From Thermoplasmata archaeon (GTDB taxonomy: Archaea > Thermoplasmatota > Thermoplasmata > Lutacidiplasmatales > UBA184), in contig JAGWLG010000015.1 in NCBI GenBank assembly GCA_028864975.1, forward strand, positions 8,253-72,252: a stretch of 64,000 bases of DNA. Reading direction: 5' to 3'. The position numbers and the translations under genes were made by a program. Positions within the stretch are counted from its first letter, which is position 1. Every line of letters begins with the position of its first letter. The notes beneath the pieces are model-generated. The model saw only the letters and a program-made list of their open reading frames with translations, searched no databases and was not told the DNA's origin. Shown here one piece after another: positions 1 to 64,000 of the stretch.

Positions 1-1
1 G

Positions 2-361
2 AAGAGGAGCGTCATCGTGCTGCCCAACACGGAGGAGACGATCCCCTGCGACACGATCATCGCAGCGGTCGGACAGGTCGCGGACCTGCGCGGCTTCCCC
101 CAGGAACTGGACCTCAAGACCCCAAGAGGGTGGCCCGAGGGAAAGGCTTCGGACTGGGCCACCGGAGTTGAGGGGGTCTTTGCATCAGGTAACAAGTCCA
201 TCGTCTTCGCGATGAGCGCGGGGAGCCGTGCGGCAGAGGCCATTGACGCCTACCTCGCTAAGAAGCTCGGACGGGCAGTGATCCCCCGCCCCCACCCCTT
301 CGGTGAACCCGTTCCCGTGCCGCCCCCCAGCGGCTACGGCGACCCGGCCTGGAGCCTCTGA
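2..361 (+). CDS. C-terminal fragment of an FAD/NAD(P)-dependent oxidoreductase (GltD/SudA-like); 5' end lies outside the window
   Basis: Frame is open from position 2. CDTIIAAVGQ...GVFASG...AMSAGSRAAEAIDAYL matches the C-terminal FAD-binding segment of glutamate synthase small-subunit-like flavoproteins. Confidence 0.7.
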   Translation, partial: KRSVIVLPNTEETIPCDTIIAAVGQVADLRGFPQELDLKTPRGWPEGKASDWATGVEGVFASGNKSIVFAMSAGSRAAEAIDAYLAKKLGRAVIPRPHPFGEPVPVPPPSGYGDPAWSL

Positions 362-394
362 TCCCAGCGTCGCCTTCCTACAGCGGACGGCACG

Positions 395-1279
395 TTAGAG
401 GGTCAGTCGACCCGTCATCACGACCACCACATGTCCCCCAACACGGACCTTGGTGGGTCGCCCGCGGTCGATCCCCACCGTCACGGACATCTCACTCGGA
501 CGGCGGATCTCGATCCCCTGCTCGATCACGACCGTCTCCTCGGGTTGGATCAGCTTGTGGATCAGCATCCAGGTCGCGGCGGGCCCCGCGGCCGACCCCG
601 TCGCGGGGTCCTCGGAACCGGGGAAGATCATCCGCGCATGGAGCTTGGCCTGAGGGTCAACGGTGTCGCGGCAGACGAGGTAGAACAGCGTCCCGTCGGT
701 CGTCTGCAAGTAGTGCTGCATGCGACGCACGTCCGGGTTGAGACGGGAGAGGAAGTCGAGCGATCGAAACGGGACGATGACGAAAGCGTTCCCCGTTGAG
801 ACCGTCTGAATGGGGTAGCTGGGGTCGAAGTCCTCGGCGACGCAGCCGAGCGCCTTCGCGACCTCCTCGGGACGGTGCAATCGTCCCACCCAGGGCTCGG
901 GCTGAGTCATCTCCGCGTAGACGCGGGATTCCTCCCAGCCCTCGAACCGAACGGGAATCGTCCCGGAGTTGAGTTCCAGCGAGATCTCCTTGCGGCGGTC
1001 CTCTCTCGCTAGGACGGTCGCGGTTCCAAGGGAGGGGTGGCCCGCGAAGTTGAGCTCCTGGGAGAGCGTGAAGATCCGAGCACGGACCCCCTTCTCCCGC
1101 TCCACCTCAGGCTCGCGAGGGATCACGAAGGTCGTCTCGGAAAGTGCGGTCTCTCGCGCGAGGGCTTGCATTTCGGGGTCAGACAAGCCACGTGCGTCGT
1201 TGAAGACCGCGAGCTGATTGCCCTCCAGCGGGCGCTTAGAGAAGACGTCCACCCACGTGAACTCGAAGGTGCGCGACAA
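395..1279 (-). CDS. PhzF-family (diaminopimelate-epimerase-like fold) isomerase
   Basis: Motifs VDVFS..PLEGNQLAV, ETTFV, ELNFAGHPSLG, EDPATGSAAG and G.EI.RPS. Start placed at TTG 1279 (MSRTFEFTWVDVF), preceded by GGAG; the ORF-track extension to 1624 is probably non-coding. Confidence 0.85.
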   Translation of the reverse strand: MSRTFEFTWVDVFSKRPLEGNQLAVFNDARGLSDPEMQALARETALSETTFVIPREPEVEREKGVRARIFTLSQELNFAGHPSLGTATVLAREDRRKEISLELNSGTIPVRFEGWEESRVYAEMTQPEPWVGRLHRPEEVAKALGCVAEDFDPSYPIQTVSTGNAFVIVPFRSLDFLSRLNPDVRRMQHYLQTTDGTLFYLVCRDTVDPQAKLHARMIFPGSEDPATGSAAGPAATWMLIHKLIQPEETVVIEQGIEIRRPSEMSVTVGIDRGRPTKVRVGGHVVVVMTGRLTL

Positions 1280-1629
1280 TGCTCCCTGGCGGGGAGGGAG
1301 AGGGTTCAGGATGAAAACGTTCTGGTTGAGTCCCATGACCGCCTCGAACCCAAAGGGCAGCTCAGGGGACGGGTCGCCCTCCAGTAGCCCCTCCTCCCCT
1401 GCCCGCGCCTTATCCCTTCGTTGAGCTCCTCCTCGCCTAGTCAGGCCCTCCACCATCGCCTTCAGGGCACACCGGGCAAGCTGCTTCGAGATTCGAAGCC
1501 CGCCAGCCGACACGGGGCCGGCCCTCCACCACGAAAACCTGACGGAGGAACGCTCTGAACCAGAGGGGGTAACGGACCCCCACGGGCTCTCCGGAAACCT
1601 CTCCGCTAGCCTGACAAGTGACAAAACGG

Positions 1630-1635
1630 TTATGT
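1630..1635 (+). promoter_or_regulatory. Putative TATA box (TTATGT) for the surface-protein cluster
   Basis: AT-rich hexamer 23-28 nt upstream of GTG 1658, preceded by CAAAACGG; spacing typical of leaderless archaeal promoters. Confidence 0.4.
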
Positions 1636-1657
1636 TCTCCCTGCGCGCATCCCCGGC

Positions 1658-4600
1658 GTGCAGCCGGTTCCCAGTTCCGCCGTGCGCTACTCCAAGCCGA
1701 ACGGATTCACCGAAACCACCTCGTTCCTTTGGACCGGGTTGCTCATATTCCTCCTACTGTTGCTGCTCTCTCCCACTGGTACCGGGTCCGGACGTTCGCT
1801 CGCGCACGCGGCCGCTCCCTCAAGTGAACTGCGGGCGACGACCGCTCACGACCTCGTTGGGTCGTCCTCAGTTCGAGCGTCCTGCTGGGTCCAACCGCTC
1901 TCCCCGGTCTCCTGCGCTTCACAGATTCCCTCGTCTCAGATTCGTTCTCCCACTGCCTCTTCGGACGGGGCAACGTCCCAGGTGCCTCTGGCCGGCTCGT
2001 TCTGGCGGCAGATCTGCTACACGGGCAATTGCGGCCCAGGCTCGCGTGAAAGCCCTATGGTCGCCTACGACCCCACGGATGGCTACCTTGTGCTCTTCGG
2101 AGGGTACAACGGCACCAGCGGGCAAGTGCTGGGGGACACATGGACCTACACCTACCCGTCGGGCACTTGGACCCAGATCTTTCCGACGACCTCTCCACCC
2201 GCTCGCTATGACGGGCAATTGGCGTGGGACCCGGTGGACGGCTACCTGGTGCTCTTCTCCGGCTGCGGATCGTCAGCCTGCCCCCCGGGACTGACCGACA
2301 CGTGGAAGTTCATCGGTGGTCAGTGGACCCAGCTCACTCCGACCACGAGTCCTGCCGGCCGGTACTTCTTCGGGCTGTCCTGGGACACGGCCGACAACTA
2401 CATGCTCCTCTTCGGGGGCTACGGCTCGAGCGGCTACCAGGGGGATACGTGGAAGTTCCTTGGGGGACAGTGGACCCAACTTGCCCCTGCCGCGAGCCCG
2501 CCCGCACGCCTCGACTTTGGGATGAGCGATGACCCCACCGACAGCCAAGTCGTTCTCTTCGGCGGGTACACCTCGTCAGGTGCGCTGGGCGACACCTGGA
2601 CGTATTCTGGAGGGACCTGGACCCAGATCTTCCCGTCCACTCCTCCCCCGGCACTGACCCTCCAAAACCATCAGATGGACACGGACACCGGTTACCCGCT
2701 CATCTGGGGAGGGTACGACACCGCCACCAGCTCGTACGTCAGCACCACTTGGACCTACGCCGCCGGACAATGGACACAGCAGAGCCCCTCGACTTCCCCT
2801 CCCGCCAAAGGCTGGGGGGCCATGAACTACTACGGCGGCGTGGGAACGATCGACTTCGGTGGGTACAATCCGGCCACTGGCGACGTGGGAGATTCTTGGC
2901 TTTACGTGTCGGGGTTCCGTGCCTCGGCCACGGCGACGCCTGATCCGACCGATGTGGGAGGTGCAGTGGCCTTCTCGGGTACGGCGAGCGGGGGCACTCC
3001 CCCTTACGTTTATGCCTGGGTCTACGGCGATGGAGGGAAAAGCGCCTACATCTCGCCCACCCACACGTACAACTCGACCGGGAGCTTCGGTGCCCACTTC
3101 TGGACGAACGAAACAACCGGTCTCCTGCGCTCCCGAGAGGCCAACCTGTCGGTGGTCGTCAACAGCCTTCCAACCGTGGCCCCCACCGCCACCCCGAGCA
3201 CTGTCGACGCCAAGGTGGGGATCACCTTCGCCTCCGGTGTGGCCGGTGGTGCACCGCCCTACACCGTCACTTGGAGGTTCGGGAACGGCGCGTCGGCGGT
3301 CGGTGACCCCATCTCCTACCCTTTCCCTAGCCCGGGATCTTACACGGTCCATGTCTGGGCGAACGATTCCTCGATCGGAAGAGCAACGGGGGCGGTGGCG
3401 GTCACCGTCAATCCCGCGTTGGTCTACTCGTCCAACGTCCACCCGCTTGCCCTGGACGTCGGGTCCAGCGCTCACTACTTCTCGAACGTGACGTCGGGCA
3501 CTCCTCCGCGCTCATCGGCCTGGACCTTCGGTGATGGAGGGAGGGCGGCCACGGGGAACGCGAGCCACACCTACACCGCCGTCGGGACGTACGCCGCGGT
3601 CCTTTGGGCGAACGACTCCGGAGGGAGCGCCTGGTCCATGTGGTACAACATCACGGTGAACCCGCTTCCTGGGGTCTCCATCGCGGCCACCTACCCGAAC
3701 GTCGACGTAGGGGTCCTCGACTCGTTCGTTGAGACCACTTCTGGCGGGACCGCCCCGTGGGCCTACGCGTGGAGGTTCGGAGATGGCGGAACCGCGGCCG
3801 CCTCTACCGCGACCCACACCTACACCGCCGTGGGTGCCTTCGTGGTCTCAGCATGGGCGAACGACAGTTCGGGGAACTCCGCGGTCTCTACCCTCGCAGT
3901 CACGGTCTATCCCCCCCTCGTGGCCTGGGCCAACGCCACCAAGACCACCGTGGACCTGGGCATGGTCGATGGCTTCATCGCTGCTCACCGTGGTGGAGCG
4001 CCACCGGTTTCGATCACCTGGTCCCTTGGCGACGGGACCTGGGGCTCAGGGAGCCCCATATCGCATACGTACACGGCCCTCGGAAACTACACCGTGAATG
4101 CGTGGGTCAACGACTCGGGCGGGGGCCTCTGGTCGGGAGGCGGCTTTACGGTCACGGTCAGCCGCGACCCTAGGATCTCCGCGAACGTGTCGAACCCAAC
4201 CACCGACGTGGGTAATGTCGAAACCTTCTCCGTGGTGACCTGGGGTGGCAGCACACCCTATGCCTATCACTGGGCGTTCGGCGACGGGACCTCGAGCTCG
4301 CTCGCCTCTCCGACCCACGCCTTTAACGTCGCGGGCGCGTACTTCGCCCAGATCTGGGCCAACGACTCGGCGGGTGGGTCGGTGTCGACCCTGGTCCCCG
4401 TAGTCGTCCATCCTGCCCTTGTCGCCCACGCGTCGCCCGCCACGGCCTGGGCGGACGTGGGGGGACAGCTCGGGTTCGCGGGGTCCGCCAGGGGTGGCAC
4501 AGCCCCCTACACCTTCGCTTGGAGCTTTGGAGACGGGTCGCGCGCCACGGGCGCGGGAGCGGCCCACACCTACCTGAGCGCCGGGACCTACACGGGTAGC

Positions 4601-5818
4601 CTTTGGGTCAACGACTCCGCCGGGGGCGCGAGCTCCCAGACGATCACGGTCACGGTCAACCCTCCCCTCACGGTCACCCTCTCGGCCTCGCCGACCTCCC
4701 TGGACGTGGGGGCGACGACCTCTCTAGGTGCCACCGTGGGCGGCGGGAACGCCTCGACCCTGACCTTCTCCTACTCCGGACTCCCGGGTGGCTGCGCGAG
4801 CTCGAACGCGAACCCGCTCTCGTGCCGACCCACCGTGGCCGGCAGCTTCGGGGTCGCTGTGCAGGTCTCGGACGGGCTTTCGACGGCGACCTCGCCCCCC
4901 GTGGTGGTCACCGTGGGTGGACCCCTGGCGGTCTCCCTCAGTTTCACCCCCTCCATCATCACCGTAGGACGGACGACGGTCGTAGCGGTGGCCGTTCTCG
5001 GGGGAACGGGAACTCTGTCTTTCACCTACACCGGTCTTCCCTCAGGCTGCAGCGGCCCCTCGGGTGCCAGCAGCTTCACTTGCCGGCCCGCCGCGTCGGG
5101 GACCGCGGTCGTGACCGTTCAGGCGACGGACGGATCAGGAGCGACCGGGCAAGCCAGCTCGCCGCTGATGGTGAACCCCGCCCCGTCCATCACGGCGTTC
5201 ACCGCGACCCCCTCAACCGGGAACGTTGGATCCGCGATCACCTTCTCGGTCGCGGCCCAAGGAGGTACGGGGGCCCTTGTCTACTCTTATACTGGCCTGC
5301 CGACGGGGTGCAGCTCGGAGAACCTTGCGACCTTCAGCTGCACGCCGACGATGGCGAACTCCTACGCGGTCGTCGCGACGGTCACCGACTCCCAAGGGGT
5401 TAGCGCCAACTCCACCACGCTGAGCGTCGTCGTCGCCGGGGCGATCTCGCCTGCCGTGGCAGCGAACCCGCTAGAGACCTTCGGCCTCCTCCTGATCGCG
5501 GTCGTGGTGGTGTTCCTGGCCCTCGCCTTGGTCGTGATGTTCCTCGGCCGCCGTCGCCGGGGCTCATCGCCGCAGACGGTAGCGCCACCCTCATCCAGCC
5601 CCGAAGCTGCTCCGGTAGCCCCCGCTCCTCCGAGCTCCCCGAGCTACTCTGAGGCAGCGCTTCCGCCGGAGGCCGCCCCGGCCCCGGTTTCCGCGACGAC
5701 GTCCCCACCGTCGTCCACGACGGCGGCAGCTTCGCCGAGCTCGACCTGTCTCATCTGCGGTAGACCGATGGACGGGTCGGGCACCTGTGGTTCGTGCGGG
5801 TGGCAAGCTCCCCGGTAG
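1658..5818 (+). CDS. Membrane-anchored surface protein: kelch-like beta-propeller + PKD repeats + Cys-containing Ig-like repeats + TM helix + Pro-rich tail + zinc ribbon (1386 aa)
   Basis: N-terminal hydrophobic signal (LLIFLLLLLL); six GG-centred kelch-like units (LFGGY/LFSGC/IWGGY...DTW..WTQ); many WxFGDG PKD cores; YxGLPxGC...C repeats; C-terminal TM (LLLIAVVVVFLALALVVMFL); terminal CLICG...CGSCG. Confidence 0.85.
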   Translation: MQPVPSSAVRYSKPNGFTETTSFLWTGLLIFLLLLLLSPTGTGSGRSLAHAAAPSSELRATTAHDLVGSSSVRASCWVQPLSPVSCASQIPSSQIRSPTASSDGATSQVPLAGSFWRQICYTGNCGPGSRESPMVAYDPTDGYLVLFGGYNGTSGQVLGDTWTYTYPSGTWTQIFPTTSPPARYDGQLAWDPVDGYLVLFSGCGSSACPPGLTDTWKFIGGQWTQLTPTTSPAGRYFFGLSWDTADNYMLLFGGYGSSGYQGDTWKFLGGQWTQLAPAASPPARLDFGMSDDPTDSQVVLFGGYTSSGALGDTWTYSGGTWTQIFPSTPPPALTLQNHQMDTDTGYPLIWGGYDTATSSYVSTTWTYAAGQWTQQSPSTSPPAKGWGAMNYYGGVGTIDFGGYNPATGDVGDSWLYVSGFRASATATPDPTDVGGAVAFSGTASGGTPPYVYAWVYGDGGKSAYISPTHTYNSTGSFGAHFWTNETTGLLRSREANLSVVVNSLPTVAPTATPSTVDAKVGITFASGVAGGAPPYTVTWRFGNGASAVGDPISYPFPSPGSYTVHVWANDSSIGRATGAVAVTVNPALVYSSNVHPLALDVGSSAHYFSNVTSGTPPRSSAWTFGDGGRAATGNASHTYTAVGTYAAVLWANDSGGSAWSMWYNITVNPLPGVSIAATYPNVDVGVLDSFVETTSGGTAPWAYAWRFGDGGTAAASTATHTYTAVGAFVVSAWANDSSGNSAVSTLAVTVYPPLVAWANATKTTVDLGMVDGFIAAHRGGAPPVSITWSLGDGTWGSGSPISHTYTALGNYTVNAWVNDSGGGLWSGGGFTVTVSRDPRISANVSNPTTDVGNVETFSVVTWGGSTPYAYHWAFGDGTSSSLASPTHAFNVAGAYFAQIWANDSAGGSVSTLVPVVVHPALVAHASPATAWADVGGQLGFAGSARGGTAPYTFAWSFGDGSRATGAGAAHTYLSAGTYTGSLWVNDSAGGASSQTITVTVNPPLTVTLSASPTSLDVGATTSLGATVGGGNASTLTFSYSGLPGGCASSNANPLSCRPTVAGSFGVAVQVSDGLSTATSPPVVVTVGGPLAVSLSFTPSIITVGRTTVVAVAVLGGTGTLSFTYTGLPSGCSGPSGASSFTCRPAASGTAVVTVQATDGSGATGQASSPLMVNPAPSITAFTATPSTGNVGSAITFSVAAQGGTGALVYSYTGLPTGCSSENLATFSCTPTMANSYAVVATVTDSQGVSANSTTLSVVVAGAISPAVAANPLETFGLLLIAVVVVFLALALVVMFLGRRRRGSSPQTVAPPSSSPEAAPVAPAPPSSPSYSEAALPPEAAPAPVSATTSPPSSTTAAASPSSTCLICGRPMDGSGTCGSCGWQAPR
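3095..3163 (+). repeat. Segment shared with the adjacent gene (copy 1): HFWTNETTGLLRSREANLSVVVN
   Basis: Near-identical peptide and similar DNA at 7653-7721. Confidence 0.8.
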
Positions 5819-5834
5819 GACCATGAGAGGACCC

Positions 5835-8800
5835 ATGATCTCCACACAAGGAAGTTCCATGAAGTGCGAAAGAAGAGTCTCGAAGGAAGACGAAGGAGCC
5901 AAGACGGACCGAACGAACGACCCGCGGACCGGCCGAGGCAAGGCCCTCCTCTCCGTGCTGGCCCTCGCGCTGTTGGTGGTCTACTTGCCTAGCCCCGTAT
6001 CTGCGTCAGCTACAGCTCCGCTGCCCCACGAGATCGCCCAAGGGCAGCATGGTCCGATTGCGGCAGCTCCGCTTCGTGGTCCCTCGATCCCGAACCTCCC
6101 ACCGTGGCACGGACCAAGGACCCAGCTCTTCGCGTGGGGATCCGATCAACAAGCCAACTTCATGGGAGTTTACCGACCGGCTCCATACGCTCCACAAACG
6201 CCAGCCTCCGCGCCCGCACCACGTTCCCCCGCGACCGCTGGAGCCTACTTCAACGGCACGATCGGGTTGTACGGGGTGGACGACAACGCTCCCAACCCAT
6301 GTGGGTGCGCCCCACCGGACACCACGAACTCCGTGGGCGCGGGGTACGTCGTCGAGATGGCCAATACCGCTAGCGAGATGTGGACGACCTCCGGAACCGT
6401 CGCTCAGCCCTCGACCCCGCTCACCACCCTCTTCGGAACTTCGGACTCGCTTTCGGACCCACAGGTCCAATACGATCCCATCTCGGGCCGTTGGTTCGCA
6501 GAGATCCTTTCGGTGACGACCTTCGGAAACGTCTTCTTCGCGGTCTCCCAAACGAGCAACCCCACAGGCTCGTGGTACCAGTATTCGGTCAGTATGCCCA
6601 TCACCGGGGACCTTCCCGACCAGTGTGTCATCGGGGTCGATGCCAACACCGTCGTCCTGTCCGGGAACGACTTCGCCGGCGGCTCGAGCTTCGTGGGTGC
6701 GGTCTTTTTCGTCATCAACAAGACCCAGGCCGTCGCAGGGAGCGCGCCCACCTACGCGGTCGATGGTCCCGGAAGCACGTCCTACGCGTCCATCCACCCT
6801 GCGCGGGAGCTCTCCCTCTCCAACACGATCTACATGGTCGGTCGGGGCAACAACGTGGGCGGCTCCCCCACGACCCTGGTCTACATGACGATCACCGGGG
6901 CACCGCCCAGCGCGTTCACGTTCACCTACCAGAACATCACGACCACGGGCAGCATGCCCGGCGGCGCTCCTCAACCGGGAGGTTCCGTCAACGTCGATGA
7001 TGAACGGGTCGTCACGGCTACGTGGCTCAACGGGAACTTCTGGGCCGCCGCGAACGAAGGGACCTGCACCGGAGGCGATGCCGTCTGCCTCCACTTGTGG
7101 GAGTTCACCGCGACGGGTCCGACGGCGACCGTGGTCAACGATTTCATCTGGTCGCCTGCGGGGGGTCTCAGCGGGTACTACCCAGCCGTCACGCTGAGCT
7201 TGAGCGGCAATCTTGGGGTCGTCTACAGCTTCTCGGACGCCTCGACGTATCCCTCCGTGGCGATCACGGGATGGTCCCCTTCCGACGGGACGAACCTGGA
7301 AGCGCCCACCGTCGTCCACCCGGGCACGTCGAACGAGCTCGCCGGCAGGTTCGGGGACTACTCCGGGGCGGCGACTGACACGTCCACGAACATCTTCTGG
7401 GTCTCGGGAGAGTACATCACCCCCGCCTCGTACTGGAACACTTGGGTCCAGAGCTTCTCGATGCCGGGCTTCATCGCCAATAGCCTCGTGACCCCAAATC
7501 CGGTTGACGTGGGGGTTCCGGTCTACTTCAACGGGACGGCGTCAGGCGGCACCGCTCCTTTCACCTTCCGCTGGGTCTATGGCGACGGTGGCCCTACGAG
7601 CTCTGCGCGGAACCCCTCGCACATCTACAATGCGACCTGCAGCTGCGCCGGGCACTTCTGGATCAACGAGACGTCCGGTTTGCTGCGCTCCCGCGAAGCG
7701 AACTTTACGGTCACGGTCAACGCACTTCCGACCGCCACCCTCCGTGCCACCCCCAATCCGACCGATGTCGGGATCAACGCCACCTTCACCTCGGTCGTGA
7801 CAGGTGGGACCTCGCCCTTCGCCTACGCCTGGTCGTTCGGGGATGGGTTCCAGAGCACCAGCGCCTCTCCGGTGCACCAGTATTCCGCCGCCGGGACCTA
7901 CGCGGCACAGCTCTGGGTGAACGACTCTGGGGGAGGGAGCGGCCACGTCACAGGCTCGATCGTGGTGAATCCTCAGCCTAGCATCACCTTCAGCGCCACT
8001 CCTGTGCCCGTGGACGCTGGCGTTGGGGTCGTCCTGACCTCGAGCATCGCGGGGGGCACAGGGCTTGTGAACATCACCTGGGTCCTTGGGGATGGGAACG
8101 TCGCGACAGGCCCGACGGTCGCTCACACGTATGCGCTGCGCGGGAACTACACGGTCCGTGCCTGGGCCAACGATTCGATCGGAGGGACTGGGAACAGCAC
8201 TCAGGTGATCGTGGTCAATCCGTACCTCGCACTCCTGCTCGTTTCCGCCTCGCCCCTGGTCCTCGACGTGGGCAGGCCCGTGACCTTCGGGGCATCCTAC
8301 TGGGGAGGCACGGCGAGCTACACCTACGAATGGAGGTTCGGCGATGGGACCACCGCAGCGACGATCAGCCCCGTCCATGCCTTCCTGTCGGCCGGCTCCC
8401 CCCTCGTACGGTTCTGGCTGAACGACAGTGGCGGAGGTTCCGCGACGGCCCAGGTCTCCATCACGGTGAACCCGGCCCTGACCATCTCCTCGTTCCAAGG
8501 GTCGTGGACCGGAGGGGCCAGGAACGCCCTGGACAAAGGGCAGACCGTCTCGCTCTCGGCCAGCGTCACGGGGGGGACCGGCTCCTACAGCTACCTCTAT
8601 TCCGGGCTCCCCACAGGCTGCACGAGCTGGAACTTCGCGACCATCTCCTGCGCTCCGAATGAGACAGGGAACTTCACGGTCGAGCTCAAGGTCACCGACC
8701 AGAACGGAGCGTCCGCGTTCTCCAACACGACCTTCGTCGTCAATCCACCGTTGTCGGTCGGCTCGTTCTGGGCATCTCCCGCCATCGATACCGTGAACGG

Positions 8801-9626
8801 ACCGACGACCCTGACCGTTGTCGCGGTGCACGGGACCCCGGGCTACCGCTACAGCTTCCCGATCCTGCCCCCGGGTTGCTCGATCTCCACGAACGCGTCG
8901 GTGAGCTGCTCCCCCACGACCGTTGGGACCAACTCCGCCGAGGTCCGGGTTACCGACGCGGTCGGCGTCAACGCGTTCGCGAACACGACCTTCCTCGTGA
9001 ACCCGAGCCCGCAGGTGCTGAGCTTCGTGGCCACCCCGAGCACGGTCACCGCGGGCGACCTGGTCAGCTTCACGGTCACGGCGAGCGGTGGAACGGCGCC
9101 ATACAGCTACGCGTACACTGGCTTGCCTTCGGGGTGCTCGCTCTCGGGGAACGGAGGGAGCTGCCACCCGAGCTCCACGGGGAAGTTCACCGTACAGGTT
9201 ACCGTAACGGACTCCAACGGACAGAAGGGGACGGCGGTCACGACCGTGACCGTGAACGCCCCGCCGGGCATCTTCGCCGGAGGGCTCTATTCCTTCGGGT
9301 TCCTCTGGACCCTCCTGGCCCTGCTCGCGATCGTCGTCCTGGTGTTCGTCATCTTGGTGCTTCGGAGATACCGTGCGCTCAAGGGCCAGACCCCGACGTA
9401 CGCACCCGGTGGCGGAGCCGCGACCACCTCCTACGAGAGCACCGATCATTCGGTCGCCCCGTCCCCGGAGGGGCACGCCTTCCCCAACGAACCTGCGCCC
9501 ACATCCGAGCAGACGCAACCGGGCTTCGCGCCCCCGCCGCCCCCACCCAGCTCCTCGTCGCCCCCGCCGCCGCCTCCGCCGCCACCGCCTTCGGGAACCG
9601 GCGGCATGGGAGGGTGGCCACAATGA
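5835..9626 (+). CDS. Membrane-anchored surface protein: unknown N-terminal head (PPD motif) + PKD repeats + Cys-containing Ig-like repeats + TM helix + poly-Pro tail
   Basis: ATG 5835 with GAGG upstream (5859 is an alternative); hydrophobic signal (ALLSVLALALLVVYL); head containing CGCAPPDTTNSVG..YVVEMAN, SDPQVQYDP, RFGDYSG; WxFGDG repeats; TM (FLWTLLALLAIVVLVFVILVL); PPPPPPPP tail. Confidence 0.85.
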   Translation: MISTQGSSMKCERRVSKEDEGAKTDRTNDPRTGRGKALLSVLALALLVVYLPSPVSASATAPLPHEIAQGQHGPIAAAPLRGPSIPNLPPWHGPRTQLFAWGSDQQANFMGVYRPAPYAPQTPASAPAPRSPATAGAYFNGTIGLYGVDDNAPNPCGCAPPDTTNSVGAGYVVEMANTASEMWTTSGTVAQPSTPLTTLFGTSDSLSDPQVQYDPISGRWFAEILSVTTFGNVFFAVSQTSNPTGSWYQYSVSMPITGDLPDQCVIGVDANTVVLSGNDFAGGSSFVGAVFFVINKTQAVAGSAPTYAVDGPGSTSYASIHPARELSLSNTIYMVGRGNNVGGSPTTLVYMTITGAPPSAFTFTYQNITTTGSMPGGAPQPGGSVNVDDERVVTATWLNGNFWAAANEGTCTGGDAVCLHLWEFTATGPTATVVNDFIWSPAGGLSGYYPAVTLSLSGNLGVVYSFSDASTYPSVAITGWSPSDGTNLEAPTVVHPGTSNELAGRFGDYSGAATDTSTNIFWVSGEYITPASYWNTWVQSFSMPGFIANSLVTPNPVDVGVPVYFNGTASGGTAPFTFRWVYGDGGPTSSARNPSHIYNATCSCAGHFWINETSGLLRSREANFTVTVNALPTATLRATPNPTDVGINATFTSVVTGGTSPFAYAWSFGDGFQSTSASPVHQYSAAGTYAAQLWVNDSGGGSGHVTGSIVVNPQPSITFSATPVPVDAGVGVVLTSSIAGGTGLVNITWVLGDGNVATGPTVAHTYALRGNYTVRAWANDSIGGTGNSTQVIVVNPYLALLLVSASPLVLDVGRPVTFGASYWGGTASYTYEWRFGDGTTAATISPVHAFLSAGSPLVRFWLNDSGGGSATAQVSITVNPALTISSFQGSWTGGARNALDKGQTVSLSASVTGGTGSYSYLYSGLPTGCTSWNFATISCAPNETGNFTVELKVTDQNGASAFSNTTFVVNPPLSVGSFWASPAIDTVNGPTTLTVVAVHGTPGYRYSFPILPPGCSISTNASVSCSPTTVGTNSAEVRVTDAVGVNAFANTTFLVNPSPQVLSFVATPSTVTAGDLVSFTVTASGGTAPYSYAYTGLPSGCSLSGNGGSCHPSSTGKFTVQVTVTDSNGQKGTAVTTVTVNAPPGIFAGGLYSFGFLWTLLALLAIVVLVFVILVLRRYRALKGQTPTYAPGGGAATTSYESTDHSVAPSPEGHAFPNEPAPTSEQTQPGFAPPPPPPSSSSPPPPPPPPPPSGTGGMGGWPQ
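7653..7721 (+). repeat. Segment shared with the adjacent gene (copy 2): HFWINETSGLLRSREANFTVTVN
   Basis: Matches 3095-3163; in both genes it ends the first PKD domain after the head. Confidence 0.8.
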
Positions 9627-12600
9627 GGACGAGTCTCGTGGCTTCGTTCCTCGGCGTGGTCGTCGTCCTCGCCCTGGCCGCGTTGATGCTCGTGCCGACG
9701 GTGCCCTCCACCAGTGTGAGTGTCAGAGATACGTCAGCGAGGCTCCCGCACGGGTTCGATACCGCGCAAGTGGGTGCGGCAGCCCTTCCATGCATGCTCC
9801 GGCCCGCGATGATGCTTCATTGCACCTCCTCGGGAGCAAGCGTGTCGGGGGTCGCTCGGGGGGTTGTCTCGTCTTCGGCGTGGTCGAGCGCCTCTCCATC
9901 TCCCTTCTGGAAGGAGATCTGTGGAACGGGAGGGTGCGGGTTGGGCGACCGGGAGGACCCGCAGGCCGCCTTCGATCCTATCGACAATGAGGTGGTGCTC
10001 TTCGGGGGTGTCAACGCCTCAGGGTCCGGGACGGTCTACGGCGATACGTGGACGTTCGCTAACGGCGTATGGACCCAGATCTTTCCTGCCGTCTCCCCCC
10101 CTGCGCGCTTCGACGGCGTCATGACCTGGGACGCGGCGGACGGGTACATCGTCCTCTTCAGCGGGTGCGCGAGCCTCGCGGGATGTCCTCCGGCCCTGAC
10201 GGACACTTGGAGCTTCATTGGGGGGGTTTGGACCCAGCTCACACCGACGTCGGTGCCGACAGGACGCTTCTTCGGTTCCATGGCGTGGGACGGAGTCGAC
10301 AACTATGACCTCTTGTACGGGGGATACAGCAGCGCCGGTTTCCTGGGTGACACCTGGAGCTTCGTCGGCGGTCAGTGGACCCAGCTCACTCCCACCACCA
10401 CGCCGGGCCTCCGCTACGCCATGGGCCTGGCCTGGGACCCTTCGGATGGGTACGATGTGCTCTTCGGAGGGGACAGTTCGACAAGCGGGCAGGTCGGAGA
10501 CACCTGGTCCTACGTGGGCGGCGTCTGGACCCAGCTCGCCCCCACCACCTCGCCCCCGGCCCGTGGACTTCAGAACAGTCAGATGGATACCGACGGCGGA
10601 TCCCCCTTGATCTGGGGGGGGTATGACTTCAACACCGGCCAGTGCTTTGCCGACACCTGGACCTTCGCGGGAGGTCAATGGACCCAACAGTCCCCAACGA
10701 CCTCTCCTCCACCCAAGGGTTGGGGGTTGGTGGTGGGAACGCCGGCGGGGAGCCTCACCATCGGCGGATACCAGTGCGGTCTCAGCGATGTCGGGGACAC
10801 CTGGCAGTACATCTCTGGCCCCCACGTCTCCACACCCGTCCCTTCACCCGCGAACCCTGAGTCCGGAGTGAAGGTCACGTTCACCTCATCGGTGCTCTAC
10901 GCGGGTACCTCTCCGGACACCTTGTCCTGGACCTGGGCCCCCGCCAAATGGATCCAGTGCACACCTTCCACCTCCCTCTACCTGAACTGCACCCCGCTGC
11001 GGGAAGGGAACTACTCCATCACCATCCACATCACAGATGCCACCGGGATGACGGGAAGCGCCACCCTATCCCCGTTCTTCGTCTCCAGGGGCCCTCAGGT
11101 CAGCCAGCCTCAACCCACTCGGGTCAAGCTCGATGTGGGACAGACCGTGACGCTCACGTCCACCCTCGTGTACGCGGGGTCGGGAAGCGACACCTTCTCC
11201 TGGAGCTCCTCGGGTAGCGGGATGGGGTGCGCGGTCTCGTCCACCTTGACCGACACCTGCAAGCCCACGGCAGCAGGGACCTACAATGTCACGGCCTACG
11301 TGTCCGACGGGGTGGGGCAAGGCTGGAACACCTCGGTCAACATCGTGGTCTCGGCGCTACCCGCTTCGAACGCACCGATACCCTGGCCTGGCCCCAGCGC
11401 GGACGTCGGACAGACGGTCCGCTTCTCCGCCAACATCACCAACGTCGGCTCCGGGGGCGACAAGTTCAGTTGGACCTTCGCTCCCGCTCAGGGGCTTGAC
11501 TGTTCGGCGAGCTTCTCGGTCAGCACCGTCTGCGCGACGGCCACCGCAGGCTGGTACAATGTTAGTTTCAACATGGTGGACTCGAACGGGGGTCAGGGCT
11601 TCGGGACGCTAGGGTTCCAGGTCTTCGCCCTGCCGAACCTGAGCGCCCCCAGTCCCAGCAAGACGAGCGTCGATGTGGGGCAGACCGTCAGCTTCTCGCC
11701 CACGGTCAATTGGGCGGGTTCGGGCGGGCTCTCCTACCTCTGGAACTCCTCCGGCGACGGGTTTGGATGCGGGGCGAACACGCTGGGAAGCTACTCCTGC
11801 ACCCCTTCGACCGCGGGAACCTACTCCGTGGCCACCCGGGGAACGGATTCGAACGGAGGAGTAGGACGCAGCGTGTCGTTGGCGTACACGGTGTTCGCCC
11901 TTCCCCAGGCCACCGCCCCCATGCCGTCGAACCTGCATCCGCAGGTCGGTGAGAGCATCACCTTCTCCACCTCTCTGCTCTCCCACGGCTCGGGCGGGGT
12001 CGTCTACAGTTGGACCTCTTCCTCGAGCCAGCTCGGCTGCGCATCCTCGACCTCGGGGAACCTGACCTGCACGCCGTCGGCTACGGGGAGCTACACCGTG
12101 ACGGTGACCGTAAAGGACTCGAACCACGGTTGGTCGAGCGTGATCTCGCTTCCGGTTTCCGTGACCAATACGCTCACGCTCTCGGTCTCAGCGTCCCCCA
12201 CCAGCGGTACAGCCCCAGTCCAGGTGACCTTCACGAGCGCACCCTCCGGAGGGACGGCGCCCTACCTCTATACCTGGAAGTTCGGGGACGACTCCGCCGC
12301 GGCCAACGAGCCCAGCCCGACCCACACCTACGCATCTGGGGGAACGTTCCTCGTCAGCGTTTGGGTGAACGACTCGGCGGGCCACTCCGCCACGGACACC
12401 GTCTCCGTCTCGGTCCTCGCGCCTGCGAGCCCATCGGTCTTCTCCGTCATCCCTGGAGGAATGGTTACCTTCGCTCTGCTCCTCCTTCTGGCGGTCGTGA
12501 TCATCGCAGCCATGGTCCTGCTTTATCGACGGGCTCGACACCACGCGGTCGCCGCGGCGGCCGCCACCTCCTCTGCGACCTACGCGCCGTCGCCCACCTC

Positions 12601-12637
12601 GACCGGCCCGGGAGGCTCCACCGAGCCTCCGGCCTAG
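9623..12637 (+). CDS. Membrane-anchored surface protein: kelch-like propeller (paralog of 1658-5818) + Cys-containing Ig-like repeats + PKD + TM helix (1004 aa)
   Basis: ATG 9623 overlaps the upstream TGA (ATGA); signal MRTSLVASFLGVVVVLALAALML; six kelch-like units collinear with gene 1658 (FSGC....CPP.LTDTW, LQN.QMDTD.G.PLIWGGYD, SPP.KGWG); C-terminal TM. Confidence 0.85.
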   Translation: MRTSLVASFLGVVVVLALAALMLVPTVPSTSVSVRDTSARLPHGFDTAQVGAAALPCMLRPAMMLHCTSSGASVSGVARGVVSSSAWSSASPSPFWKEICGTGGCGLGDREDPQAAFDPIDNEVVLFGGVNASGSGTVYGDTWTFANGVWTQIFPAVSPPARFDGVMTWDAADGYIVLFSGCASLAGCPPALTDTWSFIGGVWTQLTPTSVPTGRFFGSMAWDGVDNYDLLYGGYSSAGFLGDTWSFVGGQWTQLTPTTTPGLRYAMGLAWDPSDGYDVLFGGDSSTSGQVGDTWSYVGGVWTQLAPTTSPPARGLQNSQMDTDGGSPLIWGGYDFNTGQCFADTWTFAGGQWTQQSPTTSPPPKGWGLVVGTPAGSLTIGGYQCGLSDVGDTWQYISGPHVSTPVPSPANPESGVKVTFTSSVLYAGTSPDTLSWTWAPAKWIQCTPSTSLYLNCTPLREGNYSITIHITDATGMTGSATLSPFFVSRGPQVSQPQPTRVKLDVGQTVTLTSTLVYAGSGSDTFSWSSSGSGMGCAVSSTLTDTCKPTAAGTYNVTAYVSDGVGQGWNTSVNIVVSALPASNAPIPWPGPSADVGQTVRFSANITNVGSGGDKFSWTFAPAQGLDCSASFSVSTVCATATAGWYNVSFNMVDSNGGQGFGTLGFQVFALPNLSAPSPSKTSVDVGQTVSFSPTVNWAGSGGLSYLWNSSGDGFGCGANTLGSYSCTPSTAGTYSVATRGTDSNGGVGRSVSLAYTVFALPQATAPMPSNLHPQVGESITFSTSLLSHGSGGVVYSWTSSSSQLGCASSTSGNLTCTPSATGSYTVTVTVKDSNHGWSSVISLPVSVTNTLTLSVSASPTSGTAPVQVTFTSAPSGGTAPYLYTWKFGDDSAAANEPSPTHTYASGGTFLVSVWVNDSAGHSATDTVSVSVLAPASPSVFSVIPGGMVTFALLLLLAVVIIAAMVLLYRRARHHAVAAAAATSSATYAPSPTSTGPGGSTEPPA

Positions 12638-12749
12638 GGGGGCCTGGGGGTCGCTCCTCCGAGATGGGAGCGCACCATCCTCTCCGTCTGAACGCGAACC
12701 TCCTCTCAGGACGCATCCCGAGAACGCATCGGCACACGTCCCAGGGTCG

Positions 12750-12770
12750 TCGTCACGGGACCCGTGACGA
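12750..12770. promoter_or_regulatory. Perfect 21-bp palindrome TCGTCACGGG-A-CCCGTGACGA, candidate operator
   Basis: 10-bp arms with a 1-nt spacer, intergenic, about 80 nt upstream of the uspA TATA box. Confidence 0.45.
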
Positions 12771-12850
12771 AGTTCACGAGGAGCCCCCAGCGAGTTCGTG
12801 GGGGAGGTAGCGGCAACGGGACCCCTCGGGCTCCCTTCGCGGCCGTTCCC

Positions 12851-12855
12851 TTAAT
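12851..12855 (+). promoter_or_regulatory. Putative TATA box (TTAAT) for uspA
   Basis: 25-29 nt upstream of ATG 12880 in an otherwise GC-rich context. Confidence 0.45.
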
Positions 12856-12879
12856 GGGGCACGCCGCGTAAGCCCCTCC

Positions 12880-13353
12880 ATGACGGATGGATCCGCCGTC
12901 GCGCTCGCGGTCGATGGATCGGAGGAATCGAAAAGGGCGTTGGACCTTGCATGTCAACTCTGCCGAGGTCTAGGGGCCTCTCTCGTCATCATCACGGTGG
13001 TCCCTCCACCCCCCATTTATCCCATGGAGACCGTCCCCCTCGTGATCGAGCCACCACACCTGCTCGAGGCCTACCAGAAGGCCCTCGGCAACGCGGTCGG
13101 AGATGCCCGCGCTCAGGGGGTGGCTTCGGTCGAGTCCAAGCTCTTGGAAGGGCCGGTCGTGGACTCGATCGTCCAGTTCTTGAAGGAGGCCCAACCTCGC
13201 ATGCTCGTCATGGGGGCGCGGGGACTGTCCGCGGGTGCCCGGCTCTTCCTCGGCAGCGTCTCCGACGGCGTCGTGCACCATGCGCCGTGCCCGGTGCTCA
13301 TTGTACGGGACGGGCGCTCCGCGACCTCGAAGGTCAAGGAGGATAGCGCATGA
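12880..13353 (+). CDS. uspA: Universal stress protein (UspA family)
   Basis: VALAVDGSEESKRAL, MLVMGARG and FLGSVSDGVVHHAPCPVLIV are canonical Usp motifs. Confidence 0.92.
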   Translation: MTDGSAVALAVDGSEESKRALDLACQLCRGLGASLVIITVVPPPPIYPMETVPLVIEPPHLLEAYQKALGNAVGDARAQGVASVESKLLEGPVVDSIVQFLKEAQPRMLVMGARGLSAGARLFLGSVSDGVVHHAPCPVLIVRDGRSATSKVKEDSA

Positions 13354-13997
13354 AGGTGGGGATCCTGGGGAGCGGGGATGTGGCGAGGGCGCTGGGTCGG
13401 GGGTTCGCTTCCCGAGGACATGACGTCATGCTTGGCTCGCGAGAGCCCGAGAGTGAGAAGCTTAGGACCTGGAAGAAGGAGGTCGGAGGGCGAGGATCGA
13501 CCGGGACCTCTGAGCAGGCCGCCACCCACGGCGAGATGATCCTCGTTTGCGTTCACGGGACCGGAGCGGAGGAAGCGGTCTCGACCGCGGGCCCCGATCA
13601 CTTCCAGGGGAAGGTCGTTATCGATACGACCAATCCGTTGGACACCTCGCGAGGGTTCCCCCCAGGCCTGTTCGTGGGGATCACCGACTCCCTGGGAGAG
13701 CGCCTCCAACGAAAGCTCCCTGGCGCGAAGCTGGTGAAGGCCTTCAACACCATTTCCTCGGTCCAGATGGTCGACCCCAAGTTCCCTGGGGGGGCCCCGG
13801 AGCTCATGATCTGCGGGAACGATGCAGGGGCGAAGGCCCGGGTCACGGAGGTCGCGAAGGAGCTCGGGTGGCCAGGTACCCTCGACCTGGGTGGCATCGA
13901 GGCCTCCCGATGGATGGAGGCGTTCGTGCCGCTGTGGGTGACCGTCGGGATGAAGCTCAACACCTGGCACCACGCCGCGAAGTGGGTGCACCCGTAG
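13350..13997 (+). CDS. NADPH-dependent F420-reductase-like oxidoreductase (F420_oxidored family)
   Basis: MKVGILGSGDVA Rossmann start; MLGSR; VIDTTNP; LVKAFNT; DLG.IEASR; ATGA overlap with uspA. Confidence 0.85.
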   Translation: MKVGILGSGDVARALGRGFASRGHDVMLGSREPESEKLRTWKKEVGGRGSTGTSEQAATHGEMILVCVHGTGAEEAVSTAGPDHFQGKVVIDTTNPLDTSRGFPPGLFVGITDSLGERLQRKLPGAKLVKAFNTISSVQMVDPKFPGGAPELMICGNDAGAKARVTEVAKELGWPGTLDLGGIEASRWMEAFVPLWVTVGMKLNTWHHAAKWVHP

Positions 13998-14045
13998 GTC
14001 CGGCCCTCTGCGGAGGGTGCGTGGCCCCGAATGAGCACTCGAGGT

Positions 14046-14237
14046 TCAGCCCGGGGGACGAGGCGGAGCCTCGAACGCTGAGTTGATCGCACCCTGTAGA
14101 GGGTCGAAGGTGATCTCCAGGCTCGAGCCATCCTTGCAGACGAACTCTACCTTCACCTTGTTCTGAGGCTGGACCCCGTAGCGTTTGAAGGCGTACCTCA
14201 GCTCTCCGGCCAATGCAGCAGCGTCTCCCGCGTCCAT
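14046..14237 (-). CDS. Small hypothetical protein (63 aa)
   Basis: MDAGDAAALAGELRYAFKRYGVQPQNKVKVEFVCKDGSSLEITFDPLQGAINSAFEAPPRPPG; normal globular composition and GC3-rich codons; no family recognised. Confidence 0.5.
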   Translation of the reverse strand: MDAGDAAALAGELRYAFKRYGVQPQNKVKVEFVCKDGSSLEITFDPLQGAINSAFEAPPRPPG

Positions 14238-14302
14238 GGACGTACCCGGTGGGGCGACCGCAAGGAGCAAAAAAGTCCTCTGCTCGCGCACAAGAGGGCC
14301 GC

Positions 14303-15271
14303 CTACCTCCCACTCTTACGAGTTCGAGCGAGCAGGATCGCACCCATCGAGTTGCGATGCTTCCAGGAGCGACTTCGGCAGAACCGGACGCGTCCGCGAA
14401 GAGAGGGGAGGAGGGAGGCCTGGAACGCCCGACGGATCCCCTGCTCGTATCCCGGGGCCTTGTGGAGGAGACGTCCCCCCAGCACGACCCTGGGGACCCC
14501 GAGGACGTTGACGACCGAACCCAGCACCTCTCCGAGCGCCTCGGCTGCCGTGTCTCGGGCCCTGCGGCAGGCGATGTCTCCCTCTTCCGCGAGTCGAAGG
14601 AGGTCCCAAGCGGTCAATGCAGATCCTGCGCGCTCCCGCAGGGCACGACCCAGACCTGACCTTGGGGAGCTTCGGGCGAGGCGGACCGCCGTCTCGGCCA
14701 GAGCACGACCTCCTGCGAGCGCCTCTACACATCCACGCTTTCCACACCCACAACGACGTGCAAAGCCGTGGACCCTGACGTGCCCGAGCTCCCCCCCGGT
14801 ACCCCACACGCCGCGTTGAAGGACCCCTCCCATGACCAGCCCGCCACCGATGCCTGTACCCAACACCACATAGAGCAGGTCGGAAGGGGGACCCCGCCCC
14901 AGCTCGTGCTCCGCCCAGGCCGCGCAGTTCGCATCGTTCTCGACCAGGACCCGGCGTCCGAGCGCCTTCGAGAGCATCTGCGGGGCGGACCTCCCGAGCC
15001 AGTCCGGATTGTTCGGGGCGAAGGTCACCCTGCCTTTTCGGCCTTCGAGCACTCCCGGGAAGGCGACCCCTACGGTCCCGACGACTCGACATCGTTCGAA
15101 GGCCGTGGCCCCGTCCGCCGCAGCTCGGACCGCCTGCAGGGTGCCTTCGGCCCCGTTCTGGGGATTATGGGGCTGCACGACAGAGGCGCGGACGCGCCCG
15201 CGGGCGTCGAGCGTCACCGCTGCGACGTGCGAGCCTCCGATGTCCACGCCCAAACGGACCGATAGCGCCAC
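14303..15271 (-). CDS. ROK family sugar kinase (glucokinase-like)
   Basis: GVDIGGS, GVAFPG, VENDANCAAWAE, LGTGIGGG, ELGH...CGCGKRGCVE zinc motif. Confidence 0.9.
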   Translation of the reverse strand: MALSVRLGVDIGGSHVAAVTLDARGRVRASVVQPHNPQNGAEGTLQAVRAAADGATAFERCRVVGTVGVAFPGVLEGRKGRVTFAPNNPDWLGRSAPQMLSKALGRRVLVENDANCAAWAEHELGRGPPSDLLYVVLGTGIGGGLVMGGVLQRGVWGTGGELGHVRVHGFARRCGCGKRGCVEALAGGRALAETAVRLARSSPRSGLGRALRERAGSALTAWDLLRLAEEGDIACRRARDTAAEALGEVLGSVVNVLGVPRVVLGGRLLHKAPGYEQGIRRAFQASLLPSLRGRVRFCRSRSWKHRNSMGAILLARTRKSGR

Positions 15272-15292
15272 GGTTCCCCCAGGAAAGAGCGC

Positions 15293-15298
15293 ATATAA
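15293..15298. promoter_or_regulatory. Candidate shared bidirectional TATA element (ATATAA / TTATAT)
   Basis: Only AT-rich block in the 59-nt gap; 22-27 nt from the ROK start (minus) and 33-38 nt from the macrodomain start (plus). Confidence 0.45.
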
Positions 15299-15330
15299 CC
15301 GGAGAGGGGTCCCATTCGAGAACGGGAACG

Positions 15331-15933
15331 ATGGCGCAGATCGAGTTCGGAGGGACCCGGGTCCGGGTTCTCCAAGGGGACCTTTGCGACCAGGACACGG
15401 ACGCCATCGTCAACGCCGCCAACTCCTCGTTGATGGGCGGAGGGGGGGTAGACGGGGCGATCCATGCTCGTGGTGGACCCCAGATCGCCGAGGCTTGCCG
15501 ACGCATCCTGGAGAGCGAGTGGCCGGGCGGACTTCCGGCGGGGAAGGCCGTCATCACGGCCGGGGGAAGACTTCCCGCCCGGCACGTCATCCATACGGTA
15601 GGTCCGGTCTGGCGAGGAGGCGAGTCCCTCGAGGAGATGATCCTCGCGGACGCCTATCGGAACTGCCTCTCGCTCGCGGTCGCGAGGGACCTCAGAACGA
15701 TCGCCTTCCCCGCCATCAGCGCAGGGGCGTACGGGTATCCGATCGAGAAGGCGGCGCGGGTCGCCTTGGGAACGACCCGGGTGTTCCTGGTCGGCGGGCT
15801 CAACATCCCTCCACCGGGTCGCGTGCGGAGGTCGACGCTCGAGGAGGTCCGTTTTGTCCTCTTCCGGAGCGAGGATAGAGAAGTGTACGAGCGGGCCCTA
15901 CGGGAGATCTTTGCGCTCGCAGGCCCCGACTGA
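15331..15933 (+). CDS. Macrodomain protein, O-acetyl-ADP-ribose deacetylase (YmdB/MacroD-like)
   Basis: QGDL, DAIVNAANSSLMGGGGVDGAIH, VIHTVGP, IAFPAISAGAYGYP. Confidence 0.92.
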   Translation: MAQIEFGGTRVRVLQGDLCDQDTDAIVNAANSSLMGGGGVDGAIHARGGPQIAEACRRILESEWPGGLPAGKAVITAGGRLPARHVIHTVGPVWRGGESLEEMILADAYRNCLSLAVARDLRTIAFPAISAGAYGYPIEKAARVALGTTRVFLVGGLNIPPPGRVRRSTLEEVRFVLFRSEDREVYERALREIFALAGPD

Positions 15934-16010
15934 AGCTCCGGGCGTGCAGAGGTCGGAGCTACCGGAGCCACCGCGGCGTTCATAGACTTCGGACGTTCAC
16001 GGGTGACGAA

Positions 16011-19000
16011 GTGCCGGCAGAACCCGCGACCTCCGACCCCCTGACGCAGGCGATCCCCCTGATCGGGCGGGGAGCGGAGACGCGTCAGCTTCGGCAAGCC
16101 CTCGACTCGGCCTTGGCCGGCCGAGGCTCGGCGTGGACCCTGGAGGGTCCGGGGGGGATCGGAAAGACCCGGCTCCTCCGATGGATGGAATCGTCCGCCC
16201 GTGGTGAGGGGTTCGAGGTGCTCTGGGGCTACTGCCTCAAAGAGACCATCTCACCATTCTTCGCGTTCGAACAGGTCTTTCGGCCCCGGGCGACGGGGGT
16301 CGGAGCGACCGCGACGTCCTCGGGGGCCGTGGAGGGCAAGTCCGTGGTAGGACGCGAGCTCCCAGCCGTGGGGAACCTCCCTTCGGTCCTCATTCTGGAG
16401 GAAGAGAGGCCCCGACGGATCTTCGAAATGGTTCGGAAGTACGGTCCTGAGACCCCGACGCTCCTGCTCTCCCGTGAACGCCCCTCCACGTTGCGGCTGA
16501 AGGACCCCTCCCTGGACCCGGGAACGACCATCCTCTGGCTCTCCCGGTCCGAGGGAGAGGATGTGGTCCCACCTTCCCAGATGGACGCCCTGGGAGAGAG
16601 GCTCCAGCTGCACTTGGTCCGCCATCCCGGGGCGATCGTCGCGGTCAGCGGGCTCGAATACCTGGTCAGTCAGAACGCGTTCTTGCCCGTCCTGCGCCTG
16701 CTCCAGTTCCTCCGCGACACGGCGGAGAGCTCGGGGGGCCATCTGCTGATCTCCCTCCCCTCTGCCGCGTTCGAGGCCCGGGAGCTGTCCCTGCTGGAAG
16801 GGGAGGGCGAGGTGCTCCGTCCGTCGACCGCGCCCCCGGTGCCCCCAGGGGCCCCCGAGTCCCACCCGTCTGAGCGCGGCGGAGTATCCCCGGGGCCGGA
16901 GGCCCCCGCGACCACGCTGCTCCGGTACCTCGACCAGCTGGAGCGCACCTCTTCGACCCGCCCTGCGCTCCTCATCGTCGATGATCTCCAATGGGCGGAC
17001 GCCCAGAGCGCGCTGACCTTCCAGTTCCTCGCACGCAATCTGGGTTCGCTCCGGGTCGTGCTTGTGGCGGGACTCCGAGATGAGGCGACCGAAGGCTCCG
17101 GGAGCGGAGAGACCTCGCTCTCTTCCTCCCTGGAGTCGCTCCGCCACCAGGGGCATCTTCGCTCGCTTTCCCTGGGGGGCCTCGCCGAATCGGAGATGAT
17201 GGAGCTGATCGATCGCCGATTGGGCGGCCCGCTCCGGCTCGACGCGCATGACCAGGAGTTCCGGGACTTCCTCCAGCGTTCCGGAGGGAACCCTTTCTTC
17301 CTCCTCGAGACGGTTGAGCAGCTTCGCGACGAGGGATGGGTCCGACGGCAGGACGGAGCGTTCACGCTCACCTCCCCCGGGTCTGCTGGCGGGGCCGCGG
17401 CCGAGGGGCCGGGTACCGCTCAGCTCCCCGCGACCATCCGAAAGCTGGTCGGCCACCGCATCGCACACTTGCCTGCGGACCTTCGCCGAACGCTCGAGGT
17501 CGCGTCGGTCGTCGGGAGCGAGTTCGAGATGGCCCCGCTCGTCTCGGTGCTGGGTCGCTCCCAAGTGGAGGTCGAGGGTCAGCTCAAGGCCCTCCATGAG
17601 CGTTACCGCCTGCTCGAAACGATCCCAGGGACCCCCCGGTATGCCTTCGGGCACCCTCTCGTGTGGGAGGCGACCCGACTGACCCTCCCGAAGGAAGACC
17701 TCGCGAAGATCGCCCAGCAGCTCGCCGCCTGGTGGGCGACCAGCCGACCGGAGGATGTCGAGCTCATCGCCCGCTTGTACCACGATGCCCGGGACGGGAA
17801 GGAGGGCATCCCATGGTTCCGACGCGCGGCGGAGCAGGCGAAGAGATCCTTGGCGGCGGACGCGCTCCTGACCTACTTCCGCTGGTGGAAGGAGCTCACC
17901 GGCCACACCGAAGGGGAGGTGGAAGCCCTGCTCACCTCGCTCTATGAAGCGAACTGGCACATCGCGACCTCGGGCGCATTCCGAGAGGCCATCGAGCTGG
18001 CGGAACTGGCTGAGACCCTTCCCGTGAACGAGCAGCAGCGCTGGCTCGTGGAGCTCGGCACCGCGGATCTCCTGGGTCAACGCGATGCCGCCCGGGGCGC
18101 GGCCATCCTAGAACGGCTGACGCGCGAGTTCGAGGCGGCGGGGCCCCGAGTCCCGCTGGGTCTTCGCAGCCATCTCCAAGTGGCGAGAGGCTCGCAGTTC
18201 CTGGCCCAGGGACGGTTCGAGGAGGCGGTCGGGCTCCTCCTGCCCACCCTCTCGGCACCACCGACCTCTCCCGAGCTCCTGCGCCTCCAGGTCCGCGTCA
18301 TGCTCCAGGCTCCGGCAGCGCTCCTGGGCGCGAACCGGAGGGAGGAGGCCCGCGAGATCTTCGCGCAATTCCGTGCCGAGCGGCTCGACCGCCGGCTGGA
18401 GGGCGAGGGGCTTGGCGCTCGCGGGGCGCTCGGAGGTATCCTCTCCAGCGAGGCCCAGCTCCTCCTGCTCGAAGGGGACGTCCCGGGGGCGATCGCGCGC
18501 TTCCAGGAAGCCATCGACCACATGCGGCAGACCGGCATCCTTCGATGGCTCACGGTCGCGCTCTCCTTCCAGGCGGAGGCTCTGCTGGAGCGAGGGGACC
18601 TCGCGGCCGCGAGGGCCTCGCTCGACGAGGCCCGCGCGCTTTCGGACAAGTTCGAATTCGCACAGGGAGCGGCCAGCGAGCGCTGGGGACGCGGGCTTCT
18701 CCATCTCCAGTCGAAGGCGTGGGACCTCGCGAGGTCGGCCTTCGAGGATGCGCTCCAACGCTATGCGCTCCTGGGAGATCCCGACGCCCCGGAGGTGCGC
18801 CTCGGCCTGGCCCGGGTCCGCTCCGAGACCGGTGACCCGACGGGCGCCCTCGAGGACCTTCGAAGGCTCGAGCCTTCGGTGGCGAGGATGGAGAGCCGTT
18901 GGCGTCCACAATTCTACCGCTTCCGGTCGCGGGTTCGCGGTCGACTTGGCGACGCACGCGGCGCCCGGGAGGACCTCGAGAAAGGTCTCGAGCTCGCGCG

Positions 19001-19160
19001 GGCCTCCGGGAACCGGCTCGCGGAAGGCTTTCTGCTGGGCGCTCTCGGGCGCTGGGAAAGGACCCGAGGTGAGGGGGCCCGAGCTGACGAGTTCCAACAC
19101 CGCGCTGCCTCTCTGCTCCGGGCCTGCGGTGTCGAGCGGGACCCCTGGGTGCTCGTCTGA
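16011..19160 (+). CDS. STAND-type AAA ATPase with inserted DUF835 domain and C-terminal TPR-like repeats (1049 aa)
   Basis: Walker A GPGGIGKT; DUF835-like insert (LLLSRE.P...LWLS...VSGLEYLVSQNAF..VLRLLQFLRD); Walker B LLIVDDLQWAD; SGGNPFFL; F.HPLV; helical TPR-like C-terminus. Its stop abuts the convergent gene with no gap (TGATCA). Confidence 0.85.
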   Translation: MPAEPATSDPLTQAIPLIGRGAETRQLRQALDSALAGRGSAWTLEGPGGIGKTRLLRWMESSARGEGFEVLWGYCLKETISPFFAFEQVFRPRATGVGATATSSGAVEGKSVVGRELPAVGNLPSVLILEEERPRRIFEMVRKYGPETPTLLLSRERPSTLRLKDPSLDPGTTILWLSRSEGEDVVPPSQMDALGERLQLHLVRHPGAIVAVSGLEYLVSQNAFLPVLRLLQFLRDTAESSGGHLLISLPSAAFEARELSLLEGEGEVLRPSTAPPVPPGAPESHPSERGGVSPGPEAPATTLLRYLDQLERTSSTRPALLIVDDLQWADAQSALTFQFLARNLGSLRVVLVAGLRDEATEGSGSGETSLSSSLESLRHQGHLRSLSLGGLAESEMMELIDRRLGGPLRLDAHDQEFRDFLQRSGGNPFFLLETVEQLRDEGWVRRQDGAFTLTSPGSAGGAAAEGPGTAQLPATIRKLVGHRIAHLPADLRRTLEVASVVGSEFEMAPLVSVLGRSQVEVEGQLKALHERYRLLETIPGTPRYAFGHPLVWEATRLTLPKEDLAKIAQQLAAWWATSRPEDVELIARLYHDARDGKEGIPWFRRAAEQAKRSLAADALLTYFRWWKELTGHTEGEVEALLTSLYEANWHIATSGAFREAIELAELAETLPVNEQQRWLVELGTADLLGQRDAARGAAILERLTREFEAAGPRVPLGLRSHLQVARGSQFLAQGRFEEAVGLLLPTLSAPPTSPELLRLQVRVMLQAPAALLGANRREEAREIFAQFRAERLDRRLEGEGLGARGALGGILSSEAQLLLLEGDVPGAIARFQEAIDHMRQTGILRWLTVALSFQAEALLERGDLAAARASLDEARALSDKFEFAQGAASERWGRGLLHLQSKAWDLARSAFEDALQRYALLGDPDAPEVRLGLARVRSETGDPTGALEDLRRLEPSVARMESRWRPQFYRFRSRVRGRLGDARGAREDLEKGLELARASGNRLAEGFLLGALGRWERTRGEGARADEFQHRAASLLRACGVERDPWVLV

Positions 19161-20342
19161 TCAGCGAGAAGCGCCGAGCAGCTTGCGTGCCGCGACGACC
19201 TTCAGGATCTCATCGGTCCCGTGGGCGGAGGTCCCGGAACGGACGTCCCTCCAGCGCTGTTCGTGGGGGAGCCGCGAAGAGTACCCGGCGCCCCCGTGGA
19301 ACTGCATCGCGTGGTCCAGGACCTTGAGCGCGGTCGAGTTCCCGAGCCACTTCGCGAGAGCGGCCTCCGCCGAGACCTCCTCGTGCCGATGCCAGCGGGC
19401 AAGGACATCCCAGGCGAAGAGCCGGGCGGAGCGAAGTTGGGCATGGTCCTCCACCAGAGGGAAGGAGACCCCCTCGAAGGAAGAGAGCGGCCGTCCGAAG
19501 GCGTTCCGGGAGGCCACGTGCTGTCGGGTCTCCCCCCAGGAAGCCCTCGCGACGGAGAGGTAGAGGAGGCCGAGCAGCGCTCGTTCGGGTGTCAGCTCCT
19601 CCATGAAATAGGAGAAGCCTTTGCCCTCTTCCCCGACCCGAGAACCTGACGGAACCTGCACGTGATCATAGTGGACGGTGCCGCGGCGCATCCACTTCTC
19701 CCCCAGGTCCTCGCTGAGCTCGTGCGAGATCCCTCGGAGGTCCTGAGGCACGAGGAAGAGCGAGATCCCTTTCGCGCCCTCCCCGGGTGCGGTCTTAGCG
19801 TAGACGAGGGCAGCCTGTGCATCCTCCGCAAAGGCCACCTCGCTCTTGGTCCCGGAGATCACGTAGAGGTCGCCTTCGCGCTCGGCACGGGTGGAGAGGG
19901 CGGCGGCGTCAGAGCCGGCATGGGGCTCGGTCACCTGATTGGCGATGAGCAGCTCTCCTCGGAGGAGCGGACGGTACCACCTTTCCAGAAGTTCCGGGGA
20001 CCCATGGAGGAGCGGCGAACAGAACTCGGGCTGAAGGACCAACTTGGCGAAGACGCTACCCCCCAGGAACCCGATCTCCTCGATGAGCGCAGCTTCATCG
20101 AGGACCGACCAGGCTTGGCCCCCGACCGAGGTCGGAGCACGAGGCCCGAGCCATCCTCGTGCCGCGAGGGCCTTCCACTCCCTCTGGGGGAAGGAGGGAT
20201 GGCGGTCAAGCTCGCTATAGCGTCGTGCAAGGTCCAAGGCGAGAGCGAACTCCCGAACCTCCTTTCGCAGCGCCGGTGCGCGTGGGGTAGCGAACGGGGA
20301 GGCAGGGTCGATCTCGGAGGCCGGCTCGGGAGTTCCGTTCAT
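19161..20342 (-). CDS. Acyl-CoA dehydrogenase family protein
   Basis: VTEPHAGSDAAAL, ISGTK.EV, G.EGKGF, RNAFGRPL, AKWL...A...AMQFHGGAGY. ATG 20342 overlaps the upstream stop (ATGA). Confidence 0.9.
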   Translation of the reverse strand: MNGTPEPASEIDPASPFATPRAPALRKEVREFALALDLARRYSELDRHPSFPQREWKALAARGWLGPRAPTSVGGQAWSVLDEAALIEEIGFLGGSVFAKLVLQPEFCSPLLHGSPELLERWYRPLLRGELLIANQVTEPHAGSDAAALSTRAEREGDLYVISGTKSEVAFAEDAQAALVYAKTAPGEGAKGISLFLVPQDLRGISHELSEDLGEKWMRRGTVHYDHVQVPSGSRVGEEGKGFSYFMEELTPERALLGLLYLSVARASWGETRQHVASRNAFGRPLSSFEGVSFPLVEDHAQLRSARLFAWDVLARWHRHEEVSAEAALAKWLGNSTALKVLDHAMQFHGGAGYSSRLPHEQRWRDVRSGTSAHGTDEILKVVAARKLLGASR

Positions 20343-21742
20343 GGACTCCCTTCGTGGAGGGCACCGCCACCGTCCCTCGCTCGTTTCGGGTCCGGTCGGT
20401 ACTCCCCCACGACCCCCGCTTGGCGGAGCGCCTTGCGCGCCGGTTCGGAGAGGCCGAGGATGCCGGAGAGCACCGCGTCGTTGTCCTGGCCCAGCCAGGG
20501 ACCCCCACGCCAGACCCGCCCCGGGGTCCGGGAGAGCTTGGGAGCGACCCCGGCGCCGCGCACAGGCCCCAGGACCGGGTCCTCCCATCCGAGCAACATC
20601 TCGCGGGCCCTGAACTGGGGATTCTCCGCGATCTCTTGCATGCCCAGGATGGGAGCGAAAGCGACGTCGTTCTGAAGCCCCAGCTCCTCGAGGTCGTGGA
20701 CTGACCTGGCGCGGGTGAACTCCCGGAGACGCAGATCGATCCGATCCCGGTCTGAGAGGCGTCCCTCCATGGTCCTCCAAGAAGGCTCCTCGGGGAGGCC
20801 TACTAGCGATCTCAGCTTCTCCCAGCTGAGGGGGGTGGGAGCCGCCAAGGCGACCCACCCGTCGCGTGCGGGATAGATTCCGTAAGGGTACAGTCGCGGG
20901 TGGGCGGCCCCGTGCCTCTGCCGGACCTCGCCCCGGGAGAAGTAGTCCACCGCCATGTTCTCCATCATCAGGAAGAAGAGCTCGTAGGCGGCCACGTCCA
21001 CGACCTGCCCTTCCCCGGTCCGCTCGGCGTGGTGGAGGGCCATGAGCGCCGCCGTCGCTGCGCCCAGGCCGGTCACGAGGTCATTGATCGCGGTCCCGCT
21101 CTGCATCGGAGGCTTCGGGTCGGGCTCTCCCTGGCAAGCGAGGTAGCCGCTCATCGCCTGGGCGATGAGGTCGTAGGACGCGCGCCGAACGTATCGTGGG
21201 TCGCCGGTCTGGCCGAAGCCGGAAACGTGGACGATCACCAAGGCGGGATTGGCCTCGAGGACGGTCGCGTCGGAGAGACCCAACTTGTCGAAGGTCCCCG
21301 GGCGTGAGGCGTCGATCCAGATCTGGGAGCGCTCCAAGAGGTCGAGCAGCAGCTCGCGCCCCTTGGCGGTCGTCAGGTCCAGGCCGAGGGAGAGCTTGTT
21401 GCGGCCGTACTGGACCCAGGACTCGGAGACCTGTCCCGCGGAGGGGGCCCCGACCGGGAGGAGTGGGGGAAGCAATCGGGAAGGGTCGACGTAGGAAGGG
21501 CCGAACGGAGGTCCTTCCACGTGGACCACCTCGGCCCCAAAGTCGGCCAGGAAGGTGGCCGCCCAGGGCCCTGCGACCACCCGTCCGGTATCGACGACCC
21601 GCACATCTTGGAGGGGCCCGTAGACGGGTGGGACCCGCCGTTCCTCGGACGGCGGGACGGACGCCCCGGCGCCCTTCGGGCTGGGGGCGGAGGCCACCAC
21701 GCCTCGCGTGGGGACCCCCCCGGGATAATCCGGGAGGTTCAC
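20339..21742 (-). CDS. Family III CoA-transferase (CaiB/BaiF)
   Basis: GPLQDVRVVD...AGPWAATFLADFGAEVVHVE, RNKLSLGLDL, VSGFGQTG, YDLIAQAMSG, catalytic-position Asp in INDLVTG. Exact start uncertain. Confidence 0.9.
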   Translation of the reverse strand: MNLPDYPGGVPTRGVVASAPSPKGAGASVPPSEERRVPPVYGPLQDVRVVDTGRVVAGPWAATFLADFGAEVVHVEGPPFGPSYVDPSRLLPPLLPVGAPSAGQVSESWVQYGRNKLSLGLDLTTAKGRELLLDLLERSQIWIDASRPGTFDKLGLSDATVLEANPALVIVHVSGFGQTGDPRYVRRASYDLIAQAMSGYLACQGEPDPKPPMQSGTAINDLVTGLGAATAALMALHHAERTGEGQVVDVAAYELFFLMMENMAVDYFSRGEVRQRHGAAHPRLYPYGIYPARDGWVALAAPTPLSWEKLRSLVGLPEEPSWRTMEGRLSDRDRIDLRLREFTRARSVHDLEELGLQNDVAFAPILGMQEIAENPQFRAREMLLGWEDPVLGPVRGAGVAPKLSRTPGRVWRGGPWLGQDNDAVLSGILGLSEPARKALRQAGVVGEYRPDPKRARDGGGALHEGSP

Positions 21743-21802
21743 CGGTGCACCTCGCGACGCTTATGGCCGAGGCCCGGTCCCCGTCCTCGGAGTCGGGAAC
21801 GC

Positions 21803-22579
21803 GTGTCCGGTTCACCCTGGGACCTCTCCCCCAAGGAGTTCTGCGAGGAACTGGCCCGGTACAAGCTCGCCCACCACCCCTTCCGGACCCATCCTTTCTT
21901 CCGGGAGTGGGAAGAAGGCAAGCTTCCCCTTGACCACATCCGCGCCTGGGCGCCCCAGTTCTACGCCTGGCTCTGTGTGATTCCAAGAGCTTACGCGCTC
22001 CGGTTCGCCCAGCTTCCTTGGGACGACGCGCACGCGAAGTACCGCGACATGCTCCTCGAACACCTGACCGAGGAGGCCGGCTACCCTTCGGAGCAACACC
22101 GACCTCACCCCGAGCTCTTCCTGAACTTCTGCAAGGGGATCGGGCTGTCGCGCGAGAAGGTGCAGTCGACCCCCTGGCTCCCAGGGACCTACCTCGCGGT
22201 CGATGACTTCCTCTACGTCAACCACTACGAGCCGTTCTACGTCTCCGCCGCAGGGTCCTCCGAGCCCCCGAACGTCGAGCTCTGCGAGCGACTTCTCCCC
22301 ACCCTTCGGAACGTCTACAAGGTCCCCGAAGCGAACCTCGAGTACTATGTCATGCACGGGGAGCTGGACAAGGAGCATAGCCAGCTCGTGAACTCGATCG
22401 TCGCCGATTTCGCGGGAGAGGGCCCCCAGACACGCCGGAGGATGTGGGAGGCGATGTTGCGCGGGATCGGAGTGCACCAGGCCCTGGTCGATGGGGTTCT
22501 CTGGTCCCTCCGAGCCATCCCCCCGAGGTCTCTCAAAGCGAACATGATCCCTCCCGCAACGCTGTCACGAACCCGTTGA
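21803..22579 (+). CDS. Heme-oxygenase-like diiron oxidase (TenA/PqqC/CADD-like)
   Basis: HPFFREW..G.L, HLTEEAG...HPELF, YYVMHGELDKEH match the E...H / E / H..D..H ligand pattern of the HDO fold. GTG 21803 has GGAG upstream. Confidence 0.8.
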   Translation: MSGSPWDLSPKEFCEELARYKLAHHPFRTHPFFREWEEGKLPLDHIRAWAPQFYAWLCVIPRAYALRFAQLPWDDAHAKYRDMLLEHLTEEAGYPSEQHRPHPELFLNFCKGIGLSREKVQSTPWLPGTYLAVDDFLYVNHYEPFYVSAAGSSEPPNVELCERLLPTLRNVYKVPEANLEYYVMHGELDKEHSQLVNSIVADFAGEGPQTRRRMWEAMLRGIGVHQALVDGVLWSLRAIPPRSLKANMIPPATLSRTR

Positions 22580-22730
22580 TCTTCGGTTCTGGCACCTTCT
22601 CGACGTTCGCTGAACGGCCCAATCCCGACCCGGGGTCCGAGAAGAGGGCTCACTCCTCGGGCGGACCCTCCCCGGTGAGGGGGAACCGGCTTGACGCCAC
22701 GTTCTCTCTCCAGGCCGGCGGGCCCGAGAT

Positions 22731-23222
22731 ATGTCGACGATCCAGGCGAAGGCGACATGGAAGGGAAGTTACGAGACTTGGCTGGAGGACGGAAGGGGTC
22801 ACAGCGTCGGGGTCGACCTCCCTCACGACGAGGGGGGTTCCGACACCGGAACCTCCGCGCTCGAGCTTCAGGTCCTCTCTCTGGCGGGTTGCATCAGCAC
22901 CATCTTCGCGCTCGTTGCGAAACGCCGTCGGCTCCGCTACCAGGGGCTCACGATCGAACTGGAAGCGCACCGCCCTCGTGGGGCCCCCACCGTGACGGCC
23001 GTGAATGGGACGTTCACCATCGAATCCGACGACGACCCGGGGGCCATCGACACGTCGCTGCAGATCACGGTCCGAACCTGCCCCGTGGGGGTCATCTACG
23101 AAAAGGCGGGGATCCCGGTCTCCATTCGGACCGTCGTTCGCCCGATGGTCGCCACCGCTCAGGCGGAGCGATCGGGCGTCCCCGCCGGGAACGGGCCCAC
23201 CGAGGGGCCTGCTCTCACCTGA
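22731..23222 (+). CDS. OsmC-like family protein
   Basis: D.P..EGG.D.G.S..EL...SLAGC and a second Cys in CPV. Confidence 0.85.
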   Translation: MSTIQAKATWKGSYETWLEDGRGHSVGVDLPHDEGGSDTGTSALELQVLSLAGCISTIFALVAKRRRLRYQGLTIELEAHRPRGAPTVTAVNGTFTIESDDDPGAIDTSLQITVRTCPVGVIYEKAGIPVSIRTVVRPMVATAQAERSGVPAGNGPTEGPALT

Positions 23223-23312
23223 GCCGCCTGGAACGACTCCCGGGGGCCACACGAAGGCGGGCTAACGCCTAATCTCCTCCGCCCCCATCGTAGGGAAGGC
23301 TCGACGCCCACC

Positions 23313-24104
23313 ATGGCGCCCAAGGACCTCTACCGGCTGCTGGGGGTGCCCTCCTACGCCTCCCAGGAGCGCATACGGACCGCCTACCGCAAGATGGTCC
23401 GCCGCTACCATCCCGACGTCTACCACGGGGACGCCGATGTGGCCCATGCCAACTTCCGAGAGCTCACGGAGGCGTACGATCTGCTCACCGACCCTTCCCG
23501 TCGGCGCGAGTACGACCGAAGGCGGGAGGAGGAACTGGCCGCAGCGGAGGTCCTCGACGCGGAGCAGCATCGTCGATGGCTGCACTTCCCTCCCCCCGAG
23601 ACCTCCGCCACTCCCACCATTGAGGGACGCGGTGGCCTCCAGACCTTCCGTAAGGCCTTTCGCAAGGCGAACGAGCAGCGGCTCTCCCGCCAGGACATCT
23701 CTCGTAGGACGAAGCTCCTCCTGGTGGCGGGTTTCGCGACCTTCTGTGCGGTCCTTCTCCTTCTGGTTGCGGTCCCCGTCTCCCAGCCCTTCTCGTTCTC
23801 CCAGGCCCCGGCTCCCGGCTGTGGGAACGGAGGAGGGGCCACCTACCAGTTCCTTCGTGGGGACCGAGTCACCCTGGCGTGGACCGTCCTGTCCGGGAAC
23901 TTCACGAACACTTCGACGCTGGACGTCCAAGTGACGGGCTCGGCAGGCACAGTGTCCATGGAGAGCGAGGCGCTACCAGGTTCCTCCGGGACCTACTCCT
24001 TCGTGGCGGATGGGAACGCGTACCAGTTCGCCAGCTGCTATTGGGGGCGCGGCTCCATCTCCGAGGTCCAGTTCAGCGGGAACTTCGTGGGGCCTCTGGT
24101 CTGA
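23313..24104 (+). CDS. Membrane-anchored J-domain protein with a C-terminal beta-rich domain
   Basis: DLYRLLGV..AS..IR.AYRKMVRRYHPD...F.EL.EAY..L.DP..RR.YD; one TM helix (LLLVAGFATFCAVLLLLVAV); no Gly/Phe-rich or zinc-finger region. Confidence 0.85.
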   Translation: MAPKDLYRLLGVPSYASQERIRTAYRKMVRRYHPDVYHGDADVAHANFRELTEAYDLLTDPSRRREYDRRREEELAAAEVLDAEQHRRWLHFPPPETSATPTIEGRGGLQTFRKAFRKANEQRLSRQDISRRTKLLLVAGFATFCAVLLLLVAVPVSQPFSFSQAPAPGCGNGGGATYQFLRGDRVTLAWTVLSGNFTNTSTLDVQVTGSAGTVSMESEALPGSSGTYSFVADGNAYQFASCYWGRGSISEVQFSGNFVGPLV

Positions 24105-24157
24105 GCTCCCCTTGGGGGGGCCGGGGCCAACGCCGTTCTTGGCGGGGCGCCCGCGAC

Positions 24158-24580
24158 CTATGCGAGCGCGATGTCGAGCCGGTCGAGCAACGCCCGGACG
24201 TGCTCCGGACCGATCGGTTTCCGCAGGTAGGCCTCCACCCGAAGCCCCTGAGCATTGAGCTCCTCGAGCTCGGGAAGCGAGCCGGTCAGGACCACGACGG
24301 GCAGACTCGAGGTCTTCGGGCGCGAGCGGATCTCCCCCAGGAAGTCGACGCCCGACATGCCGGGCAGGTGCAGGTCAAGGAACACGATATCGGGCAGGTT
24401 GTCTTCAGAGGAGGTGCTCCAGCGCTGCAGCAGCTCCAGAGCGGCCTCGCCCGAGGTCGCGGTCATACTGGAGACGTCCAGCCCGGACCGCTGGAACACC
24501 TCCTGCATGTAGCGAGCGTCTCCGGGGTTGTCCTCGACGAGCAGGACGTGGAGCTTCCGGGTCGATCCTAAGGTGGCCAT
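24158..24580 (-). CDS. Stand-alone response regulator receiver (Rcp1-like)
   Basis: LLVEDNPGDA, VFLDLHLPGMSG, VVLTGS, YLRKP. Confidence 0.9.
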   Translation of the reverse strand: MATLGSTRKLHVLLVEDNPGDARYMQEVFQRSGLDVSSMTATSGEAALELLQRWSTSSEDNLPDIVFLDLHLPGMSGVDFLGEIRSRPKTSSLPVVVLTGSLPELEELNAQGLRVEAYLRKPIGPEHVRALLDRLDIALA

Positions 24581-24731
24581 GTGCGACGAGTGACGGGGGC
24601 AAGCCGTCTAAGGAGTCCATGGAGGAGGGGATATAGGGGAGGCCCGTATCCATGCGTATAGCTGACCGCCCGGCGCCGACCCCGGACTCCCGCCTACAAG
24701 CCTGAAATACGGTCGGAGGCTGGAGCCTTCG

Positions 24732-24800
24732 ATGACCATTCCGAGCGGAACAGCCAAGGCTGCGCGCGCGGGCGGTCGGTATTTCTGGTCCTGGTGGTGA
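24732..24800 (+). CDS. Aromatic-amino-acid leader peptide MTIPSGTAKAARAGGRYFWSWW (22 aa), trpL-like
   Basis: ATG 24732 with GGAGG (24715-19) and GGAG (24722-25) upstream; ends TAT TTC TGG TCC TGG TGG TGA; 107 nt upstream of the aro/trp operon. Not in the ORF track (too short). Confidence 0.85.
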   Translation: MTIPSGTAKAARAGGRYFWSWW

Positions 24801-24907
24801 GCGGAGGCGCCGAACCGGCCTCCTCCTCAGCGTCCACCAAGACTTGATGAGCAGGACGGTCCGGTACCTCCCTCGCCTCTCCGGGAACGGAAGGAGAGAA
24901 GGAACGG
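24792..24907 (+). promoter_or_regulatory. Putative attenuator RNA with alternative hairpins and an SD-sequestering stem
   Basis: Helix A (16 bp): 24792-97/24834-39, 24798-801/24826-29, 24803-08/24818-23. Competing helix B (15 bp): 24814-29 with 24848-65. UCCG-GGAA-CGGA hairpin 24880-91, and CUCUCC 24877-82 complementary to GGAGAG 24893-98. No U-tract. Confidence 0.7.
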
Positions 24908-25666
24908 ATGAACGGCAAGGAGCTGCGCCTGCGTCGACTCTTCCCTAGCCCACGGGCCCGACTCTTTGCGGTCCCCTTGGACCACAGCTTGTCGGTCGGA
25001 CCCATCGAGGGGCTCCGCCAGTTGGAGCCTACGGCGCGATCGCTCCAGGAGGGCGGCGTGCGCTGCCTCATCGTTCACAAGGGGGGGGTTCGGACCATCG
25101 CCGCCTCGCTCATGCCCTCCACCCTCTTGGGGGTCCACCTCTCCGCCTCGACCTCCCTGGCCCAGGATACGGGGCGGAAGCGGATCGCAGGGACGGTCGC
25201 GGAAGCGGTCCGACTCGGCGCGGACCTGGTGAGCGTTCAGGTCAACTTTGGGGACCCGGCAGAGGGCGAGATGCTGGAGGACCTCGGGCACATGGCCGAG
25301 GAGTGCGAGGCGCTGGGGATGCCGCTCCTCTGCATGACCTACGTCAGATCGAAGGGCAAGGAGATCGAAGAGGCGGCGCTCGCCCACGCGTGCCGGGCCG
25401 CCGCGGACCTGGGGGCCGACGTCATCAAGACCAACTTCCCGAGCTCCCACGGGTTCCGCAGGCTCGTAGAGAGTACCCCCGTGCCCGTCCTCGTGGGGGG
25501 GGGGCCGAAGCTCGACCGGGAGGAGGACCTCCTCCAACTCGTCCGAGACGCGACCGAAGCGGGTGCGCGAGGCATCTGCATCGGGAGGAACCTGTTCCAA
25601 TCGTCGGACATTGTCGCGACCGCTCGCAAGGTCGCTTCGACGCTCGACGGGGTCGCCAAGGGCTGA
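24908..25666 (+). CDS. aroA': 2-amino-3,7-dideoxy-D-threo-hept-6-ulosonate (ADH) synthase, DhnA-type class I aldolase
   Basis: VPLDHSLSVGP, HKG, HLSAST, A.RLGAD.VS..VNFG, ADLGADVIKT, VLVGGG, IGRNLFQ; first gene before DHQ synthase II. Confidence 0.88.
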   Translation: MNGKELRLRRLFPSPRARLFAVPLDHSLSVGPIEGLRQLEPTARSLQEGGVRCLIVHKGGVRTIAASLMPSTLLGVHLSASTSLAQDTGRKRIAGTVAEAVRLGADLVSVQVNFGDPAEGEMLEDLGHMAEECEALGMPLLCMTYVRSKGKEIEEAALAHACRAAADLGADVIKTNFPSSHGFRRLVESTPVPVLVGGGPKLDREEDLLQLVRDATEAGARGICIGRNLFQSSDIVATARKVASTLDGVAKG

Positions 25667-25677
25667 GGGAGCAACGC

Positions 25678-26712
25678 ATGGACCGACAGAGGATCGTCCT
25701 GGAGCTCGAGGCGGGCGAGGCCGGCGAACGGCTTCGTGGGTACGCCGAACGACGCGGGTTCCACCGGTTCCTCCTTGCGGTCGGCGCAGCGAAGTCCACC
25801 CTGGTCGGACGTGAGGTCGTCCTGCGCAAAGGGACCGCTCTTCGATTCCCCGGTGGGGGAGGGGAAGGCGAGGTGCTCCGGGTGGCCCGCCCTGCGGACC
25901 TCGAAGGGGTGCTTCGGGCGCTTCAGGCCCGGCCCCTGGTCCTGGTCGAATTCGATCGCGAGCGGGTCATCCCTCTGGAGAATCTCATCGCCATGCGGCA
26001 GACCGCGGGGGAACACGCTCCGGGGGCCCTTTGGGTCCGCGCCCAACGTGCCGAGGAAGTGCCGGGCCTCCTAGGTGCCCTGGAGCATGGTTCGGACGGA
26101 GCGGTCGTGGCCGTCTCGGTGACGGAAGAGATCGACCGGCTCGAGGCCCACATCGATCGCCCCCGACTCGAGCTCTCCTGGAAGATCGCCCAGGTCGCAC
26201 GCGTGACGCCCGGGGGGATCGGGGAGCGCGTGGTGGTCGACACGACCAGTCTGCTTGCCGAGGACGAGGGGATGCTCGTGGGGAGCCAGGGTGCGTTCCT
26301 CCTCCTGGTGGCTTCCGAGGCGCAAGGGTCGCGCTACACGAGACCCCGACCGTTCCGCGTCAACGCGGGAGCGGTGCACTCCTACACGCTGCTCGCCGAT
26401 GGAACGACCCGCTACCTTAGCGAACTGGAGGCCGGGGACCGCGTGGTCGTGGCCCGGCCCCGAGGAGACGCGAGGAGCGTCCGCGTCGGTCGGCTCAAGA
26501 TCGAGCGTCGCCCCTTCACCCTGGTCGAGGTCAAGGTGGGCGCCCGTCGCTACACCCTCTTCCTCCAGGAGGCGGAGACGGTGCGCCTGACCACGCCCAA
26601 GGGTCCCAAGCCCGTCCCGGAGCTCTCGATACGCGACCGCTTGCTGGGGGTCGAACTTCCCGCCGCACGCCACTTTGGCATGGCCGTGCACGAGACGATC
26701 CTGGAGCGCTAG
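25678..26712 (+). CDS. aroB': 3-dehydroquinate synthase II
   Basis: VIPLENLIA, LEHGSDG, G.GERVVVDT, EGMLVGS, RPFRVNAGAVHSY, TRYLSEL, VGRLKIERRP, LQEAETVRL, RHFGM...E.I.E; ATG 25678 with GAGG upstream. Confidence 0.93.
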   Translation: MDRQRIVLELEAGEAGERLRGYAERRGFHRFLLAVGAAKSTLVGREVVLRKGTALRFPGGGGEGEVLRVARPADLEGVLRALQARPLVLVEFDRERVIPLENLIAMRQTAGEHAPGALWVRAQRAEEVPGLLGALEHGSDGAVVAVSVTEEIDRLEAHIDRPRLELSWKIAQVARVTPGGIGERVVVDTTSLLAEDEGMLVGSQGAFLLLVASEAQGSRYTRPRPFRVNAGAVHSYTLLADGTTRYLSELEAGDRVVVARPRGDARSVRVGRLKIERRPFTLVEVKVGARRYTLFLQEAETVRLTTPKGPKPVPELSIRDRLLGVELPAARHFGMAVHETILER

Positions 26713-26715
26713 GAG

Positions 26716-28308
26716 ATGGGAGCGCGGGACCACGCGATCGACCCCGAGGTCCTCGCCCCCCGGCCCGGACATCCGCTCCTCGTGGCGACCCTCCCTGGCC
26801 GGAAGGCGGAGGACCTTCGAACCGAAGTGCAGCAAGCTGCCGAGGCTGGCGCCGACCTGGTCGAGTTCCGCCTGGATCGGTTGTCGCGGGGAGAGGTGGG
26901 GAGGCTCGAGAGGGTGCATGAGCTGCCGCTCCTGCACCCTTGGGTCCCCGCGATCGCCACGCTGCGCTCGAAGGCCGAAGGGGGAGAAGGCCCGGACGAC
27001 CTCCCCTCGCGCCGTAAGCTCGTCCTGGAGGCCCTCGACTCGCTTCCGTTCAGTTTCGTCGACCTCGAGGTCGCGCGCGATCTGCCGATGCGGGAGGAGC
27101 TCCGGAGCGCGGAAGGCCGCCGGCTCGGGGTCGTGGGCTCGGCCCACCTGCCCGCCGGGACCCCTACGGAGAAGGCGGTCCGGACCCTTCGTGCGGCGAT
27201 GCAGGGGAACGAGGTGGCCAAGGTCGTTCTCCCGGCTCCCGCGGGCCAGGTGGTCCGAGAGATCCTCCCGGCCCTGGAAAGTTTCCGAGGCTCTCCCTAT
27301 GTTTGTCACACGACCGGGGGTGCCGGGTCGCTGCTCCGTGTCCTCGCGCCACGCCTCGGGATGGCCTGGGTCTACTGCCGCCTACCGGGCGACCGCGGGG
27401 TGGCGGAGGTCGAACGCTCTCAGGTCCCCCTCGATCGGATGCGGCGCTTCATCAACTCCGGTCCGGAGGCCCCCTGGATGGCGGTCGTCGGGAACCCTAT
27501 CGGCCACACTCTCTCCCCCGACCTTCAGGCCTCCTTCCTGAAAGCGACCCATACCGAGGGCATCTACGTCGCGCTCGAGCTCACGTCCGAGGAGGAGTTC
27601 ATGACCGTCCTCCCGGCCCTCCGACGCTACGGGCTGCGGGGGGTGAACGCGACCCGTCCGTTCAAGCGGGCCGCGTATCAGCTAGCCAAGGTCCGTAGCG
27701 AACACGCCAGCGCTAGCGCGGCGGTGAACACGCTCGTCGCGGACCCTGCCGATCCTACGGGGTTCCGTGGGCACAACACGGACGTCTCCGCCCTGCTTCG
27801 CTGGTGGGGAGAGCTCGAGAAGGCGGGGACCCCGCTGGACCGGGTCCTGGTGGTGGGGACCGGGGGGGCCGCGCGCGCGGCGGTGCTCGCGAGCGTCCTT
27901 CACGGAGCCCAGGTCTTCGTCCTGGGCCGCCGCCCCGAGCGGGTCCAGGAGCTGGTCCATGACTTCCCTCCCGAGACGGTGCACGCGATCCCGCCGGGGT
28001 CCCTGCGAGAGTTCCCGCTCGTCGTCCACGCCACCCCCGTGGGCCAGGAGGGGGAGGAAGGGGGGGTCCTCGAGGTCCCCCTACAACGTGCTCTCGGAAG
28101 CGGAAGCCTCTTGGTCGACCTCGTGTACCGCCCTCGAGCGTCCACCGTGCAAGACCTGGTGAAGGCCCCTGGCGCCCGCTACGTCGACGGGATGCGGATG
28201 CTCGTTTACCAGGCTGCCGAAACCTTCCGTCTTTTCACCGGGACCCAGGTCCCCGACCGTCTGGTCGAGGAGTGGGTAGCCCCCGCTGCCGAGGGGGTGG
28301 CGGCATGA
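26716..28308 (+). CDS. aroDE: Bifunctional type I 3-dehydroquinate dehydratase / shikimate dehydrogenase
   Basis: N-terminal half: ADLVEFRLD, GSAH, VAKVV (Schiff-base Lys). C-terminal half: GNPIGHTLSP, NATRPFK, AVNT, GHNTD, GTGGAARA, DLVY, GMRMLVYQA. Confidence 0.9.
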   Translation: MGARDHAIDPEVLAPRPGHPLLVATLPGRKAEDLRTEVQQAAEAGADLVEFRLDRLSRGEVGRLERVHELPLLHPWVPAIATLRSKAEGGEGPDDLPSRRKLVLEALDSLPFSFVDLEVARDLPMREELRSAEGRRLGVVGSAHLPAGTPTEKAVRTLRAAMQGNEVAKVVLPAPAGQVVREILPALESFRGSPYVCHTTGGAGSLLRVLAPRLGMAWVYCRLPGDRGVAEVERSQVPLDRMRRFINSGPEAPWMAVVGNPIGHTLSPDLQASFLKATHTEGIYVALELTSEEEFMTVLPALRRYGLRGVNATRPFKRAAYQLAKVRSEHASASAAVNTLVADPADPTGFRGHNTDVSALLRWWGELEKAGTPLDRVLVVGTGGAARAAVLASVLHGAQVFVLGRRPERVQELVHDFPPETVHAIPPGSLREFPLVVHATPVGQEGEEGGVLEVPLQRALGSGSLLVDLVYRPRASTVQDLVKAPGARYVDGMRMLVYQAAETFRLFTGTQVPDRLVEEWVAPAAEGVAA

Positions 28309-29201
28309 GCGCCGCAGGTCCGGTGACGATGGGGCCGACGCTTCGTGACGGCGCCTGGGGCGCCATCTCCTTCCTGAACGCGATCCCCCAGGGGATCGGC
28401 TGTGCCGCCGCGATCTCCCTTCCCGTCACGGTCGAGGTCCAGTACGTCCCGGCTCCGCCGCAGAGCAAGCCCTGGCTCGACACCACCGAGGGGGAGGCGA
28501 CCCCGCTCCTGCGCTGGACCCTGGACAAGGTCTACGAGAGCGTTCCCGTCCCTCCCATCTACAAGTTCCATGTGGCGGTGAGGTCGGGGGTTCCCCCCCA
28601 AAAGGGCCTCAAGAGCTCCTCGGCGGTCTCCGTCGCCCTCGCGCGGGCGCTGCGTCGGGTCCTAGGCCAGAGCCCGACCCCTGCGGAAGTCGCCACGCTC
28701 TCCGCCAAGGCGGCCCTGGCGGCGGGGGTCTCGGTCACCGGCGCCTTCGACGACGCGCTCGCGTGCGCCATGGGCGGCGTGGTGGTCGCTGACGTCCGGG
28801 CGCACTGGCAGATGCTCTCCACCGAGGTCCCTTCGGGACTTCAGGCCCTCCTCTGGATACCGGAGACCACCCGCCCCGACCTTGCGAAGCGGAGCTCCGA
28901 GCTGAGGGCGCCCGACATGAACGCCAAGGAGGCGGTCCGCCTCGCGCTCCGGGGCGACTATCTCAAGGCGATGAAGTACAACTCGCTCGTCGTGGAGCGG
29001 GCGTTGGGTTACGATTACGCCAAGTTACGCGAGGCCGGGCTCACCAAGGGAGCGCTGTCGGCCGGGGTCACCGGGAACGGTCCGGCGGTGGCCTTCGTCT
29101 GCCCCCGGGAGCTGACCCCGCAGGTGGCCTCCGCCCTACCATGGCAGGGCGCGAAGCTGCTCACGGCGGAGTTCGTGCGCCCCGGGGTGGTGCCCGCGTG
29201 A
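28305..29201 (+). CDS. aroK: Archaeal shikimate kinase (GHMP family)
   Basis: GAISFLNAIP.GIG.A, P..KGLKSSSA, GVSVTGAFDDA, GVTGNGPA; ATGA overlap. Confidence 0.92.
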   Translation: MSAAGPVTMGPTLRDGAWGAISFLNAIPQGIGCAAAISLPVTVEVQYVPAPPQSKPWLDTTEGEATPLLRWTLDKVYESVPVPPIYKFHVAVRSGVPPQKGLKSSSAVSVALARALRRVLGQSPTPAEVATLSAKAALAAGVSVTGAFDDALACAMGGVVVADVRAHWQMLSTEVPSGLQALLWIPETTRPDLAKRSSELRAPDMNAKEAVRLALRGDYLKAMKYNSLVVERALGYDYAKLREAGLTKGALSAGVTGNGPAVAFVCPRELTPQVASALPWQGAKLLTAEFVRPGVVPA

Positions 29202-30652
29202 TGGTGCCTGCCGAACGTCAACGACCCGCAAGGACCGCCACTTCGCCGGACCCCGAAGCGGCTCTTCTCAGGTTGAATGAGGGTGCGGGCCTGCCGCCGC
29301 TTCCAGGACGGGTCGTGGTCACCCCGGGCACCGCCCGCGGGACGCTGACCGCTCCACCTTCCAAGAGCTACACCCACCGCGCGCTCGTCGTCGCCGCGCT
29401 CGCCGAGGGACCCACGAGGGTGATCGGGGGGCTCCGGAGCGAGGACACGCTGGCCAGCCTTCGGGCGGTCATCAGGTTGGGTGGGCAGCTGCGGGCAGCC
29501 CCCCCTGAGGCGCCTCCGGGAGGGGAAAGCGTCCTTCCTCCGCTCGCGCTCGACCCTCTCCCCCTGGGCCCGAGTCATGGAGGGGTGGCGGAGATCGACA
29601 CCGCCGAGTCCGGGACCACCCTGCGGCTCTTTAGCGCCGTCGCCGCGCTCCTCCCTCGTACCTCCCGCTTCTCCGGGAGTCCTTCTCTCGCCCGGCGCCC
29701 TCTGGGTGGGCTCCTCCAAGCCCTTGCTTGTCTGGGGGCCAGCTTCGATGGCCCTCCTCCAGGTCGGTCCCTACCCTTCTCGGTCCGCGGGCCGCTCCAC
29801 GGGGGGAGCGTCTCGGTCTCCGGGAGCGAAAGTAGCCAGTTCACTTCCGCGCTGCTCATCGCGCTCCCTTGCCTTGCGGAGGGCTCCGAGCTCCAGGTCG
29901 CAGGTGCGAGGGTGAGCCTTCCGTACGTGGAGGCAACGCTCGAGGTCCTGCGACAGCAAGGAGTGCACATCGAGAGCGCGCCCTCCAACCGCTACGTCAT
30001 CCCGGGCGGTCAGCGCTACCGGGGAGGCCACCTCACGGTCACGGGCGACGCCTCCTCCGCCGCGTACTTCCTCGCCTTGGGCGCCATCCAAGGTGGGCCC
30101 ATCACGGTCAAAGGGGTTGACCTGCACGTCCCGCAGGCCGACCTGGCCCTGCTCCCTGTGCTCGAACGTGCAGGGGCACGCGTCCGTCGCGGCGAACGGG
30201 AGCTCACCGTGGAGCGCCGCGGGGGAAGGCTCTCGCCCTTCGAGGTCGACCTGACGGCCTCGCCCGATCTTGCCCCCCTTCTGGCCGTCGTGGCCGCCTT
30301 CGCCCAGGGGCGATCAAAGCTGCTCGGGGCTTCCCATCTCGAGGCCAAGGAGAGCGACCGTCGACAGGGCTCCTTGAGGCTGGCCCAGGCGCTGGGCGCG
30401 AGCGCACGAGCGACCGAGGAAGGTATCGAGGTCGAGGGCCCCGTTCAGGTGTGCTCGCTGGACCTGAGGGACCTCTCGGACCACCGGATGTTCATGAGCG
30501 CCGCGGTCGCCGCTGCCGCCCTCAAGGAGCCCTCGACGCTCGAAGACCCCCGGGTGGTGCGCAAGTCCTACCCGGGTTTCCTGGAGGACCTGGGGAGCCT
30601 GGGGATACAGGTCGAAGGCGCTCGGGGGGGAGCTCCTGGGAGGTCGACATGA
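29201..30652 (+). CDS. aroA: EPSP synthase (3-phosphoshikimate 1-carboxyvinyltransferase)
   Basis: PPSKSYTHR, ESGTTLR, SSQFTSALL, GDASSA.YF, PDL.P, KESDR, DHRM, KSYPGF. Start is ATG 29201 or GTG 29198. Confidence 0.95.
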   Translation: MVPAERQRPARTATSPDPEAALLRLNEGAGLPPLPGRVVVTPGTARGTLTAPPSKSYTHRALVVAALAEGPTRVIGGLRSEDTLASLRAVIRLGGQLRAAPPEAPPGGESVLPPLALDPLPLGPSHGGVAEIDTAESGTTLRLFSAVAALLPRTSRFSGSPSLARRPLGGLLQALACLGASFDGPPPGRSLPFSVRGPLHGGSVSVSGSESSQFTSALLIALPCLAEGSELQVAGARVSLPYVEATLEVLRQQGVHIESAPSNRYVIPGGQRYRGGHLTVTGDASSAAYFLALGAIQGGPITVKGVDLHVPQADLALLPVLERAGARVRRGERELTVERRGGRLSPFEVDLTASPDLAPLLAVVAAFAQGRSKLLGASHLEAKESDRRQGSLRLAQALGASARATEEGIEVEGPVQVCSLDLRDLSDHRMFMSAAVAAAALKEPSTLEDPRVVRKSYPGFLEDLGSLGIQVEGARGGAPGRST

Positions 30653-31737
30653 GGATGGCGATCGGGGAAGCGCTCCGTCTCACCCTCTTTGGCTCAAGCC
30701 ACGGTCCCGTCGTGGGTGCCGTGCTCGAGGGTCTCCCCGCGGGGACCCCTGTCGACCTTGAGGCGGTCCAGCGCGAGCTGGACCGTAGGCGCCCCATCGG
30801 TCGCGCGCTCGCGACCAAGCGGCGGGAAGAGGACCAGCTCCGAGTGGAATCCGGGCTCGTCAACGGACGCACCACGGGAGACCCGCTCGTCGGGGTGGTC
30901 GAGAACCGGGACGTCCGGCGAGGGCCATACCGAGAGCTCGAGGACGTCCCTCGACCCGGGCATGCGGACTTCCCCGCGAGGATGCGATACGGCGAGGCCT
31001 TCGACCTTTCCGGAGGGGGGATCTTCTCCGGCCGGATGACCGTGGGGCTGGTCTTTGGAGGGGCGGTCGCCCGAGGCCTCCTCTCCCCTCAGGGGATCGA
31101 TGTGCTCGCCTTCACCCGCTCCTTGGGAGGGGTCGACGCCTCGGCGGCCTCGCTCGAGCGACGGCTCCCTGAGCTTCGTGCCGACGTGCTGTCGCACGAG
31201 GTGGGGTGCCCGGACCTGTCCGCGTCCAAGCGGATGTCGGAGGCGATCGAGCGCGCACGGAAGGACGGCGACAGCGTCGGGGGTGTCATCGAGGTGCGGG
31301 CTGAGGGGCTGCCCGTCGGGGTGGGCGAGCCGTTCTTCGACTCGGTCGAGAGCACCCTCGCCCATGCGCTCTTCTCGGTCCCGGCGGTCAAGGGGGTCGA
31401 GTTCGGCGCGGGATTCACGGCCGCAAGGATGCGCGGGAGCGAGCACAACGACCCGTTCTTCGTGGAGGACGGACGGGTCCGTAGCCGCACCAACCACGCC
31501 GGAGGCATCCTGGGGGGGCTCACCACGGGAATGCCCCTGGTGGCGCGGGTCGTGGTCAAGCCCACCTCCTCGATCGCCAAGGAGCAGGAGTCCGTCTCGC
31601 TGAGCACGAAGTCCTCACGTAGGCTTGTGGTCAAGGGGCGGCACGACCCATGTATCGTCCCGCGTGCGGTCCCCGTGGTGGAGAACCTCACCGCGTTCGT
31701 GCTGGCGGACCTGATGGCCCGCGGGGGGTTCCTGTGA
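30649..31737 (+). CDS. aroC: Chorismate synthase
   Basis: FG.SHG, PRPGHAD, DSVGG, SVPAVKGVEFG, NHAGGILGG, KPTSSI, GRHDPC. Confidence 0.96.
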   Translation: MRMAIGEALRLTLFGSSHGPVVGAVLEGLPAGTPVDLEAVQRELDRRRPIGRALATKRREEDQLRVESGLVNGRTTGDPLVGVVENRDVRRGPYRELEDVPRPGHADFPARMRYGEAFDLSGGGIFSGRMTVGLVFGGAVARGLLSPQGIDVLAFTRSLGGVDASAASLERRLPELRADVLSHEVGCPDLSASKRMSEAIERARKDGDSVGGVIEVRAEGLPVGVGEPFFDSVESTLAHALFSVPAVKGVEFGAGFTAARMRGSEHNDPFFVEDGRVRSRTNHAGGILGGLTTGMPLVARVVVKPTSSIAKEQESVSLSTKSSRRLVVKGRHDPCIVPRAVPVVENLTAFVLADLMARGGFL

Positions 31738-32822
31738 GCGAAGCGCGCCGGAGGACGGTGCTCCTGGGCGCGAGCGGCTGGATCGGGCAGCACTTCGCGC
31801 GGTTGTTGGACGACCATCCGTACTTCGACTCCCCGATCCTGACCGGGGCGACGAGCGCGGGGAAGAGCCTGGGCGAGCTCTGGCAGCTGGCGGACCAGCC
31901 CGTGCCCCAGGGGCTCGCAGAATCGAAGATCGAGAGGTTGACCCCTGCGGAGATCGCGCGGAGGGGGGTCGAGGTCGCCTTCAGCGCCCTTCCTTCGGGG
32001 GAGGCCGGAGCCTTCGAGGCCGAGCTCGCCCGCCGGGGGGTCGCCGTCTTCTCCAACGCTTCCGCGCATCGGATGGACCCCCAGGTCCCCTTGGTCATCC
32101 CCGAGATCAACGGGGACCATCTCGACGCCATCGAACGGCAGCCGTGGGAAGGCAGCATCGTCACGAACTCGAACTGTTCTACGGCAGGCCTCGTGCTGGC
32201 CCTCGCTCCCCTGGTGCCCTTGCTCCGGCCCAAGGAGGTCTTCGTGGCGACCTACCAGGCCCTCTCCGGGGCAGGCTACCCTGGGGTCCCCTCCCTGTCG
32301 ATCGAGGACAACGTCCTTCCGTTCATCGCGGAGGAGGAGGAGAAGATGGAGCGTGAGACCGCGAAGATCCTGGGGGGCTTTCGGGGCGGACGTTTCCGTC
32401 CCCTCTCGCTTCCCGTGAGCGCGCACTGCGCTCGCGTAGGCTCCCGGGAGGGCCACCTCGAGGCCGTGACCCTCAAGGCCGGGACCCCTGCCAAGGCCTC
32501 GGAGATCGTTCGGGCTTGGGAGGACTTCCAACCCCTCTCCCCTCGAGCGCGTGGCGACCGTGAAACGCTCCCGACCGCCCCTGATCACCCCGTGGTCTAC
32601 CGGCGGGAGGTGGACCGTCCTCAGCCCATCCGCGACCGTTGGGCCGGGACCCCCGCGCGCGCACGGGGCATGGCCGTGAGCGTCGGCCGCCTCCGGGTCG
32701 ACCGTGAGCATGTCCGGTTCTTCACGCTCTCGCACAACGCGGTCCGAGGGGGAGCTGGTGGGAGCGTGCTCAATGCCGAGCTCGCCCTTCGGAAGGGGCT
32801 TCTCGGAGGGCGACGGAGATGA
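31734..32822 (+). CDS. asd: Aspartate-semialdehyde dehydrogenase (archaeal type)
   Basis: LGASGWIGQ, FSALP, SNASAHRM...PLVIPEIN, TNSNCST (catalytic Cys), YQALSGAG, EEEKME.ET.KIL, GHLE, HNAVRGGAG; GTGA overlap. Confidence 0.95.
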   Translation: MSEARRRTVLLGASGWIGQHFARLLDDHPYFDSPILTGATSAGKSLGELWQLADQPVPQGLAESKIERLTPAEIARRGVEVAFSALPSGEAGAFEAELARRGVAVFSNASAHRMDPQVPLVIPEINGDHLDAIERQPWEGSIVTNSNCSTAGLVLALAPLVPLLRPKEVFVATYQALSGAGYPGVPSLSIEDNVLPFIAEEEEKMERETAKILGGFRGGRFRPLSLPVSAHCARVGSREGHLEAVTLKAGTPAKASEIVRAWEDFQPLSPRARGDRETLPTAPDHPVVYRREVDRPQPIRDRWAGTPARARGMAVSVGRLRVDREHVRFFTLSHNAVRGGAGGSVLNAELALRKGLLGGRRR

Positions 32823-34204
32823 CCACGGAAGCGCTTTGCGTCGTCAAGTACGGAGGGGCCGCCCTCGGTTCGGAGGAGAGCCTCCGGGACGTGATCCGTG
32901 AACTGCGAGCTCGCAAAGGCCCCATCGTAACGGTCGTTTCCGCACGGGAAGGGGTCACGGACCTGCTCAAGGCGGCGACCGCCGACCCCGCGAGCCGCGC
33001 TCGGCACGAAGAGGTCCTTCGCAAGCTCACCGCGCTCCATGCGGGGGGACCCCGAGAGGTTACGCTCGCGCTGCGCGCGCTCGAACGGCAGCTCACCCGT
33101 CTGCGGAGCGCGATGCGTCAGCTGCCTCCCAGGGCCCGCCGCTACCCCTCCACCCGCGCGCCGGTCGTCCTTTCGGACGCTATCCTCGCGCAGGGAGAGC
33201 GCCTGGCGGCGCATTGGTTCGCCGACCGTCTCCGACATGGGCGGGTAGCGGCACGGGCCTTGGAAGCGGACCTGATCGGGCTCTCGACGGACGACCACCA
33301 CGGCGAGGCGATCGTCCTGCTCGACCGGTCGGAGCTCCCGGTCCGCCGCGCCGTGACGCCCCTGCTGAGGCGGGGCCAGGTGCCGGTGGTCACCGGGTTC
33401 CTGGGCCGATCTCCCTCCGGGAAGGTCGCGACGCTCGGCCGAGGAGGGTCGGACTACTCGGCGACGTGCCTCGGGTACCTTCTCGGGGCCTCCCGCGTGG
33501 AGCTGGTCAAGAAGGACGTCTCGATCCTTACAGCGGACCCCCGCATCGTCCCGGCCGCCCGGCCTCTCTCGCGCCTCTCCTACGAGGAGGCGGAGGAGCT
33601 GGCGCAGTTTGGCGCCAAGGTCCTCCACCCGCTCACCGTCGAGCCCGCCCGCGCGCGTGGCGTCGAGGTCGTGATCCGCTCCCTCGAGGACCCGACCAGG
33701 ACCACGACCATCGGACCCGCCCTTCCGGGGGAAGGCATCCGGGCCTTGACGCTCCTTTCGCCCACGGCGATGCTCCTGCTCCGCGTTCCGGGGGGGCGCC
33801 AGCGGAGGGGGGTGATCGCCGAGGTGAGCCGCACGCTCGCCGCGGCGGAGGTGAACGTCATCACGATGTTCACCTCCTCGGCCCTCCTGATCGTGCTCGT
33901 TGAGATGGCCTCGGGCCGCAAGGCCCGCAGGGCCTTGGACCCGTTCGCTCGGGGGGACGGGGCCTCGCTGGAAGGGCCGCTGGAGGCCGCCCTGGTGACC
34001 GCGATCGGGGAGGGGGTGCTCGCGGACCTCGGAGGGCTTCCGGGGGACGTGGCCTCCCGGGCGCTCGGGGTCTCGGCGACCTCCCGGACCCTCTCCTTCG
34101 CCGTGCCCATGGCCTCGGGTCGCGAATCGCTCGTGAGCCTCCACCGTGCCCTGGTCGAGCTTCCCCGAGCGGTCACGCTCGAGGGCACCGTCCGGGGCAC
34201 CTGA
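32819..34204 (+). CDS. ask: Aspartate kinase with C-terminal ACT-like region
   Basis: VVKYGG, VVSA..GVTD, GER, VPVVTGF, TLGRGGSDYSA, ADPRIVP, SYEEA.ELA.FGAKVLHP. Confidence 0.93.
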   Translation: MTTEALCVVKYGGAALGSEESLRDVIRELRARKGPIVTVVSAREGVTDLLKAATADPASRARHEEVLRKLTALHAGGPREVTLALRALERQLTRLRSAMRQLPPRARRYPSTRAPVVLSDAILAQGERLAAHWFADRLRHGRVAARALEADLIGLSTDDHHGEAIVLLDRSELPVRRAVTPLLRRGQVPVVTGFLGRSPSGKVATLGRGGSDYSATCLGYLLGASRVELVKKDVSILTADPRIVPAARPLSRLSYEEAEELAQFGAKVLHPLTVEPARARGVEVVIRSLEDPTRTTTIGPALPGEGIRALTLLSPTAMLLLRVPGGRQRRGVIAEVSRTLAAAEVNVITMFTSSALLIVLVEMASGRKARRALDPFARGDGASLEGPLEAALVTAIGEGVLADLGGLPGDVASRALGVSATSRTLSFAVPMASGRESLVSLHRALVELPRAVTLEGTVRGT

Positions 34205-34219
34205 AAGGGGGAGCATGCG

Positions 34220-35506
34220 ATGCCGGCACCCACCCCCCGAGCCGGCCCCCACCGCGACCCGTGGTGGAACTTCGTTCGTCGGAGCGCGGAGGACCCCGCG
34301 AGCGCCTTCTACTTCGAGCGGGGGGCCTCCCCCGGTCGGAGCGGACGCTACTCGTTCTTCGGGTTCGGCCCGTCCGAGCGAGAGGAATGGTCCGAACCTC
34401 GGGACGTGTCGGCCTCGCGCCTCCGCGTCCGGGGGAACGACCCACATCGCGCGGACGGAAGCTGGGTCGGGTTCGTCGGGTTCGACGCCGTAGGGCTTTT
34501 CGAACCTCTGCTCGGGCCCTCGACCCCCCGAGGCTCACCCTTCCCGGTCGCCCTGTTCGACCGGTACCCGCATGTCGAGCACGCCCACCATCTTGGGGCC
34601 CCCGAAAGGGGGGCCGCGCCCGGTCTTCCCCCGAGCCCCGAAGTTGGTGAGGTCGAGGACTCCACAACGCGCGACCGCTTCGAGCGCTCGGTGGAGCATC
34701 TCCGCGAGGCGATCTACGACGGCGAGGCCTTCCAGGTCGTCCTCGCGCACCGGCGGTCCCGGCGCTTCAGGGGGAGCCTGCTCCCGGTGGTCGACCGCCT
34801 GCGTCGCGAGGAGCACTTCGCCTTCCTGTACTATCTCCGCATCGTGGACGGGACCTCGGCAGGAGGAACGCCCATCGAGATCGCGGGGGCGTCGCCCGAG
34901 TCCGTAGTCGAGATCCGGGACGGGACGGTCGCGGTCAACCCGATCGCCGGGACCCGCCCCCTCCCCGCCCCCACGCGGGGACCCGCGGCCCGCCTTCCGT
35001 TGGACAAGGACCCCAAGGAGCTCGCGGAGCACCGGATGCTCGTCGATCTCGCCCGCAACGATATCGGACGGGTCTCCCAGGTGGGGAGCGTCCACCTCTC
35101 TCGACGTGAGACCCGCGTGCCTTACGCACGTCTGGAGCACCTCGTCAGCCGGGTCGTCGGCCGTCTGAGCAACGGCGCGAGCGCGATCGACGCGCTGGTC
35201 GCGACCTTCCCGGCGGGGACGGTGAGCGGGGCGCCCAAGATCCGTGCCACCGAGCTTTTGCGCAGGGAGGAGCGGTCCTGGCGCGGGACGTACGGGGGGA
35301 CGGTCGGGATCGTGACCCCCGGCGGGGAGGCCGATTTCGCGCTCGCGATCCGCTCGGCCGCCGCGGCCCGGGGCCGGGTCTACACGCAGGCCGGAGCGGG
35401 GATCGTCCACCTCTCGAAACCCGCCCAGGAATGGGAGGAGACCCTCGCCAAGCTGGCGACCGTCGAGCGGGCCCTCGAGGGAAAGATACGGAGGGTCCGG
35501 CGTTGA
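34220..35506 (+). CDS. trpE: Anthranilate synthase component I (N-terminally compact)
   Basis: GEAFQVVL, GASPE, PIAGTRP, KELAEHRMLVDLARND, HLVS, FPAGTVSGAPKIRA, YGG.VG, QAGAGIV..S.P..E..ET..K; trp operon context. Confidence 0.92.
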   Translation: MPAPTPRAGPHRDPWWNFVRRSAEDPASAFYFERGASPGRSGRYSFFGFGPSEREEWSEPRDVSASRLRVRGNDPHRADGSWVGFVGFDAVGLFEPLLGPSTPRGSPFPVALFDRYPHVEHAHHLGAPERGAAPGLPPSPEVGEVEDSTTRDRFERSVEHLREAIYDGEAFQVVLAHRRSRRFRGSLLPVVDRLRREEHFAFLYYLRIVDGTSAGGTPIEIAGASPESVVEIRDGTVAVNPIAGTRPLPAPTRGPAARLPLDKDPKELAEHRMLVDLARNDIGRVSQVGSVHLSRRETRVPYARLEHLVSRVVGRLSNGASAIDALVATFPAGTVSGAPKIRATELLRREERSWRGTYGGTVGIVTPGGEADFALAIRSAAAARGRVYTQAGAGIVHLSKPAQEWEETLAKLATVERALEGKIRRVRR

Positions 35507-36090
35507 AGCTCGTGCTCATCGACCATCAGGATTCCTTCGTCTACAACCTCGCCCAGGCCCTCGGTCGGCTTGGGGCCGAGGTCGTCACGCTGCGCTCGAG
35601 CCTTCCGCTGCGAGCGGTCCTGCGCGAGGACCCGGACCTCCTCGTCCTCTCCCCGGGGCCGGGCCATCCTTCGGACCCCCGAACGATGGGAGTGACCCCT
35701 CGACTGCTTTCCCGGGGAGGGCTGGCGCGCGAGCTCCCCACGCTGGGGGTCTGTCTGGGACACCAGGCGATCGGTGCGGCGTTCGGAGGGACGGTGCACC
35801 GAGGCCCCTACCCCTGCCACGGAGAGACCTCGCGGGTCCTGCATCACCGAGAAGGGCTCTACGAAGGGGTCCCCAGCCCCTTCTCGGCGGCCCGGTACCA
35901 CTCTCTGGTCGTGGACCGCCACGACCTCCCCGCCGAGCTCGAGGAAACGAGCTGGGAGGCGGGTGGAGTACTGATGGGCCTGCGCCACCGGACGCTTCCC
36001 ATCGAGGGCGTTCAGTTCCACCCCGAGTCCTATCTTACGCGGTACGGCGATAGGCTCCTCGGGAACTTCCTGAAGAGGGCCCGCCGATGA
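35503..36090 (+). CDS. trpG: Anthranilate synthase component II (glutamine amidotransferase)
   Basis: LIDHQDSFVYNL, LSPGPG.P, LGVCLGHQ, RYHSL, GVQFHPES; TTG start overlapping the trpE stop. Confidence 0.95.
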   Translation: MKLVLIDHQDSFVYNLAQALGRLGAEVVTLRSSLPLRAVLREDPDLLVLSPGPGHPSDPRTMGVTPRLLSRGGLARELPTLGVCLGHQAIGAAFGGTVHRGPYPCHGETSRVLHHREGLYEGVPSPFSAARYHSLVVDRHDLPAELEETSWEAGGVLMGLRHRTLPIEGVQFHPESYLTRYGDRLLGNFLKRARR

Positions 36091-37160
36091 ACGTGGATCC
36101 CTCGACAGGACCCGCGGCCTTGCAGCACCTGGTCCAGGGGGAGGACCTCGGACCTGAGGAGGCCCGAGAGGTCGCCGAGGGTCTGTTGACGGGGGCCTTC
36201 CCCCCGGAGGTCGTGGCGTCCCTCCTCACGGCCCTGGCTGCGAAAGGAGAGAGCCCGGAGGAGCTCTACGCCTTCTCCTCGACCCTGCGGGCGCGAGCTC
36301 GACCCTTCCCGGGACCCGCGGAGGCCGGGGCCGTGGACCTGTGCGGGACGGGGGGGGCGAAGACGCCGACGTTCAACATCTCGACGGTCAGCGCCTTCGT
36401 CCTCGCGGGGGCGGGCGTCCCGGTCGCCAAACATGGGAACGTCTCCGCCCGAAGGCCGTGCGGGTCCTCGGACGTACTGAGCGCCCTAGGGCTTCCGGTC
36501 CTTCGCTCCGTGGCCTTCGCCGAGGCCTCCTGGAGGAAGGAACGGCTCTGCTTCCTCCATGCTCCGCTCTTCCATGCCGCGACCCGGAGCGTGGCGCCGG
36601 TCCGCAAGGCGCTTGGGCTCCGGACCATCTTCAATCAGCTGGGGCCTCTCACGAACCCTGCAGGGGTCTCGACGCAGCTCGTAGGGTGTTTCTCGAGGGA
36701 GTATGCCCGGCGGGTCACCCCCGTGCTCCACCGGTTGGGCGTGCACCGGTCCCTCGCGGTCCACGGGAAGGGAGGGATGGACGAGCTCAGCTCCAAGGGG
36801 ACGGACTGGCTCCTCCGATCGGTCGAAGCGAGCGGTGAGGGCGGGGGCGCGACCGAGGTCTCGATCGACCCTTCCACGCTCCTGTCGCCCGAGGAGCGCC
36901 GTGGCGACCTTCGTCCCCGGTCGCCTGGGGAGGCGGCCGAGCTCACGCGGGCGGTCCTCTCGGGAGAAGGGGACGGAGCGGTCCGCGGGGCCGTCCTGCT
37001 GACCGCAGGGGCCGCGATATGGCTTCACGGCTCCGCCCCCGAGCTGCCGAGTGGCGTGGCGTTGGCGAGGTCGGCCCTTCAGGACGGCCGGGCGCTCGAC
37101 AAGCTCCAGAAGCTCCAAGCGCTCGCCCGCTCCCAGGACTGGCCGGAGGGGTCCCCTTGA
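36087..37160 (+). CDS. trpD: Anthranilate phosphoribosyltransferase
   Basis: DLCGTGG, TFNIST, VAKHGN, GSSDVL, RTIFN.LGPLTNP, GMDEL. Confidence 0.96.
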   Translation: MNVDPSTGPAALQHLVQGEDLGPEEAREVAEGLLTGAFPPEVVASLLTALAAKGESPEELYAFSSTLRARARPFPGPAEAGAVDLCGTGGAKTPTFNISTVSAFVLAGAGVPVAKHGNVSARRPCGSSDVLSALGLPVLRSVAFAEASWRKERLCFLHAPLFHAATRSVAPVRKALGLRTIFNQLGPLTNPAGVSTQLVGCFSREYARRVTPVLHRLGVHRSLAVHGKGGMDELSSKGTDWLLRSVEASGEGGGATEVSIDPSTLLSPEERRGDLRPRSPGEAAELTRAVLSGEGDGAVRGAVLLTAGAAIWLHGSAPELPSGVALARSALQDGRALDKLQKLQALARSQDWPEGSP

Positions 37161-38035
37161 GCCCACGGTCTCCCACGAACCCGGCACGGGCCGACGCGAA
37201 GTCCGCTCCAGGGAACTTCCTGGACACCATGGTGAAGACGGTGGAGGAGGAACTGCGCGCGGGGCTCTACGCACGGCGCCCACCCCGAGGGGACGAGCCC
37301 CCGCCGGGACGTCCCCGGTTCGCGGAGGCCCTTCATCGGGTCTCGGAGGGGCCGGCCTTGATGGTGGAGCTCAAGCATGCCTCCCCCGGGCGCTCGCAGC
37401 CGCGGCTTCCTGCGCTCTCTCCGGAGCGTTTCGTTCGGGTGTGCGAGGACGCGGGGATCAGCGCGCTCTCGGTGATCCCTCAGCCCTACGAGTTCGGAGG
37501 CAACCTGGAGGAGTTCGGGAAGGTCGCCCACCTATCCCGTCTGCCGCTCCTTTTCAAGGACTTCATCATCGATGAGGCCCAGATCCAGGCCGCGAAAGTG
37601 CACGGAGCTTCGGCGGTCCTGCTCCTCGCCCGGCTCGCGCGCGCCCAGTCCCTGCACGGCAACCTGGAAGGGCTGGTGAAGGCGGCCCATGCTCGAGGGC
37701 TGGAGACCCTGGTGGAAGTGCATGCGAAGGCCGAGGTACCCCTAGCGCTCAGCTCCGGGACGGACGCCCTTGGGGTCAACGCCCGAGACCTCGGAACGCT
37801 CCACCTGGACCCTCGCTCCGCGCTGCCGGTGCTGCGCGAGCTGCGCAAGGACCCCCGGCCGCTCGTGGCCATGAGCGGCGTGGAAGGACCGCGCGAGGTG
37901 GCCCTCTACGGCGCCTCGGGGGCCGACGCGATCCTCATCGGGACGGCCTTCGCGCGTTCCCACGACCCGCTCGCGTTCCTGCGGGGCCTGCGTGCGGAGC
38001 CCCCCCGCAACGAGGCCGCGGTGGGGGACCGTTGA
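37157..38035 (+). CDS. trpC: Indole-3-glycerol phosphate synthase
   Basis: ELKHASP, LSV, KDFII...QI..A...GA.AVLL, LVEVH, GVNARDL, GADAILIG; TTG 37157 overlaps the trpD stop. Confidence 0.92.
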   Translation: MSPRSPTNPARADAKSAPGNFLDTMVKTVEEELRAGLYARRPPRGDEPPPGRPRFAEALHRVSEGPALMVELKHASPGRSQPRLPALSPERFVRVCEDAGISALSVIPQPYEFGGNLEEFGKVAHLSRLPLLFKDFIIDEAQIQAAKVHGASAVLLLARLARAQSLHGNLEGLVKAAHARGLETLVEVHAKAEVPLALSSGTDALGVNARDLGTLHLDPRSALPVLRELRKDPRPLVAMSGVEGPREVALYGASGADAILIGTAFARSHDPLAFLRGLRAEPPRNEAAVGDR

Positions 38036-38715
38036 CCCGATCGCAGGACCGACCGCTGGTGAAGGTCTGTGGTCTCCGGACCTCACGAGACCTCGAGGCC
38101 GCGGAAGGAGCGGACCTCATTGGGGTCGTGGTGGAGGTGCCGGGGTCTCCCCGATCGGTATCGCTCAGAGAAGCGGAGGCCCTCTTCGAGCTCGCCCGAG
38201 GACGCTTCGATCGCGTGGCCGTCATGTGGGGCCCAGATGCAACTCGGATCCGGGAGGTCCTTCGTGTAGCGGCCCCCGACCTCGTACAGGTGCACGGACC
38301 AGTCCCGACGGGGTTGAAGGAGGAAGAAGTGGGCAAGGTGGTCCCCTCCCTAGCGGTCCCGCAGGCCACCCCTCGGGACGCCCCTGCACCGGTGAAGGTG
38401 CCCGATGAGGGGGGGTACCCCTTCCTCCATCTGGACACCGCGGGAGGACCGCTACCTGGGGGGACGGGACAGCGTTCCGATTGGTCCCTTTGCAGAGATC
38501 TCGTGGTCTCGCACCCTACGCAACGGTTTCTTCTGGGCGGTGGTCTCACACCTGAGAACGTGGCGGAAGCGATCGAGCGGGTCCAGCCGCATGGCGTCGA
38601 CGTCTCGAGCGGGGTCGAGGAGCGACCCGGGGTGAAGTCCCGCGAGAAGGTCGAGCGATTCCTTCGGGCCTCCCTTTCGGCCACGAAGCGTGGTAGGAGC
38701 GCGCGCGATGCCTGA
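38032..38715 (+). CDS. trpF: Phosphoribosylanthranilate isomerase
   Basis: VKVCGL, VQVHG, LDT....GGTG...[22 protein letters not shown]. Confidence 0.95.
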
Positions 38716-39877
38716 GTGGTACGGCCCCTTCGGAGGTACGTTCGTTCCGGAGACCCTCGTCCCCGCGCTGCAGGAGCTTGAGTCCGCCTGGCGCTCGGCG
38801 AGGAAGGACCCGGCCTTCAAGAGGGAGTTCCAGCGCCTGGCACGGGAGTGGGGAGGACGGCCGACCCCCCTCTACTTTGCCGAGAACCTGACCCGGGAGG
38901 TCGGTGGCGCGCAGATCTACCTCAAACGAGAGGACCTCGTCCACGGTGGAGCGCACAAGTTCAACAACGCCTTGGGGCAGGGGCTGCTGGCGAAGCGCCT
39001 CGGGAAGACCCGACTGATCGCCGAAACGGGCGCGGGACAGCACGGCGTCGCCACGGCCATGGTCGGAGCCAAGCTCGCGCTCCGGACCGAGGTGTACATG
39101 GGGGCCGTCGACATGGAACGCCAGAAGCCCAACGTCCAGCGCATGCGGCTCCTGGGCGCCACGGTTCGGCCCGTCGACCACGGGGGGAAGACGCTCAAGG
39201 AAGCGATCAACGAGGCGTTCCGGGATTGGATCACGAACGTCCAGTCCACCTACTACCTGCTCGGGAGCGCGGTGGGTCCTCATCCGTTCCCTTCGATCGT
39301 GTGCGAGTTCCAGTCCGTGATCGGACGGGAGATCTTGCAGCAGGCGCGAAGCGCGTGGAAGGCGCTACCGGACCTGGTCGTCGCCTGCGTGGGCGGAGGC
39401 TCCAACGCCATCGGGACCTTCCACCCGCTGCTCAAGACCCCGGCGAAGCTTCTCGGGGTGGAGGCGGCGGGTTCGGGAGCCCCCCAAGCGGTCGGGTCCG
39501 CCTCCCTCACCAAGGGGCGGCCGGGGGTCCTGCAAGGGATGCGGACCTACCTGCTCCAGGACGCGGAAGGCCAGATCCTGGAGACCGATTCCATCGCCGC
39601 GGGTCTCGACTACGCCGGCGTGGGGCCGGAGCACGCGTACCTGAAAGAGACGGGCCGGGTGGAGTACACGTCGGCGACCGACACGCAGGCGCTCGAGGCG
39701 TTCCATCGCCTGGCGAGGACGGAGGGCATCCTTCCGGCCCTCGAGCCTTCTCATGCCCTTGCCGAAGCGATCCGACGCGCCGCGACCATGCCGAAAGAGG
39801 CACGTATCGTGGTGACCCTCTCGGGGAGGGGCGACAAGGATCTGGAGGTGGTCGGCCAGCATGCCTCACCTGGGTGA
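38708..39877 (+). CDS. trpB: Tryptophan synthase beta chain (TrpB1)
   Basis: [26 protein letters not shown] (PLP Lys), [49 protein letters not shown]. Confidence 0.97.
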
Positions 39878-40682
39878 GGTCCTAGCGTCCCGCCGGGCCG
39901 AGAGGACGCCCTCGCTCTTGGTCTACATGATGGCGGGGTCGGTCCCGGACGAGCGTTTCCTCGCCACCGTCGACGCGCTCAAGGGCGTCGGGGTCACGGG
40001 TCTCGAGCTAGGTTTCCCCTTCAGCGACCCCATGGCCGAAGGTCCGGTGATCCAGAAGGCGGCCTCCGATGCTCTCGCTCGTGGTTTCCACTGGCCGGAC
40101 CTGCTCCGTCTGCTTCGTTCCTGCTCGGAGAAGCTCCCGTGTGCGGTCATGACCTACACGAACCCTATCGTCCAGCGAGGAGAGCTCTCCGCGCTGCAGG
40201 ACCTCGCGAGCGCCGGAGGGAGCGCGCTGATCCTTCCGGACCTCCCCGTCGAGGCGCTGGCTCCCTTCCGAAGGGCCCGCCAGACCACACGCGTGGACAC
40301 GGTCCTGCTAGCGTCGCCGGCGACTCAGGCAGAAAGATTGCGGACCCTTGTCGTTCGGACCGAGGGGTTCCTCTACCTGGTCTCCCGCTACGGCACCACG
40401 GGCGCAGGGGGAGGGAACACTCCCTCGACCCAGGGTCGGGAGGGGGAGCTCCGCCCGCTCCTCGATGCGTCCCACGCCCTACGCCCGAAGCTCCCCGTTC
40501 TCGTCGGGTTCGGGGTCTCCACTCCCGAAGATGTCCGTCGACACCTCTCGGCGGGGGCCGACGGCGTTGTCGTGGGAAGCGCGGTCCAGCGGCGTTTGAG
40601 CGAAGGAGAGAGCCCGCAGGGCATCGCGGGATATGTGAGAGGCCTCTGCGATGGGCTCACATCCAAGGGCCCGTCCGCCTGA
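39861..40682 (+). CDS. trpA: Tryptophan synthase alpha chain
   Basis: [53 protein letters not shown]. Confidence 0.95.
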
Positions 40683-40787
40683 GGGCGGGCAAGTTCGCGC
40701 ACCAGCGTTGAGGGCTGGACAGTGGCCCAGGGGTTAGCTGCAGGAGAGGACCCAGGCGCCGAGATCGAAGCAACGAGTGGAATCAAG

Positions 40788-40845
40788 AGCTCCTGACAGG
40801 CATCCGGTGGGGTTGGACCTCGCGACCGGAGTCATGTCGGGAGCT
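40788..40845. other. Long imperfect hairpin between convergent trpA and endA
   Basis: AGCTCCTGACA (40788-98) pairs with TGTCGGGAGCT (40835-45); TCCGGT/ACCGGA (40803-08/40825-30); GGGGT/ACCTC apical stem. Confidence 0.5.
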
Positions 40846-40859
40846 GCTGCTGAAAATCA

Positions 40860-41984
40860 CTATGGGCGCATCCGCTCGAGATGCAGGTATCGAGGAGCCG
40901 AATCTCCCGGCGGGAGCGAGGCCAGGAGGAGCTGCTTGCGCACGCCCTGGGCGAGACGGATCGCCCTGGCCACCTCGGGCCAGGGGGCGCTCCAGTTCGC
41001 GGGCACCACGTGAACGAGGTAGCGAGCGTGGCTGCTCGCCGGATCGTGCTCGTACGCGCGAAAGTGCGCTCCGTACTTGAACCCCGTCTTCGGCACCAGC
41101 CCCTGGGCGCGCAAGTGCTGATAGACCGGGAGGCGGGCGAGAAGGTCAGGCTCGGTCTGCGAGGCCTTCGACTCGAAATCCTTCGGAAGGAGCATGCCCG
41201 TCCCCTTCGAGGACTGGAGGGTCAACCGACCCTCTCGCTCGAGGTAGAGTGCTTCGAGCAGAGAGAGCTCCAGGCGTTCACCGATCTTGCTCCCGAAATG
41301 CTCGCTCTTGTCCAGGGCCTGCGCCTGAGCGGCGTCGAAGATGCTGACGCGGTCCCCGAGCAGGACGCCGTCGACCTTGCTCAGGGGGTTTGGGGGTGGG
41401 CTCTCCCCATGCGGGAGAACCTCGCGCACGCGGTAGTAGGTGAGGTCGCTCTCCTCGTCGATGATCCCTACGAGCAGCGTCCGTCGTGCTCCGCGCACCT
41501 GCGCGAGATGTTCGGTCAGCTCGGGAAGGCAGAAGGGGACCCGTTCCGACCGGGACTCGACCCACCATTTCGAGGGGGTCTTGCTCGGGGTCCCCCCACG
41601 CGGGAGGAGCGAGAACTCGAGGGGGGGCGCGCCGCGAAGGACGACATATCCTCGTTGCCGGAGGTCGCGGTAGACCAGGTAGCGGATCTCGAACGCACTG
41701 TCCCGTACGTGGGCCTGGGCCAGCAGGTCTCGGAATCCCACCGAGACCCCGTCGGGGCCGTGGACCTTCAGCCGCTCCATCTCGGTGAGGTAGACCGTCT
41801 CGAGAGGGTCGAGCTCGAGAGCGCCACCCGGGACCACGTTACCGTAACCCCCACGACCATGCAGCGCGGAGCCGGCGGTCGGGTCTTCGATGCGAGAACC
41901 GCCGTCAGCACGGAGCGCCGCGGAAGGGACCTGGGCGGCGCCCTCGGGCCGGGAGGAGGGTTCCATGCGAGCGCCCTGCAACAT
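40860..41984 (-). CDS. endA: tRNA-intron endonuclease, two fused units (homodimeric alpha2 type)
   Basis: Two repeats: LELDPLETVYL...YLVYRDLR.RG...DEESDLTYY, then LELSLLEALYL...VY..LR..GL..KTGFKYG..FR.Y...H...LAQGVRK (Tyr/His/Lys catalytic set in the second unit). Confidence 0.92.
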   Translation of the reverse strand: MLQGARMEPSSRPEGAAQVPSAALRADGGSRIEDPTAGSALHGRGGYGNVVPGGALELDPLETVYLTEMERLKVHGPDGVSVGFRDLLAQAHVRDSAFEIRYLVYRDLRQRGYVVLRGAPPLEFSLLPRGGTPSKTPSKWWVESRSERVPFCLPELTEHLAQVRGARRTLLVGIIDEESDLTYYRVREVLPHGESPPPNPLSKVDGVLLGDRVSIFDAAQAQALDKSEHFGSKIGERLELSLLEALYLEREGRLTLQSSKGTGMLLPKDFESKASQTEPDLLARLPVYQHLRAQGLVPKTGFKYGAHFRAYEHDPASSHARYLVHVVPANWSAPWPEVARAIRLAQGVRKQLLLASLPPGDSAPRYLHLERMRP

Positions 41985-42703
41985 CAGGCGCTCCCCACGG
42001 CCCCCGCGGCGCTCGTCGGGGGCAGCGAGGCCTTGGGGGGCTCCCGGGACTTGCTCTGAAGCTGCTCGACCACGCCCTGCATGCCCTTCTGGACCAGGAG
42101 GATCTCGTTCTCGTTCAGCGAACCCATCGTCCGGGCGCGGGCGAGGAGGTGGGAGAGGTCGGTGAGCGTGAACCAGGAGAGGCCTTCCGCGTTCATCCTC
42201 TCCTCCGCTTGCGGCAGTCCGTAGGTGACGATCGCCGTCGCCGCGAGCACCTTGGCACCCGTGGCCCTGAGCTGCCTAGCCGCCCCGACCAAGGAACTGG
42301 CGGTGGAGATCAGGTCCTCGATCACGACGACCCGGGAGCCGGAGGGGAGGACCCCCTCGACCGCGCGACCGAGCCCGTGGTCCTTCGCTTCCGACCGGAC
42401 GTAGACCATGGGGAGGTGGAGCTTCTCGGCCAAGAGCGCCGCATGGGGGATCCCTGCCGTCGCGACCCCCGCCAGCACCTGGGCGTCCGGGCAGCGGGTC
42501 AGGATCAGCTGGGCCCAGGAGGCGATGACCTGCTCTCGCACGTCCGGAAAGGACAGGACCTTGCGGTTGTCGCAGTAGATCGGGGACCTCACGCCCGAGG
42601 CCCAGGTGTAGAGCTCGCGGGGGGAGAGCGTCACCGCCCCGATCTGAAGGAGGTGGCCGGCCACCTCATCGGCCACCGCCGCCGCGGTCGTCGACCCGGG
42701 CAT
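41984..42703 (-). CDS. pyrE: Orotate phosphoribosyltransferase
   Basis: WASG..SPIYCDNR, AGVATAGIPHA, YVR...KDHG, VVIEDLISTASS PRPP loop. Confidence 0.93.
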   Translation of the reverse strand: MPGSTTAAAVADEVAGHLLQIGAVTLSPRELYTWASGVRSPIYCDNRKVLSFPDVREQVIASWAQLILTRCPDAQVLAGVATAGIPHAALLAEKLHLPMVYVRSEAKDHGLGRAVEGVLPSGSRVVVIEDLISTASSLVGAARQLRATGAKVLAATAIVTYGLPQAEERMNAEGLSWFTLTDLSHLLARARTMGSLNENEILLVQKGMQGVVEQLQSKSREPPKASLPPTSAAGAVGSA

Positions 42704-42706
42704 GGT

Positions 42707-43294
42707 TCACCAGGGGACCCGCTTCGCGCCGATAAAGTAACCCACCCAGTTGAAGCTCGTGTGAAGAAAGAGCGTGAGCAGGAGGACCCACGCCACGGTG
42801 AGCAGTCCCGGGAGGGTCCCTGGCCAGAAAGCGGCGGAGAAGAGCGAGGGGGTCAAGAGACCGAGCAGGACCATGGGAACGATCAGGAAGGGGAGCTGGT
42901 CCAAGAGCGGGAAGGGCGCACTGCTTTCGCGGGCCATCCTCCGCTTGAAGAACGACCCGACGGCGTCGCCGGTGAGGGCACCGAACCCTAGCAACAACAG
43001 GGGGACGAAGGACCCTCCCCAGGTGCTCGCGAAGGCGGGGACGAGTTGGAGCGAGGGGGGCGCCATGAGGATCAGCCAAGCCTGAAAGGCCCCTACGGCC
43101 ACGCCGACCCCGCCTCCGATGAGGAATCCCAGCCAGGTCTTGGACCGACCCAGGACCCTGCGGCCGTCGCGCCAGAGAAGGCCACCATCCATTGCGGGGC
43201 CCTTGCCTCGAGAGAGCGTCGCCGCCGCGTTGGCGACGTACGCGGGGATCAGCACCCAGAGCGAGGAGGCGAAGAGCAGCAGCAGGGGCTCCAC
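42707..43294 (-). CDS. carS: CDP-2,3-bis-(O-geranylgeranyl)-sn-glycerol (CDP-archaeol) synthase
   Basis: PAYVANA, MDGG....DGRR.LG..KTW.G, GD..GSF.KRR, P.LDQL.F; multi-pass hydrophobic. Confidence 0.9.
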   Translation of the reverse strand: MEPLLLLFASSLWVLIPAYVANAAATLSRGKGPAMDGGLLWRDGRRVLGRSKTWLGFLIGGGVGVAVGAFQAWLILMAPPSLQLVPAFASTWGGSFVPLLLLGFGALTGDAVGSFFKRRMARESSAPFPLLDQLPFLIVPMVLLGLLTPSLFSAAFWPGTLPGLLTVAWVLLLTLFLHTSFNWVGYFIGAKRVPW

Positions 43295-43318
43295 GGGAAC
43301 GGGCCGGGACGGAACCGC

Positions 43319-46300
43319 CTATAATGGCTTGGCCGCAGGTTCGGGGGCCCCGCCGGTCCCCTTCGAAGAGGTCGTCAGGCGAGCGAGCGTCTCGCGCATC
43401 TGGCGCTCTACGACCGGGTTCTTGAAGGAGATCGCGGCTGCCAGGGCCTTCTCTGCCGCGACACGGCAACGGTCCTCCAGGCCTCTCCTCTCGAAGAACC
43501 GAACCATAGAGGGCAACTGGGAGACCGCGGCAGCGCCATGGTCGAAGACGCCCTCCCGCGCGAGGGCGTCGTAGGTGGCGAGGGCCTCGTTCAGGTTCCC
43601 CGCCTCTCCCTTCATTTCGGCGACGAGGAGCTGACACTCCCAGATGTCGTCGTTCCGCTGCATCGCCAGCGCCTCCTGGAGCGACCGCTCGGCCCACTGG
43701 ACCGCGGCGGGGGCGTTCTTCCGTGTCCCTTCGGAGCGTGCGATGAGGAACGCCCCGCAGCATCGGACACGCGGAACGTCGAACTTCGTCCCAAGGTCCC
43801 AGAGGTGACGCCCCACCTGTTCGGCCTCCTCGGCCTTCCCGGCCTCGACCAGAGAGATCGCGGCGTTGTACTCGTAGATGGCGGCGTTCGTGAAGCTCCC
43901 CGCCCGGCGAGCGTGGTCGGCGGCCTTCTCCGCCATTTCCCGCATGCCCACCGCATCGCCCCTGGCCTCGGCCATCATGCCCTGGAGGTTGTAGGCCTGC
44001 GCCACGGTCGCGTCGTCGTCCTGTGCGGTCTCCAAGACCTCTCCGAGCCAAGCCTCTGCCCGATCGGGCCGTCCCAGAACGTAGTGACACCAGGCCCCGT
44101 GGGTCAACGCTCTCCCCCTCGTCTCAGGGCTGACCTCGGACTTGGGCGCCTCCACGATGGAGGTCAGCAGGGTCATCGCGCGCTCGTGATCGCCCTGTTG
44201 CATCCATAGGTACGCCTGGAAGCTTTCGAGGTCGTGGCGAAGTCGGGCCGGGACGTCGCTCCCGCGGCGCTGGAACTCCCCCTCCAGCTCGTTGGCGATG
44301 CGTCGGGCCTCCTGGGTATCGAAAGGATCGGTGGCGCGAGCGAGGGCCTCGCGGGCGGCCCATCGAAGGCGGTCCGAGAGGGGCTCGGTCAAGAGCTCGA
44401 GCAGGGACCGACGGGCGTGCCGCGGCCCTCCGATACGGGAGAGCCGTCCTGCCGCTTGGATCTCGGACTCGACCTGGCCCTCTTCGCCGGGATGGGCCGC
44501 GGAGCGACGTAGCTCCCGCATCCAGGAAAGATAGGTCGACGCGGACTCGGGGAGGGAGGCCGCGAGCGAGCGCTCGAGCGCTCTGCGCACCCAGGGCAGC
44601 CCTCGGTCGAGGTCTCCCGAAGCATGCCCGAGCCTCGCCAGGGTCTCCACCTCCTCGGAACGGTGCTCCTCCCACCAGTCGAGAAGGGCCAGGGCCTCTT
44701 CCTTCCGACGGGCGATGGAGAGCTCCCCCATCGTGACCTCCCAGACCAGGGGGTGGGAGAAGGACCATCGCGAGCCCGGCGATTCGATCGAGGGTTCGAG
44801 CAGCCGCCTACGGTGGACCAAGGACTCGACGTTCCGCTGCGCCTCTTGCAAGCTCGACCTTCTCACCGCGGCGACCGGGGGAAGGTCGAACTCGCTTCCC
44901 GCGACCGCGGCGCTGTCAAGGAAGGCCCTTTCCTCCGCCGGAAGTCGGCCGATCCGTTGCAGGACCATCCTACGCAAGGATGGGGGTACGGTCGCCAGAA
45001 GCGCATCGGAACCGTGAGGGGCGCGCGCGAACCGGTATCCGTTGCCATCCTCCTCCAGCGTGCCTTCTTCCCGAAGTTGGACAAAGATCTCGCGGAGGAA
45101 GTAGGGGTTGCCTTCCGTCCGCCGTAGCAGCTCTCGCACCTCCACCTCGCCCGAGGTCGGGGAGAGCGAGCCCCCCAGGACCTCCTTCAGGAGGGACCGA
45201 GCCTCTTCCTCCCCGAAACCTCGCAGCGCGATCCGTTCAAGCAGCCCCTCGCGAGAGAGCATCTCCAGTCGCTCCGAGAGCGAACCCCCTTCCTCCTCCG
45301 CGTTCGCCGGGATCTCCTCTTCCCGGGCACCCCCCACCAACAACACGGGGAGGTCACGGAGGTTCCTGGCGAGGAACTGGAACGCGGTCCCGGATTGGGG
45401 GTCGGCCCAGTGAAGGTCATCGACGACGACGAGCTGGGGGGCTTCCCGTGCCGCACTTTCCAGCGCCTGCAGGTACCTCAACAGCGTGGCGGACGGGCTC
45501 TCGGCTCCCCCGCCAGCGACCTGGGGGGTCACCCCCTCGGGGCTCGCAACGGGCCGGATGACCTCGGCATCCGACTCGAGGAGCGAGACCTCGCGTTTCT
45601 CGAAGGCCGAGGGATTGATCGCGACGAGAAGATGTCCGTCGGCCTCTTGCGCGAGGTCCCGAAGGAACTGGAGCAACCGGAGCACCGCCGCGAAACTGTT
45701 CTGGCTCGTCAGGTACTCGATCCCGTCCACCGCCACGACGCCCCCAGGGTGCTCCTTGAGATGACGCGCGGTACGTTCTCCTAGGGTGTCGAGGTCTCCT
45801 GGCGTGACGCGGCCCTCTCCCTCCATCCGGGTGATCCAAAGCGGATGTGTCCCTGGGGGAAGGGTCTGGCCCCGTTCCTTGAGCGACCCAGGATTCTCTC
45901 GTGTCACCAACAGTAGCGCACACTCTCGGGGAAGCGCGGACAGGGTTGCACGAAAGCGGCGAGGCCGTTCGTCCTCGAAGAGCGTATAGGCGCCGAGCTC
46001 CCCGGCCGGGACTGCGCTCGAGGCAGGGCTCCCTGGATCGGTTGCCCCCCCCTTCGAAGCCCTCCGTCGGAAGACCTGCTCGAAGACGAAGAAAGGGGCC
46101 ACCGACTCCTGCAGGCCGTTCCCCCAGGAGACCTGGAAACCGCTCGACAAGGCCTCCCGTTCGAGCCAGCGGAGCAGCCGCGTCTTGCCCATCCCACCGG
46201 GCCCGAGCACCAGACACGAGTTCCCGTGTCCTTGGCGGGCGGCAGCCAGACCACGCTGAAGGCGACCCATCTCCGCCCTGCGGCCGATGAGGGAGGAGGG

Positions 46301-46339
46301 GGAAGCCGTCGCCACTCCTTCCCCGGAGGTCGCGCTCAC
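43319..46339 (-). CDS. STAND-type AAA ATPase with inserted DUF835 domain and TPR-like repeats (1006 aa), paralog of 16011-19160
   Basis: Walker A GPGGMGKT; insert LLVTRENP...LWITR...VDGIEYLTSQNSF..VLRLLQFLRD; Walker B LVVVDDLHWAD; TEGNPYFL; FSHPLV; TPR-like C-terminus. Confidence 0.85.
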   Translation of the reverse strand: MSATSGEGVATASPSSLIGRRAEMGRLQRGLAAARQGHGNSCLVLGPGGMGKTRLLRWLEREALSSGFQVSWGNGLQESVAPFFVFEQVFRRRASKGGATDPGSPASSAVPAGELGAYTLFEDERPRRFRATLSALPRECALLLVTRENPGSLKERGQTLPPGTHPLWITRMEGEGRVTPGDLDTLGERTARHLKEHPGGVVAVDGIEYLTSQNSFAAVLRLLQFLRDLAQEADGHLLVAINPSAFEKREVSLLESDAEVIRPVASPEGVTPQVAGGGAESPSATLLRYLQALESAAREAPQLVVVDDLHWADPQSGTAFQFLARNLRDLPVLLVGGAREEEIPANAEEEGGSLSERLEMLSREGLLERIALRGFGEEEARSLLKEVLGGSLSPTSGEVEVRELLRRTEGNPYFLREIFVQLREEGTLEEDGNGYRFARAPHGSDALLATVPPSLRRMVLQRIGRLPAEERAFLDSAAVAGSEFDLPPVAAVRRSSLQEAQRNVESLVHRRRLLEPSIESPGSRWSFSHPLVWEVTMGELSIARRKEEALALLDWWEEHRSEEVETLARLGHASGDLDRGLPWVRRALERSLAASLPESASTYLSWMRELRRSAAHPGEEGQVESEIQAAGRLSRIGGPRHARRSLLELLTEPLSDRLRWAAREALARATDPFDTQEARRIANELEGEFQRRGSDVPARLRHDLESFQAYLWMQQGDHERAMTLLTSIVEAPKSEVSPETRGRALTHGAWCHYVLGRPDRAEAWLGEVLETAQDDDATVAQAYNLQGMMAEARGDAVGMREMAEKAADHARRAGSFTNAAIYEYNAAISLVEAGKAEEAEQVGRHLWDLGTKFDVPRVRCCGAFLIARSEGTRKNAPAAVQWAERSLQEALAMQRNDDIWECQLLVAEMKGEAGNLNEALATYDALAREGVFDHGAAAVSQLPSMVRFFERRGLEDRCRVAAEKALAAAISFKNPVVERQMRETLARLTTSSKGTGGAPEPAAKPL

Positions 46340-46479
46340 GGGCGGGGCGGAACCCTCCGGAGGACTTAGTCATCACGGGGTCGACCTGTGCATGGTTTCG
46401 CGACCTCTTCCCGTACCTCCAAAGGGGATGGGTTCCCCTTTCGCAGTCCGAAGGGGCCAACATGCCCGCAAGTCACCGT

Positions 46480-46865
46480 ATGGACCGAGCCGCGCCAGCG
46501 CCTCGCCCCTGGATAAGGAGCACCGCGGTGGTCGTCTCTAGCAGGAAGCGCGCTCTCGACGGCTATGTTCACGAGCTCGGTCTGGTACCAGTCCACCAGG
46601 GGGGCCACTGGGTGACCGTGGGACGCAGGGGACGCGGAGGAGCGCTCCACCTATGCCAACTTTCCGAGCTCGACTCGACCGCACCCCTTGAGCCCGGGAA
46701 CCCGGGTGTTCTTCTCTTCCTGCGCGGGGACTTCCAACGAGCTGTCGGAAACTTCGCGACCGCGGGGTGCCATTCGAGGAAGGGCCCACCCTGTAGCCAT
46801 GGGGGTGGGATGCCACCATCCGAGACCCGGACGGCAACGAGCTCCTGCTCATGCCGGCTCCTTGA
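46480..46865 (+). pseudogene. Disrupted VOC/glyoxalase-family gene (frameshift near 46747 and in-frame TAG at 46794-46796)
   Basis: Frame 1 gives IRSTAVVVS.RKRAL...LGL...HWVTVG...LHLCQ...LEPGN.G..L; the expected C-terminus KLRDRGVPF.EGPTL*PWGWDATIRDPDGNELLLMP lies in another frame with an internal stop. Confidence 0.75.
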
Positions 46866-46944
46866 GGGGCCGACCAGGGTTCGACCTCGGCCCGCGACCC
46901 TTTGCGCAACGGTTTATCAGCTGAAGAGCTCCCAATTCCCGGAC

Positions 46945-47625
46945 GTGGCAGCGACCCGGACCCCCTCCACCGGCCGAGAGTCTGGGGAGGAGCTCCTCAT
47001 CGTCTTTGGCCACGTGCCGAGCCTGGGCGTGGGACTCAAGGAGATCACGCGCGCCCACGGTCCCCAGGCCGCTTACAGTCTGCAACGCCACCTTCTGGAC
47101 ACGTGCTTGCAACATGCGAGCGAGGTCGCCGTGCGCAAGTGGTTCCGCTACCCTGTGGGAACGCCCGCTCCCCCCTTGGCGAACGACTGGTCCTCCCGCC
47201 CCCACGAACCGGGTCCCATTGGAGAGCTGATCACCGTTGCGATGGCCGAGGGCTTTGAACGGGGCTTCCAGCGGATCGTCCTGTTCTACGCCGACTGCCC
47301 CTCGCTCGTCCCAGAGTTCTTGGAGAGCGCTTTCGAGGCGCTGGAGAACGGGGATGACCTGGTCCTGGGCCCGACCCGTCGCGGTGGCCTCTACCTCGTT
47401 GGCGCTGACCGAAAGGTCGGGGACCTCTTCGGCAGCCTTCCCTGGGGTACCCATCAGGTCTTTGCGGTCGCCCAACGCCACGCCCAAGAAGGGCATCTCA
47501 GGGTGTTCGTTCTGCCCCCGAAGGTCGCCGTGGAATACCTCGAGGACTGGCGCGAGGCGGCCTCCGAGGGGTGGATCCCGCCCCCACCGGTGGTTTCCGG
47601 AGGATCTGGGCGACCGGAAGGATGA
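46945..47625 (+). CDS. Divergent DUF2064/TIGR04282-like nucleotidyl/glycosyltransferase-fold protein
   Basis: LIVF...P..G, G..AA..L...LL, V....DCP.L....L..AF..L....DLVLGP...GG.YLVG, F..LPWGT..V; several usual motifs are substituted. Start uncertain. Confidence 0.65.
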   Translation: MAATRTPSTGRESGEELLIVFGHVPSLGVGLKEITRAHGPQAAYSLQRHLLDTCLQHASEVAVRKWFRYPVGTPAPPLANDWSSRPHEPGPIGELITVAMAEGFERGFQRIVLFYADCPSLVPEFLESAFEALENGDDLVLGPTRRGGLYLVGADRKVGDLFGSLPWGTHQVFAVAQRHAQEGHLRVFVLPPKVAVEYLEDWREAASEGWIPPPPVVSGGSGRPEG

Positions 47626-47824
47626 GGCTCGTCGAGCCGTCATTCGGCGAGCCGCGATCTCCATCCGCCCTCCTTCTGACGGCGAAGGCGATCGCCTAGG
47701 TGCCCCATGGCCTCGAAGGAAGTTCCGCGGCTTCAGTTGCGGCCGCGTCAGCTTCATTAGGGGGGCTAGGCGATAGGCCGCGCGCGGGCCCCTTGGGCCT
47801 TCCCATCGACCAAGGTCCACATCC

Positions 47825-48547
47825 ATGTCCGGAGCGGTGAACCCGTCATCCGCGGCCTCCCGGGTCTCCAGTTTCGCCTTTGTACAGCTTCCGGAGCTCG
47901 AACCTCGACGCTACCAGGTCCTGGTGGTCGACGATGACGAGTCTGCGCTCCAGCTCATCGAGCACTGCCTGAAGAGCGCGACGGACTTCGAGTGCGAAGC
48001 CTCGCTCGCCAAGGACGCCGCGGAGGCGAAGAGCAAGCTCTCCTCAGACCGCTTCGATGCGGTGCTCGCCGACCAGATGATGCCGGGGGAGAACGGCATC
48101 GAGCTCCTGATGCACGTGAAGGAGGAGTATCCCCAGACCCTTCGTATCCTGATCACGGCCTACTCGAGCCTGGGCGCGGTCCTGCGCGCCGTGAACCTTG
48201 CCCAGGTCCACAGCTACATCGAGAAGCCCTTCGACCCTCGCCACCTCAATCGCGCGGTCTACGAGGCTCTGTTACGGCGCCAAGAGCGGCAGAAGACGCA
48301 GGTGATGAACGCGAGATCGGTGGAGGACGCGCTCCAGATGCTCCAAGGCCTCGAGCGTGCACTGGGAGGGGCCCCGACGCGCCCGGACGGGGCGGGAGTG
48401 ACCTTCACGTTTGACTCCCCCGTCGACTTTAACCAGTTCATCTTCGAGATCCTTCAAGCGAAGGCTTCGGTGATCAAGGACGTTCACGTCTTCGAAGGAC
48501 GATTCCACGTGATGGTCTCCATCCAGTCCACCTCGGGTAAGGCGTGA
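47825..48547 (+). CDS. Response regulator receiver with an unrecognised short C-terminal domain
   Basis: VLVVDDD, VLADQMMPG..G, ILITAY, YIEKPF, followed by about 90 extra residues without an obvious HTH. Confidence 0.85.
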   Translation: MSGAVNPSSAASRVSSFAFVQLPELEPRRYQVLVVDDDESALQLIEHCLKSATDFECEASLAKDAAEAKSKLSSDRFDAVLADQMMPGENGIELLMHVKEEYPQTLRILITAYSSLGAVLRAVNLAQVHSYIEKPFDPRHLNRAVYEALLRRQERQKTQVMNARSVEDALQMLQGLERALGGAPTRPDGAGVTFTFDSPVDFNQFIFEILQAKASVIKDVHVFEGRFHVMVSIQSTSGKA

Positions 48548-48583
48548 CCGGGCGCCCTGCGCCCGGGCCGACGCGAACGGGGC

Positions 48584-48961
48584 CTACCTTGGAACGAAGA
48601 GCAGGGAGATCGAGTTCACGCAGTGGCGCGTGTTCCGTGGCGTGAACCCCTCCCCTTCGAAGACGTGGCCCAGGTGGCCGCCGCAGCGAGCGCAGGTGAT
48701 CTCGACCCGCTGCCCGTCCGCGTCCGTCTCGCGGTGGACGGCTCCGGGGACCTCCTGGTCGAAGGAGGGCCACCCGCAGCCCGCATCGAACTTGTCGTCG
48801 GAGCGGTAGAGTGGGGTCCCACACCGCTTGCACACGTAGGTCCCCGACTTCCATTGCTTCTCGTACTCCCCCGAGAAGGGCGCCTCGGTCCCCTTGTGGA
48901 GGATGACCCTCTCTTCTTCACGTGTGAGTTTTCGGAGACCGGGGGCGGCGGCGCCCGACAT
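48584..48961 (-). CDS. msrB: Peptide-methionine (R)-S-oxide reductase
   Basis: [17 protein letters not shown]...[34 protein letters not shown]. Confidence 0.96.
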
Positions 48962-49023
48962 GGAACGAGGAGCCCCCCGGCCCTCTTCAAGCTAGGGGAG
49001 GACGCAGCCTCTACCCGAACCGG

Positions 49024-49179
49024 TCAGGGGGTCGGGACAGGGCAGGAGGGGCAGCAAGCTGTAGCCGTGGAGCAGCAAGCGCAGCAACGGCAGCAACCCC
49101 CCTCGCACTGACAACAGCTGCAAGAGGGTCGGAAGGGTGGTGCTGCGCGTGCGCCGGCAAGTGTCTGAGCCGCGTTCAT
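49024..49179 (-). CDS. Small Cys-rich metallothionein-like peptide MNAAQTLAGARAAPPFRPSCSCCQCEGGCCRCCACCSTATACCPSCPVPTP (51 aa, 13 Cys)
   Basis: Translated by hand from ATG 49179 to TGA 49026-49024; all Cys lie in residues 20-46; co-oriented between ribA and msrB; TATA-like CTTAAG 30-35 nt upstream. Not in the ORF track. Confidence 0.75.
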   Translation of the reverse strand: MNAAQTLAGARAAPPFRPSCSCCQCEGGCCRCCACCSTATACCPSCPVPTP

Positions 49180-49208
49180 GGCTACAGGCATCTCAGGCGG
49201 GGCCCCAC

Positions 49209-49214
49209 CTTAAG
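49209..49214 (-). promoter_or_regulatory. Putative TATA box (CTTAAG) for the Cys-rich peptide
   Basis: Only AT-rich block in the ribA-peptide gap; promoter-like spacing to ATG 49179. Confidence 0.4.
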
Positions 49215-49287
49215 CCCTCCCGGGCACGGTAGCAGCCTCCGTCCACTACCATGCCCGGGCTGCCACCCCCGCGGTCGCATTCCCGCC

Positions 49288-50025
49288 CTACGAAGGGGAA
49301 GGAGGGGCCTCGTCGGCCCCAGCATTGTCCAGCTGTTCGGAGAACTCCACCCCGCTCGACGGCCCCAGGAGGTGCCCCGCCTTCGTCCGCTTCGTCTCGA
49401 GATACCGACGGTTGTGCGGGTTGGGGGGGATGACGATCGGGATACGTCCTTCGACCTCGATCCCGTGGAACTTGAGGTCCGCGATCTTGTCAGGGTTGTT
49501 CGACATGAGCTGGATCGACCGGACGTTGAGCGAGTTCAGCATGTGGGCGGCCACCTCGTAGTCGCGTTCGTCGGGGCGGAAACCGAGCGCGCGGTTCGCT
49601 TCGATCGTGTCCAGCCCTTGCTCCTGGAGTTGGTAGGCCTTGATCTTGTTCTCGAAGCCGATGCCCCTTCCCTCCTGCCGGAGGTAGAGGACGATCCCCA
49701 GGTCCCGCTTGCCGATCTCCTTGAGGGCCTGCTCGAGCTGGTCGCGGCAATCGCAGCGCAGGGACCCCAGGGCATCTCCCGTCAGGCATTCGGAGTGCAG
49801 CCGCACGGGAACGTGCTGCTGTCCCAGTGGGTCACCGCGGACGAGCGCCGCGTGCTCCTTCCCGTCGAAGGGGCTGTGGAAGGCCACGACCTGGAAGTCT
49901 CCGAAGCGCGTAGGAAGGTCGGCGATCGCGGTGATCCGGACGCAGACATGCTTCCCGCCTTCAGAGCAATCGTGGTCCTTGTTCTCCTCCAGGACACGCT
50001 CGACGGTCGCGTGAGGAATGGCCAT
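49288..50025 (-). CDS. ribA: GTP cyclohydrolase II (bacterial-type)
   Basis: A.LPT.FG.F, VRLHSECLTGD.LGSLRCDC..QL, YLRQEGRGIG..NK.KAY.LQ.QG.DT.EAN..LGF..D.R.Y, LMSNNP.K, RYL.TK..K.GH. Start ATG 50025 (50046 is an alternative). Confidence 0.95.
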   Translation of the reverse strand: MAIPHATVERVLEENKDHDCSEGGKHVCVRITAIADLPTRFGDFQVVAFHSPFDGKEHAALVRGDPLGQQHVPVRLHSECLTGDALGSLRCDCRDQLEQALKEIGKRDLGIVLYLRQEGRGIGFENKIKAYQLQEQGLDTIEANRALGFRPDERDYEVAAHMLNSLNVRSIQLMSNNPDKIADLKFHGIEVEGRIPIVIPPNPHNRRYLETKRTKAGHLLGPSSGVEFSEQLDNAGADEAPPSPS

Positions 50026-50180
50026 GTGGAGCGCCCTCGGGACCACCGAGACCAGACCACGAACGGCTCAAAAGGACGAGGTTCGCGCCCGTTCGCTCAG
50101 GACGGAGGTCCCATAAGCTCCGCCTTGCATGGGCGGGGTCCCCCCGAAGGCAGAGTAGGAGCGATGAGCCCAGACCTGCC

Positions 50181-51473
50181 ATGATGGACCGCAGCCACCT
50201 CTCCTTCGGCTTCCTCCCGGGGGCCCAAGCTCCTAGCTATCGACGGGTTCTGCGCACACCCTCTCTTGGGTTGCTCTGGGCGAGCCAGCTCGTGAGCCAG
50301 TCCGGGGACTACGTCTTCGATGTGGCCCTGATCTGGTATGTCGCCCAGCGGTCGGCCCTCTCGCCGCTCGACATCGCCTCGGTCAGCATCGCCGCCTTCG
50401 TTCCTTGGATCGTGCTCTCTCCCCTGATCGGAACCCTGATCGACGAGTCGAACCGAAGGACCGCCCTCCTGGTGAGCAATCTGGTCCAGGCCGCGGTGGT
50501 CGGCCTGCTGGCCTACCTGGTCCTTGTGCGGGCTTTCGCGCTCGGGCCCATCCTCGTCCTGGTCATGGTCCTGAACTCGGGGGGGGTCGCCGTAGGGGTC
50601 TCTGCGCGCTCGATGCTCGCCCACATCGTGGCCAAGGAGGACCTCTCCGCCGCGAACGGGATCTTCTTCTTCTCGAACAGCGCGAACCAGCTCCTGGGCT
50701 TCAGCCTGGGGGGGGTCGTGGTGGCGCTCGCGGGAAGCGCCCTCCCGATCGAGTACGACGCGTTGACCTTCGTGGTCGCGGCCGCCCTGGTGATCAGCAT
50801 CGCCCCGAAGGCCGGGGAGGTCCCGCCCCTCCCCGGAGGGCGGGAACCGGGTCCCTGGTGGAAGAGGTTCTGGCCCGACCTGAAAGCGGGGGCCAGCTAC
50901 GTTCATGGCCACCAGACCCTCCGACGCATGCTCCTGATGGTGACCTTCTCGACCTTCGTCCTCAACGGCTACACGGTCCTCTCGGTCCTCTACGTTTACG
51001 ACGTGGTCGGGTCGCACAGCGCGCTGTCCTACGGGGCGTTCCTGGCGTCCATGGCGGCGGGGGGCACCCTCGGCTCGATCCTTATCGGACGGATCGATGC
51101 TCGGGCCCATGTGGGAACGGCGCTCTTTCTCGGGACCGGAGGTCTCGGGGCCATCACCGCCCTCCTGGGCGTGGCCCACTTCCTCGCTCTGGGACTCCTC
51201 CTCGCCTTCCTCCTGAACGCTTCCGGGGCACTCGTTACGGTCTCAAGCTCCTCTTGGATCCAAGCCCAGGTCCCCGAGGCGCTGCAAGCCCGCGTCTGGG
51301 GCTACACCGGGCTCACGCGCGCGGGGGCCCCGGCAGGGGCGGCGCTCGTCGGTGGACTTGCGAGTGGGGGGTACACCGTCCCAGCAATCATGCTCGGGGT
51401 GGGGCTCGGCGTACTCGCTCTGGTCGGGGTCCTCCATGTGGCGTTCCGCGACCTTCGGAGCGTCAGCTACTGA
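50181..51473 (+). CDS. MFS transporter (DHA3/macrolide-efflux-like)
   Basis: About 12 hydrophobic segments; LWASQLVSQ.GD, G.LID..NRR motif A, EDL.AANG, Q..VPE...RV.G. Confidence 0.88.
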   Translation: MMDRSHLSFGFLPGAQAPSYRRVLRTPSLGLLWASQLVSQSGDYVFDVALIWYVAQRSALSPLDIASVSIAAFVPWIVLSPLIGTLIDESNRRTALLVSNLVQAAVVGLLAYLVLVRAFALGPILVLVMVLNSGGVAVGVSARSMLAHIVAKEDLSAANGIFFFSNSANQLLGFSLGGVVVALAGSALPIEYDALTFVVAAALVISIAPKAGEVPPLPGGREPGPWWKRFWPDLKAGASYVHGHQTLRRMLLMVTFSTFVLNGYTVLSVLYVYDVVGSHSALSYGAFLASMAAGGTLGSILIGRIDARAHVGTALFLGTGGLGAITALLGVAHFLALGLLLAFLLNASGALVTVSSSSWIQAQVPEALQARVWGYTGLTRAGAPAGAALVGGLASGGYTVPAIMLGVGLGVLALVGVLHVAFRDLRSVSY

Positions 51474-51544
51474 GCGGGCCCACGCTCGACAGGGTCGCCG
51501 GTCGCGCGGCGAACGACCTGTGCGAGACTCTGGAAGTGCGCGGT

Positions 51545-54500
51545 TCAGCTCTCGTGGTAGTCGTCCGGCTCCGTCCCCTCGTCGGGGGGAACTGGGGTGG
51601 ACGCTGGGACGGGGGGGAGCGGAGTCTCCGGGCCACCTGGCGTTGGCGACGGTGCAGAGGCCGAGGGTGGTGTCGGCTCGGAGACATCGTCCGAGCTCTT
51701 CGAGGGACCCCCAGTGCCACCGGCCGAGGGCTTGCCGCCCCCGCGACGGTTCCTCAGGAGCAAGACGAGCAGGAGCAACCCGAGGATGGCCACCACGGCG
51801 ATCAGAGCCAGCTCACCGGAGATGCCGCTCGCTCCGAACAAGGAGGTCGTGAGAGTCGGTTTCGCCCCGACGTTGACCGTCGAGGTCGCGGAACTCGTCA
51901 CCCCGAGCGAATCCGACACGACCACTTTCACCGAGCTGTTCCCAACGACGGTCGGGCGGCAGACAATGGTCGCCGAGTTGGAGCTCGCGCATCCCGCAGG
52001 GAGACCCGTCCAGCTGTAGCTGAGGCTCCCCGTTCCACCCGCGGCGGAGGCCGAGAACGTCACGAGGCCTCCCAGCGTCAAGCTCGAGGGGCTTGCGACG
52101 AGCGACACCGTCGGGTCCGCGCTCACGGTCACCACAACGACCGAGGTGCCCGTGCGACCTTGGGTGTCCGTCGCGGTCAACGTCGCGGTGAAGGTGCCCG
52201 GCGCCGAGTAGGTGTGGTTCGCGTAGCGCCCGGTCGCGCTCGACCCGTCACCGAAGGTCCAGGAGAACGTGCTGGCACCGGTGCCCTGGGCAGCGAAGCC
52301 GCCGAAGGCGACGGCGCTGCCCACATCGGTCGTGGCAGGAGCCGCGCTGCCGGTGACGGCGAGAGCCTGCGCGACCTGGACCGTCACCGAGCTCGAGGAG
52401 GTGCCTCCCACCGAGTCGTTGACGATCAACGCGACTCGGAAGCTCCCCGCGAGAGAGAACGTGTGCCTGGGCGTGGGGGAGGTCGAGAAGCCCCCGTCAC
52501 CGAAGTTCCACAGGTAGGTGTAGGGGCCCGTGCCGCCCGTCTGGGAGCCGGTGAAGGAGACCGGGACCCCCGTGTCCGTCGCGGTGGGGGTCGCACTGGC
52601 CGATGCCCCCAGAGCCGCGTTCACGGTCACCGTCAAGATGGCCGTCCCGACCCCGCCGTGTGTGTCGTTCGCCCAGACCGTCACGGTGTAGCTTCCCGCC
52701 GACGCGAAAGCGTGGGAGATGGAGGCTGTAGCAGCTCCGGTGGAGCCGTCCCCGAACCACCAAGCGTAGGAGAGCGTCCCGGTGCCGCCGGTGGCGGTCG
52801 AAGCAAAGGCGACAGGGATGGCCACGTCCGTCGTCAGGGGGGTCCCTGAGGCCGTCACGCTCGGGGCCGCCTGTACGGTGACCACGACCGTAGAGGTCGA
52901 GCTCTGAGCGCGGGCGTCCGTGACCGTGAGGGTGGCGGTGTAGGTCCCCGGCGCCGTGTAGGTGTGGTTGCCGTAGCGGGCCGCCGAGGTGCCGGTGTCG
53001 CCGAAGCTCCAGGCATAGGTGTCGGCACCCGTCCCTCCCGAGGCGAATCCACCGAAGGAGACGGGGACGCCAACATCCGTCGCACCGGTGCTCGAGCTTG
53101 CGACCACCGAAACGGCGACGTTCACGGTCATCGGGACCGACGCACTCGAGGTTCCTCCGACCGCGTCCGTGACCGTCAGGGTGGGAGTGTACGTTCCCGC
53201 GGTAGCATAGACATGGTTGGGGGAGGCGACCGTCGAGTACCCGCCGTCCCCGAAGTTCCAGAGGTAGGTGTACGCACCCGTGCCGGCCGCGCCCGAGCCC
53301 ACGAACGCGACGGTCAAGCCCGCGTCCGTCGTTGCGGGGGTGGCACTGGCGGAGGCCGCGAGGACCGCGTTCACGAGGACCGAGGCCGTGGCCATGGCGG
53401 TCCCGCCCACGGTGTCGTTCACCCAGAGGACCGCGGTGTAGGTCCCCGCCGCAGCGTAGATGTGCGAGGGTTGGGCCAGCGAGCTGGTCAGGCCGTCGCC
53501 GAAGCGCCAGGCGTAGGTGAGGCTACCTGTTCCGCCGCTCGCCGTGGACGCGAAAGCGACGCCGATACCGGCATCGGTGGCCCCGGGGGTCACGCTTGTG
53601 GTGGCGGCGAGGGCTGCGTTCACGGTGACCGGGAGGGTCGCAGCCGTCGCGACCACGCCCTGGGCGTCGGTGACGGCCAGGGTCGCGGTGTAGGTACCCG
53701 ACACGTTGTAGGTGTGTGTCGGAGCGGTCGCGTGCGAGACCGGGGTCGAATCCCCGTAGTTCCAGATGTAGGTGAAAGGACCGACACCACCCGTCAGGGA
53801 GGACACGAAGGCCACCGGGACGCCGACATCGGTGGGAGAGGGGGCGGCGGAGTCCGAAACCGCCGGGTCGGCGACGACCGTGATCGAGACGGTGCTCGTC
53901 GAGGTTTGACCCACGGCGTCCGTCACCGTCAGGACCACGCTGTAGCTCCCGGGCGCGACGAACGCATGGCTTGGGTTCTGGGCCGAGGAGGAGCTACCGT
54001 CCGCGAAGTTCCACGCGTACCCGTAGGCCGTCGTCCCGAGGGTCGCGGAACCGAGGAAGGCGACTGGTACGCCCGCGTCCACCGTCGTCGGCGTCCCGCT
54101 CGCGCTCGCGATGGGGTCGGCGTTCACGGTCAGGGAGAGCGTGTGAGTCGCGGTGGTTCCCAAACTGTCGGTCACGGTGAGGACGACCGTATAGGCGGTG
54201 GCCGTAGTGTAAGTGTGCGTCGGGTTCGAGGCCGTGCTCGTGGTCGAGTCGCCGAAGTCCCAGGCGTAAGTGTAGGGGGCCGTTCCGAAGGTTACGCCGG
54301 AGGTGAAAGCGACCGGGGTCCCCACGTCGGTCGGGTTAGGCGCGGCCGTGAAGGTGACGCCGGGCACCTCGTTCACCGCGACCGCGACGGGCTGGGAAGA
54401 GACCGCACCGACCGCGTCCGTCACCGTGAAGATGGCCGAGAAGGTCCCGGAGACGTTGTAGACGTGCGTCGGAGTCAGGTATCCCGAGGAGGGGCTCCCG

Positions 54501-57500
54501 TCGCCATAGTTCCAGCTGTAGGCCAGGGGGGCGGTGCCGCCGCTCACGGAGCCCGTGAAGGCTACGGTAGTACCCACGTCTGCAGGGTTAGGCGCGGCTA
54601 GACCCGCGGCGGTCGGGAGGGCGTTCACCGTGATCCCGACCGTAGAGATACTGGTGAGCCCGATCGCGTCCGTGACAGTGAGGCTCGCCGTGTAGGTCCC
54701 CGCAAGAGCGTAGGCGTGACTGGGACGCTGAGCCGTGCTCGTCCCCCCGTCGCCGAAAGTCCAGGCGTAGGTGTATCCCGGCTGCCCGCCCGTCGCGCTG
54801 CCCGCGAAGCTCACGGGGAGGCCCACATCCGTGGAGGTGGGGGCGGCCCCCGCGGTCGCCACGAGACCTGTCACGACGTTGATGCTGAACGACTGCCAGG
54901 CTACGGTCCCGATGTTGTCGAGGACCGTCTCGGTCGCCGTGAAGGTCCCCGTCGCGCTGTACGTGTGGTTCACGTAGCGCCCGGTCGTCGAGGTGGAGTC
55001 CCCGAAGGTCCAGCTGTAGCTGTATCCGGGTGATCCCCCGACCGCCCAGGTCGAGAAATCGACCACGAGCGGCACGGCCCCCGCACTCGGGGTGGCCGAA
55101 CCACGGAGCGTTAGCGGCGTTGGACCCACCTTGACCTGGTTCATGGTCGAGCCCACCACGCCCCTACTATCCGTCACGGTCAGGGTCGCGCTGAAGGGTC
55201 CGGAGCTGTTGTAGACATGGACCGGGTTCCTTGCCGCGCTCGTGGCCCCGTCGCCGAAATCCCAGGACCACGTGTAAGGCGCGAGCCCTCCACTGACCGA
55301 GCCGTTGAAGGCCACGTTGAGGGGGGCCATGCCCGTGGCCGGGGTGAACGTGAAGCTCGGCGCAACCTGGCTCCAAGAGACCTGGAGCGAGATCTGGGCA
55401 TTGGCCACGCTACCGTTCGCATCCATGACCATCAGCATCGCCCCGAAACCACCGCTCCCGTTGTAGACGTGGGTCGGGTCCGCATACAACGAGCCGAGGG
55501 ATCCGTCGCCGAAGTTCCAACGGTACGTGTACGGCCCGGTACCTCCCCACGCCCCTCCCGTGAACACCACGGTGGTGGGAGCGAACCCAGCGGTGGGCGT
55601 GGCCTGTGCCCAGGCGGAGAGCGGGACGGAGCCAGAGCCGACAATCACGACGACGTTCGCACCCGTGGACGTCCCCGAAGAGTCCGTAACGGAGAGCTGG
55701 ACCGTGAAGGTCCCGCTGGCGTTGTAGGTATGAACGGGAGTGGGCGAGCCGGAGACGGGGGCGCCATCCCCGAAGGTCCAGGCGTAGGTGTAGGGGGCGA
55801 CCCCTCCGTCCACCGTGGACGTGAAGGCCACTGTGAGCGGGACCTTGCCCGAGGACGGGGTCGAGAGGATGTTGGCCACCAGGTTGGGAGACTGGACCAA
55901 GATGGTGACGCTCGCAAAAGTCCCGTAGCCGGCCGAATCGAAGACGACCACGTTCGCGTAGAAGTTTCCCGTCTGGTTGTACACGTGGTAGGGGCGTGGC
56001 GACCCGGAAGGCCCTCCCCCGTCATTGAAGTTCCACCCGTAGAAGTACGGAGGGGTACCGCCGCTCACGACGGTCGAGAACTGTACTCCGAGGGGAGCCG
56101 CCCCGCTCGTCGGAGTGGCGGACAGCACCACGTTCACGGTCGGCCCGCCCTGGCCGATGATCTCTTGGATCTGGGTGTTGCTACTATAGTATTGGGAGTC
56201 CCTCACGAAGCAGTTGACATTGTAGGACCCCGGCACCGAGTAGATGTGCGTCGGGCTGGCTCCGAAGCCGACCGCTCCGTCCCCGAAGTTCCACGTCAGG
56301 TTGTACGGGGCGATGCCACCGCTGACCGTGGAGCCGAAGGTCACCTGGGTCGGCGCAAGTCCGGAGGGGTGGTCCGACCATAGGTCGACCTCTGGGTCCG
56401 GGTTGTTGTTCGTCGTGTAGACCGTGAAGCCGGTCGATGAGGTTCCTGCCCTCGGGTCCTGGACGTTGAGCTGGATGTTGAAGTTCGTGTTCTCCCGGGT
56501 GAAGGTGTGCGTCGGGTTCGCGAGCGAGCTGAAAGAACCGTCCCCGAAGTTCCAGAAGTAGCTGTAATGACCGGTGCCTCCCGAGGCCTCCCCCAGGAAG
56601 GCCACCGTCAGCGGAGCGGGCGCGGACTCGGGGTTCGTTGCGATATTGATCAAGAGCGGTGCCATGATGACGTAGATGGTCGTGGTCACGAGGATCGTGG
56701 AGGCCCCCGAAGTGACGTGCAACATGGCGGTGTAGGTTCCGGAAAGGTTGTAGACGTGCGCGGGCGAGGGTGACCCCGAGCTGGGGCCCCCGTCCCCGAA
56801 GTTCCAGAGGTAGGCGTACGGCCCGGTGCCCCCGGAAGCGAAGGCCTGGAAGCTCACGGGAAGCGGGGCAAGCCCGAGGACGGACGAGGGGATCACAGAA
56901 GCGCTCAGGGGAGGGGAGGAGGCGACCACGTTCACGGTGAGCGACTGGCTAAGGATGGTCCCCAACGAGTCGACGACCGTGAGCCTCACGGTGTAGGTGC
57001 CTGTCGCATTGAACTGGTGAGTTGGGTTGGGGAAGTTGGACACCGGCGACCCATCGCCGTAGTTCCAGTTGTAGTAGTTCCCCGAAGTATAGCTCGACAG
57101 CGTGCTGTGGAACACAACGACCAGCGGCGCGACGCCGTTGGTGGGGTCGGCCGCCGCGGTCAGCACCTCGGAAGTGGGCCCAACAAAGATCTGGACCGAA
57201 TTGGACCCGACGAAGTACCCTTCGGAATCCAGATAACGGACCTGGACCCAGTAGTTCCCGGTCCTGTTGTAGGTGTGTACCGGGGTCGGGGAGGCGGAAC
57301 CGGCGCTGTTGTCTCCGAAGGACCAGTGATAGCTGTAGGCCTGGGCCGTCGCGCTTGGGAATGCCTGGAAAGCGACGGTGAGAGGGACCAGCCCGCTCTC
57401 CGGTGATGCCGAGATCGAGACATGGGCGCCCGCCCAGGAGGTCTGGGAGGCCGTCTGAACGCTGGCCCGCTGGAGCGCGCTGTCGACCACGACCAGAGAA

Positions 57501-59887
57501 GGACCGTAGTTCCACGACGACTCATTCCAAACATGGCTCGGGTCGGGGGAACTCGAGCCGGTCGCTAGGTCGTCGCCCCACCACCAGTCGTACTGGTAGG
57601 GGGGCACCCCGCCCGTGACGAGGCCTTGGTAGTCGACCGAAAGGGGGGCCGGGCCCGAGTCGGACGAGGTGCTGATGGCGGCAGCCAACGGGAACGTGCC
57701 TCCCTGGGTCCGGTACGTCAGATCATAGCCGGCAACAAGCCCCGTAGAGTCGGTGACCGTGAGGTTCACGACGAAGGTCCCCGCGGCCGTGAAGATGTGG
57801 GCGGGGTTCCAGAGCGTCGATCTCGTACCGTCACCGAAATTCCACAGGTACGTGAACGGTCCGGTGCCCCCGGATTGTATGTAACTGCTGAAGAACATCT
57901 GGGAAGGAGTGTTCCCCCCACCGGTGCAGCACGCTGAGACCACGAACCCTCCGGGCGAAGTGACCACGACCTGCTGGTCCGTGGAGAAGAGGTTGCCCTG
58001 GCGGTCGAGGGTCCAGAACCGCACATCGTACGAACCGGGGACGCTGAACACGTGGGTCGGGGTGTTCCCTACACCCGTGGTACCATCCCCAAAGTCCCAG
58101 AGGAGCTTTCCCGTTTGGAACGAGCCGCCGACAGACCCGTTGAAGTTCACCGTCAGAGGGGCAAGTCCTACTGGCGGGCTTGCGGTCAAGGAGAGTTGCT
58201 CGGGCAGCGAGTTCGGGCACAACGAGTAGTACGAGGTCGCGCCGGCGTTTCCCCCGAGACCATCCATCACGACAGGGTACACCCCGAGGCATTGGGCACC
58301 GATGATCCGACTCGCCGTCGCGCCGAGGCTTCCGTTCTGCCCATCTCCCCAGGCCCAGGAGAACTGGTACGGCGGTGCACCTCCCCCGGCGAAGGCGGTG
58401 AAGTTGTCCGTTTGACCCGGAAGGACGACGTTGGTAGGGATCGACACCAGAGCATCTTCGAGCAAGGGGATCGCAGAGGGGTTCACCGCGACCGTGACCC
58501 GTACGCTGGCCCGGACGTGGTCCACGACACCTAGAGTGACCGTGTACGTAGCGCTGGAGGAGTTGTAGGCGTGGAGGGGATCCGGGGAGTTGGAAGGGGG
58601 CGAGCCGTCCCCGAAGGCGATGGAAGTGAAGTACGGCGGGGTACCTCCCGATACTGCCGAGCTGAACTGGACCGGCAGGGGGAGCATGCCCGACGGGTTC
58701 ATCGCGATCAGACTTGCCGCCAGCGGCGGCGAACTTGTGGTCGGATCGACCGTGACCGTACTCGTCGTGGACCTCGCCATCGAGTCGGTCACGGTAAGGG
58801 TGGCCACGAACGGCCCGGTCGTGGTGTAGATGTGGGTCGGATTCTGAAGGGGTGAGGCCAGCGAACCATCGCCGAAGTTCCAGGAATAGGTATAGGGAGG
58901 GTTCCCCCCGGACGCGGTCCCCTGGAACGCCACCGAGAGCGGGATGGTGCCGGAGGGGGGGCTCGCGAGCACGCTCGCTTCGAAGTAGATGTTCTGCGCG
59001 TAGACTCCGAGTTGATAGTTGTTGGTGTCGCCCTGCGCGTCCGTGACCGTGACCGTCGGGTAGAACCAGCCGCTGTAGTTGTAGGTGTGAGTGGGCGTGG
59101 CGTAGGCGCTGGTCTCGGGCCCATCGCCGAAGTTCCACAACCAGGTGACCGCACCGCGGGCCACGCCGACGCTCGAGTGGAAGGTGGTGGTGAACGGCAC
59201 CGGTCCGACGGGAGGGGCCGCGGCTGCGTCGACCTGGATCCCCTGCCATCCGACGTAGAGGGCGAAGTTCGTAGACGCCGTGTTCGTTGCGCTGTCCGTA
59301 ACGATGATAGAAGGATACACCCAGCCAGCGGAGGTGAGGTTGTAGACGTGGTTGGGGTCAGGAGCTCCTGAGAGGGGAGAACCGTCCCCATAGTTCCAGG
59401 AATAGGTGTACGGAGGAACGCCTCCCCCGACGCCAGAAGTGAGGTTGACGGGAAGCGGAGCCCACCCTGAGGGAGGGTTGGCCCCGGCTACGATGGTGAG
59501 CGGAAGGGCGGCCGCGTTAGGAGTGAGGGCGCGCTGGGTCCGGCTGACGGAAGCGTGGGCGGTCGCTGATCCCACGGGGAGCCCGTTTGGCGCGACCTTG
59601 GGGGCCGTGACCTGATGGGAGGCATGGGAGTTTGGAACAAAGTTCGAGAACTTCGGCGAGAACGTGATAGCGGGATTCGCCGAGGCGGGAGCATGGGCCG
59701 ACACCGCAACGGGCGGGCTCGGATGGGGGAGCGCGGGAGCATGGGGCGAGGCCGCCAAGGGGGGAGAGGAGAAGGCCCCTAGGACCAGAACGAGGAGCAT
59801 GACCAAGAGGAGGCCCCGAACGAGGCCACGGTGCTCGGAGATTTCGCGAGGGGTCGGCGGGGAGCTGTCGGTTCCCTGAGGTTGCAT
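51545..59887 (-). CDS. Giant membrane-anchored PKD-repeat surface protein (2780 aa)
   Basis: Signal (LLLVMLLVLVLG); 29 WxF/YGD-type PKD cores counted by eye plus one WTGLPAGC..C Ig unit; TM (LALIAVVAILGLLLLVLLL) followed by RNRR and an acidic/Pro tail; many N-x-S/T sequons. Confidence 0.9.
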   Translation of the reverse strand: MQPQGTDSSPPTPREISEHRGLVRGLLLVMLLVLVLGAFSSPPLAASPHAPALPHPSPPVAVSAHAPASANPAITFSPKFSNFVPNSHASHQVTAPKVAPNGLPVGSATAHASVSRTQRALTPNAAALPLTIVAGANPPSGWAPLPVNLTSGVGGGVPPYTYSWNYGDGSPLSGAPDPNHVYNLTSAGWVYPSIIVTDSATNTASTNFALYVGWQGIQVDAAAAPPVGPVPFTTTFHSSVGVARGAVTWLWNFGDGPETSAYATPTHTYNYSGWFYPTVTVTDAQGDTNNYQLGVYAQNIYFEASVLASPPSGTIPLSVAFQGTASGGNPPYTYSWNFGDGSLASPLQNPTHIYTTTGPFVATLTVTDSMARSTTSTVTVDPTTSSPPLAASLIAMNPSGMLPLPVQFSSAVSGGTPPYFTSIAFGDGSPPSNSPDPLHAYNSSSATYTVTLGVVDHVRASVRVTVAVNPSAIPLLEDALVSIPTNVVLPGQTDNFTAFAGGGAPPYQFSWAWGDGQNGSLGATASRIIGAQCLGVYPVVMDGLGGNAGATSYYSLCPNSLPEQLSLTASPPVGLAPLTVNFNGSVGGSFQTGKLLWDFGDGTTGVGNTPTHVFSVPGSYDVRFWTLDRQGNLFSTDQQVVVTSPGGFVVSACCTGGGNTPSQMFFSSYIQSGGTGPFTYLWNFGDGTRSTLWNPAHIFTAAGTFVVNLTVTDSTGLVAGYDLTYRTQGGTFPLAAAISTSSDSGPAPLSVDYQGLVTGGVPPYQYDWWWGDDLATGSSSPDPSHVWNESSWNYGPSLVVVDSALQRASVQTASQTSWAGAHVSISASPESGLVPLTVAFQAFPSATAQAYSYHWSFGDNSAGSASPTPVHTYNRTGNYWVQVRYLDSEGYFVGSNSVQIFVGPTSEVLTAAADPTNGVAPLVVVFHSTLSSYTSGNYYNWNYGDGSPVSNFPNPTHQFNATGTYTVRLTVVDSLGTILSQSLTVNVVASSPPLSASVIPSSVLGLAPLPVSFQAFASGGTGPYAYLWNFGDGGPSSGSPSPAHVYNLSGTYTAMLHVTSGASTILVTTTIYVIMAPLLINIATNPESAPAPLTVAFLGEASGGTGHYSYFWNFGDGSFSSLANPTHTFTRENTNFNIQLNVQDPRAGTSSTGFTVYTTNNNPDPEVDLWSDHPSGLAPTQVTFGSTVSGGIAPYNLTWNFGDGAVGFGASPTHIYSVPGSYNVNCFVRDSQYYSSNTQIQEIIGQGGPTVNVVLSATPTSGAAPLGVQFSTVVSGGTPPYFYGWNFNDGGGPSGSPRPYHVYNQTGNFYANVVVFDSAGYGTFASVTILVQSPNLVANILSTPSSGKVPLTVAFTSTVDGGVAPYTYAWTFGDGAPVSGSPTPVHTYNASGTFTVQLSVTDSSGTSTGANVVVIVGSGSVPLSAWAQATPTAGFAPTTVVFTGGAWGGTGPYTYRWNFGDGSLGSLYADPTHVYNGSGGFGAMLMVMDANGSVANAQISLQVSWSQVAPSFTFTPATGMAPLNVAFNGSVSGGLAPYTWSWDFGDGATSAARNPVHVYNSSGPFSATLTVTDSRGVVGSTMNQVKVGPTPLTLRGSATPSAGAVPLVVDFSTWAVGGSPGYSYSWTFGDSTSTTGRYVNHTYSATGTFTATETVLDNIGTVAWQSFSINVVTGLVATAGAAPTSTDVGLPVSFAGSATGGQPGYTYAWTFGDGGTSTAQRPSHAYALAGTYTASLTVTDAIGLTSISTVGITVNALPTAAGLAAPNPADVGTTVAFTGSVSGGTAPLAYSWNYGDGSPSSGYLTPTHVYNVSGTFSAIFTVTDAVGAVSSQPVAVAVNEVPGVTFTAAPNPTDVGTPVAFTSGVTFGTAPYTYAWDFGDSTTSTASNPTHTYTTATAYTVVLTVTDSLGTTATHTLSLTVNADPIASASGTPTTVDAGVPVAFLGSATLGTTAYGYAWNFADGSSSSAQNPSHAFVAPGSYSVVLTVTDAVGQTSTSTVSITVVADPAVSDSAAPSPTDVGVPVAFVSSLTGGVGPFTYIWNYGDSTPVSHATAPTHTYNVSGTYTATLAVTDAQGVVATAATLPVTVNAALAATTSVTPGATDAGIGVAFASTASGGTGSLTYAWRFGDGLTSSLAQPSHIYAAAGTYTAVLWVNDTVGGTAMATASVLVNAVLAASASATPATTDAGLTVAFVGSGAAGTGAYTYLWNFGDGGYSTVASPNHVYATAGTYTPTLTVTDAVGGTSSASVPMTVNVAVSVVASSSTGATDVGVPVSFGGFASGGTGADTYAWSFGDTGTSAARYGNHTYTAPGTYTATLTVTDARAQSSTSTVVVTVQAAPSVTASGTPLTTDVAIPVAFASTATGGTGTLSYAWWFGDGSTGAATASISHAFASAGSYTVTVWANDTHGGVGTAILTVTVNAALGASASATPTATDTGVPVSFTGSQTGGTGPYTYLWNFGDGGFSTSPTPRHTFSLAGSFRVALIVNDSVGGTSSSSVTVQVAQALAVTGSAAPATTDVGSAVAFGGFAAQGTGASTFSWTFGDGSSATGRYANHTYSAPGTFTATLTATDTQGRTGTSVVVVTVSADPTVSLVASPSSLTLGGLVTFSASAAGGTGSLSYSWTGLPAGCASSNSATIVCRPTVVGNSSVKVVVSDSLGVTSSATSTVNVGAKPTLTTSLFGASGISGELALIAVVAILGLLLLVLLLRNRRGGGKPSAGGTGGPSKSSDDVSEPTPPSASAPSPTPGGPETPLPPVPASTPVPPDEGTEPDDYHES

Positions 59888-59907
59888 ACCCGACCCGTAT
59901 GCTTGTC

Positions 59908-59914
59908 AAATATA
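59908..59914 (-). promoter_or_regulatory. Putative TATA box (TATATTT) for the giant PKD gene
   Basis: 21-27 nt upstream of ATG 59887. Confidence 0.55.
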
Positions 59915-60215
59915 CACATTGCGATGTTCTTGCTGCCAACCATTCCCAGGTCCGGGGGGGGCCAGTCGTTTGCCCCGATTGCCCGTCAGAGGGGATCGAG
60001 AGGGGCCGCATCCCCGGACCAAGGATGGGTCACGCATGGCCTCCCGTCTTGGCAAAGGCTGGGGAGCTCCGCTGACCGTGGAGGCTGCCTCCGGCCAAGA
60101 GCCATACGCCAGCCGATACCGCCGGGGTTGGGCATATCCCGGAGTTCCGCGACTTGGCCCCCCGCCGGAGCAAGGGGGGCGGCCAGGGGAGAATGGACAC
60201 CATTTACTGATAATC

Positions 60216-61296
60216 TAGTTGCTATGTTTAAATCCACGGGCGTACTGTTCCCCGGGCATGCCACGGTGGGACCAGAAGCATCGTGACGCGCTCGTCCTCG
60301 AGGAACGTCGACTAAAGGCCGCGGAACTGCTCCGCCAAGGAGCGTACCCCTCCGAGGTGGCCCGCAGGGTGGCGGCGACCCCCCAGGCCGTGAACCGGTG
60401 GCTCCGAACGATAGAGAAGGGCGGCGAGGAAGCTCTCCACGCCAAGCCACGACCTGGTCGTGAGCCCTTCGTGGAGGAGGAGACCCTGGCGACGCTCCCC
60501 GAGATCCTCGCCCGGGGAGCCTTGGCGTTCGGCTACCAGACAGATATCTGGACCCTGCGGAGGATCTCCGCGGTCCTCGAGAGGGAGTGGGGCATCCGCT
60601 ACACCAAGAGCGGGACCTGGGTCTTGCTCAAGCGAAGCGGCTACTCGTGGCAGCGACCCTCCCGCCAGGCACGGGAGAAGGACGTGGCGAAGGTGGCCGA
60701 CTGGAAGCGGCACTCCTGGCCGCGCTTCAAAAAAAAGCCGCGACGCGCTGCGCCGTCGTCGTCTTCGTAGACGAGAGCGGCCTCTCGCTCATCCCGTACA
60801 GCGCGAAGACCTGGGCGCCGGTGGGAAAGACCCCGGTGCTGGTCCACCAGGGTCGATGGCCGAAGGTCTCGGCCATCGGGGGGATCACGGCTCGAGGTCG
60901 TCTCTACCTCAAGGTGAGGAGGGGGTCCATTCGCGGTCCGCAGGTCATCGCGTTCCTCCATCACCTCCAGCGACACATCCGACGGAGGCCGATCATGATC
61001 TTCTGGGACAACGGTCCCCACCATCGCTCGAAGCTCGTGAAGACCTACCTGAGGGAACACGCTCGGCTAGAGGTCCACCGGTTCCCCGGCTACAGCCCCG
61101 AGCTCAACCCTGAGGAGTGGGTGTGGGCTCACCTGAAGAAGCACGAGCTCGCGAGCTTCGCCCCCCACGACCTGAAGGAGCTCACGAGAGGGGTGAGGCT
61201 GGCGACGATGAGAATGAGAGATCGTCCTCGACTTCTACGGCGACTTGCAGGAGCATCGAGGCTACCGCATTGACCCGCTCGAGGCTCGCTCAAGTA
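60216..61296 (+). mobile_element. IS630/Tc1-family insertion sequence (ends tentative)
   Basis: Transposase identity is clear. TA-GTTG (60216-) and CAAG-TA (-61296) form only a weak terminal inverted match; internal TTTAAA (60227-32) lies 26 nt before the transposase ATG. Confidence 0.7.
60258..61273 (+). CDS. IS630 transposase expressed via a -1 frameshift at the A8 tract (60729-60736)
   Basis: ORF A has HTH and winged-HTH segments ending RFKKK; ORF B in the -1 frame carries the DDE triad VFVDESG, FWDNGPHH, PELNPEEWVW; A-AAA-AAG heptamer at 60731-37. Confidence 0.9.
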
Positions 61297-62216
61297 GCCT
61301 TGGACTCCAGATCCCGAATGTGGTCCAGAACGGTTGCACCGTAGTCACTTGAGGAGAACACCGCCTGAACTTCCGAGAGGTGGCTGTCGGGCTCGAGAGT
61401 CAGCGCCGCGATCCGGTCGAGGAACTCCTTGTCCGCCTGAGTGACCTGTGCCTCGGGCTTGGTGATGAGCACTCCCCAGTCGTCGTTCCCCACCAGCTCA
61501 ATCTTGTTGAGGTATGCAAGATCTTGGAGGAGGGCGTAGCGTATCGGGGGCATGCCTCGGTCGGTCTCGCTGTCCCCGAAGGTCATGGGGTCCCTCTTCC
61601 CAGCGCGGCAGAGCTGCCAGGCCCCGCCCGCGAGAAGGAACTTCCCCGTGGGTCGGAGGTTCATTGTGTCCACGGTGATCCCATCCATCCTCCTTCGGAT
61701 CTCGTCGACCCAGGGGTCGTACAGGACCCACCGGCTGTCCTCGGCATTCCAGTACTCTGTGATGCGGTGGTCACACCACCAAGCGGGGTCGTCATCGAGG
61801 TACCCGGCGAACCCGACCCGAGAACGAGAAGGGATGCCCTGATTGCGGAGCATCGATACCTGAAGGAATGTGAAGTTCCGGCAAATGGCCCCTATCCGGT
61901 CCTTAGGCTCACGAGGCACCGAGAGGGGTCCCGGGTGGCGCTTCTGGATGCGCTTCAGGAAGTCCTCGGCCCGTCGCACCCCAAACCGAGCATTGTCGAA
62001 CTCGCCTTCCTTGACGCCATACATCTGGAGCAGGCGGTCGTAGGGTGGAATGAGTAGACCCTGAACGACGCCAGCCAGCGCGGGGGCTCCTTGGGGGAGA
62101 CCTTCGTACAGCTGCGCCTGGGTTCGCGGATCGGTCAGGACTCCCTGTTGTCGATAGTACTCCAGAACGGAGGGGGAGGGATACCCCCCCTGCCGGGGCT
62201 TAACGGTGAACGACAT
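61290..62216 (-). CDS. Transglutaminase-like (papain-fold) domain protein
   Basis: GAICRNF (Cys), LR..GIP.R.RVGF..Y, DHRITEYWN (His), W.L.DP (Asp); ATG 62216 with GAGG upstream. Confidence 0.85.
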   Translation of the reverse strand: MSFTVKPRQGGYPSPSVLEYYRQQGVLTDPRTQAQLYEGLPQGAPALAGVVQGLLIPPYDRLLQMYGVKEGEFDNARFGVRRAEDFLKRIQKRHPGPLSVPREPKDRIGAICRNFTFLQVSMLRNQGIPSRSRVGFAGYLDDDPAWWCDHRITEYWNAEDSRWVLYDPWVDEIRRRMDGITVDTMNLRPTGKFLLAGGAWQLCRAGKRDPMTFGDSETDRGMPPIRYALLQDLAYLNKIELVGNDDWGVLITKPEAQVTQADKEFLDRIAALTLEPDSHLSEVQAVFSSSDYGATVLDHIRDLESKAT

Positions 62217-62384
62217 TCTGCCACCTTCCTCAGGTGAGCACCGTCCTGGCATATATCGGCGGTCGCATCGACAGTCGCCTGCCTCCGCGCCCTCGAAAAC
62301 CTCGTGACTGACTGCTGTTGTTGGTCAGCCGACAGGCGGGTTTCCCCCGACGAACCTAAAGCCAACTTGTCCACGGTCAGTAGC

Positions 62385-62876
62385 ATGCGAACGAGCATGG
62401 CCCGTCTACCAGAAGGTGCGGGGCGCGTTCTGTCGGATCCTGCAAGGATAGTCACGAGCGCCCTCGCCCTCGTCGCCGAGGACAATGCGGCCGACGCTCG
62501 CTTGATCCGCGCGGCGTTCAAGGACAGCCGCATCCGGACCGAGGTCCACACGGGCGCGGTCGGGGTCGCCGCGCTGGCCTACCTTCGGGAGCAAGGTGAT
62601 TACAAGAGCGCCCGAAGACAGAGCGTGCTCTTCCTCGACCTTGACATGCGTCGGAAGGACGGGCACCACGTCTTGGAGGAGGTCAAGCGGGACCCGGACT
62701 TGAGAAGCCTCCCGAGTGTGATCGTCACATCTTCAGGGCGACCCGAGGATTGCGAGCGTGCGTACCAGCACCACGCCAACTGCTACGTCCGAAAACCCAC
62801 GGGGTTCGGTGACTTCACGAAGGCCGTCCAAGACCTCAAACAATTCTGGTTCGAGACCGTCGAGCTCCCGGCGTAG
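62385..62876 (+). CDS. Stand-alone response regulator receiver (Rcp1-like)
   Basis: LVAEDNAADA, FLDLDM..KDG..VL..VK.DPDLR.LP.V.VTSS...D....Y..HANCYVRKP..F..F...V....FW. Start uncertain (62385 or 62397). Confidence 0.85.
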   Translation: MRTSMARLPEGAGRVLSDPARIVTSALALVAEDNAADARLIRAAFKDSRIRTEVHTGAVGVAALAYLREQGDYKSARRQSVLFLDLDMRRKDGHHVLEEVKRDPDLRSLPSVIVTSSGRPEDCERAYQHHANCYVRKPTGFGDFTKAVQDLKQFWFETVELPA

Positions 62877-63447
62877 CTCGTGCCGGGGAGGCTGACGGAG
62901 GGGGTGAGGCCGTTCAGGTCAGGCTCGGGGCGAGGCGGCACGGGAGGACCCTTGCAGGGTCGGGAGGGCAGGCCTCCAACCTGTGAACGAGCTACGGCCA
63001 TCATCCAGGGAGTTCCATGGGGCTGCCCGAGTTCTAATCGGTGACGATTCAAAGCCAGCCCCGGGAGGCCCTCGCGCGACCGGGAAAGTTGGCCGCTTCG
63101 ACTCGGATTCCAGCGGAATTCCTCAGGCCTGGCCCGCGCGCTTTCGCGGCTATGAGGTCAAGGTTGCCTTCGGGCTTCTCCGAAGGCGTCGCCCTGCTGA
63201 GGACCCTGCGGGCCTTCGACCCCATCCTTCTCTCCAAGCGCGAGGTCTTGGGCCCGCGCACGGTCGATCCCCTCGTGAGCCAGGTCCTCCTCAGCGGCCC
63301 CGGCAGGAGCTCCACCCGCGTCCAACTGGCCTGACGAACCCACATCCTGAGGTTCATCCGCCCATGGTGAGGACCCAAACCTCCGGGGTGGTCGACGCTT
63401 CATATACCCCTGAGCCATTCATATGTCCTGATAGGAGGGGTGGTATC

Positions 63448-63822
63448 ATGGAGCTCGAGAGGGAACCCCTCGGATACCTTCTCCGTAGCGAATCTGCTTT
63501 CGCCATTCTTGAGGCTCTTCAGGACGGGCGACCACAGCCTCCACTGACCGTGAGGCGATCGCTGGACCTTCACCCGCAGACGTTCAAGGAGGCCGTGGTC
63601 CACCTGAACGACTTCGCCTTGCTCTCCCTGATGGTCCCTCCAGGGTCGCGGCCCCGGCGGACAGCCCACGGGGTCGCTGTACCTCTGGTCCTGCGCATCA
63701 CGGGGGAGGGACAAGAGGTCCTCGAGCTCGCCATCGGGGTGCGCAAGTTCATCCAGGAACAGGCGCACCGGCGCGAGCGCCACCTGCCGGCGGCCACTCT
63801 CCGGCGGTGGCTGCCGGCATGA
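63448..63822 (+). CDS. Probable winged-helix DNA-binding protein (124 aa)
   Basis: GGAGGGG upstream of ATG 63448; ILEAL..G......VRRSL.LHPQTF.EAV..L...L helix-turn-helix pattern; wing ending RITGEGQEVL (TxxG motif). Confidence 0.65.
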   Translation: MELEREPLGYLLRSESAFAILEALQDGRPQPPLTVRRSLDLHPQTFKEAVVHLNDFALLSLMVPPGSRPRRTAHGVAVPLVLRITGEGQEVLELAIGVRKFIQEQAHRRERHLPAATLRRWLPA

Positions 63823-64000
63823 TCTCCCCTCCCGTCATCCTGGTCATCGGGCCCTCCTGGTGGGCTGAGGGCTTCGACCCACATCTTCCGAAGGAGATCG
63901 AGGAAGGTCTCCCGAAGTGGTGGATTCGGCGGGGAGCTACCGTCCCCGCGCCGGTCGACATCCGCGCCTACATTGCGGACGTTCTCCGTCAGGAGCACCG
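63819..64000 (+). CDS. Hypothetical protein, truncated by the window end
   Basis: ATGA overlap with the wHTH stop; MISPPVILVIGPSWWAEGFDPHLPKEIEEGLPKWWIRRGATVPAPVDIRAYIADVLRQEH..., open to 64000. Confidence 0.6.
   Translation, partial: MISPPVILVIGPSWWAEGFDPHLPKEIEEGLPKWWIRRGATVPAPVDIRAYIADVLRQEH

What the first reader, a model, noticed from the sequence alone, without database searches (positions are those of the whole stretch)
24715..24800. Aromatic-sensing leader peptide (...Tyr-Phe-Trp-Ser-Trp-Trp) in front of an archaeal aro/trp superoperon
Seen: an unannotated 22-codon ORF (ATG 24732 to TGA 24800) with its own GGAGG/GGAG SD, encoding MTIPSGTAKAARAGGRYFWSWW. Five of the last six codons are aromatic (1 Tyr, 1 Phe, 3 Trp); the first 16 contain none. 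It lies 107 nt before the first of 15 genes making chorismate and Trp. Established: this is the architecture of bacterial trpL/pheL attenuation leaders, where ribosome stalling at regulatory codons reports aminoacyl-tRNA shortage; the archaeal trp regulation I know best uses DNA-binding repressors such as TrpY in Methanothermobacter. Inference: one leader integrates all three aromatic amino acids, weighted to Trp, to control the whole pathway in an archaeon. I cannot run a literature search to confirm that this is undescribed.
Basis: partly seen in the sequence, partly recalled or inferred. Interest (0 to 1): 0.95.

Follow-up and report, generated by a model that had tools for sequence, protein, structure and literature searches.

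The report
Tryptophan-sensing leader mini-gene in an archaeon
A 22-codon mini-gene ending in tryptophan codons opens the messenger RNA of this soil and mine-drainage archaeon's 15-gene aromatic/tryptophan operon; it is conserved in about 100 related genomes and looks like a bacterial-style ribosome sensor of tryptophan, which I found no published report of in archaea.

Summary
The ORF is real: 24732-24800, MTIPSGTAKAARAGGRYFWSWW-stop, 107 nt before ADH synthase, the first of 15 aro/asd/ask/trp genes. On its own it could be chance. Its conservation rules chance out.

- **Conservation.** I found 61 distinct versions in Thermoplasmata MAGs. A covariance model finds strong matches, mostly one per genome, in about 100 of 151 genomes of the family, and none in 135 genomes of 28 other families.
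- **What is conserved.** An ATG lies 21-25 nt after a TATA box, which is leaderless geometry. ORF length is 18-24 codons (mostly 23), always in frame. The ORF ends Trp-x-Trp-TGA, and a purine-rich segment starts 2-3 nt after the stop. The rest of the peptide varies freely.
- **Link to trp genes.** The leader occurs where trp genes are fused downstream. It is missing where they lie elsewhere or were not found. In one genome it sits directly before trpE.
Tyr and Phe codons occur only in this genome. The claimed SD probably lies upstream of the transcript. No spacer has a U-tract terminator.
- **Likely mechanism (inferred).** Folding suggests translational control. A terminating ribosome covers the post-stop segment, and its CU-rich partner then closes the ADH synthase SD.

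There are no expression data. This scan had already noted the element in sister genomes (e1-1476692, e1-4934519) and comparable leaders in other archaea.

The parts
24704..24709 (+). TATA-like promoter hexamer GAAATA (TAAATA in most relatives). It ends 22 nt before the leader ATG.
   Evidence: conserved columns; spacing 21-25 nt in 61 of 61; the same spacing is the genome-wide peak before long ORFs.
24732..24800 (+). Leader ORF, 22 codons plus TGA, probably leaderless: MTIPSGTAKAARAGGRYFWSWW.
   Evidence: Homologous ORFs. ORF length varies only in multiples of three.
24734..24777 (+). Hairpin P0 inside the ORF. Its closing helix is 24734-24737 with 24774-24777, pairing the mRNA 5' end with the stretch just before the regulatory codons.
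   Evidence: fold; family-wide register nt 2-7 with 55-50, 91% paired against 80% permuted, with covariation at three positions.
24780..24797 (+). Regulatory codons Tyr17 Phe18 Trp19 Ser20 Trp21 Trp22. Only the Trp codons are conserved in relatives.
   Evidence: This region has no conserved RNA partner (z = +0.5).
24801..24811 (+). Segment A: purine-rich, SD-like GCGGAGGCGCC. It starts directly after the stop codon and would be covered by a terminating ribosome.
   Evidence: fixed offset of 2-3 nt after TGA in the family; pairs with segment C.
24796..24877 (+). Long imperfect helix of the ribosome-free RNA (24796-24834 with 24841-24877). It holds segment C away from the SD.
24867..24882 (+). 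Segment C: CU-rich anti-SD strand CCTCCCTCGCCTCTCC. It pairs either with A or with the SD region.
24889..24903 (+). Segment D: purine-rich Shine-Dalgarno region GGAAGGAGAGAAGGA of the ADH synthase gene.
   Evidence: SD-like motif in 55 of 61; closed by C when A is masked.
24908..40682 (+). Controlled operon of 15 genes: ADH synthase, DHQ synthase II, aroDE, aroK (archaeal type), aroA, aroC, asd, ask, trpE, G, D, C, F, B, A.

Best explanation
This is a tryptophan-sensing leader ORF on a leaderless mRNA: a ribosome-mediated attenuator in an archaeon that acts on translation initiation rather than on an intrinsic terminator.

Inferred from promoter geometry: transcription starts at or next to the leader ATG. 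Inferred from the in-frame length variation: ribosomes translate about 23 codons.

Inferred mechanism: when Trp-tRNA is plentiful the ribosome reaches TGA. There it covers the purine-rich segment A, which begins 2-3 nt after the stop. Its partner, the CU-rich segment C, then folds back on the Shine-Dalgarno region (D) of the ADH synthase gene, and the operon is poorly translated. When Trp-tRNA is scarce the ribosome waits at the first Trp codon, about 15 nt short of A. A stays paired with C, the SD stays more open, and the aro/asd/ask/trp genes are made.

In this genome the extra Tyr and Phe codons lie upstream of the Trp codons. They could stall the ribosome with the same outcome, but they are not conserved.
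For: Shown:
(1) The ORF is conserved in 61 distinct leaders. All 32 fetched model hits with enough flank also carry it. Strong model matches (E <= 4e-12), mostly one per genome, occur in about 100 of 151 family genomes. None was found in 135 genomes of 28 other families at E <= 1e-4.
(2) Only the start codon, the length, W-x-W and TGA are conserved; the rest of the peptide varies freely.
(3) ORF lengths of 18, 19, 21, 22 and 24 codons all stay in frame, and the ATG stays 21-25 nt after the TATA hexamer. No frame-broken copy was found among loci that hold the element.
(4) The Trp-codon stretch has no RNA partner (z = +0.5), so its invariance is best read as a coding constraint.
(5) In 14 of the 15 genomes that carry it before ADH synthase, trpE lies 9-10 kb downstream on the same strand; in the fifteenth trpE is on another contig. 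It is missing before ADH synthase in the genus where trpE is on another contig, and in the genus where no trpE was found. In G010 a 23-codon W-G-W leader with the same TATA and hairpin sits directly before trpE.
(6) A pairs with C at a mean of -26.9 kcal/mol, z = -2.9 against shuffles. Ensemble probabilities are A:C 0.77 and A with its local partner 0.14. Where the local hairpin wins, C pairs with the SD.
(7) Mean probability that the SD is unpaired is 0.43 with no ribosome, 0.43 with the first Trp in the A site, 0.30 with the last Trp, and 0.27 at the stop. Of 61 leaders, 32 go in this direction and 10 in the opposite one. In the window, masking A gives a 13-bp C:D fold at 24869-24883 with 24888-24903.
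(8) The SD is locally paired at 0.76 against 0.62 with shuffled upstream sequence. No spacer has a U-run of five or more.

Inferred: the transcription start, translation itself, the ribosome footprint limits (-12 to +13 around the P site), and the direction of control.
Against: - There is no transcript, ribosome or Trp-response data. All genomes are MAGs.
- The folding model is at equilibrium, whereas real attenuators work kinetically.
- The SD effect is modest and goes the opposite way in 10 of 61 leaders.
- With the last Trp codon in the A site, A is already largely covered, so only a stall at the first Trp codon gives the predicted ON state.
- In the window a 6-bp hairpin (24877-82 with 24893-98) still covers part of the purine tract in the stalled state.
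- Segment A barely varies, so column-wise covariation for A:C was inconclusive: 67% paired, and 83% with the partner slid by one column.
- TGA is the only stop codon used, and helix P0 explains part of the length conservation without translation.
- Three of four genomes with a separate trpE have no leader before it.
Confidence: 0.5

Rival explanations
1. The same translated Trp-sensing leader, but the output is transcription or RNA fate rather than SD access. Ribosome position would decide whether the roughly 100-nt untranslated, CU-rich spacer is exposed to a factor-dependent terminator or nuclease (archaeal aCPSF1/FttA-type polarity), or whether RNA polymerase reads through.
For: All the evidence for a translated, Trp-specific leader applies here too. 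The spacer is CU-rich and its exposure changes with the A:C pairing. The predicted SD effect is only modest.
Against: No spacer has a U-run of five or more, so intrinsic archaeal termination is unlikely. A purine-rich SD faces a complementary CU strand in 55 of 61 leaders, which is what translational control needs. No conserved factor-binding motif was identified.
Confidence: 0.25
2. A structured non-coding leader RNA in which the ORF is incidental. The exposed UGG-NNN-UGG-UGA linker between two helices would be read by tRNA-Trp (T-box-like), by a Trp-activated RNA-binding protein, or by Trp itself.
For: The leader is highly structured: P0 with covariation, the GGCGCC hairpin 92% paired, and the A:C helix. 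The UGG triplets lie in a single-stranded linker. UGGU would complement the ACCA 3' end of a tRNA; this is my own reading and was not tested. TGA is invariant, which a coding model does not require.
Against: No Rfam family, T-box included, matches even at E <= 10. Every length variant of the element found so far keeps the 5'-proximal ATG in frame with the UGG codons and TGA, and an RNA fold does not demand steps of three. The one start-codon change is ATG to GTG, still a start codon. The codon between the two Trp codons varies freely (CTC, TCC, GCC, GCT, CCC, GTC, GGT, TTC). Two UGG three nt apart cannot both contact one tRNA the way a T-box does.
Confidence: 0.07
3. A DNA-level operator. The GGCGCC-N5-GGCGCC inverted repeat after the ORF would be the binding site of a dimeric transcription factor (TrpY-like logic), and the ORF would be a by-product.
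For: A perfect 6-bp palindromic repeat is conserved in most family members.
Against: The repeat lies about 75-95 nt downstream of the predicted start, not over the TATA/BRE or the start site. Several members keep pairing only through G-U (GGTGCC...GGCGCC), which preserves an RNA helix but breaks a DNA palindrome. This reading does not explain the in-frame ATG, the Trp codons or the anti-SD strand.
Confidence: 0.03

Closest known systems
Leaderless polycysteine short ORFs of mycobacteria (Cys 'ribulon'; Canestrari et al., bioRxiv 10.1101/834739, read)
   Same: A leaderless mRNA begins with a short sensory ORF carrying codons for the pathway's end product. The genome is GC-rich and there is no terminator. 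[quoted passage not shown]
   Different: That system is bacterial, senses Cys and is shown experimentally. There the stalled ribosome directly blocks the RBS-sequestering duplex. Here the Trp codons have no conserved partner, and the model needs a relay: A next to the stop codon, C, then the SD. This one is archaeal, senses Trp and is untested.
Enterobacterial and actinobacterial trp leader attenuators (trpL; Rfam Trp_leader RF00513; actinobacterial cases in PMC1262725)
   Same: A short ORF with clustered Trp codons lies in front of trp biosynthesis genes. The leader has mutually exclusive RNA pairings. The logic that a ribosome reaching the stop codon gives the OFF state is shared.
   Different: There is no terminator hairpin with a U-tract and no Rfam match. 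The Trp codons lie at the very C-terminus, directly before the stop. The mRNA is leaderless with an archaeal TATA promoter. It controls 15 genes, including chorismate synthesis and asd/ask. No sequence homology was detected.
TrpY repression of the trp operon in Methanothermobacter
   Same: Tryptophan-dependent control of archaeal trp genes.
   Different: TrpY is a DNA-binding repressor acting at the promoter. Here the conserved features are an ORF, codons and RNA helices downstream of the promoter.
Earlier notes of this scan: the same W-x-W leader in sister Thermoplasmata genomes (e1-1476692, e1-4934519), and Trp or aromatic leaders in Asgard archaea and Archaeoglobi (e1-5570019, e1-4414754)
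   Same: The Thermoplasmata notes describe the same element: a 23-codon ORF ending Trp-x-Trp-stop next to a covarying hairpin before the 15-gene operon. The other notes describe the same idea in other archaeal lineages.
   Different: These are unpublished AI notes. My model finds the Thermoplasmata element in no other family of the class, so the Asgard and Archaeoglobi leaders are not detectably homologous to it.

Membership tests
Ribosome-mediated transcription attenuator of the trpL type (Rfam Trp_leader RF00513) | Short leader ORF with clustered codons for the regulating amino acid, upstream of that amino acid's biosynthetic genes | tested here: met
   Conserved W-x-W in 61 leaders. The leader follows the trp genes.
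Ribosome-mediated transcription attenuator of the trpL type (Rfam Trp_leader RF00513) | Intrinsic terminator (hairpin plus U-tract) between the leader ORF and the first gene, with a competing antiterminator | tested here: not met
   The longest U-run in 61 spacers is 4, and 2 in most.
Ribosome-mediated transcription attenuator of the trpL type (Rfam Trp_leader RF00513) | Match to the family's covariance model | tested here: not met
   An Rfam scan of 24400-25100 at E <= 10 returned only three chance-level hits and no leader family.
Ribosome-mediated transcription attenuator of the trpL type (Rfam Trp_leader RF00513) | Expression responds to charged tRNA-Trp through ribosome stalling | not testable with these tools
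   No RNA run holds the stretch. The organism is uncultured.
Translational attenuation by a leaderless sensory short ORF (mycobacterial Cys type) | The sensory ORF starts at the 5' end of the transcript (leaderless) | tested here: inconclusive
   Promoter geometry only. The TATA hexamer ends 21-25 nt before the ATG in 61 of 61, which is the genome-wide peak for long ORFs. No 5'-end data exist.
Translational attenuation by a leaderless sensory short ORF (mycobacterial Cys type) | [quoted passage not shown] | tested here: met
   The SD is locally paired at 0.76 against 0.62 with shuffled upstream sequence, and higher than the control in 50 of 61. The C:D fold in the window is shown. These are predictions only.
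Translational attenuation by a leaderless sensory short ORF (mycobacterial Cys type) | A ribosome stalled at the regulatory codons prevents that sequestering structure | tested here: inconclusive
   Masked equilibrium folds give SD unpaired 0.43 (first-Trp stall) against 0.27 (stop). Of 61 leaders, 32 go in this direction and 10 in the opposite one. The effect is indirect, through A:C, and the Trp codons themselves have no partner.
T-box riboswitch | Stem I with a specifier loop, and the conserved T-box antiterminator sequence | tested here: not met
   No Rfam T-box hit at E <= 10. The architecture is P0, a linker and the A/C/D segments.

The most novel reading that the evidence does not exclude
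Archaea use ribosome-mediated amino-acid sensing. A leaderless Trp-codon mini-gene gates translation of a 15-gene operon through a relay of RNA pairings set by whether the ribosome stalls at the Trp codons or reaches the stop codon. It arose within one Thermoplasmata family, independently of bacterial trpL. This genome has extended it with Tyr and Phe codons, and it carries a second, Phe/Tyr-rich leader before an inserted pheA gene. Together these would form a small set of operons co-regulated through ribosome stalling on aromatic codons.
Probability: 0.5. Interest if true: 0.88.

Novelty: new variant of a known kind. Interest (0 to 1): 0.8.

Why it matters
Leader-peptide attenuation is a textbook bacterial mechanism. 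It depends on coupled transcription and translation. In six full-text searches I found no report of it in any archaeon, where the Trp control I know of works through DNA-binding repressors.

A conserved case that follows the trp genes would show that archaeal ribosomes can serve as metabolite sensors. It would show that leaderless mRNAs can carry such switches. It would also show that the device can evolve anew without an intrinsic terminator.

The claim is directly testable, because the element is small: about 205 nt from the TATA box to the ADH synthase start. The predicted mutants are clear: start codon, Trp codons, and segments A, C and D. It also explains how one signal can govern a 15-gene operon running from aspartate to tryptophan.

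Tried and rejected
- **Rfam.** A scan of 24400-25100 found nothing meaningful.
- **Whole-leader consensus folding.** RNAalifold on MAFFT alignments of the whole leader or the spacer gave almost no consensus structure. The variable parts align poorly.
- **Column-wise pair counts.** They were inconclusive for A:C and for the small hairpin P2. I therefore used alignment-free duplex energies and masked folds.
- **Trp codons pairing with the SD region.** This holds in the window's own fold but is not conserved (z = +0.5). I rejected it as the family's mechanism.
- **Expression.** No RNA holder is listed for the stretch. Only DNA runs from mine-drainage and soil metagenomes hold it.
- **Other amino-acid leaders in this genome.** Scans for a TATA box plus a short ORF found only the aro/trp leader and one Phe/Tyr-rich candidate before pheA. 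No His, Leu, Thr or Ile/Val leaders appeared.
- **The pheA candidate.** It could not be tested by comparison. No close homologue exists in 40 relatives, and the best database hit is 49% identical over 60% of the query. The contig is genuinely archaeal, because its flanks are syntenic with same-genus genomes and pheA plus its leader is a 1.2-kb insertion.
- **Chance ORF.** Rejected on conservation.
- **Functional micropeptide.** Rejected because the N-terminal 18-20 residues are not conserved.

Full report
**Observation.** ATG 24732 to TGA 24800 encodes MTIPSGTAKAARAGGRYFWSWW. It lies 107 nt before a 252-codon gene.

NCBIfam identifies the downstream genes as ADH synthase, dehydroquinate synthase II, an aroD-aroE fusion, the archaeal GHMP-type shikimate kinase, aroA, aroC, asd, aspartate kinase and trpE. 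These are followed by trpG, D, C, F, B and A. The operon ends at 40682, opposite a convergent tRNA-splicing endonuclease gene. A response-regulator receiver gene is transcribed divergently from 24580.

Taken alone the ORF could be chance. This 67% GC genome has 2,757 short ORFs with two or more Trp in a six-residue window. A 22-codon open frame is also unremarkable at this composition.

**Conservation.** I took ADH synthase orthologues from 40 relatives and from 80 public Thermoplasmata MAG contigs, one of them labelled Candidatus Lutacidiplasma silvani. I then read their upstream regions.

- 61 distinct sequences carry a short ORF that ends Trp-x-Trp-TGA, 91-115 nt before the ADH synthase ATG.
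- ORF length is 23 codons in 47 of them and 18-24 in the rest.
- The start codon is ATG in 60 and GTG in one.
- The middle codon x varies: CTC, TCC, GCC, GCT, CCC, GTC, and GGT and TTC in further loci.
- The first 18-20 residues are essentially unconserved.

A covariance model of the Trp-x-Trp-stop stretch plus the adjoining hairpin (A3, R1) finds a strong match (E <= 4e-12) in about 100 of 151 genomes of the family, mostly one per genome. It finds none at E <= 1e-4 in 135 genomes from 28 other families of the class. All 32 fetched hits with enough flank lie 98-109 nt before ADH synthase and have an in-frame ORF of 19-24 codons. These tallies include three unpublished genomes (G044, G062, G074; locus L146 is from G044).

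**Is it translated?** Four observations favour translation.

1. A TATA box (TAAATA in most, GAAATA at 24704-24709 here) ends 21-25 nt before the ATG in all 61 leaders, whatever the ORF length. In this genome the same spacing is the clear peak for start codons of long ORFs. The transcript therefore most likely begins at the ATG, as on a leaderless mRNA.
2. Every length variant found (18, 19, 21, 22 and 24 codons, from several lineages) differs from 23 by whole codons. Among the loci without a detected ORF, all but two lack the element altogether. One has a single-Trp variant (Gly-Leu-Trp) that is still in frame (L054). The other is cut by a contig end. An RNA fold alone does not demand steps of three.
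3. The Trp-codon stretch has no conserved pairing partner (duplex z = +0.5 against shuffles). Its invariance is therefore better explained by decoding than by structure.
4. The only start-codon substitution keeps a start codon.

Against translation, TGA is the only stop codon used. Part of the length conservation also has an RNA explanation. Nucleotides 2-7 of the ORF pair with nucleotides 55-50 (helix P0). Six positions are 91% paired, against 80% when the partners are permuted among sequences (maximum 83% in 1,000 permutations). A-U, G-C and C-G alternate at three positions. In the window P0 closes with 24734-24737 paired to 24774-24777.

**Which amino acid?** Only Trp is conserved. The three same-genus genomes end GPWW or GSWWW, and all other genera end W-x-W. 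Tyr17-Phe18 is unique to this genome.

Gene context agrees with Trp.

- Fifteen of the 40 relatives carry the leader before ADH synthase. In 14 of them trpE lies 9-10 kb downstream on the same contig and strand. In the fifteenth (G013) the two genes are on different contigs.
- In one genus (g3) trpE is on a different contig, and the ADH synthase gene has no leader.
- In another genus (g5) no trpE was found in four genomes that are 87-97% complete, and there is again no leader.
- In G010 of g3 a 23-codon ORF, MAAGPCHVSYDARPAMSSCAWGW, lies 111 nt before trpE. It has the same TATA spacing and the same post-stop hairpin. The covariance model also picks it up.
- The other three g3 genomes have no leader before trpE.

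The leader therefore follows the trp genes, not the shikimate genes.

**The claimed SD.** GGAGG and GGAG are present at 24716-24726. With the promoter geometry above they lie upstream of the transcript. SD-like tetramers precede 26 of 61 leader ATGs (background 0.20 per window). They precede 55 of 61 ADH synthase ATGs.

**Anatomy of the spacer.** Directly after the stop comes a purine-rich, SD-like segment A (GGGAGGCGCC in most; GCGGAGGCGCC at 24801-24811 here). Its offset from TGA is fixed at 2-3 nt.

In most relatives A can close a local hairpin with a GGCGCC/GGCGCC top, which is 92% paired and includes G-U variants. Further downstream lie a CU-rich segment C (24867-24882 here) and the purine-rich SD region D (24889-24903).

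A pairs with C more strongly, and more specifically, than with its local partner. A:C averages -26.9 kcal/mol with z = -2.9. The local pairing averages -22.3 kcal/mol with z = -1.6. In the ensemble the A core pairs with C at probability 0.77 and with the local partner at 0.14. In the sequences where the local hairpin wins, C pairs with D and the SD is closed.

Locally the SD is more paired than with shuffled upstream sequence (0.76 against 0.62; 50 of 61). No spacer contains a U-run of five or more, so there is no archaeal-type intrinsic terminator.

**Mechanism (inferred).** I masked the nucleotides a ribosome would cover (-12 to +13 around the P site) and refolded all 61 leaders (an earlier version on 15 sequences is). 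The mean probability that the SD is unpaired was:

| Ribosome position | SD unpaired |
|---|---|
| No ribosome | 0.43 |
| First Trp codon in the A site | 0.43 |
| Last Trp codon in the A site | 0.30 |
| Stop codon in the A site | 0.27 |

Of the 61 leaders, 32 go in this direction and 10 in the opposite one. The sequences are related, so the Wilcoxon p-value overstates the evidence.

In the window, masking A at the stop codon replaces the long A:C-containing helix (24796-24834 with 24841-24877) by a 13-bp fold of C on the whole purine tract (24869-24883 with 24888-24903). With the ribosome held at Tyr17 or Trp19, A:C persists and only a 5-6-bp hairpin touches the tract.

The simplest reading is as follows. 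A terminating ribosome sits on A, frees C and shuts the SD. A ribosome waiting for Trp-tRNA at the first Trp codon stops about 15 nt short of A and leaves the SD open.

This resembles the E. coli rule that a ribosome at the stop codon gives OFF. The output differs: it is translational, as in the leaderless Cys sensors of mycobacteria.

The weak points are these. The folding is at equilibrium. The footprint limits are assumed. A stall at the last Trp codon already covers much of A. Segment A hardly varies, so covariation cannot prove A:C. I put about 0.8 on 'translated Trp-sensing leader that controls the operon'. Within that, I put about 0.5 on the SD relay and 0.25 on an output at the level of transcription or RNA fate.

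**Comparison with known systems.** It works like a leader-peptide attenuator. It fails two defining features of the trpL family: the terminator and the Rfam model. I therefore do not file it there.

It shares most features with the mycobacterial leaderless Cys short ORFs. It differs in being archaeal, in sensing Trp, and in using an indirect relay.

Six full-text searches found no report of leader-peptide attenuation in archaea. That is a limit of the library searched, not proof that none exists.

This scan itself had already noted the same element in sister genomes (e1-1476692, e1-4934519), a hairpin scheme for this window (e1-5722623, e1-5722616), and Trp or aromatic leaders in Asgard archaea and Archaeoglobi. 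Those are unchecked AI notes. My results agree with the Thermoplasmata notes and add five things:

- the leaderless promoter geometry;
- the in-frame rule for length variants;
- helix P0;
- the A/C/D relay;
- the link to trp gene position, and the restriction to one family.

**Verdict.** The element is a Trp sensor, not a three-amino-acid sensor. It is leaderless rather than SD-led. It is probably translational rather than terminator-based. It is a new variant of a known kind and of high interest, pending any experimental test.

Noticed in passing
G000 contig C29, minus strand (locus L111/L112; leader at about L112:2549-2605, pheA at L112:1498-2511): An 18-codon ORF, MARSQRSSTPPAAFFPYF-stop, has a TATA-like GAAATA 26 nt upstream and a hairpin 2 nt after its stop. 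It precedes a prephenate dehydratase-chorismate mutase fusion. The gene plus leader is a 1.2-kb insertion between flanks that are syntenic with same-genus genomes. The enzyme has no close relative (best hit 49% identity). This may be a second, Phe/Tyr-sensing leader, possibly acquired by transfer.
   Followed up: partly
L119 (G010 contig C4), about 183 to 111 nt before trpE: In a genome where the trp genes are not fused to the aro operon, a 23-codon W-G-W leader sits directly before trpE. It has the same TATA spacing and the same post-stop hairpin. The ADH synthase gene of that genome has no leader.
   Followed up: yes
window 24734-24777; family-wide nt 2-7 with 55-50 of the ORF: A covarying helix (P0) inside the leader ORF pairs the very 5' end of the mRNA, including the U and G of the start codon, with the codons just before the Trp codons. 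It may limit ribosome loading on the leaderless AUG or protect the 5' end. Its role is unexplained.
   Followed up: partly
L054, about 170 to 100 nt before ADH synthase: A natural variant in which the first Trp codon is GGG (ends Gly-Leu-Trp-stop). The rest of the element is intact and in frame.
   Followed up: no
G007, G012, G017, G022 (genus g5; loci L016, L021-L023): These genomes (87-97% complete) have the ADH synthase operon, but no trpE was found at E <= 1e-40 and there is no leader. ADH synthase directly follows the upstream gene. They may be tryptophan auxotrophs.
   Followed up: no
window 24158-24580 (-): A stand-alone response-regulator receiver gene is transcribed divergently from the leader promoter, across a 151-nt gap (24581-24731). 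No link to the operon was examined.
   Followed up: no
window 31650-34204: asd and aspartate kinase are embedded between aroC and trpE, so the operon supplies its own aspartate semialdehyde for the ADH route. Other notes of the scan have recorded this (e1-5722624).
   Followed up: no

What the first reader, a model, noticed from the sequence alone, without database searches (positions are those of the whole stretch)
24792..24910. Mutually exclusive leader hairpins ending in an anti-SD stem: translational rather than terminator-type attenuation
Seen: helix A (16 bp) pairs the Trp codons, stop codon and GGAGGC (24792-24808) with 24818-24839. Helix B (15 bp) pairs the same middle segment (24814-24829) with 24848-24865, so A and B exclude each other. 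A pyrimidine tract (24867-24882) can pair with the purine-rich SD region of aroA' (24893-24903), capped by UCCG-GGAA-CGGA. Segment 24849-24855 can alternatively pair weakly with that tract. No U-tract follows. Inference (ermC-like logic): a ribosome at the stop masks GGAGGC, B forms and the SD is sequestered (OFF); a ribosome stalled at Y/F/W leaves GGAGGC free, A forms and the SD is released (ON). Blocked translation could then silence the coupled operon through archaeal polarity. The pairings were found by hand and the ON/OFF assignment is uncertain.
Basis: partly seen in the sequence, partly recalled or inferred. Interest (0 to 1): 0.85.

Follow-up and report, generated by a model that had tools for sequence, protein, structure and literature searches.

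The report
Archaeal tryptophan leader-peptide translational attenuator
A short Trp-rich upstream reading frame, followed by a conserved RNA switch that can hide the first gene's ribosome-binding site, precedes a 15-gene aromatic/tryptophan operon in a family of uncultured soil archaea; I found no report of this bacterial-style, ribosome-sensed control in Archaea.

Summary
In P1 the G-rich strand starting 2 nt after the leader stop (24796-24812) pairs with the pyrimidine tract (24862-77) that can instead pair with the aroA' Shine-Dalgarno (SD) site.

The element is conserved:
- A probably leaderless reading frame of about 23 codons, ending Trp-x-Trp-UGA, occurs with the same RNA once per genome.
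- It is present in about 100-118 of 150-186 genomes of one Thermoplasmata family (relatives include 'UBA184').
- It lies before an aro-asd-ask-trp superoperon, and in one genome with a split operon it lies before trpE.

P1 and the local hairpin both covary.

Folding 72 homologues with a ribosome mask gives these SD-open probabilities:

| Ribosome A-site position | SD open |
|---|---|
| First Trp codon | 0.57 |
| Stop codon | 0.25 |
| Window, at Tyr/Phe/Trp | 0.64-0.73 |
| Window, at stop | 0.21 |

SD-occlusion attenuation with this ON/OFF direction is therefore supported. The helix roles are not. Enforcing helix A closes the SD (0.22). The ON state is helix B extended by P1.

No RNA or experimental data exist. 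Kinetics, and a possible free-Trp arrest at the stop codon, remain open.

The parts
24698..24709 (+). Archaeal promoter-like element: an A at -34 (BRE side) and an AT-rich TATA-like box at -29..-23 relative to the leader AUG.
   Evidence: In 76 homologous leaders, position -34 is A in 66, and -29..-24 is W-A-A-W-W-R in otherwise GC-rich DNA. C-G at -2/-1 is nearly invariant. The fixed spacing of about 26 nt from box centre to AUG suggests a leaderless or 1-nt-leader transcript; this is inferred. Genome-wide, such boxes are enriched 26-36 nt before the ATG of long ORFs.
24732..24800 (+). Leader reading frame (uORF) of 22 codons plus UGA (P0001). Its last six residues are Tyr-Phe-Trp-Ser-Trp-Trp.
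   Evidence: Translation. Homologous frames of 21-24 codons (66 of 80 are exactly 23) end Trp-x-Trp-UGA in five genera.
24780..24797 (+). Regulatory codons: Tyr 24780-82, Phe 24783-85, Trp 24786-88, Trp 24792-94, Trp 24795-97.
   Evidence: Trp at -1 occurs in 80 of 80 leaders and Trp at -3 in 78 of 80. No other Trp occurs in the peptides.
24796..24812 (+). P1 5' strand, an SD mimic: GGUGAG-C-GGAGG-C-GCCG. It starts inside the last Trp codon and the stop codon.
   Evidence: MFE pair table. The homologous strand is gap-free and starts 2 nt after UGA in all 72 aligned leaders. Covariation with the 3' strand is shown.
24862..24877 (+). P1 3' strand: CGGU-A-CCUCC-CUCGCC. Its CCUCC... part is the anti-SD.
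   Evidence: The duplex with the 5' strand is -30 to -50 kcal/mol in all 80 homologues.
24789..24794 (+). P0 5' strand (UCCUGG, codons -3/-2), pairing with 24881-24886 (CCGGGA).
   Evidence: This is seen in the window's own fold only.
24814..24860 (+).
   Evidence: In homologues the apical part varies in sequence but keeps a helix (P2, 75% paired, compensatory changes in 5 of 6 pairs).
24792..24839 (+).
   Evidence: -24 kcal/mol. The equivalent hairpin is 94% paired in 72 leaders. Alignment column 22 covaries with both its local partner (column 32) and its P1 partner (column 86) in the same three sequences. Enforcing A closes the SD.
24867..24903 (+). Sequestrator hairpin: pyrimidine tract 24867-24882 paired with the purine-rich SD region 24889-24903.
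   Evidence: Cognate anti-SD:SD duplexes average -11.9 kcal/mol against -10.05 for non-cognate pairs, and 0 of 5000 permutations reach this.
24908..40682 (+). Regulated operon: aroA' (ADH synthase), aroB' (DHQS II), aroD-aroE, GHMP shikimate kinase, EPSP synthase, chorismate synthase, asd, aspartate kinase, trpE, G, D, C, F, B, A.
   Evidence: Pfam assignments. trpE lies 8-9 kb downstream of aroA' on the same strand in five other genomes from four genera.

Best explanation
This is a ribosome-mediated translational attenuator that senses tryptophan supply, and in this species probably Tyr and Phe supply too.

Components:
- The transcript probably starts at or 1 nt before the AUG of a 22-23-codon leader frame whose last codons are Trp-x-Trp (here Tyr-Phe-Trp-Ser-Trp-Trp), followed by UGA.
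- Two nucleotides after the stop codon lies an SD-like G-rich strand (segment 1).
- Segment 1 can pair locally with segment 2 to form helix A. Alternatively it pairs over about 60 nt with a CCUCC-containing strand (segment 3) to form P1, stacked on helix B.
- When segment 3 is not held in P1, it pairs with the aroA' SD (segment 4).

Mechanism:
- A ribosome starved of Trp-tRNA stalls with the first Trp codon in its A site. Its front edge then stops just short of P1 and weakens helix A. B plus P1 form, the anti-SD is held in P1, the SD is open, and the aro-trp operon is translated.
- A ribosome that runs to the stop codon unwinds the GGAGG:CCUCC base of P1.
- If the ribosome has already left, helix A captures segment 1.
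- In either of these two cases segment 3 pairs with the SD and translation of aroA' is blocked. Through translational coupling or polarity, the genes behind it would be blocked too.

Shown here: the parts, their conservation and covariation, their link to trp genes, and the direction of the thermodynamic effect.

Inferred: leaderless initiation, the ribosome footprint geometry (taken from bacteria), kinetic trapping, and the physiological response.
For: 1. The leader is real and tied to Trp synthesis.
- 15 of 23 same-family aroA' loci carry it.
- The motif is single-copy in 118 of 186 genomes of the order, all in one family, and the reversed-pattern control is about 0.
- The covariance model finds it in 101 of 151 family genomes.
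- The regulated operon ends in trpEGDCFBA, and this arrangement holds in four other genera.
- In G010 the aro operon has no leader, and the homologous leader sits directly before trpE-trpG.
- In genus g5, no leader was found in 8 genomes, and trpE was not found in the 5 of them searched.

2. P1 is 88% paired, against 51-65% when slid. It has GC<->AU and GC<->CG compensations, and 0 of 500 shuffles reach the observed covariation score.

3. The local hairpin is 94% paired, against 51-58% when slid. One column covaries with partners in both helices, which is the signature of a switch.

4. Single-sequence MFEs show both states. 11 of 15 give P1 with a free SD, and 4 of 15 give the local hairpin plus anti-SD:SD.

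5. Ribosome-mask folding of 72 leaders gives SD unpaired probabilities of 0.44 free, 0.59 and 0.57 at A-site -4 and -3, 0.38 at -1 and 0.25 at the stop. The Trp(-3) value exceeds the stop value by more than 0.1 in 51 leaders, and the reverse holds in 4.
- The window's own leader falls monotonically from 0.64-0.73 to 0.21.
- The trpE copy in G010 falls from 0.69 to 0.17, using a different sequence next to the start codon.

6. In the window the two states are separated by a direct-path barrier of about 38-41 kcal/mol. On a growing transcript, A forms first unless a ribosome covers its 5' strand.

7. The 16S rRNA 3' end is ...GAUCACCUCCU, so GGAGG-type SDs are meaningful here. Segment 3 mimics the rRNA tail.

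8. There is no U-tract and no Rfam family match.
Against: - There is no transcript or expression evidence. The transcription start, the translation of the leader and the response to Trp are all unverified.
- The anti-SD:SD hairpin alone is not better than shuffles (z -1.1). Its cognate advantage is only about 1.9 kcal/mol, and relatedness among the genomes inflates the permutation test.
- At equilibrium the free window RNA has an open SD (0.72). OFF therefore needs either ribosome occupancy at the stop codon or kinetic trapping in helix A, and neither was simulated properly.
- In the large genus g4 a ribosome at Trp(-3) would not cover the local hairpin, so the 'stalled ribosome prevents A' step fits g1 better than g4.
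- The invariant Trp at -1 is unexplained. A stall there is predicted to give a half-closed state (0.38).
- About 17 of 72 leaders show little effect, and 4 show the reverse.
- Footprint geometry was borrowed from bacterial ribosomes.
- SD dependence of initiation in this lineage is assumed.
Confidence: 0.62

Rival explanations
1. The RNA switch is the same, but the signal is free tryptophan sensed by the nascent peptide. The peptide ending Trp-x-Trp would slow aRF1-dependent release at UGA when Trp is abundant, as in TnaC or the fungal arginine attenuator peptide. The parked ribosome would keep the base of P1 open, so the SD would stay occluded.
For: - Trp at -1 and the UGA stop are invariant in every leader, including the 15 found without any stop-codon requirement.
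- The length is almost fixed at 23 codons (66 of 80).
- Small residues at -7/-6 and Gly-Arg about 8 residues from the end are semi-conserved, and Ala at -7 shows synonymous variation.
- At equilibrium, OFF exists only while a ribosome sits at the last codons or the stop codon. A long dwell there would make the switch work without kinetic trapping.
Against: - Outside the Trp codons the peptide varies greatly between genera.
- Codons -6, -4 and -2 are conserved at the third position. All 60 Leu codons at -2 are CTC, which points to RNA-level rather than peptide-level constraint.
- The Tyr and Phe codons added in the one species that has acquired pheA fit codon (tRNA) sensing better.
- No arrest motif of this kind is known for archaeal ribosomes; this rests on my own knowledge.
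Confidence: 0.15
2. The alternative helices control transcription rather than initiation. After the leader stop codon, the roughly 100 nt of untranslated RNA would be exposed to, or protected from, factor-dependent termination (FttA/aCPSF1-type polarity) or RNA polymerase pausing, depending on ribosome position.
For: - Classical amino-acid leaders act on transcription.
- Archaeal transcription and translation are coupled, and factor-dependent polarity exists; this rests on my own knowledge.
- The operon is tightly coupled, with 4-nt overlaps at 32819, 36087 and 38032.
Against: - The window and nearly all homologues have no oligo-U tract.
- The strand freed by the switch is specifically complementary to the SD or start region. 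This holds also in the trpE copy, where the sequence differs.
- Hairpins are not known to terminate archaeal RNA polymerase; this rests on my own knowledge.
Confidence: 0.1
3. The long hairpin is a stability, processing or protein-binding element. In that case the leader frame and hairpin are conserved together, but ribosome position does not set SD access.
For: - P1 is very stable and is the MFE in most homologues.
- The SD-occlusion effect is graded rather than all-or-none, and it is weak in about a quarter of leaders.
Against: - The spacing from the Trp codons through the stop codon to P1 is gap-free in 72 leaders.
- Both competing helices are conserved.
- Accessibility peaks exactly when the A site is on the first Trp codon.
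- The element moves with trpE.
Confidence: 0.06

Closest known systems
Escherichia coli trp operon leader (trpL) attenuator; Rfam Trp leader family
   Same: It has a short leader frame with Trp codons near its end. It has four RNA segments forming 1:2, 2:3 and 3:4 alternatives, with ribosome position choosing between them. It controls Trp biosynthesis genes.
   Different: The output hairpin here sequesters the SD and is not a terminator, because no U-tract follows it. Segment 1 also pairs directly with segment 3 (P1). The leader is probably leaderless, with an archaeal TATA promoter. No Rfam match was found. The host is an archaeon, and the operon also holds the whole shikimate route plus asd and ask.
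Mycobacterial polycysteine leaderless short ORFs (Cys-responsive translational attenuators; bioRxiv 10.1101/834739)
   Same: A leaderless short ORF is rich in the end-product's codons. [quoted passage not shown] Control acts on translation.
   Different: Those elements are bacterial and sense cysteine, and they are a simpler two-state duplex. Here a three-way competition (local hairpin, P1, anti-SD:SD) begins 2 nt after the stop codon, and the regulatory codons are the last codons of the frame.
ermC / cat leader peptides (drug-induced translational attenuation)
   Same: The position of the ribosome on a leader frame rearranges hairpins so that the downstream SD is freed.
   Different: In those systems the stall is caused by an antibiotic together with the nascent peptide, not by tRNA supply. 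They are bacterial resistance genes.
TnaC (E. coli) and the fungal arginine attenuator peptide
   Same: The frame is about 24 codons long, the stop-codon context is conserved, and an amino acid is the signal. In those systems the ribosome is held at the stop codon.
   Different: Those sense the free amino acid through the nascent chain, and their outputs are Rho access or blocked scanning. Here conserved peptide features beyond the Trp residues are weak, and there is a dedicated SD switch.
Actinobacterial LEU element (PMC1262725)
   Same: [quoted passage not shown]
   Different: In the LEU element the codon run itself pairs with the SD at the base of a pseudoknot. Here a separate anti-SD strand does so, and the codons lie just upstream of the switch.

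Membership tests
Classical leader-peptide transcription attenuator (trpL type) | A short translated leader frame with clustered codons for the pathway's end product. | tested here: met
   The frame has 22 codons ending Tyr-Phe-Trp-Ser-Trp-Trp. Trp-x-Trp is conserved in about 80 homologues. Translation itself was not tested.
Classical leader-peptide transcription attenuator (trpL type) | Mutually exclusive helices overlapping or abutting the regulatory codons. | tested here: met
   A, B/P1 and anti-SD:SD are all present. Both A-like and P1 helices are conserved.
Classical leader-peptide transcription attenuator (trpL type) | The output is an intrinsic terminator, a hairpin followed by a U-tract. 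| tested here: not met
   No T-run lies between 24801 and 24908. The terminator scan finds nothing there. Homologues also lack one.
Classical leader-peptide transcription attenuator (trpL type) | Match to the curated Rfam Trp-leader model. | tested here: not met
   No Rfam family reaches its gathering score anywhere in the window.
Translational attenuator (ermC / mycobacterial leaderless Cys sORF type) | The SD or start of the downstream gene can be sequestered by an upstream complementary strand. | tested here: met
   The hairpin 24867-82 with 24889-903 is -15.6 kcal/mol. Cognate pairs beat non-cognate pairs across 72 leaders. The same holds at trpE in G010.
Translational attenuator (ermC / mycobacterial leaderless Cys sORF type) | A ribosome stalled at the regulatory codons frees the SD, and a ribosome that passes them does not. 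| tested here: met
   This was tested by thermodynamic modelling only. Experimental stalling cannot be tested with these tools.
Translational attenuator (ermC / mycobacterial leaderless Cys sORF type) | The leader frame starts at the 5' end of the transcript (leaderless). | tested here: inconclusive
   A conserved TATA-like box is centred about 26 nt before the AUG, and C-G is conserved at -2/-1. Genome-wide enrichment of such boxes 26-36 nt before ATGs supports this. No RNA data exist. The window also has GGAGG 13-17 nt upstream, which could serve as an SD if the start site lies further upstream.
Ligand-sensing arrest peptide (TnaC / AAP type) | A peptide sequence conserved over the tunnel-spanning length. 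| tested here: inconclusive
   Only the Trp residues are invariant. Residues at -8..-6 are weakly conserved, and third-position conservation at -6, -4 and -2 points to RNA constraint.
Ligand-sensing arrest peptide (TnaC / AAP type) | Ligand-dependent block of release at the stop codon. | not testable with these tools
   This needs in vitro translation or toeprinting with archaeal ribosomes.

The most novel reading that the evidence does not exclude
The invariant ...Trp-x-Trp-UGA ending and the nearly fixed 23-codon length may mark a nascent-peptide arrest of aRF1-dependent termination that responds to free tryptophan. The paused terminating ribosome would hold the base of P1 open and so keep the SD occluded. 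If true, this would be an amino-acid-sensing arrest peptide on an archaeal ribosome, layered on a leader-peptide attenuator of a kind I found no report of in Archaea.
Probability: 0.13. Interest if true: 0.92.

Novelty: new variant of a known kind. Interest (0 to 1): 0.8.

Why it matters
Leader-peptide attenuation is a textbook bacterial mechanism. Six full-text searches found no report of an amino-acid-sensing leader peptide in Archaea, and I know of none.

This element is conserved in more than 100 species, covaries, and moves with the trp genes. If it works as modelled, three things follow:
- Archaea use ribosome position on a probably leaderless upstream frame to regulate biosynthesis.
- SD mimicry (SD mimic, anti-SD, SD) can replace a terminator as the output in a domain whose RNA polymerase does not use hairpin terminators.
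- One small sensor can govern the whole 15-gene route from aspartate semialdehyde to tryptophan.

It also gives a compact, testable system for studying coupling of transcription and translation in archaea. The covariance model built here can be used to annotate these genomes.

Tried and rejected
- RNA evidence. The look-up of sequencing runs listed no RNA holder. The only holders were DNA runs of mine-drainage and soil metagenomes. Read laying was therefore not used, and nothing can be said on expression.
- Rfam. No family matched in the window.
- RNAalifold on the first 15-sequence MAFFT alignment gave almost nothing, because the 3' strand was misaligned. The 72-sequence alignment resolved this.
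- Alignment-free cognate versus non-cognate test for P1. It was only weakly discriminating (-34.8 against -32.0 kcal/mol; shuffled -25.0) because the 5' strand is nearly invariant.
- UGA read-through coupling. In the window the next in-frame stop after the leader UGA overlaps the aroA' start (ATGA). This holds in only 1 of 72 leaders, and the frame relation is not conserved, so I rejected it as chance.
- Genome-wide scan of G000 for other leaderless frames with clustered regulatory codons. Besides this leader it found only the Phe-rich frame before pheA. Two other Trp-containing candidates lie before ORFs with no Pfam hit or in an ambiguous context and were dropped.
- The pheA leader showed no clear ribosome-dependent occlusion of its start region.
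- Bacterial hits of the global pattern scan (Streptomyces and others) have no leader frame and are chance matches.
It was rerun from the window file.
- Not run: complex prediction, structure prediction and the protein homology searches. They do not bear on an RNA switch.
Full report
**What is in the window.**
- Between a divergently transcribed response-regulator gene (24158-24580, minus strand) and a long plus-strand operon lies a 22-codon reading frame, 24732-24800 (P0001). It ends Tyr-Phe-Trp-Ser-Trp-Trp-UGA.
- The operon encodes the archaeal shikimate route: ADH synthase aroA' at 24908, DHQS-II, aroD-aroE, GHMP-type shikimate kinase, EPSP synthase and chorismate synthase. It continues with aspartate-semialdehyde dehydrogenase, aspartate kinase and trpE, G, D, C, F, B, A, ending at 40682.
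- An archaeal tRNA-splicing endonuclease follows the operon on the opposite strand.
- The genome's 16S rRNA ends ...GAUCACCUCCU.
- Relatives carrying the same element are named 'Thermoplasmata archaeon' MAGs, including UBA184, from soil, peat and mine drainage. UBA184 is discussed with the Lutacidiplasmatales/TMEG order in PMC9287336.

| Helix | Coordinates | Energy (kcal/mol) | z-score |
|---|---|---|---|
| A | 24792-24839 | -24.0 | -2.3 |
| B | 24814-24865 | -22.4 | -3.0 |
| Pyrimidine-tract:SD hairpin | 24866-24905 | -15.6 | -1.1 |

- A and B share 24814-24829, so they exclude each other. No U-tract follows.
- In that hairpin, helix B is extended at its base by P1: 24796-24812 (GGUGAG, GGAGG, GCCG) pairs with 24862-24877 (CGGU, CCUCC, CUCGCC). 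A further extension pairs 24789-94 with 24881-86.
- The pyrimidine tract therefore has two partners: the SD-like strand just after the leader stop codon, and the real SD.

**Conservation.**
- Upstream of aroA' in relatives, 15 of 23 same-family loci carry a 21-23-codon frame ending Trp-x-Trp-UGA at the same distance.
- A motif spanning the last Trp codon, the stop codon and the start of P1 occurs once per genome in 118 of 186 genomes of the order. All are in one family (117 of 179), and the reversed-pattern control is about zero.
- A covariance model built from 72 leaders finds the element in 101 of 151 family genomes. These counts include two unpublished genomes, G171 and G173. No sequence-level statement rests on them.
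- A global scan of species genomes returned true hits only from Thermoplasmata MAGs.
- Among 80 distinct leaders, 66 have exactly 23 codons. Trp at -1 is invariant, Trp at -3 is present in 78, and the stop codon is always UGA.
- Columns from the first Trp codon through the first 23 nt after the stop codon align without a single gap.
- Upstream, an A at -34, an AT-rich box at -29..-24 and C-G at -2/-1 are conserved. This spacing is that of an archaeal TATA box for a transcript starting at or 1 nt before the AUG. That reading is an inference. Similar boxes are enriched 26-36 nt before long-ORF ATGs genome-wide.

**Link to tryptophan.**
- In five genomes from four other genera, trpE lies 8-9 kb downstream of aroA' on the same strand, so the aro-trp superoperon is general.
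- In G010 (genus g3) the aro operon has no leader. A homologous 23-codon frame ending Trp-Gly-Trp-UGA, with the same RNA, sits directly before trpE-trpG. Three other g3 genomes have no leader at trpE.
- In genus g5, no leader was found in 8 genomes. In the 5 of them searched, trpE was not found at E <= 1e-40.
- G152 carries a decayed copy in which both Trp codons have become Gly codons and there is no start codon.
- Prephenate dehydratase was found in none of 15 other family genomes, while the control genomes were all positive. It is present in this genome, inserted between flanks syntenic with its congeners. It is preceded by its own short frame ending Phe-Phe-Pro-Tyr-Phe.
- This fits the fact that only this species' aro leader also holds Tyr and Phe codons.

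**Structure evidence.**
- On the 72-leader MAFFT alignment, P1 is 88% paired, against 51-65% when the 3' partner is slid. It has GC/AU/GU and GC/CG alternations, and 0 of 500 shuffles reach the covariation score.
- The local hairpin, the equivalent of helix A, is 94% paired, against 51-58% when slid.
- In three sequences a G-to-A change in the shared strand is compensated in both its local partner and its P1 partner.
- Single-sequence folds give P1 with a free SD in 11 of 15 leaders, and the local hairpin plus anti-SD:SD in 4 of 15.
- Cognate anti-SD:SD duplexes are about 1.9 kcal/mol better than non-cognate ones, and 0 of 5000 permutations reach this. The genomes are related, so this overstates significance.

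**Ribosome-position modelling.** I masked everything up to 9 nt beyond the first A-site nucleotide, a footprint taken from bacterial ribosomes.

| Ribosome A-site position | Window's own leader, SD unpaired |
|---|---|
| Tyr | 0.73 |
| First Trp | 0.64 |
| Later Trp codons | 0.38-0.25 |
| Stop | 0.21 |

- This result is similar for other mask lengths.
- Over 72 leaders the means are 0.44 (free RNA), 0.59 and 0.57 (A site at -4 and -3), 0.38 (-1) and 0.25 (stop). 51 leaders are more open at Trp(-3) than at the stop codon by more than 0.1, and 4 show the reverse.
- The trpE copy in G010 behaves the same way (0.69 against 0.17), using a different sequence next to its start codon.
- The geometry explains this. 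P1 begins 5 nt after the first base of the stop codon and 14 nt after the first base of Trp(-3). A ribosome reaching 9-12 nt ahead of its A site spares P1 at the first Trp codon and opens its GGAGG:CCUCC base at the stop codon.

**Which helix does what.**
- Enforcing helix A in the window gives a closed SD (0.22). Enforcing P1 gives an open SD (0.73). The A state is 6.5 kcal/mol less stable.
- The two states are separated by a direct-path barrier estimate of about 38-41 kcal/mol. This figure is a heuristic upper bound.
- On a growing transcript without a ribosome, A forms as soon as its 3' strand appears. With a ribosome at the Trp codons, A is truncated and B, then P1, take over.
- The element therefore maps onto the classical four-segment scheme: A is 1:2, B plus P1 is 2:3, and anti-SD:SD is 3:4. 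The 3:4 structure is a sequestrator, not a terminator.
The statement that 'A forms and the SD is released' does not.

**Open points.**
- No RNA data exist.
- In the large genus g4 a ribosome at Trp(-3) would not cover the local hairpin, so the kinetic route there is unclear.
- The invariant last Trp codon, the UGA stop and the fixed length are not explained by starvation sensing alone. They keep a free-Trp, arrest-at-stop variant alive.
- Against that variant, third-position conservation in the last codons (all 60 Leu codons at -2 are CTC) points to RNA-level constraint.
- Factor-dependent transcription polarity may add to, or replace, the translational effect.

**Comparison with known systems.**
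- The closest mechanistic relatives are the mycobacterial leaderless polycysteine short ORFs (bioRxiv 10.1101/834739), the ermC and cat leaders, and the E. coli trp leader.
- The element is not a member of the classical terminator-type family, because it has no U-tract and no Rfam match.
- Six full-text searches found no report of leader-peptide attenuation in Archaea.
- I rate it a new variant of a known kind, of high interest for archaeal gene regulation.

**Earlier scan notes.** Note e1-5722624 told me that the operon continues into the trp genes, which I then verified. Note e1-5722622 describes the same leader frame.

Noticed in passing
G000 contig C29, locus L181:1545-1601 (minus strand), before L181:494-1507 (minus strand): A second short frame of 18 codons ends Phe-Phe-Pro-Tyr-Phe. 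An AT-rich box lies about 26 nt before its ATG. It sits 37 nt upstream of a prephenate dehydratase + chorismate mutase gene. The gene and its leader are an insertion relative to three congeners, and PDT was not found in 15 other family genomes. No clear SD-occlusion switch was seen.
   Followed up: partly
L226:141-212 (leader frame) and L226:312-1592 (trpE), genome G010: In a genus where aroA' has no leader, a homologous 23-codon frame ending Trp-Gly-Trp-UGA, with the P1 hairpin, precedes trpE-trpG. The freed strand (CCCCGUG) is complementary to the bases next to the trpE start codon.
   Followed up: yes
L227 (G152:C94), minus strand, covariance-model hit at 1501-1618: This is a decayed copy of the leader. 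Both Trp codons read GGG, there is no start codon, and the upstream gene abuts the element. The hairpin region is partly kept.
   Followed up: no
window 24909-24911: The next in-frame stop after the leader UGA overlaps the aroA' start codon (ATGA). Read-through of UGA would therefore end exactly at the start of aroA'. This is true for only 1 of 72 leaders, so it is probably chance.
   Followed up: yes
window 24758-24787: The terminator scan flags a 6-bp stem plus a T-rich stretch inside the leader frame, at the Tyr/Phe codons (TATTTC). It is not conserved in other genera, whose leaders lack these codons.
   Followed up: partly
loci L013, L020, L021-L023, L227 (upstream of the aro leader or of aroA'): In genera g4 and g5 the gene immediately upstream encodes a conserved protein C-terminus of unknown family. 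In g5 it runs almost into aroA', leaving no room for a leader.
   Followed up: no
window 24715-24725: GGAGG and GGAG lie 7-17 nt before the leader AUG in this species. Homologues keep G-G-(U/G)-U at -14..-11. This could be a promoter-proximal element or an SD, depending on where the transcript really starts.
   Followed up: partly
window 24158-24580 (minus strand): A stand-alone response-regulator receiver gene is transcribed divergently from the leader promoter, about 150 nt away.
   Followed up: no
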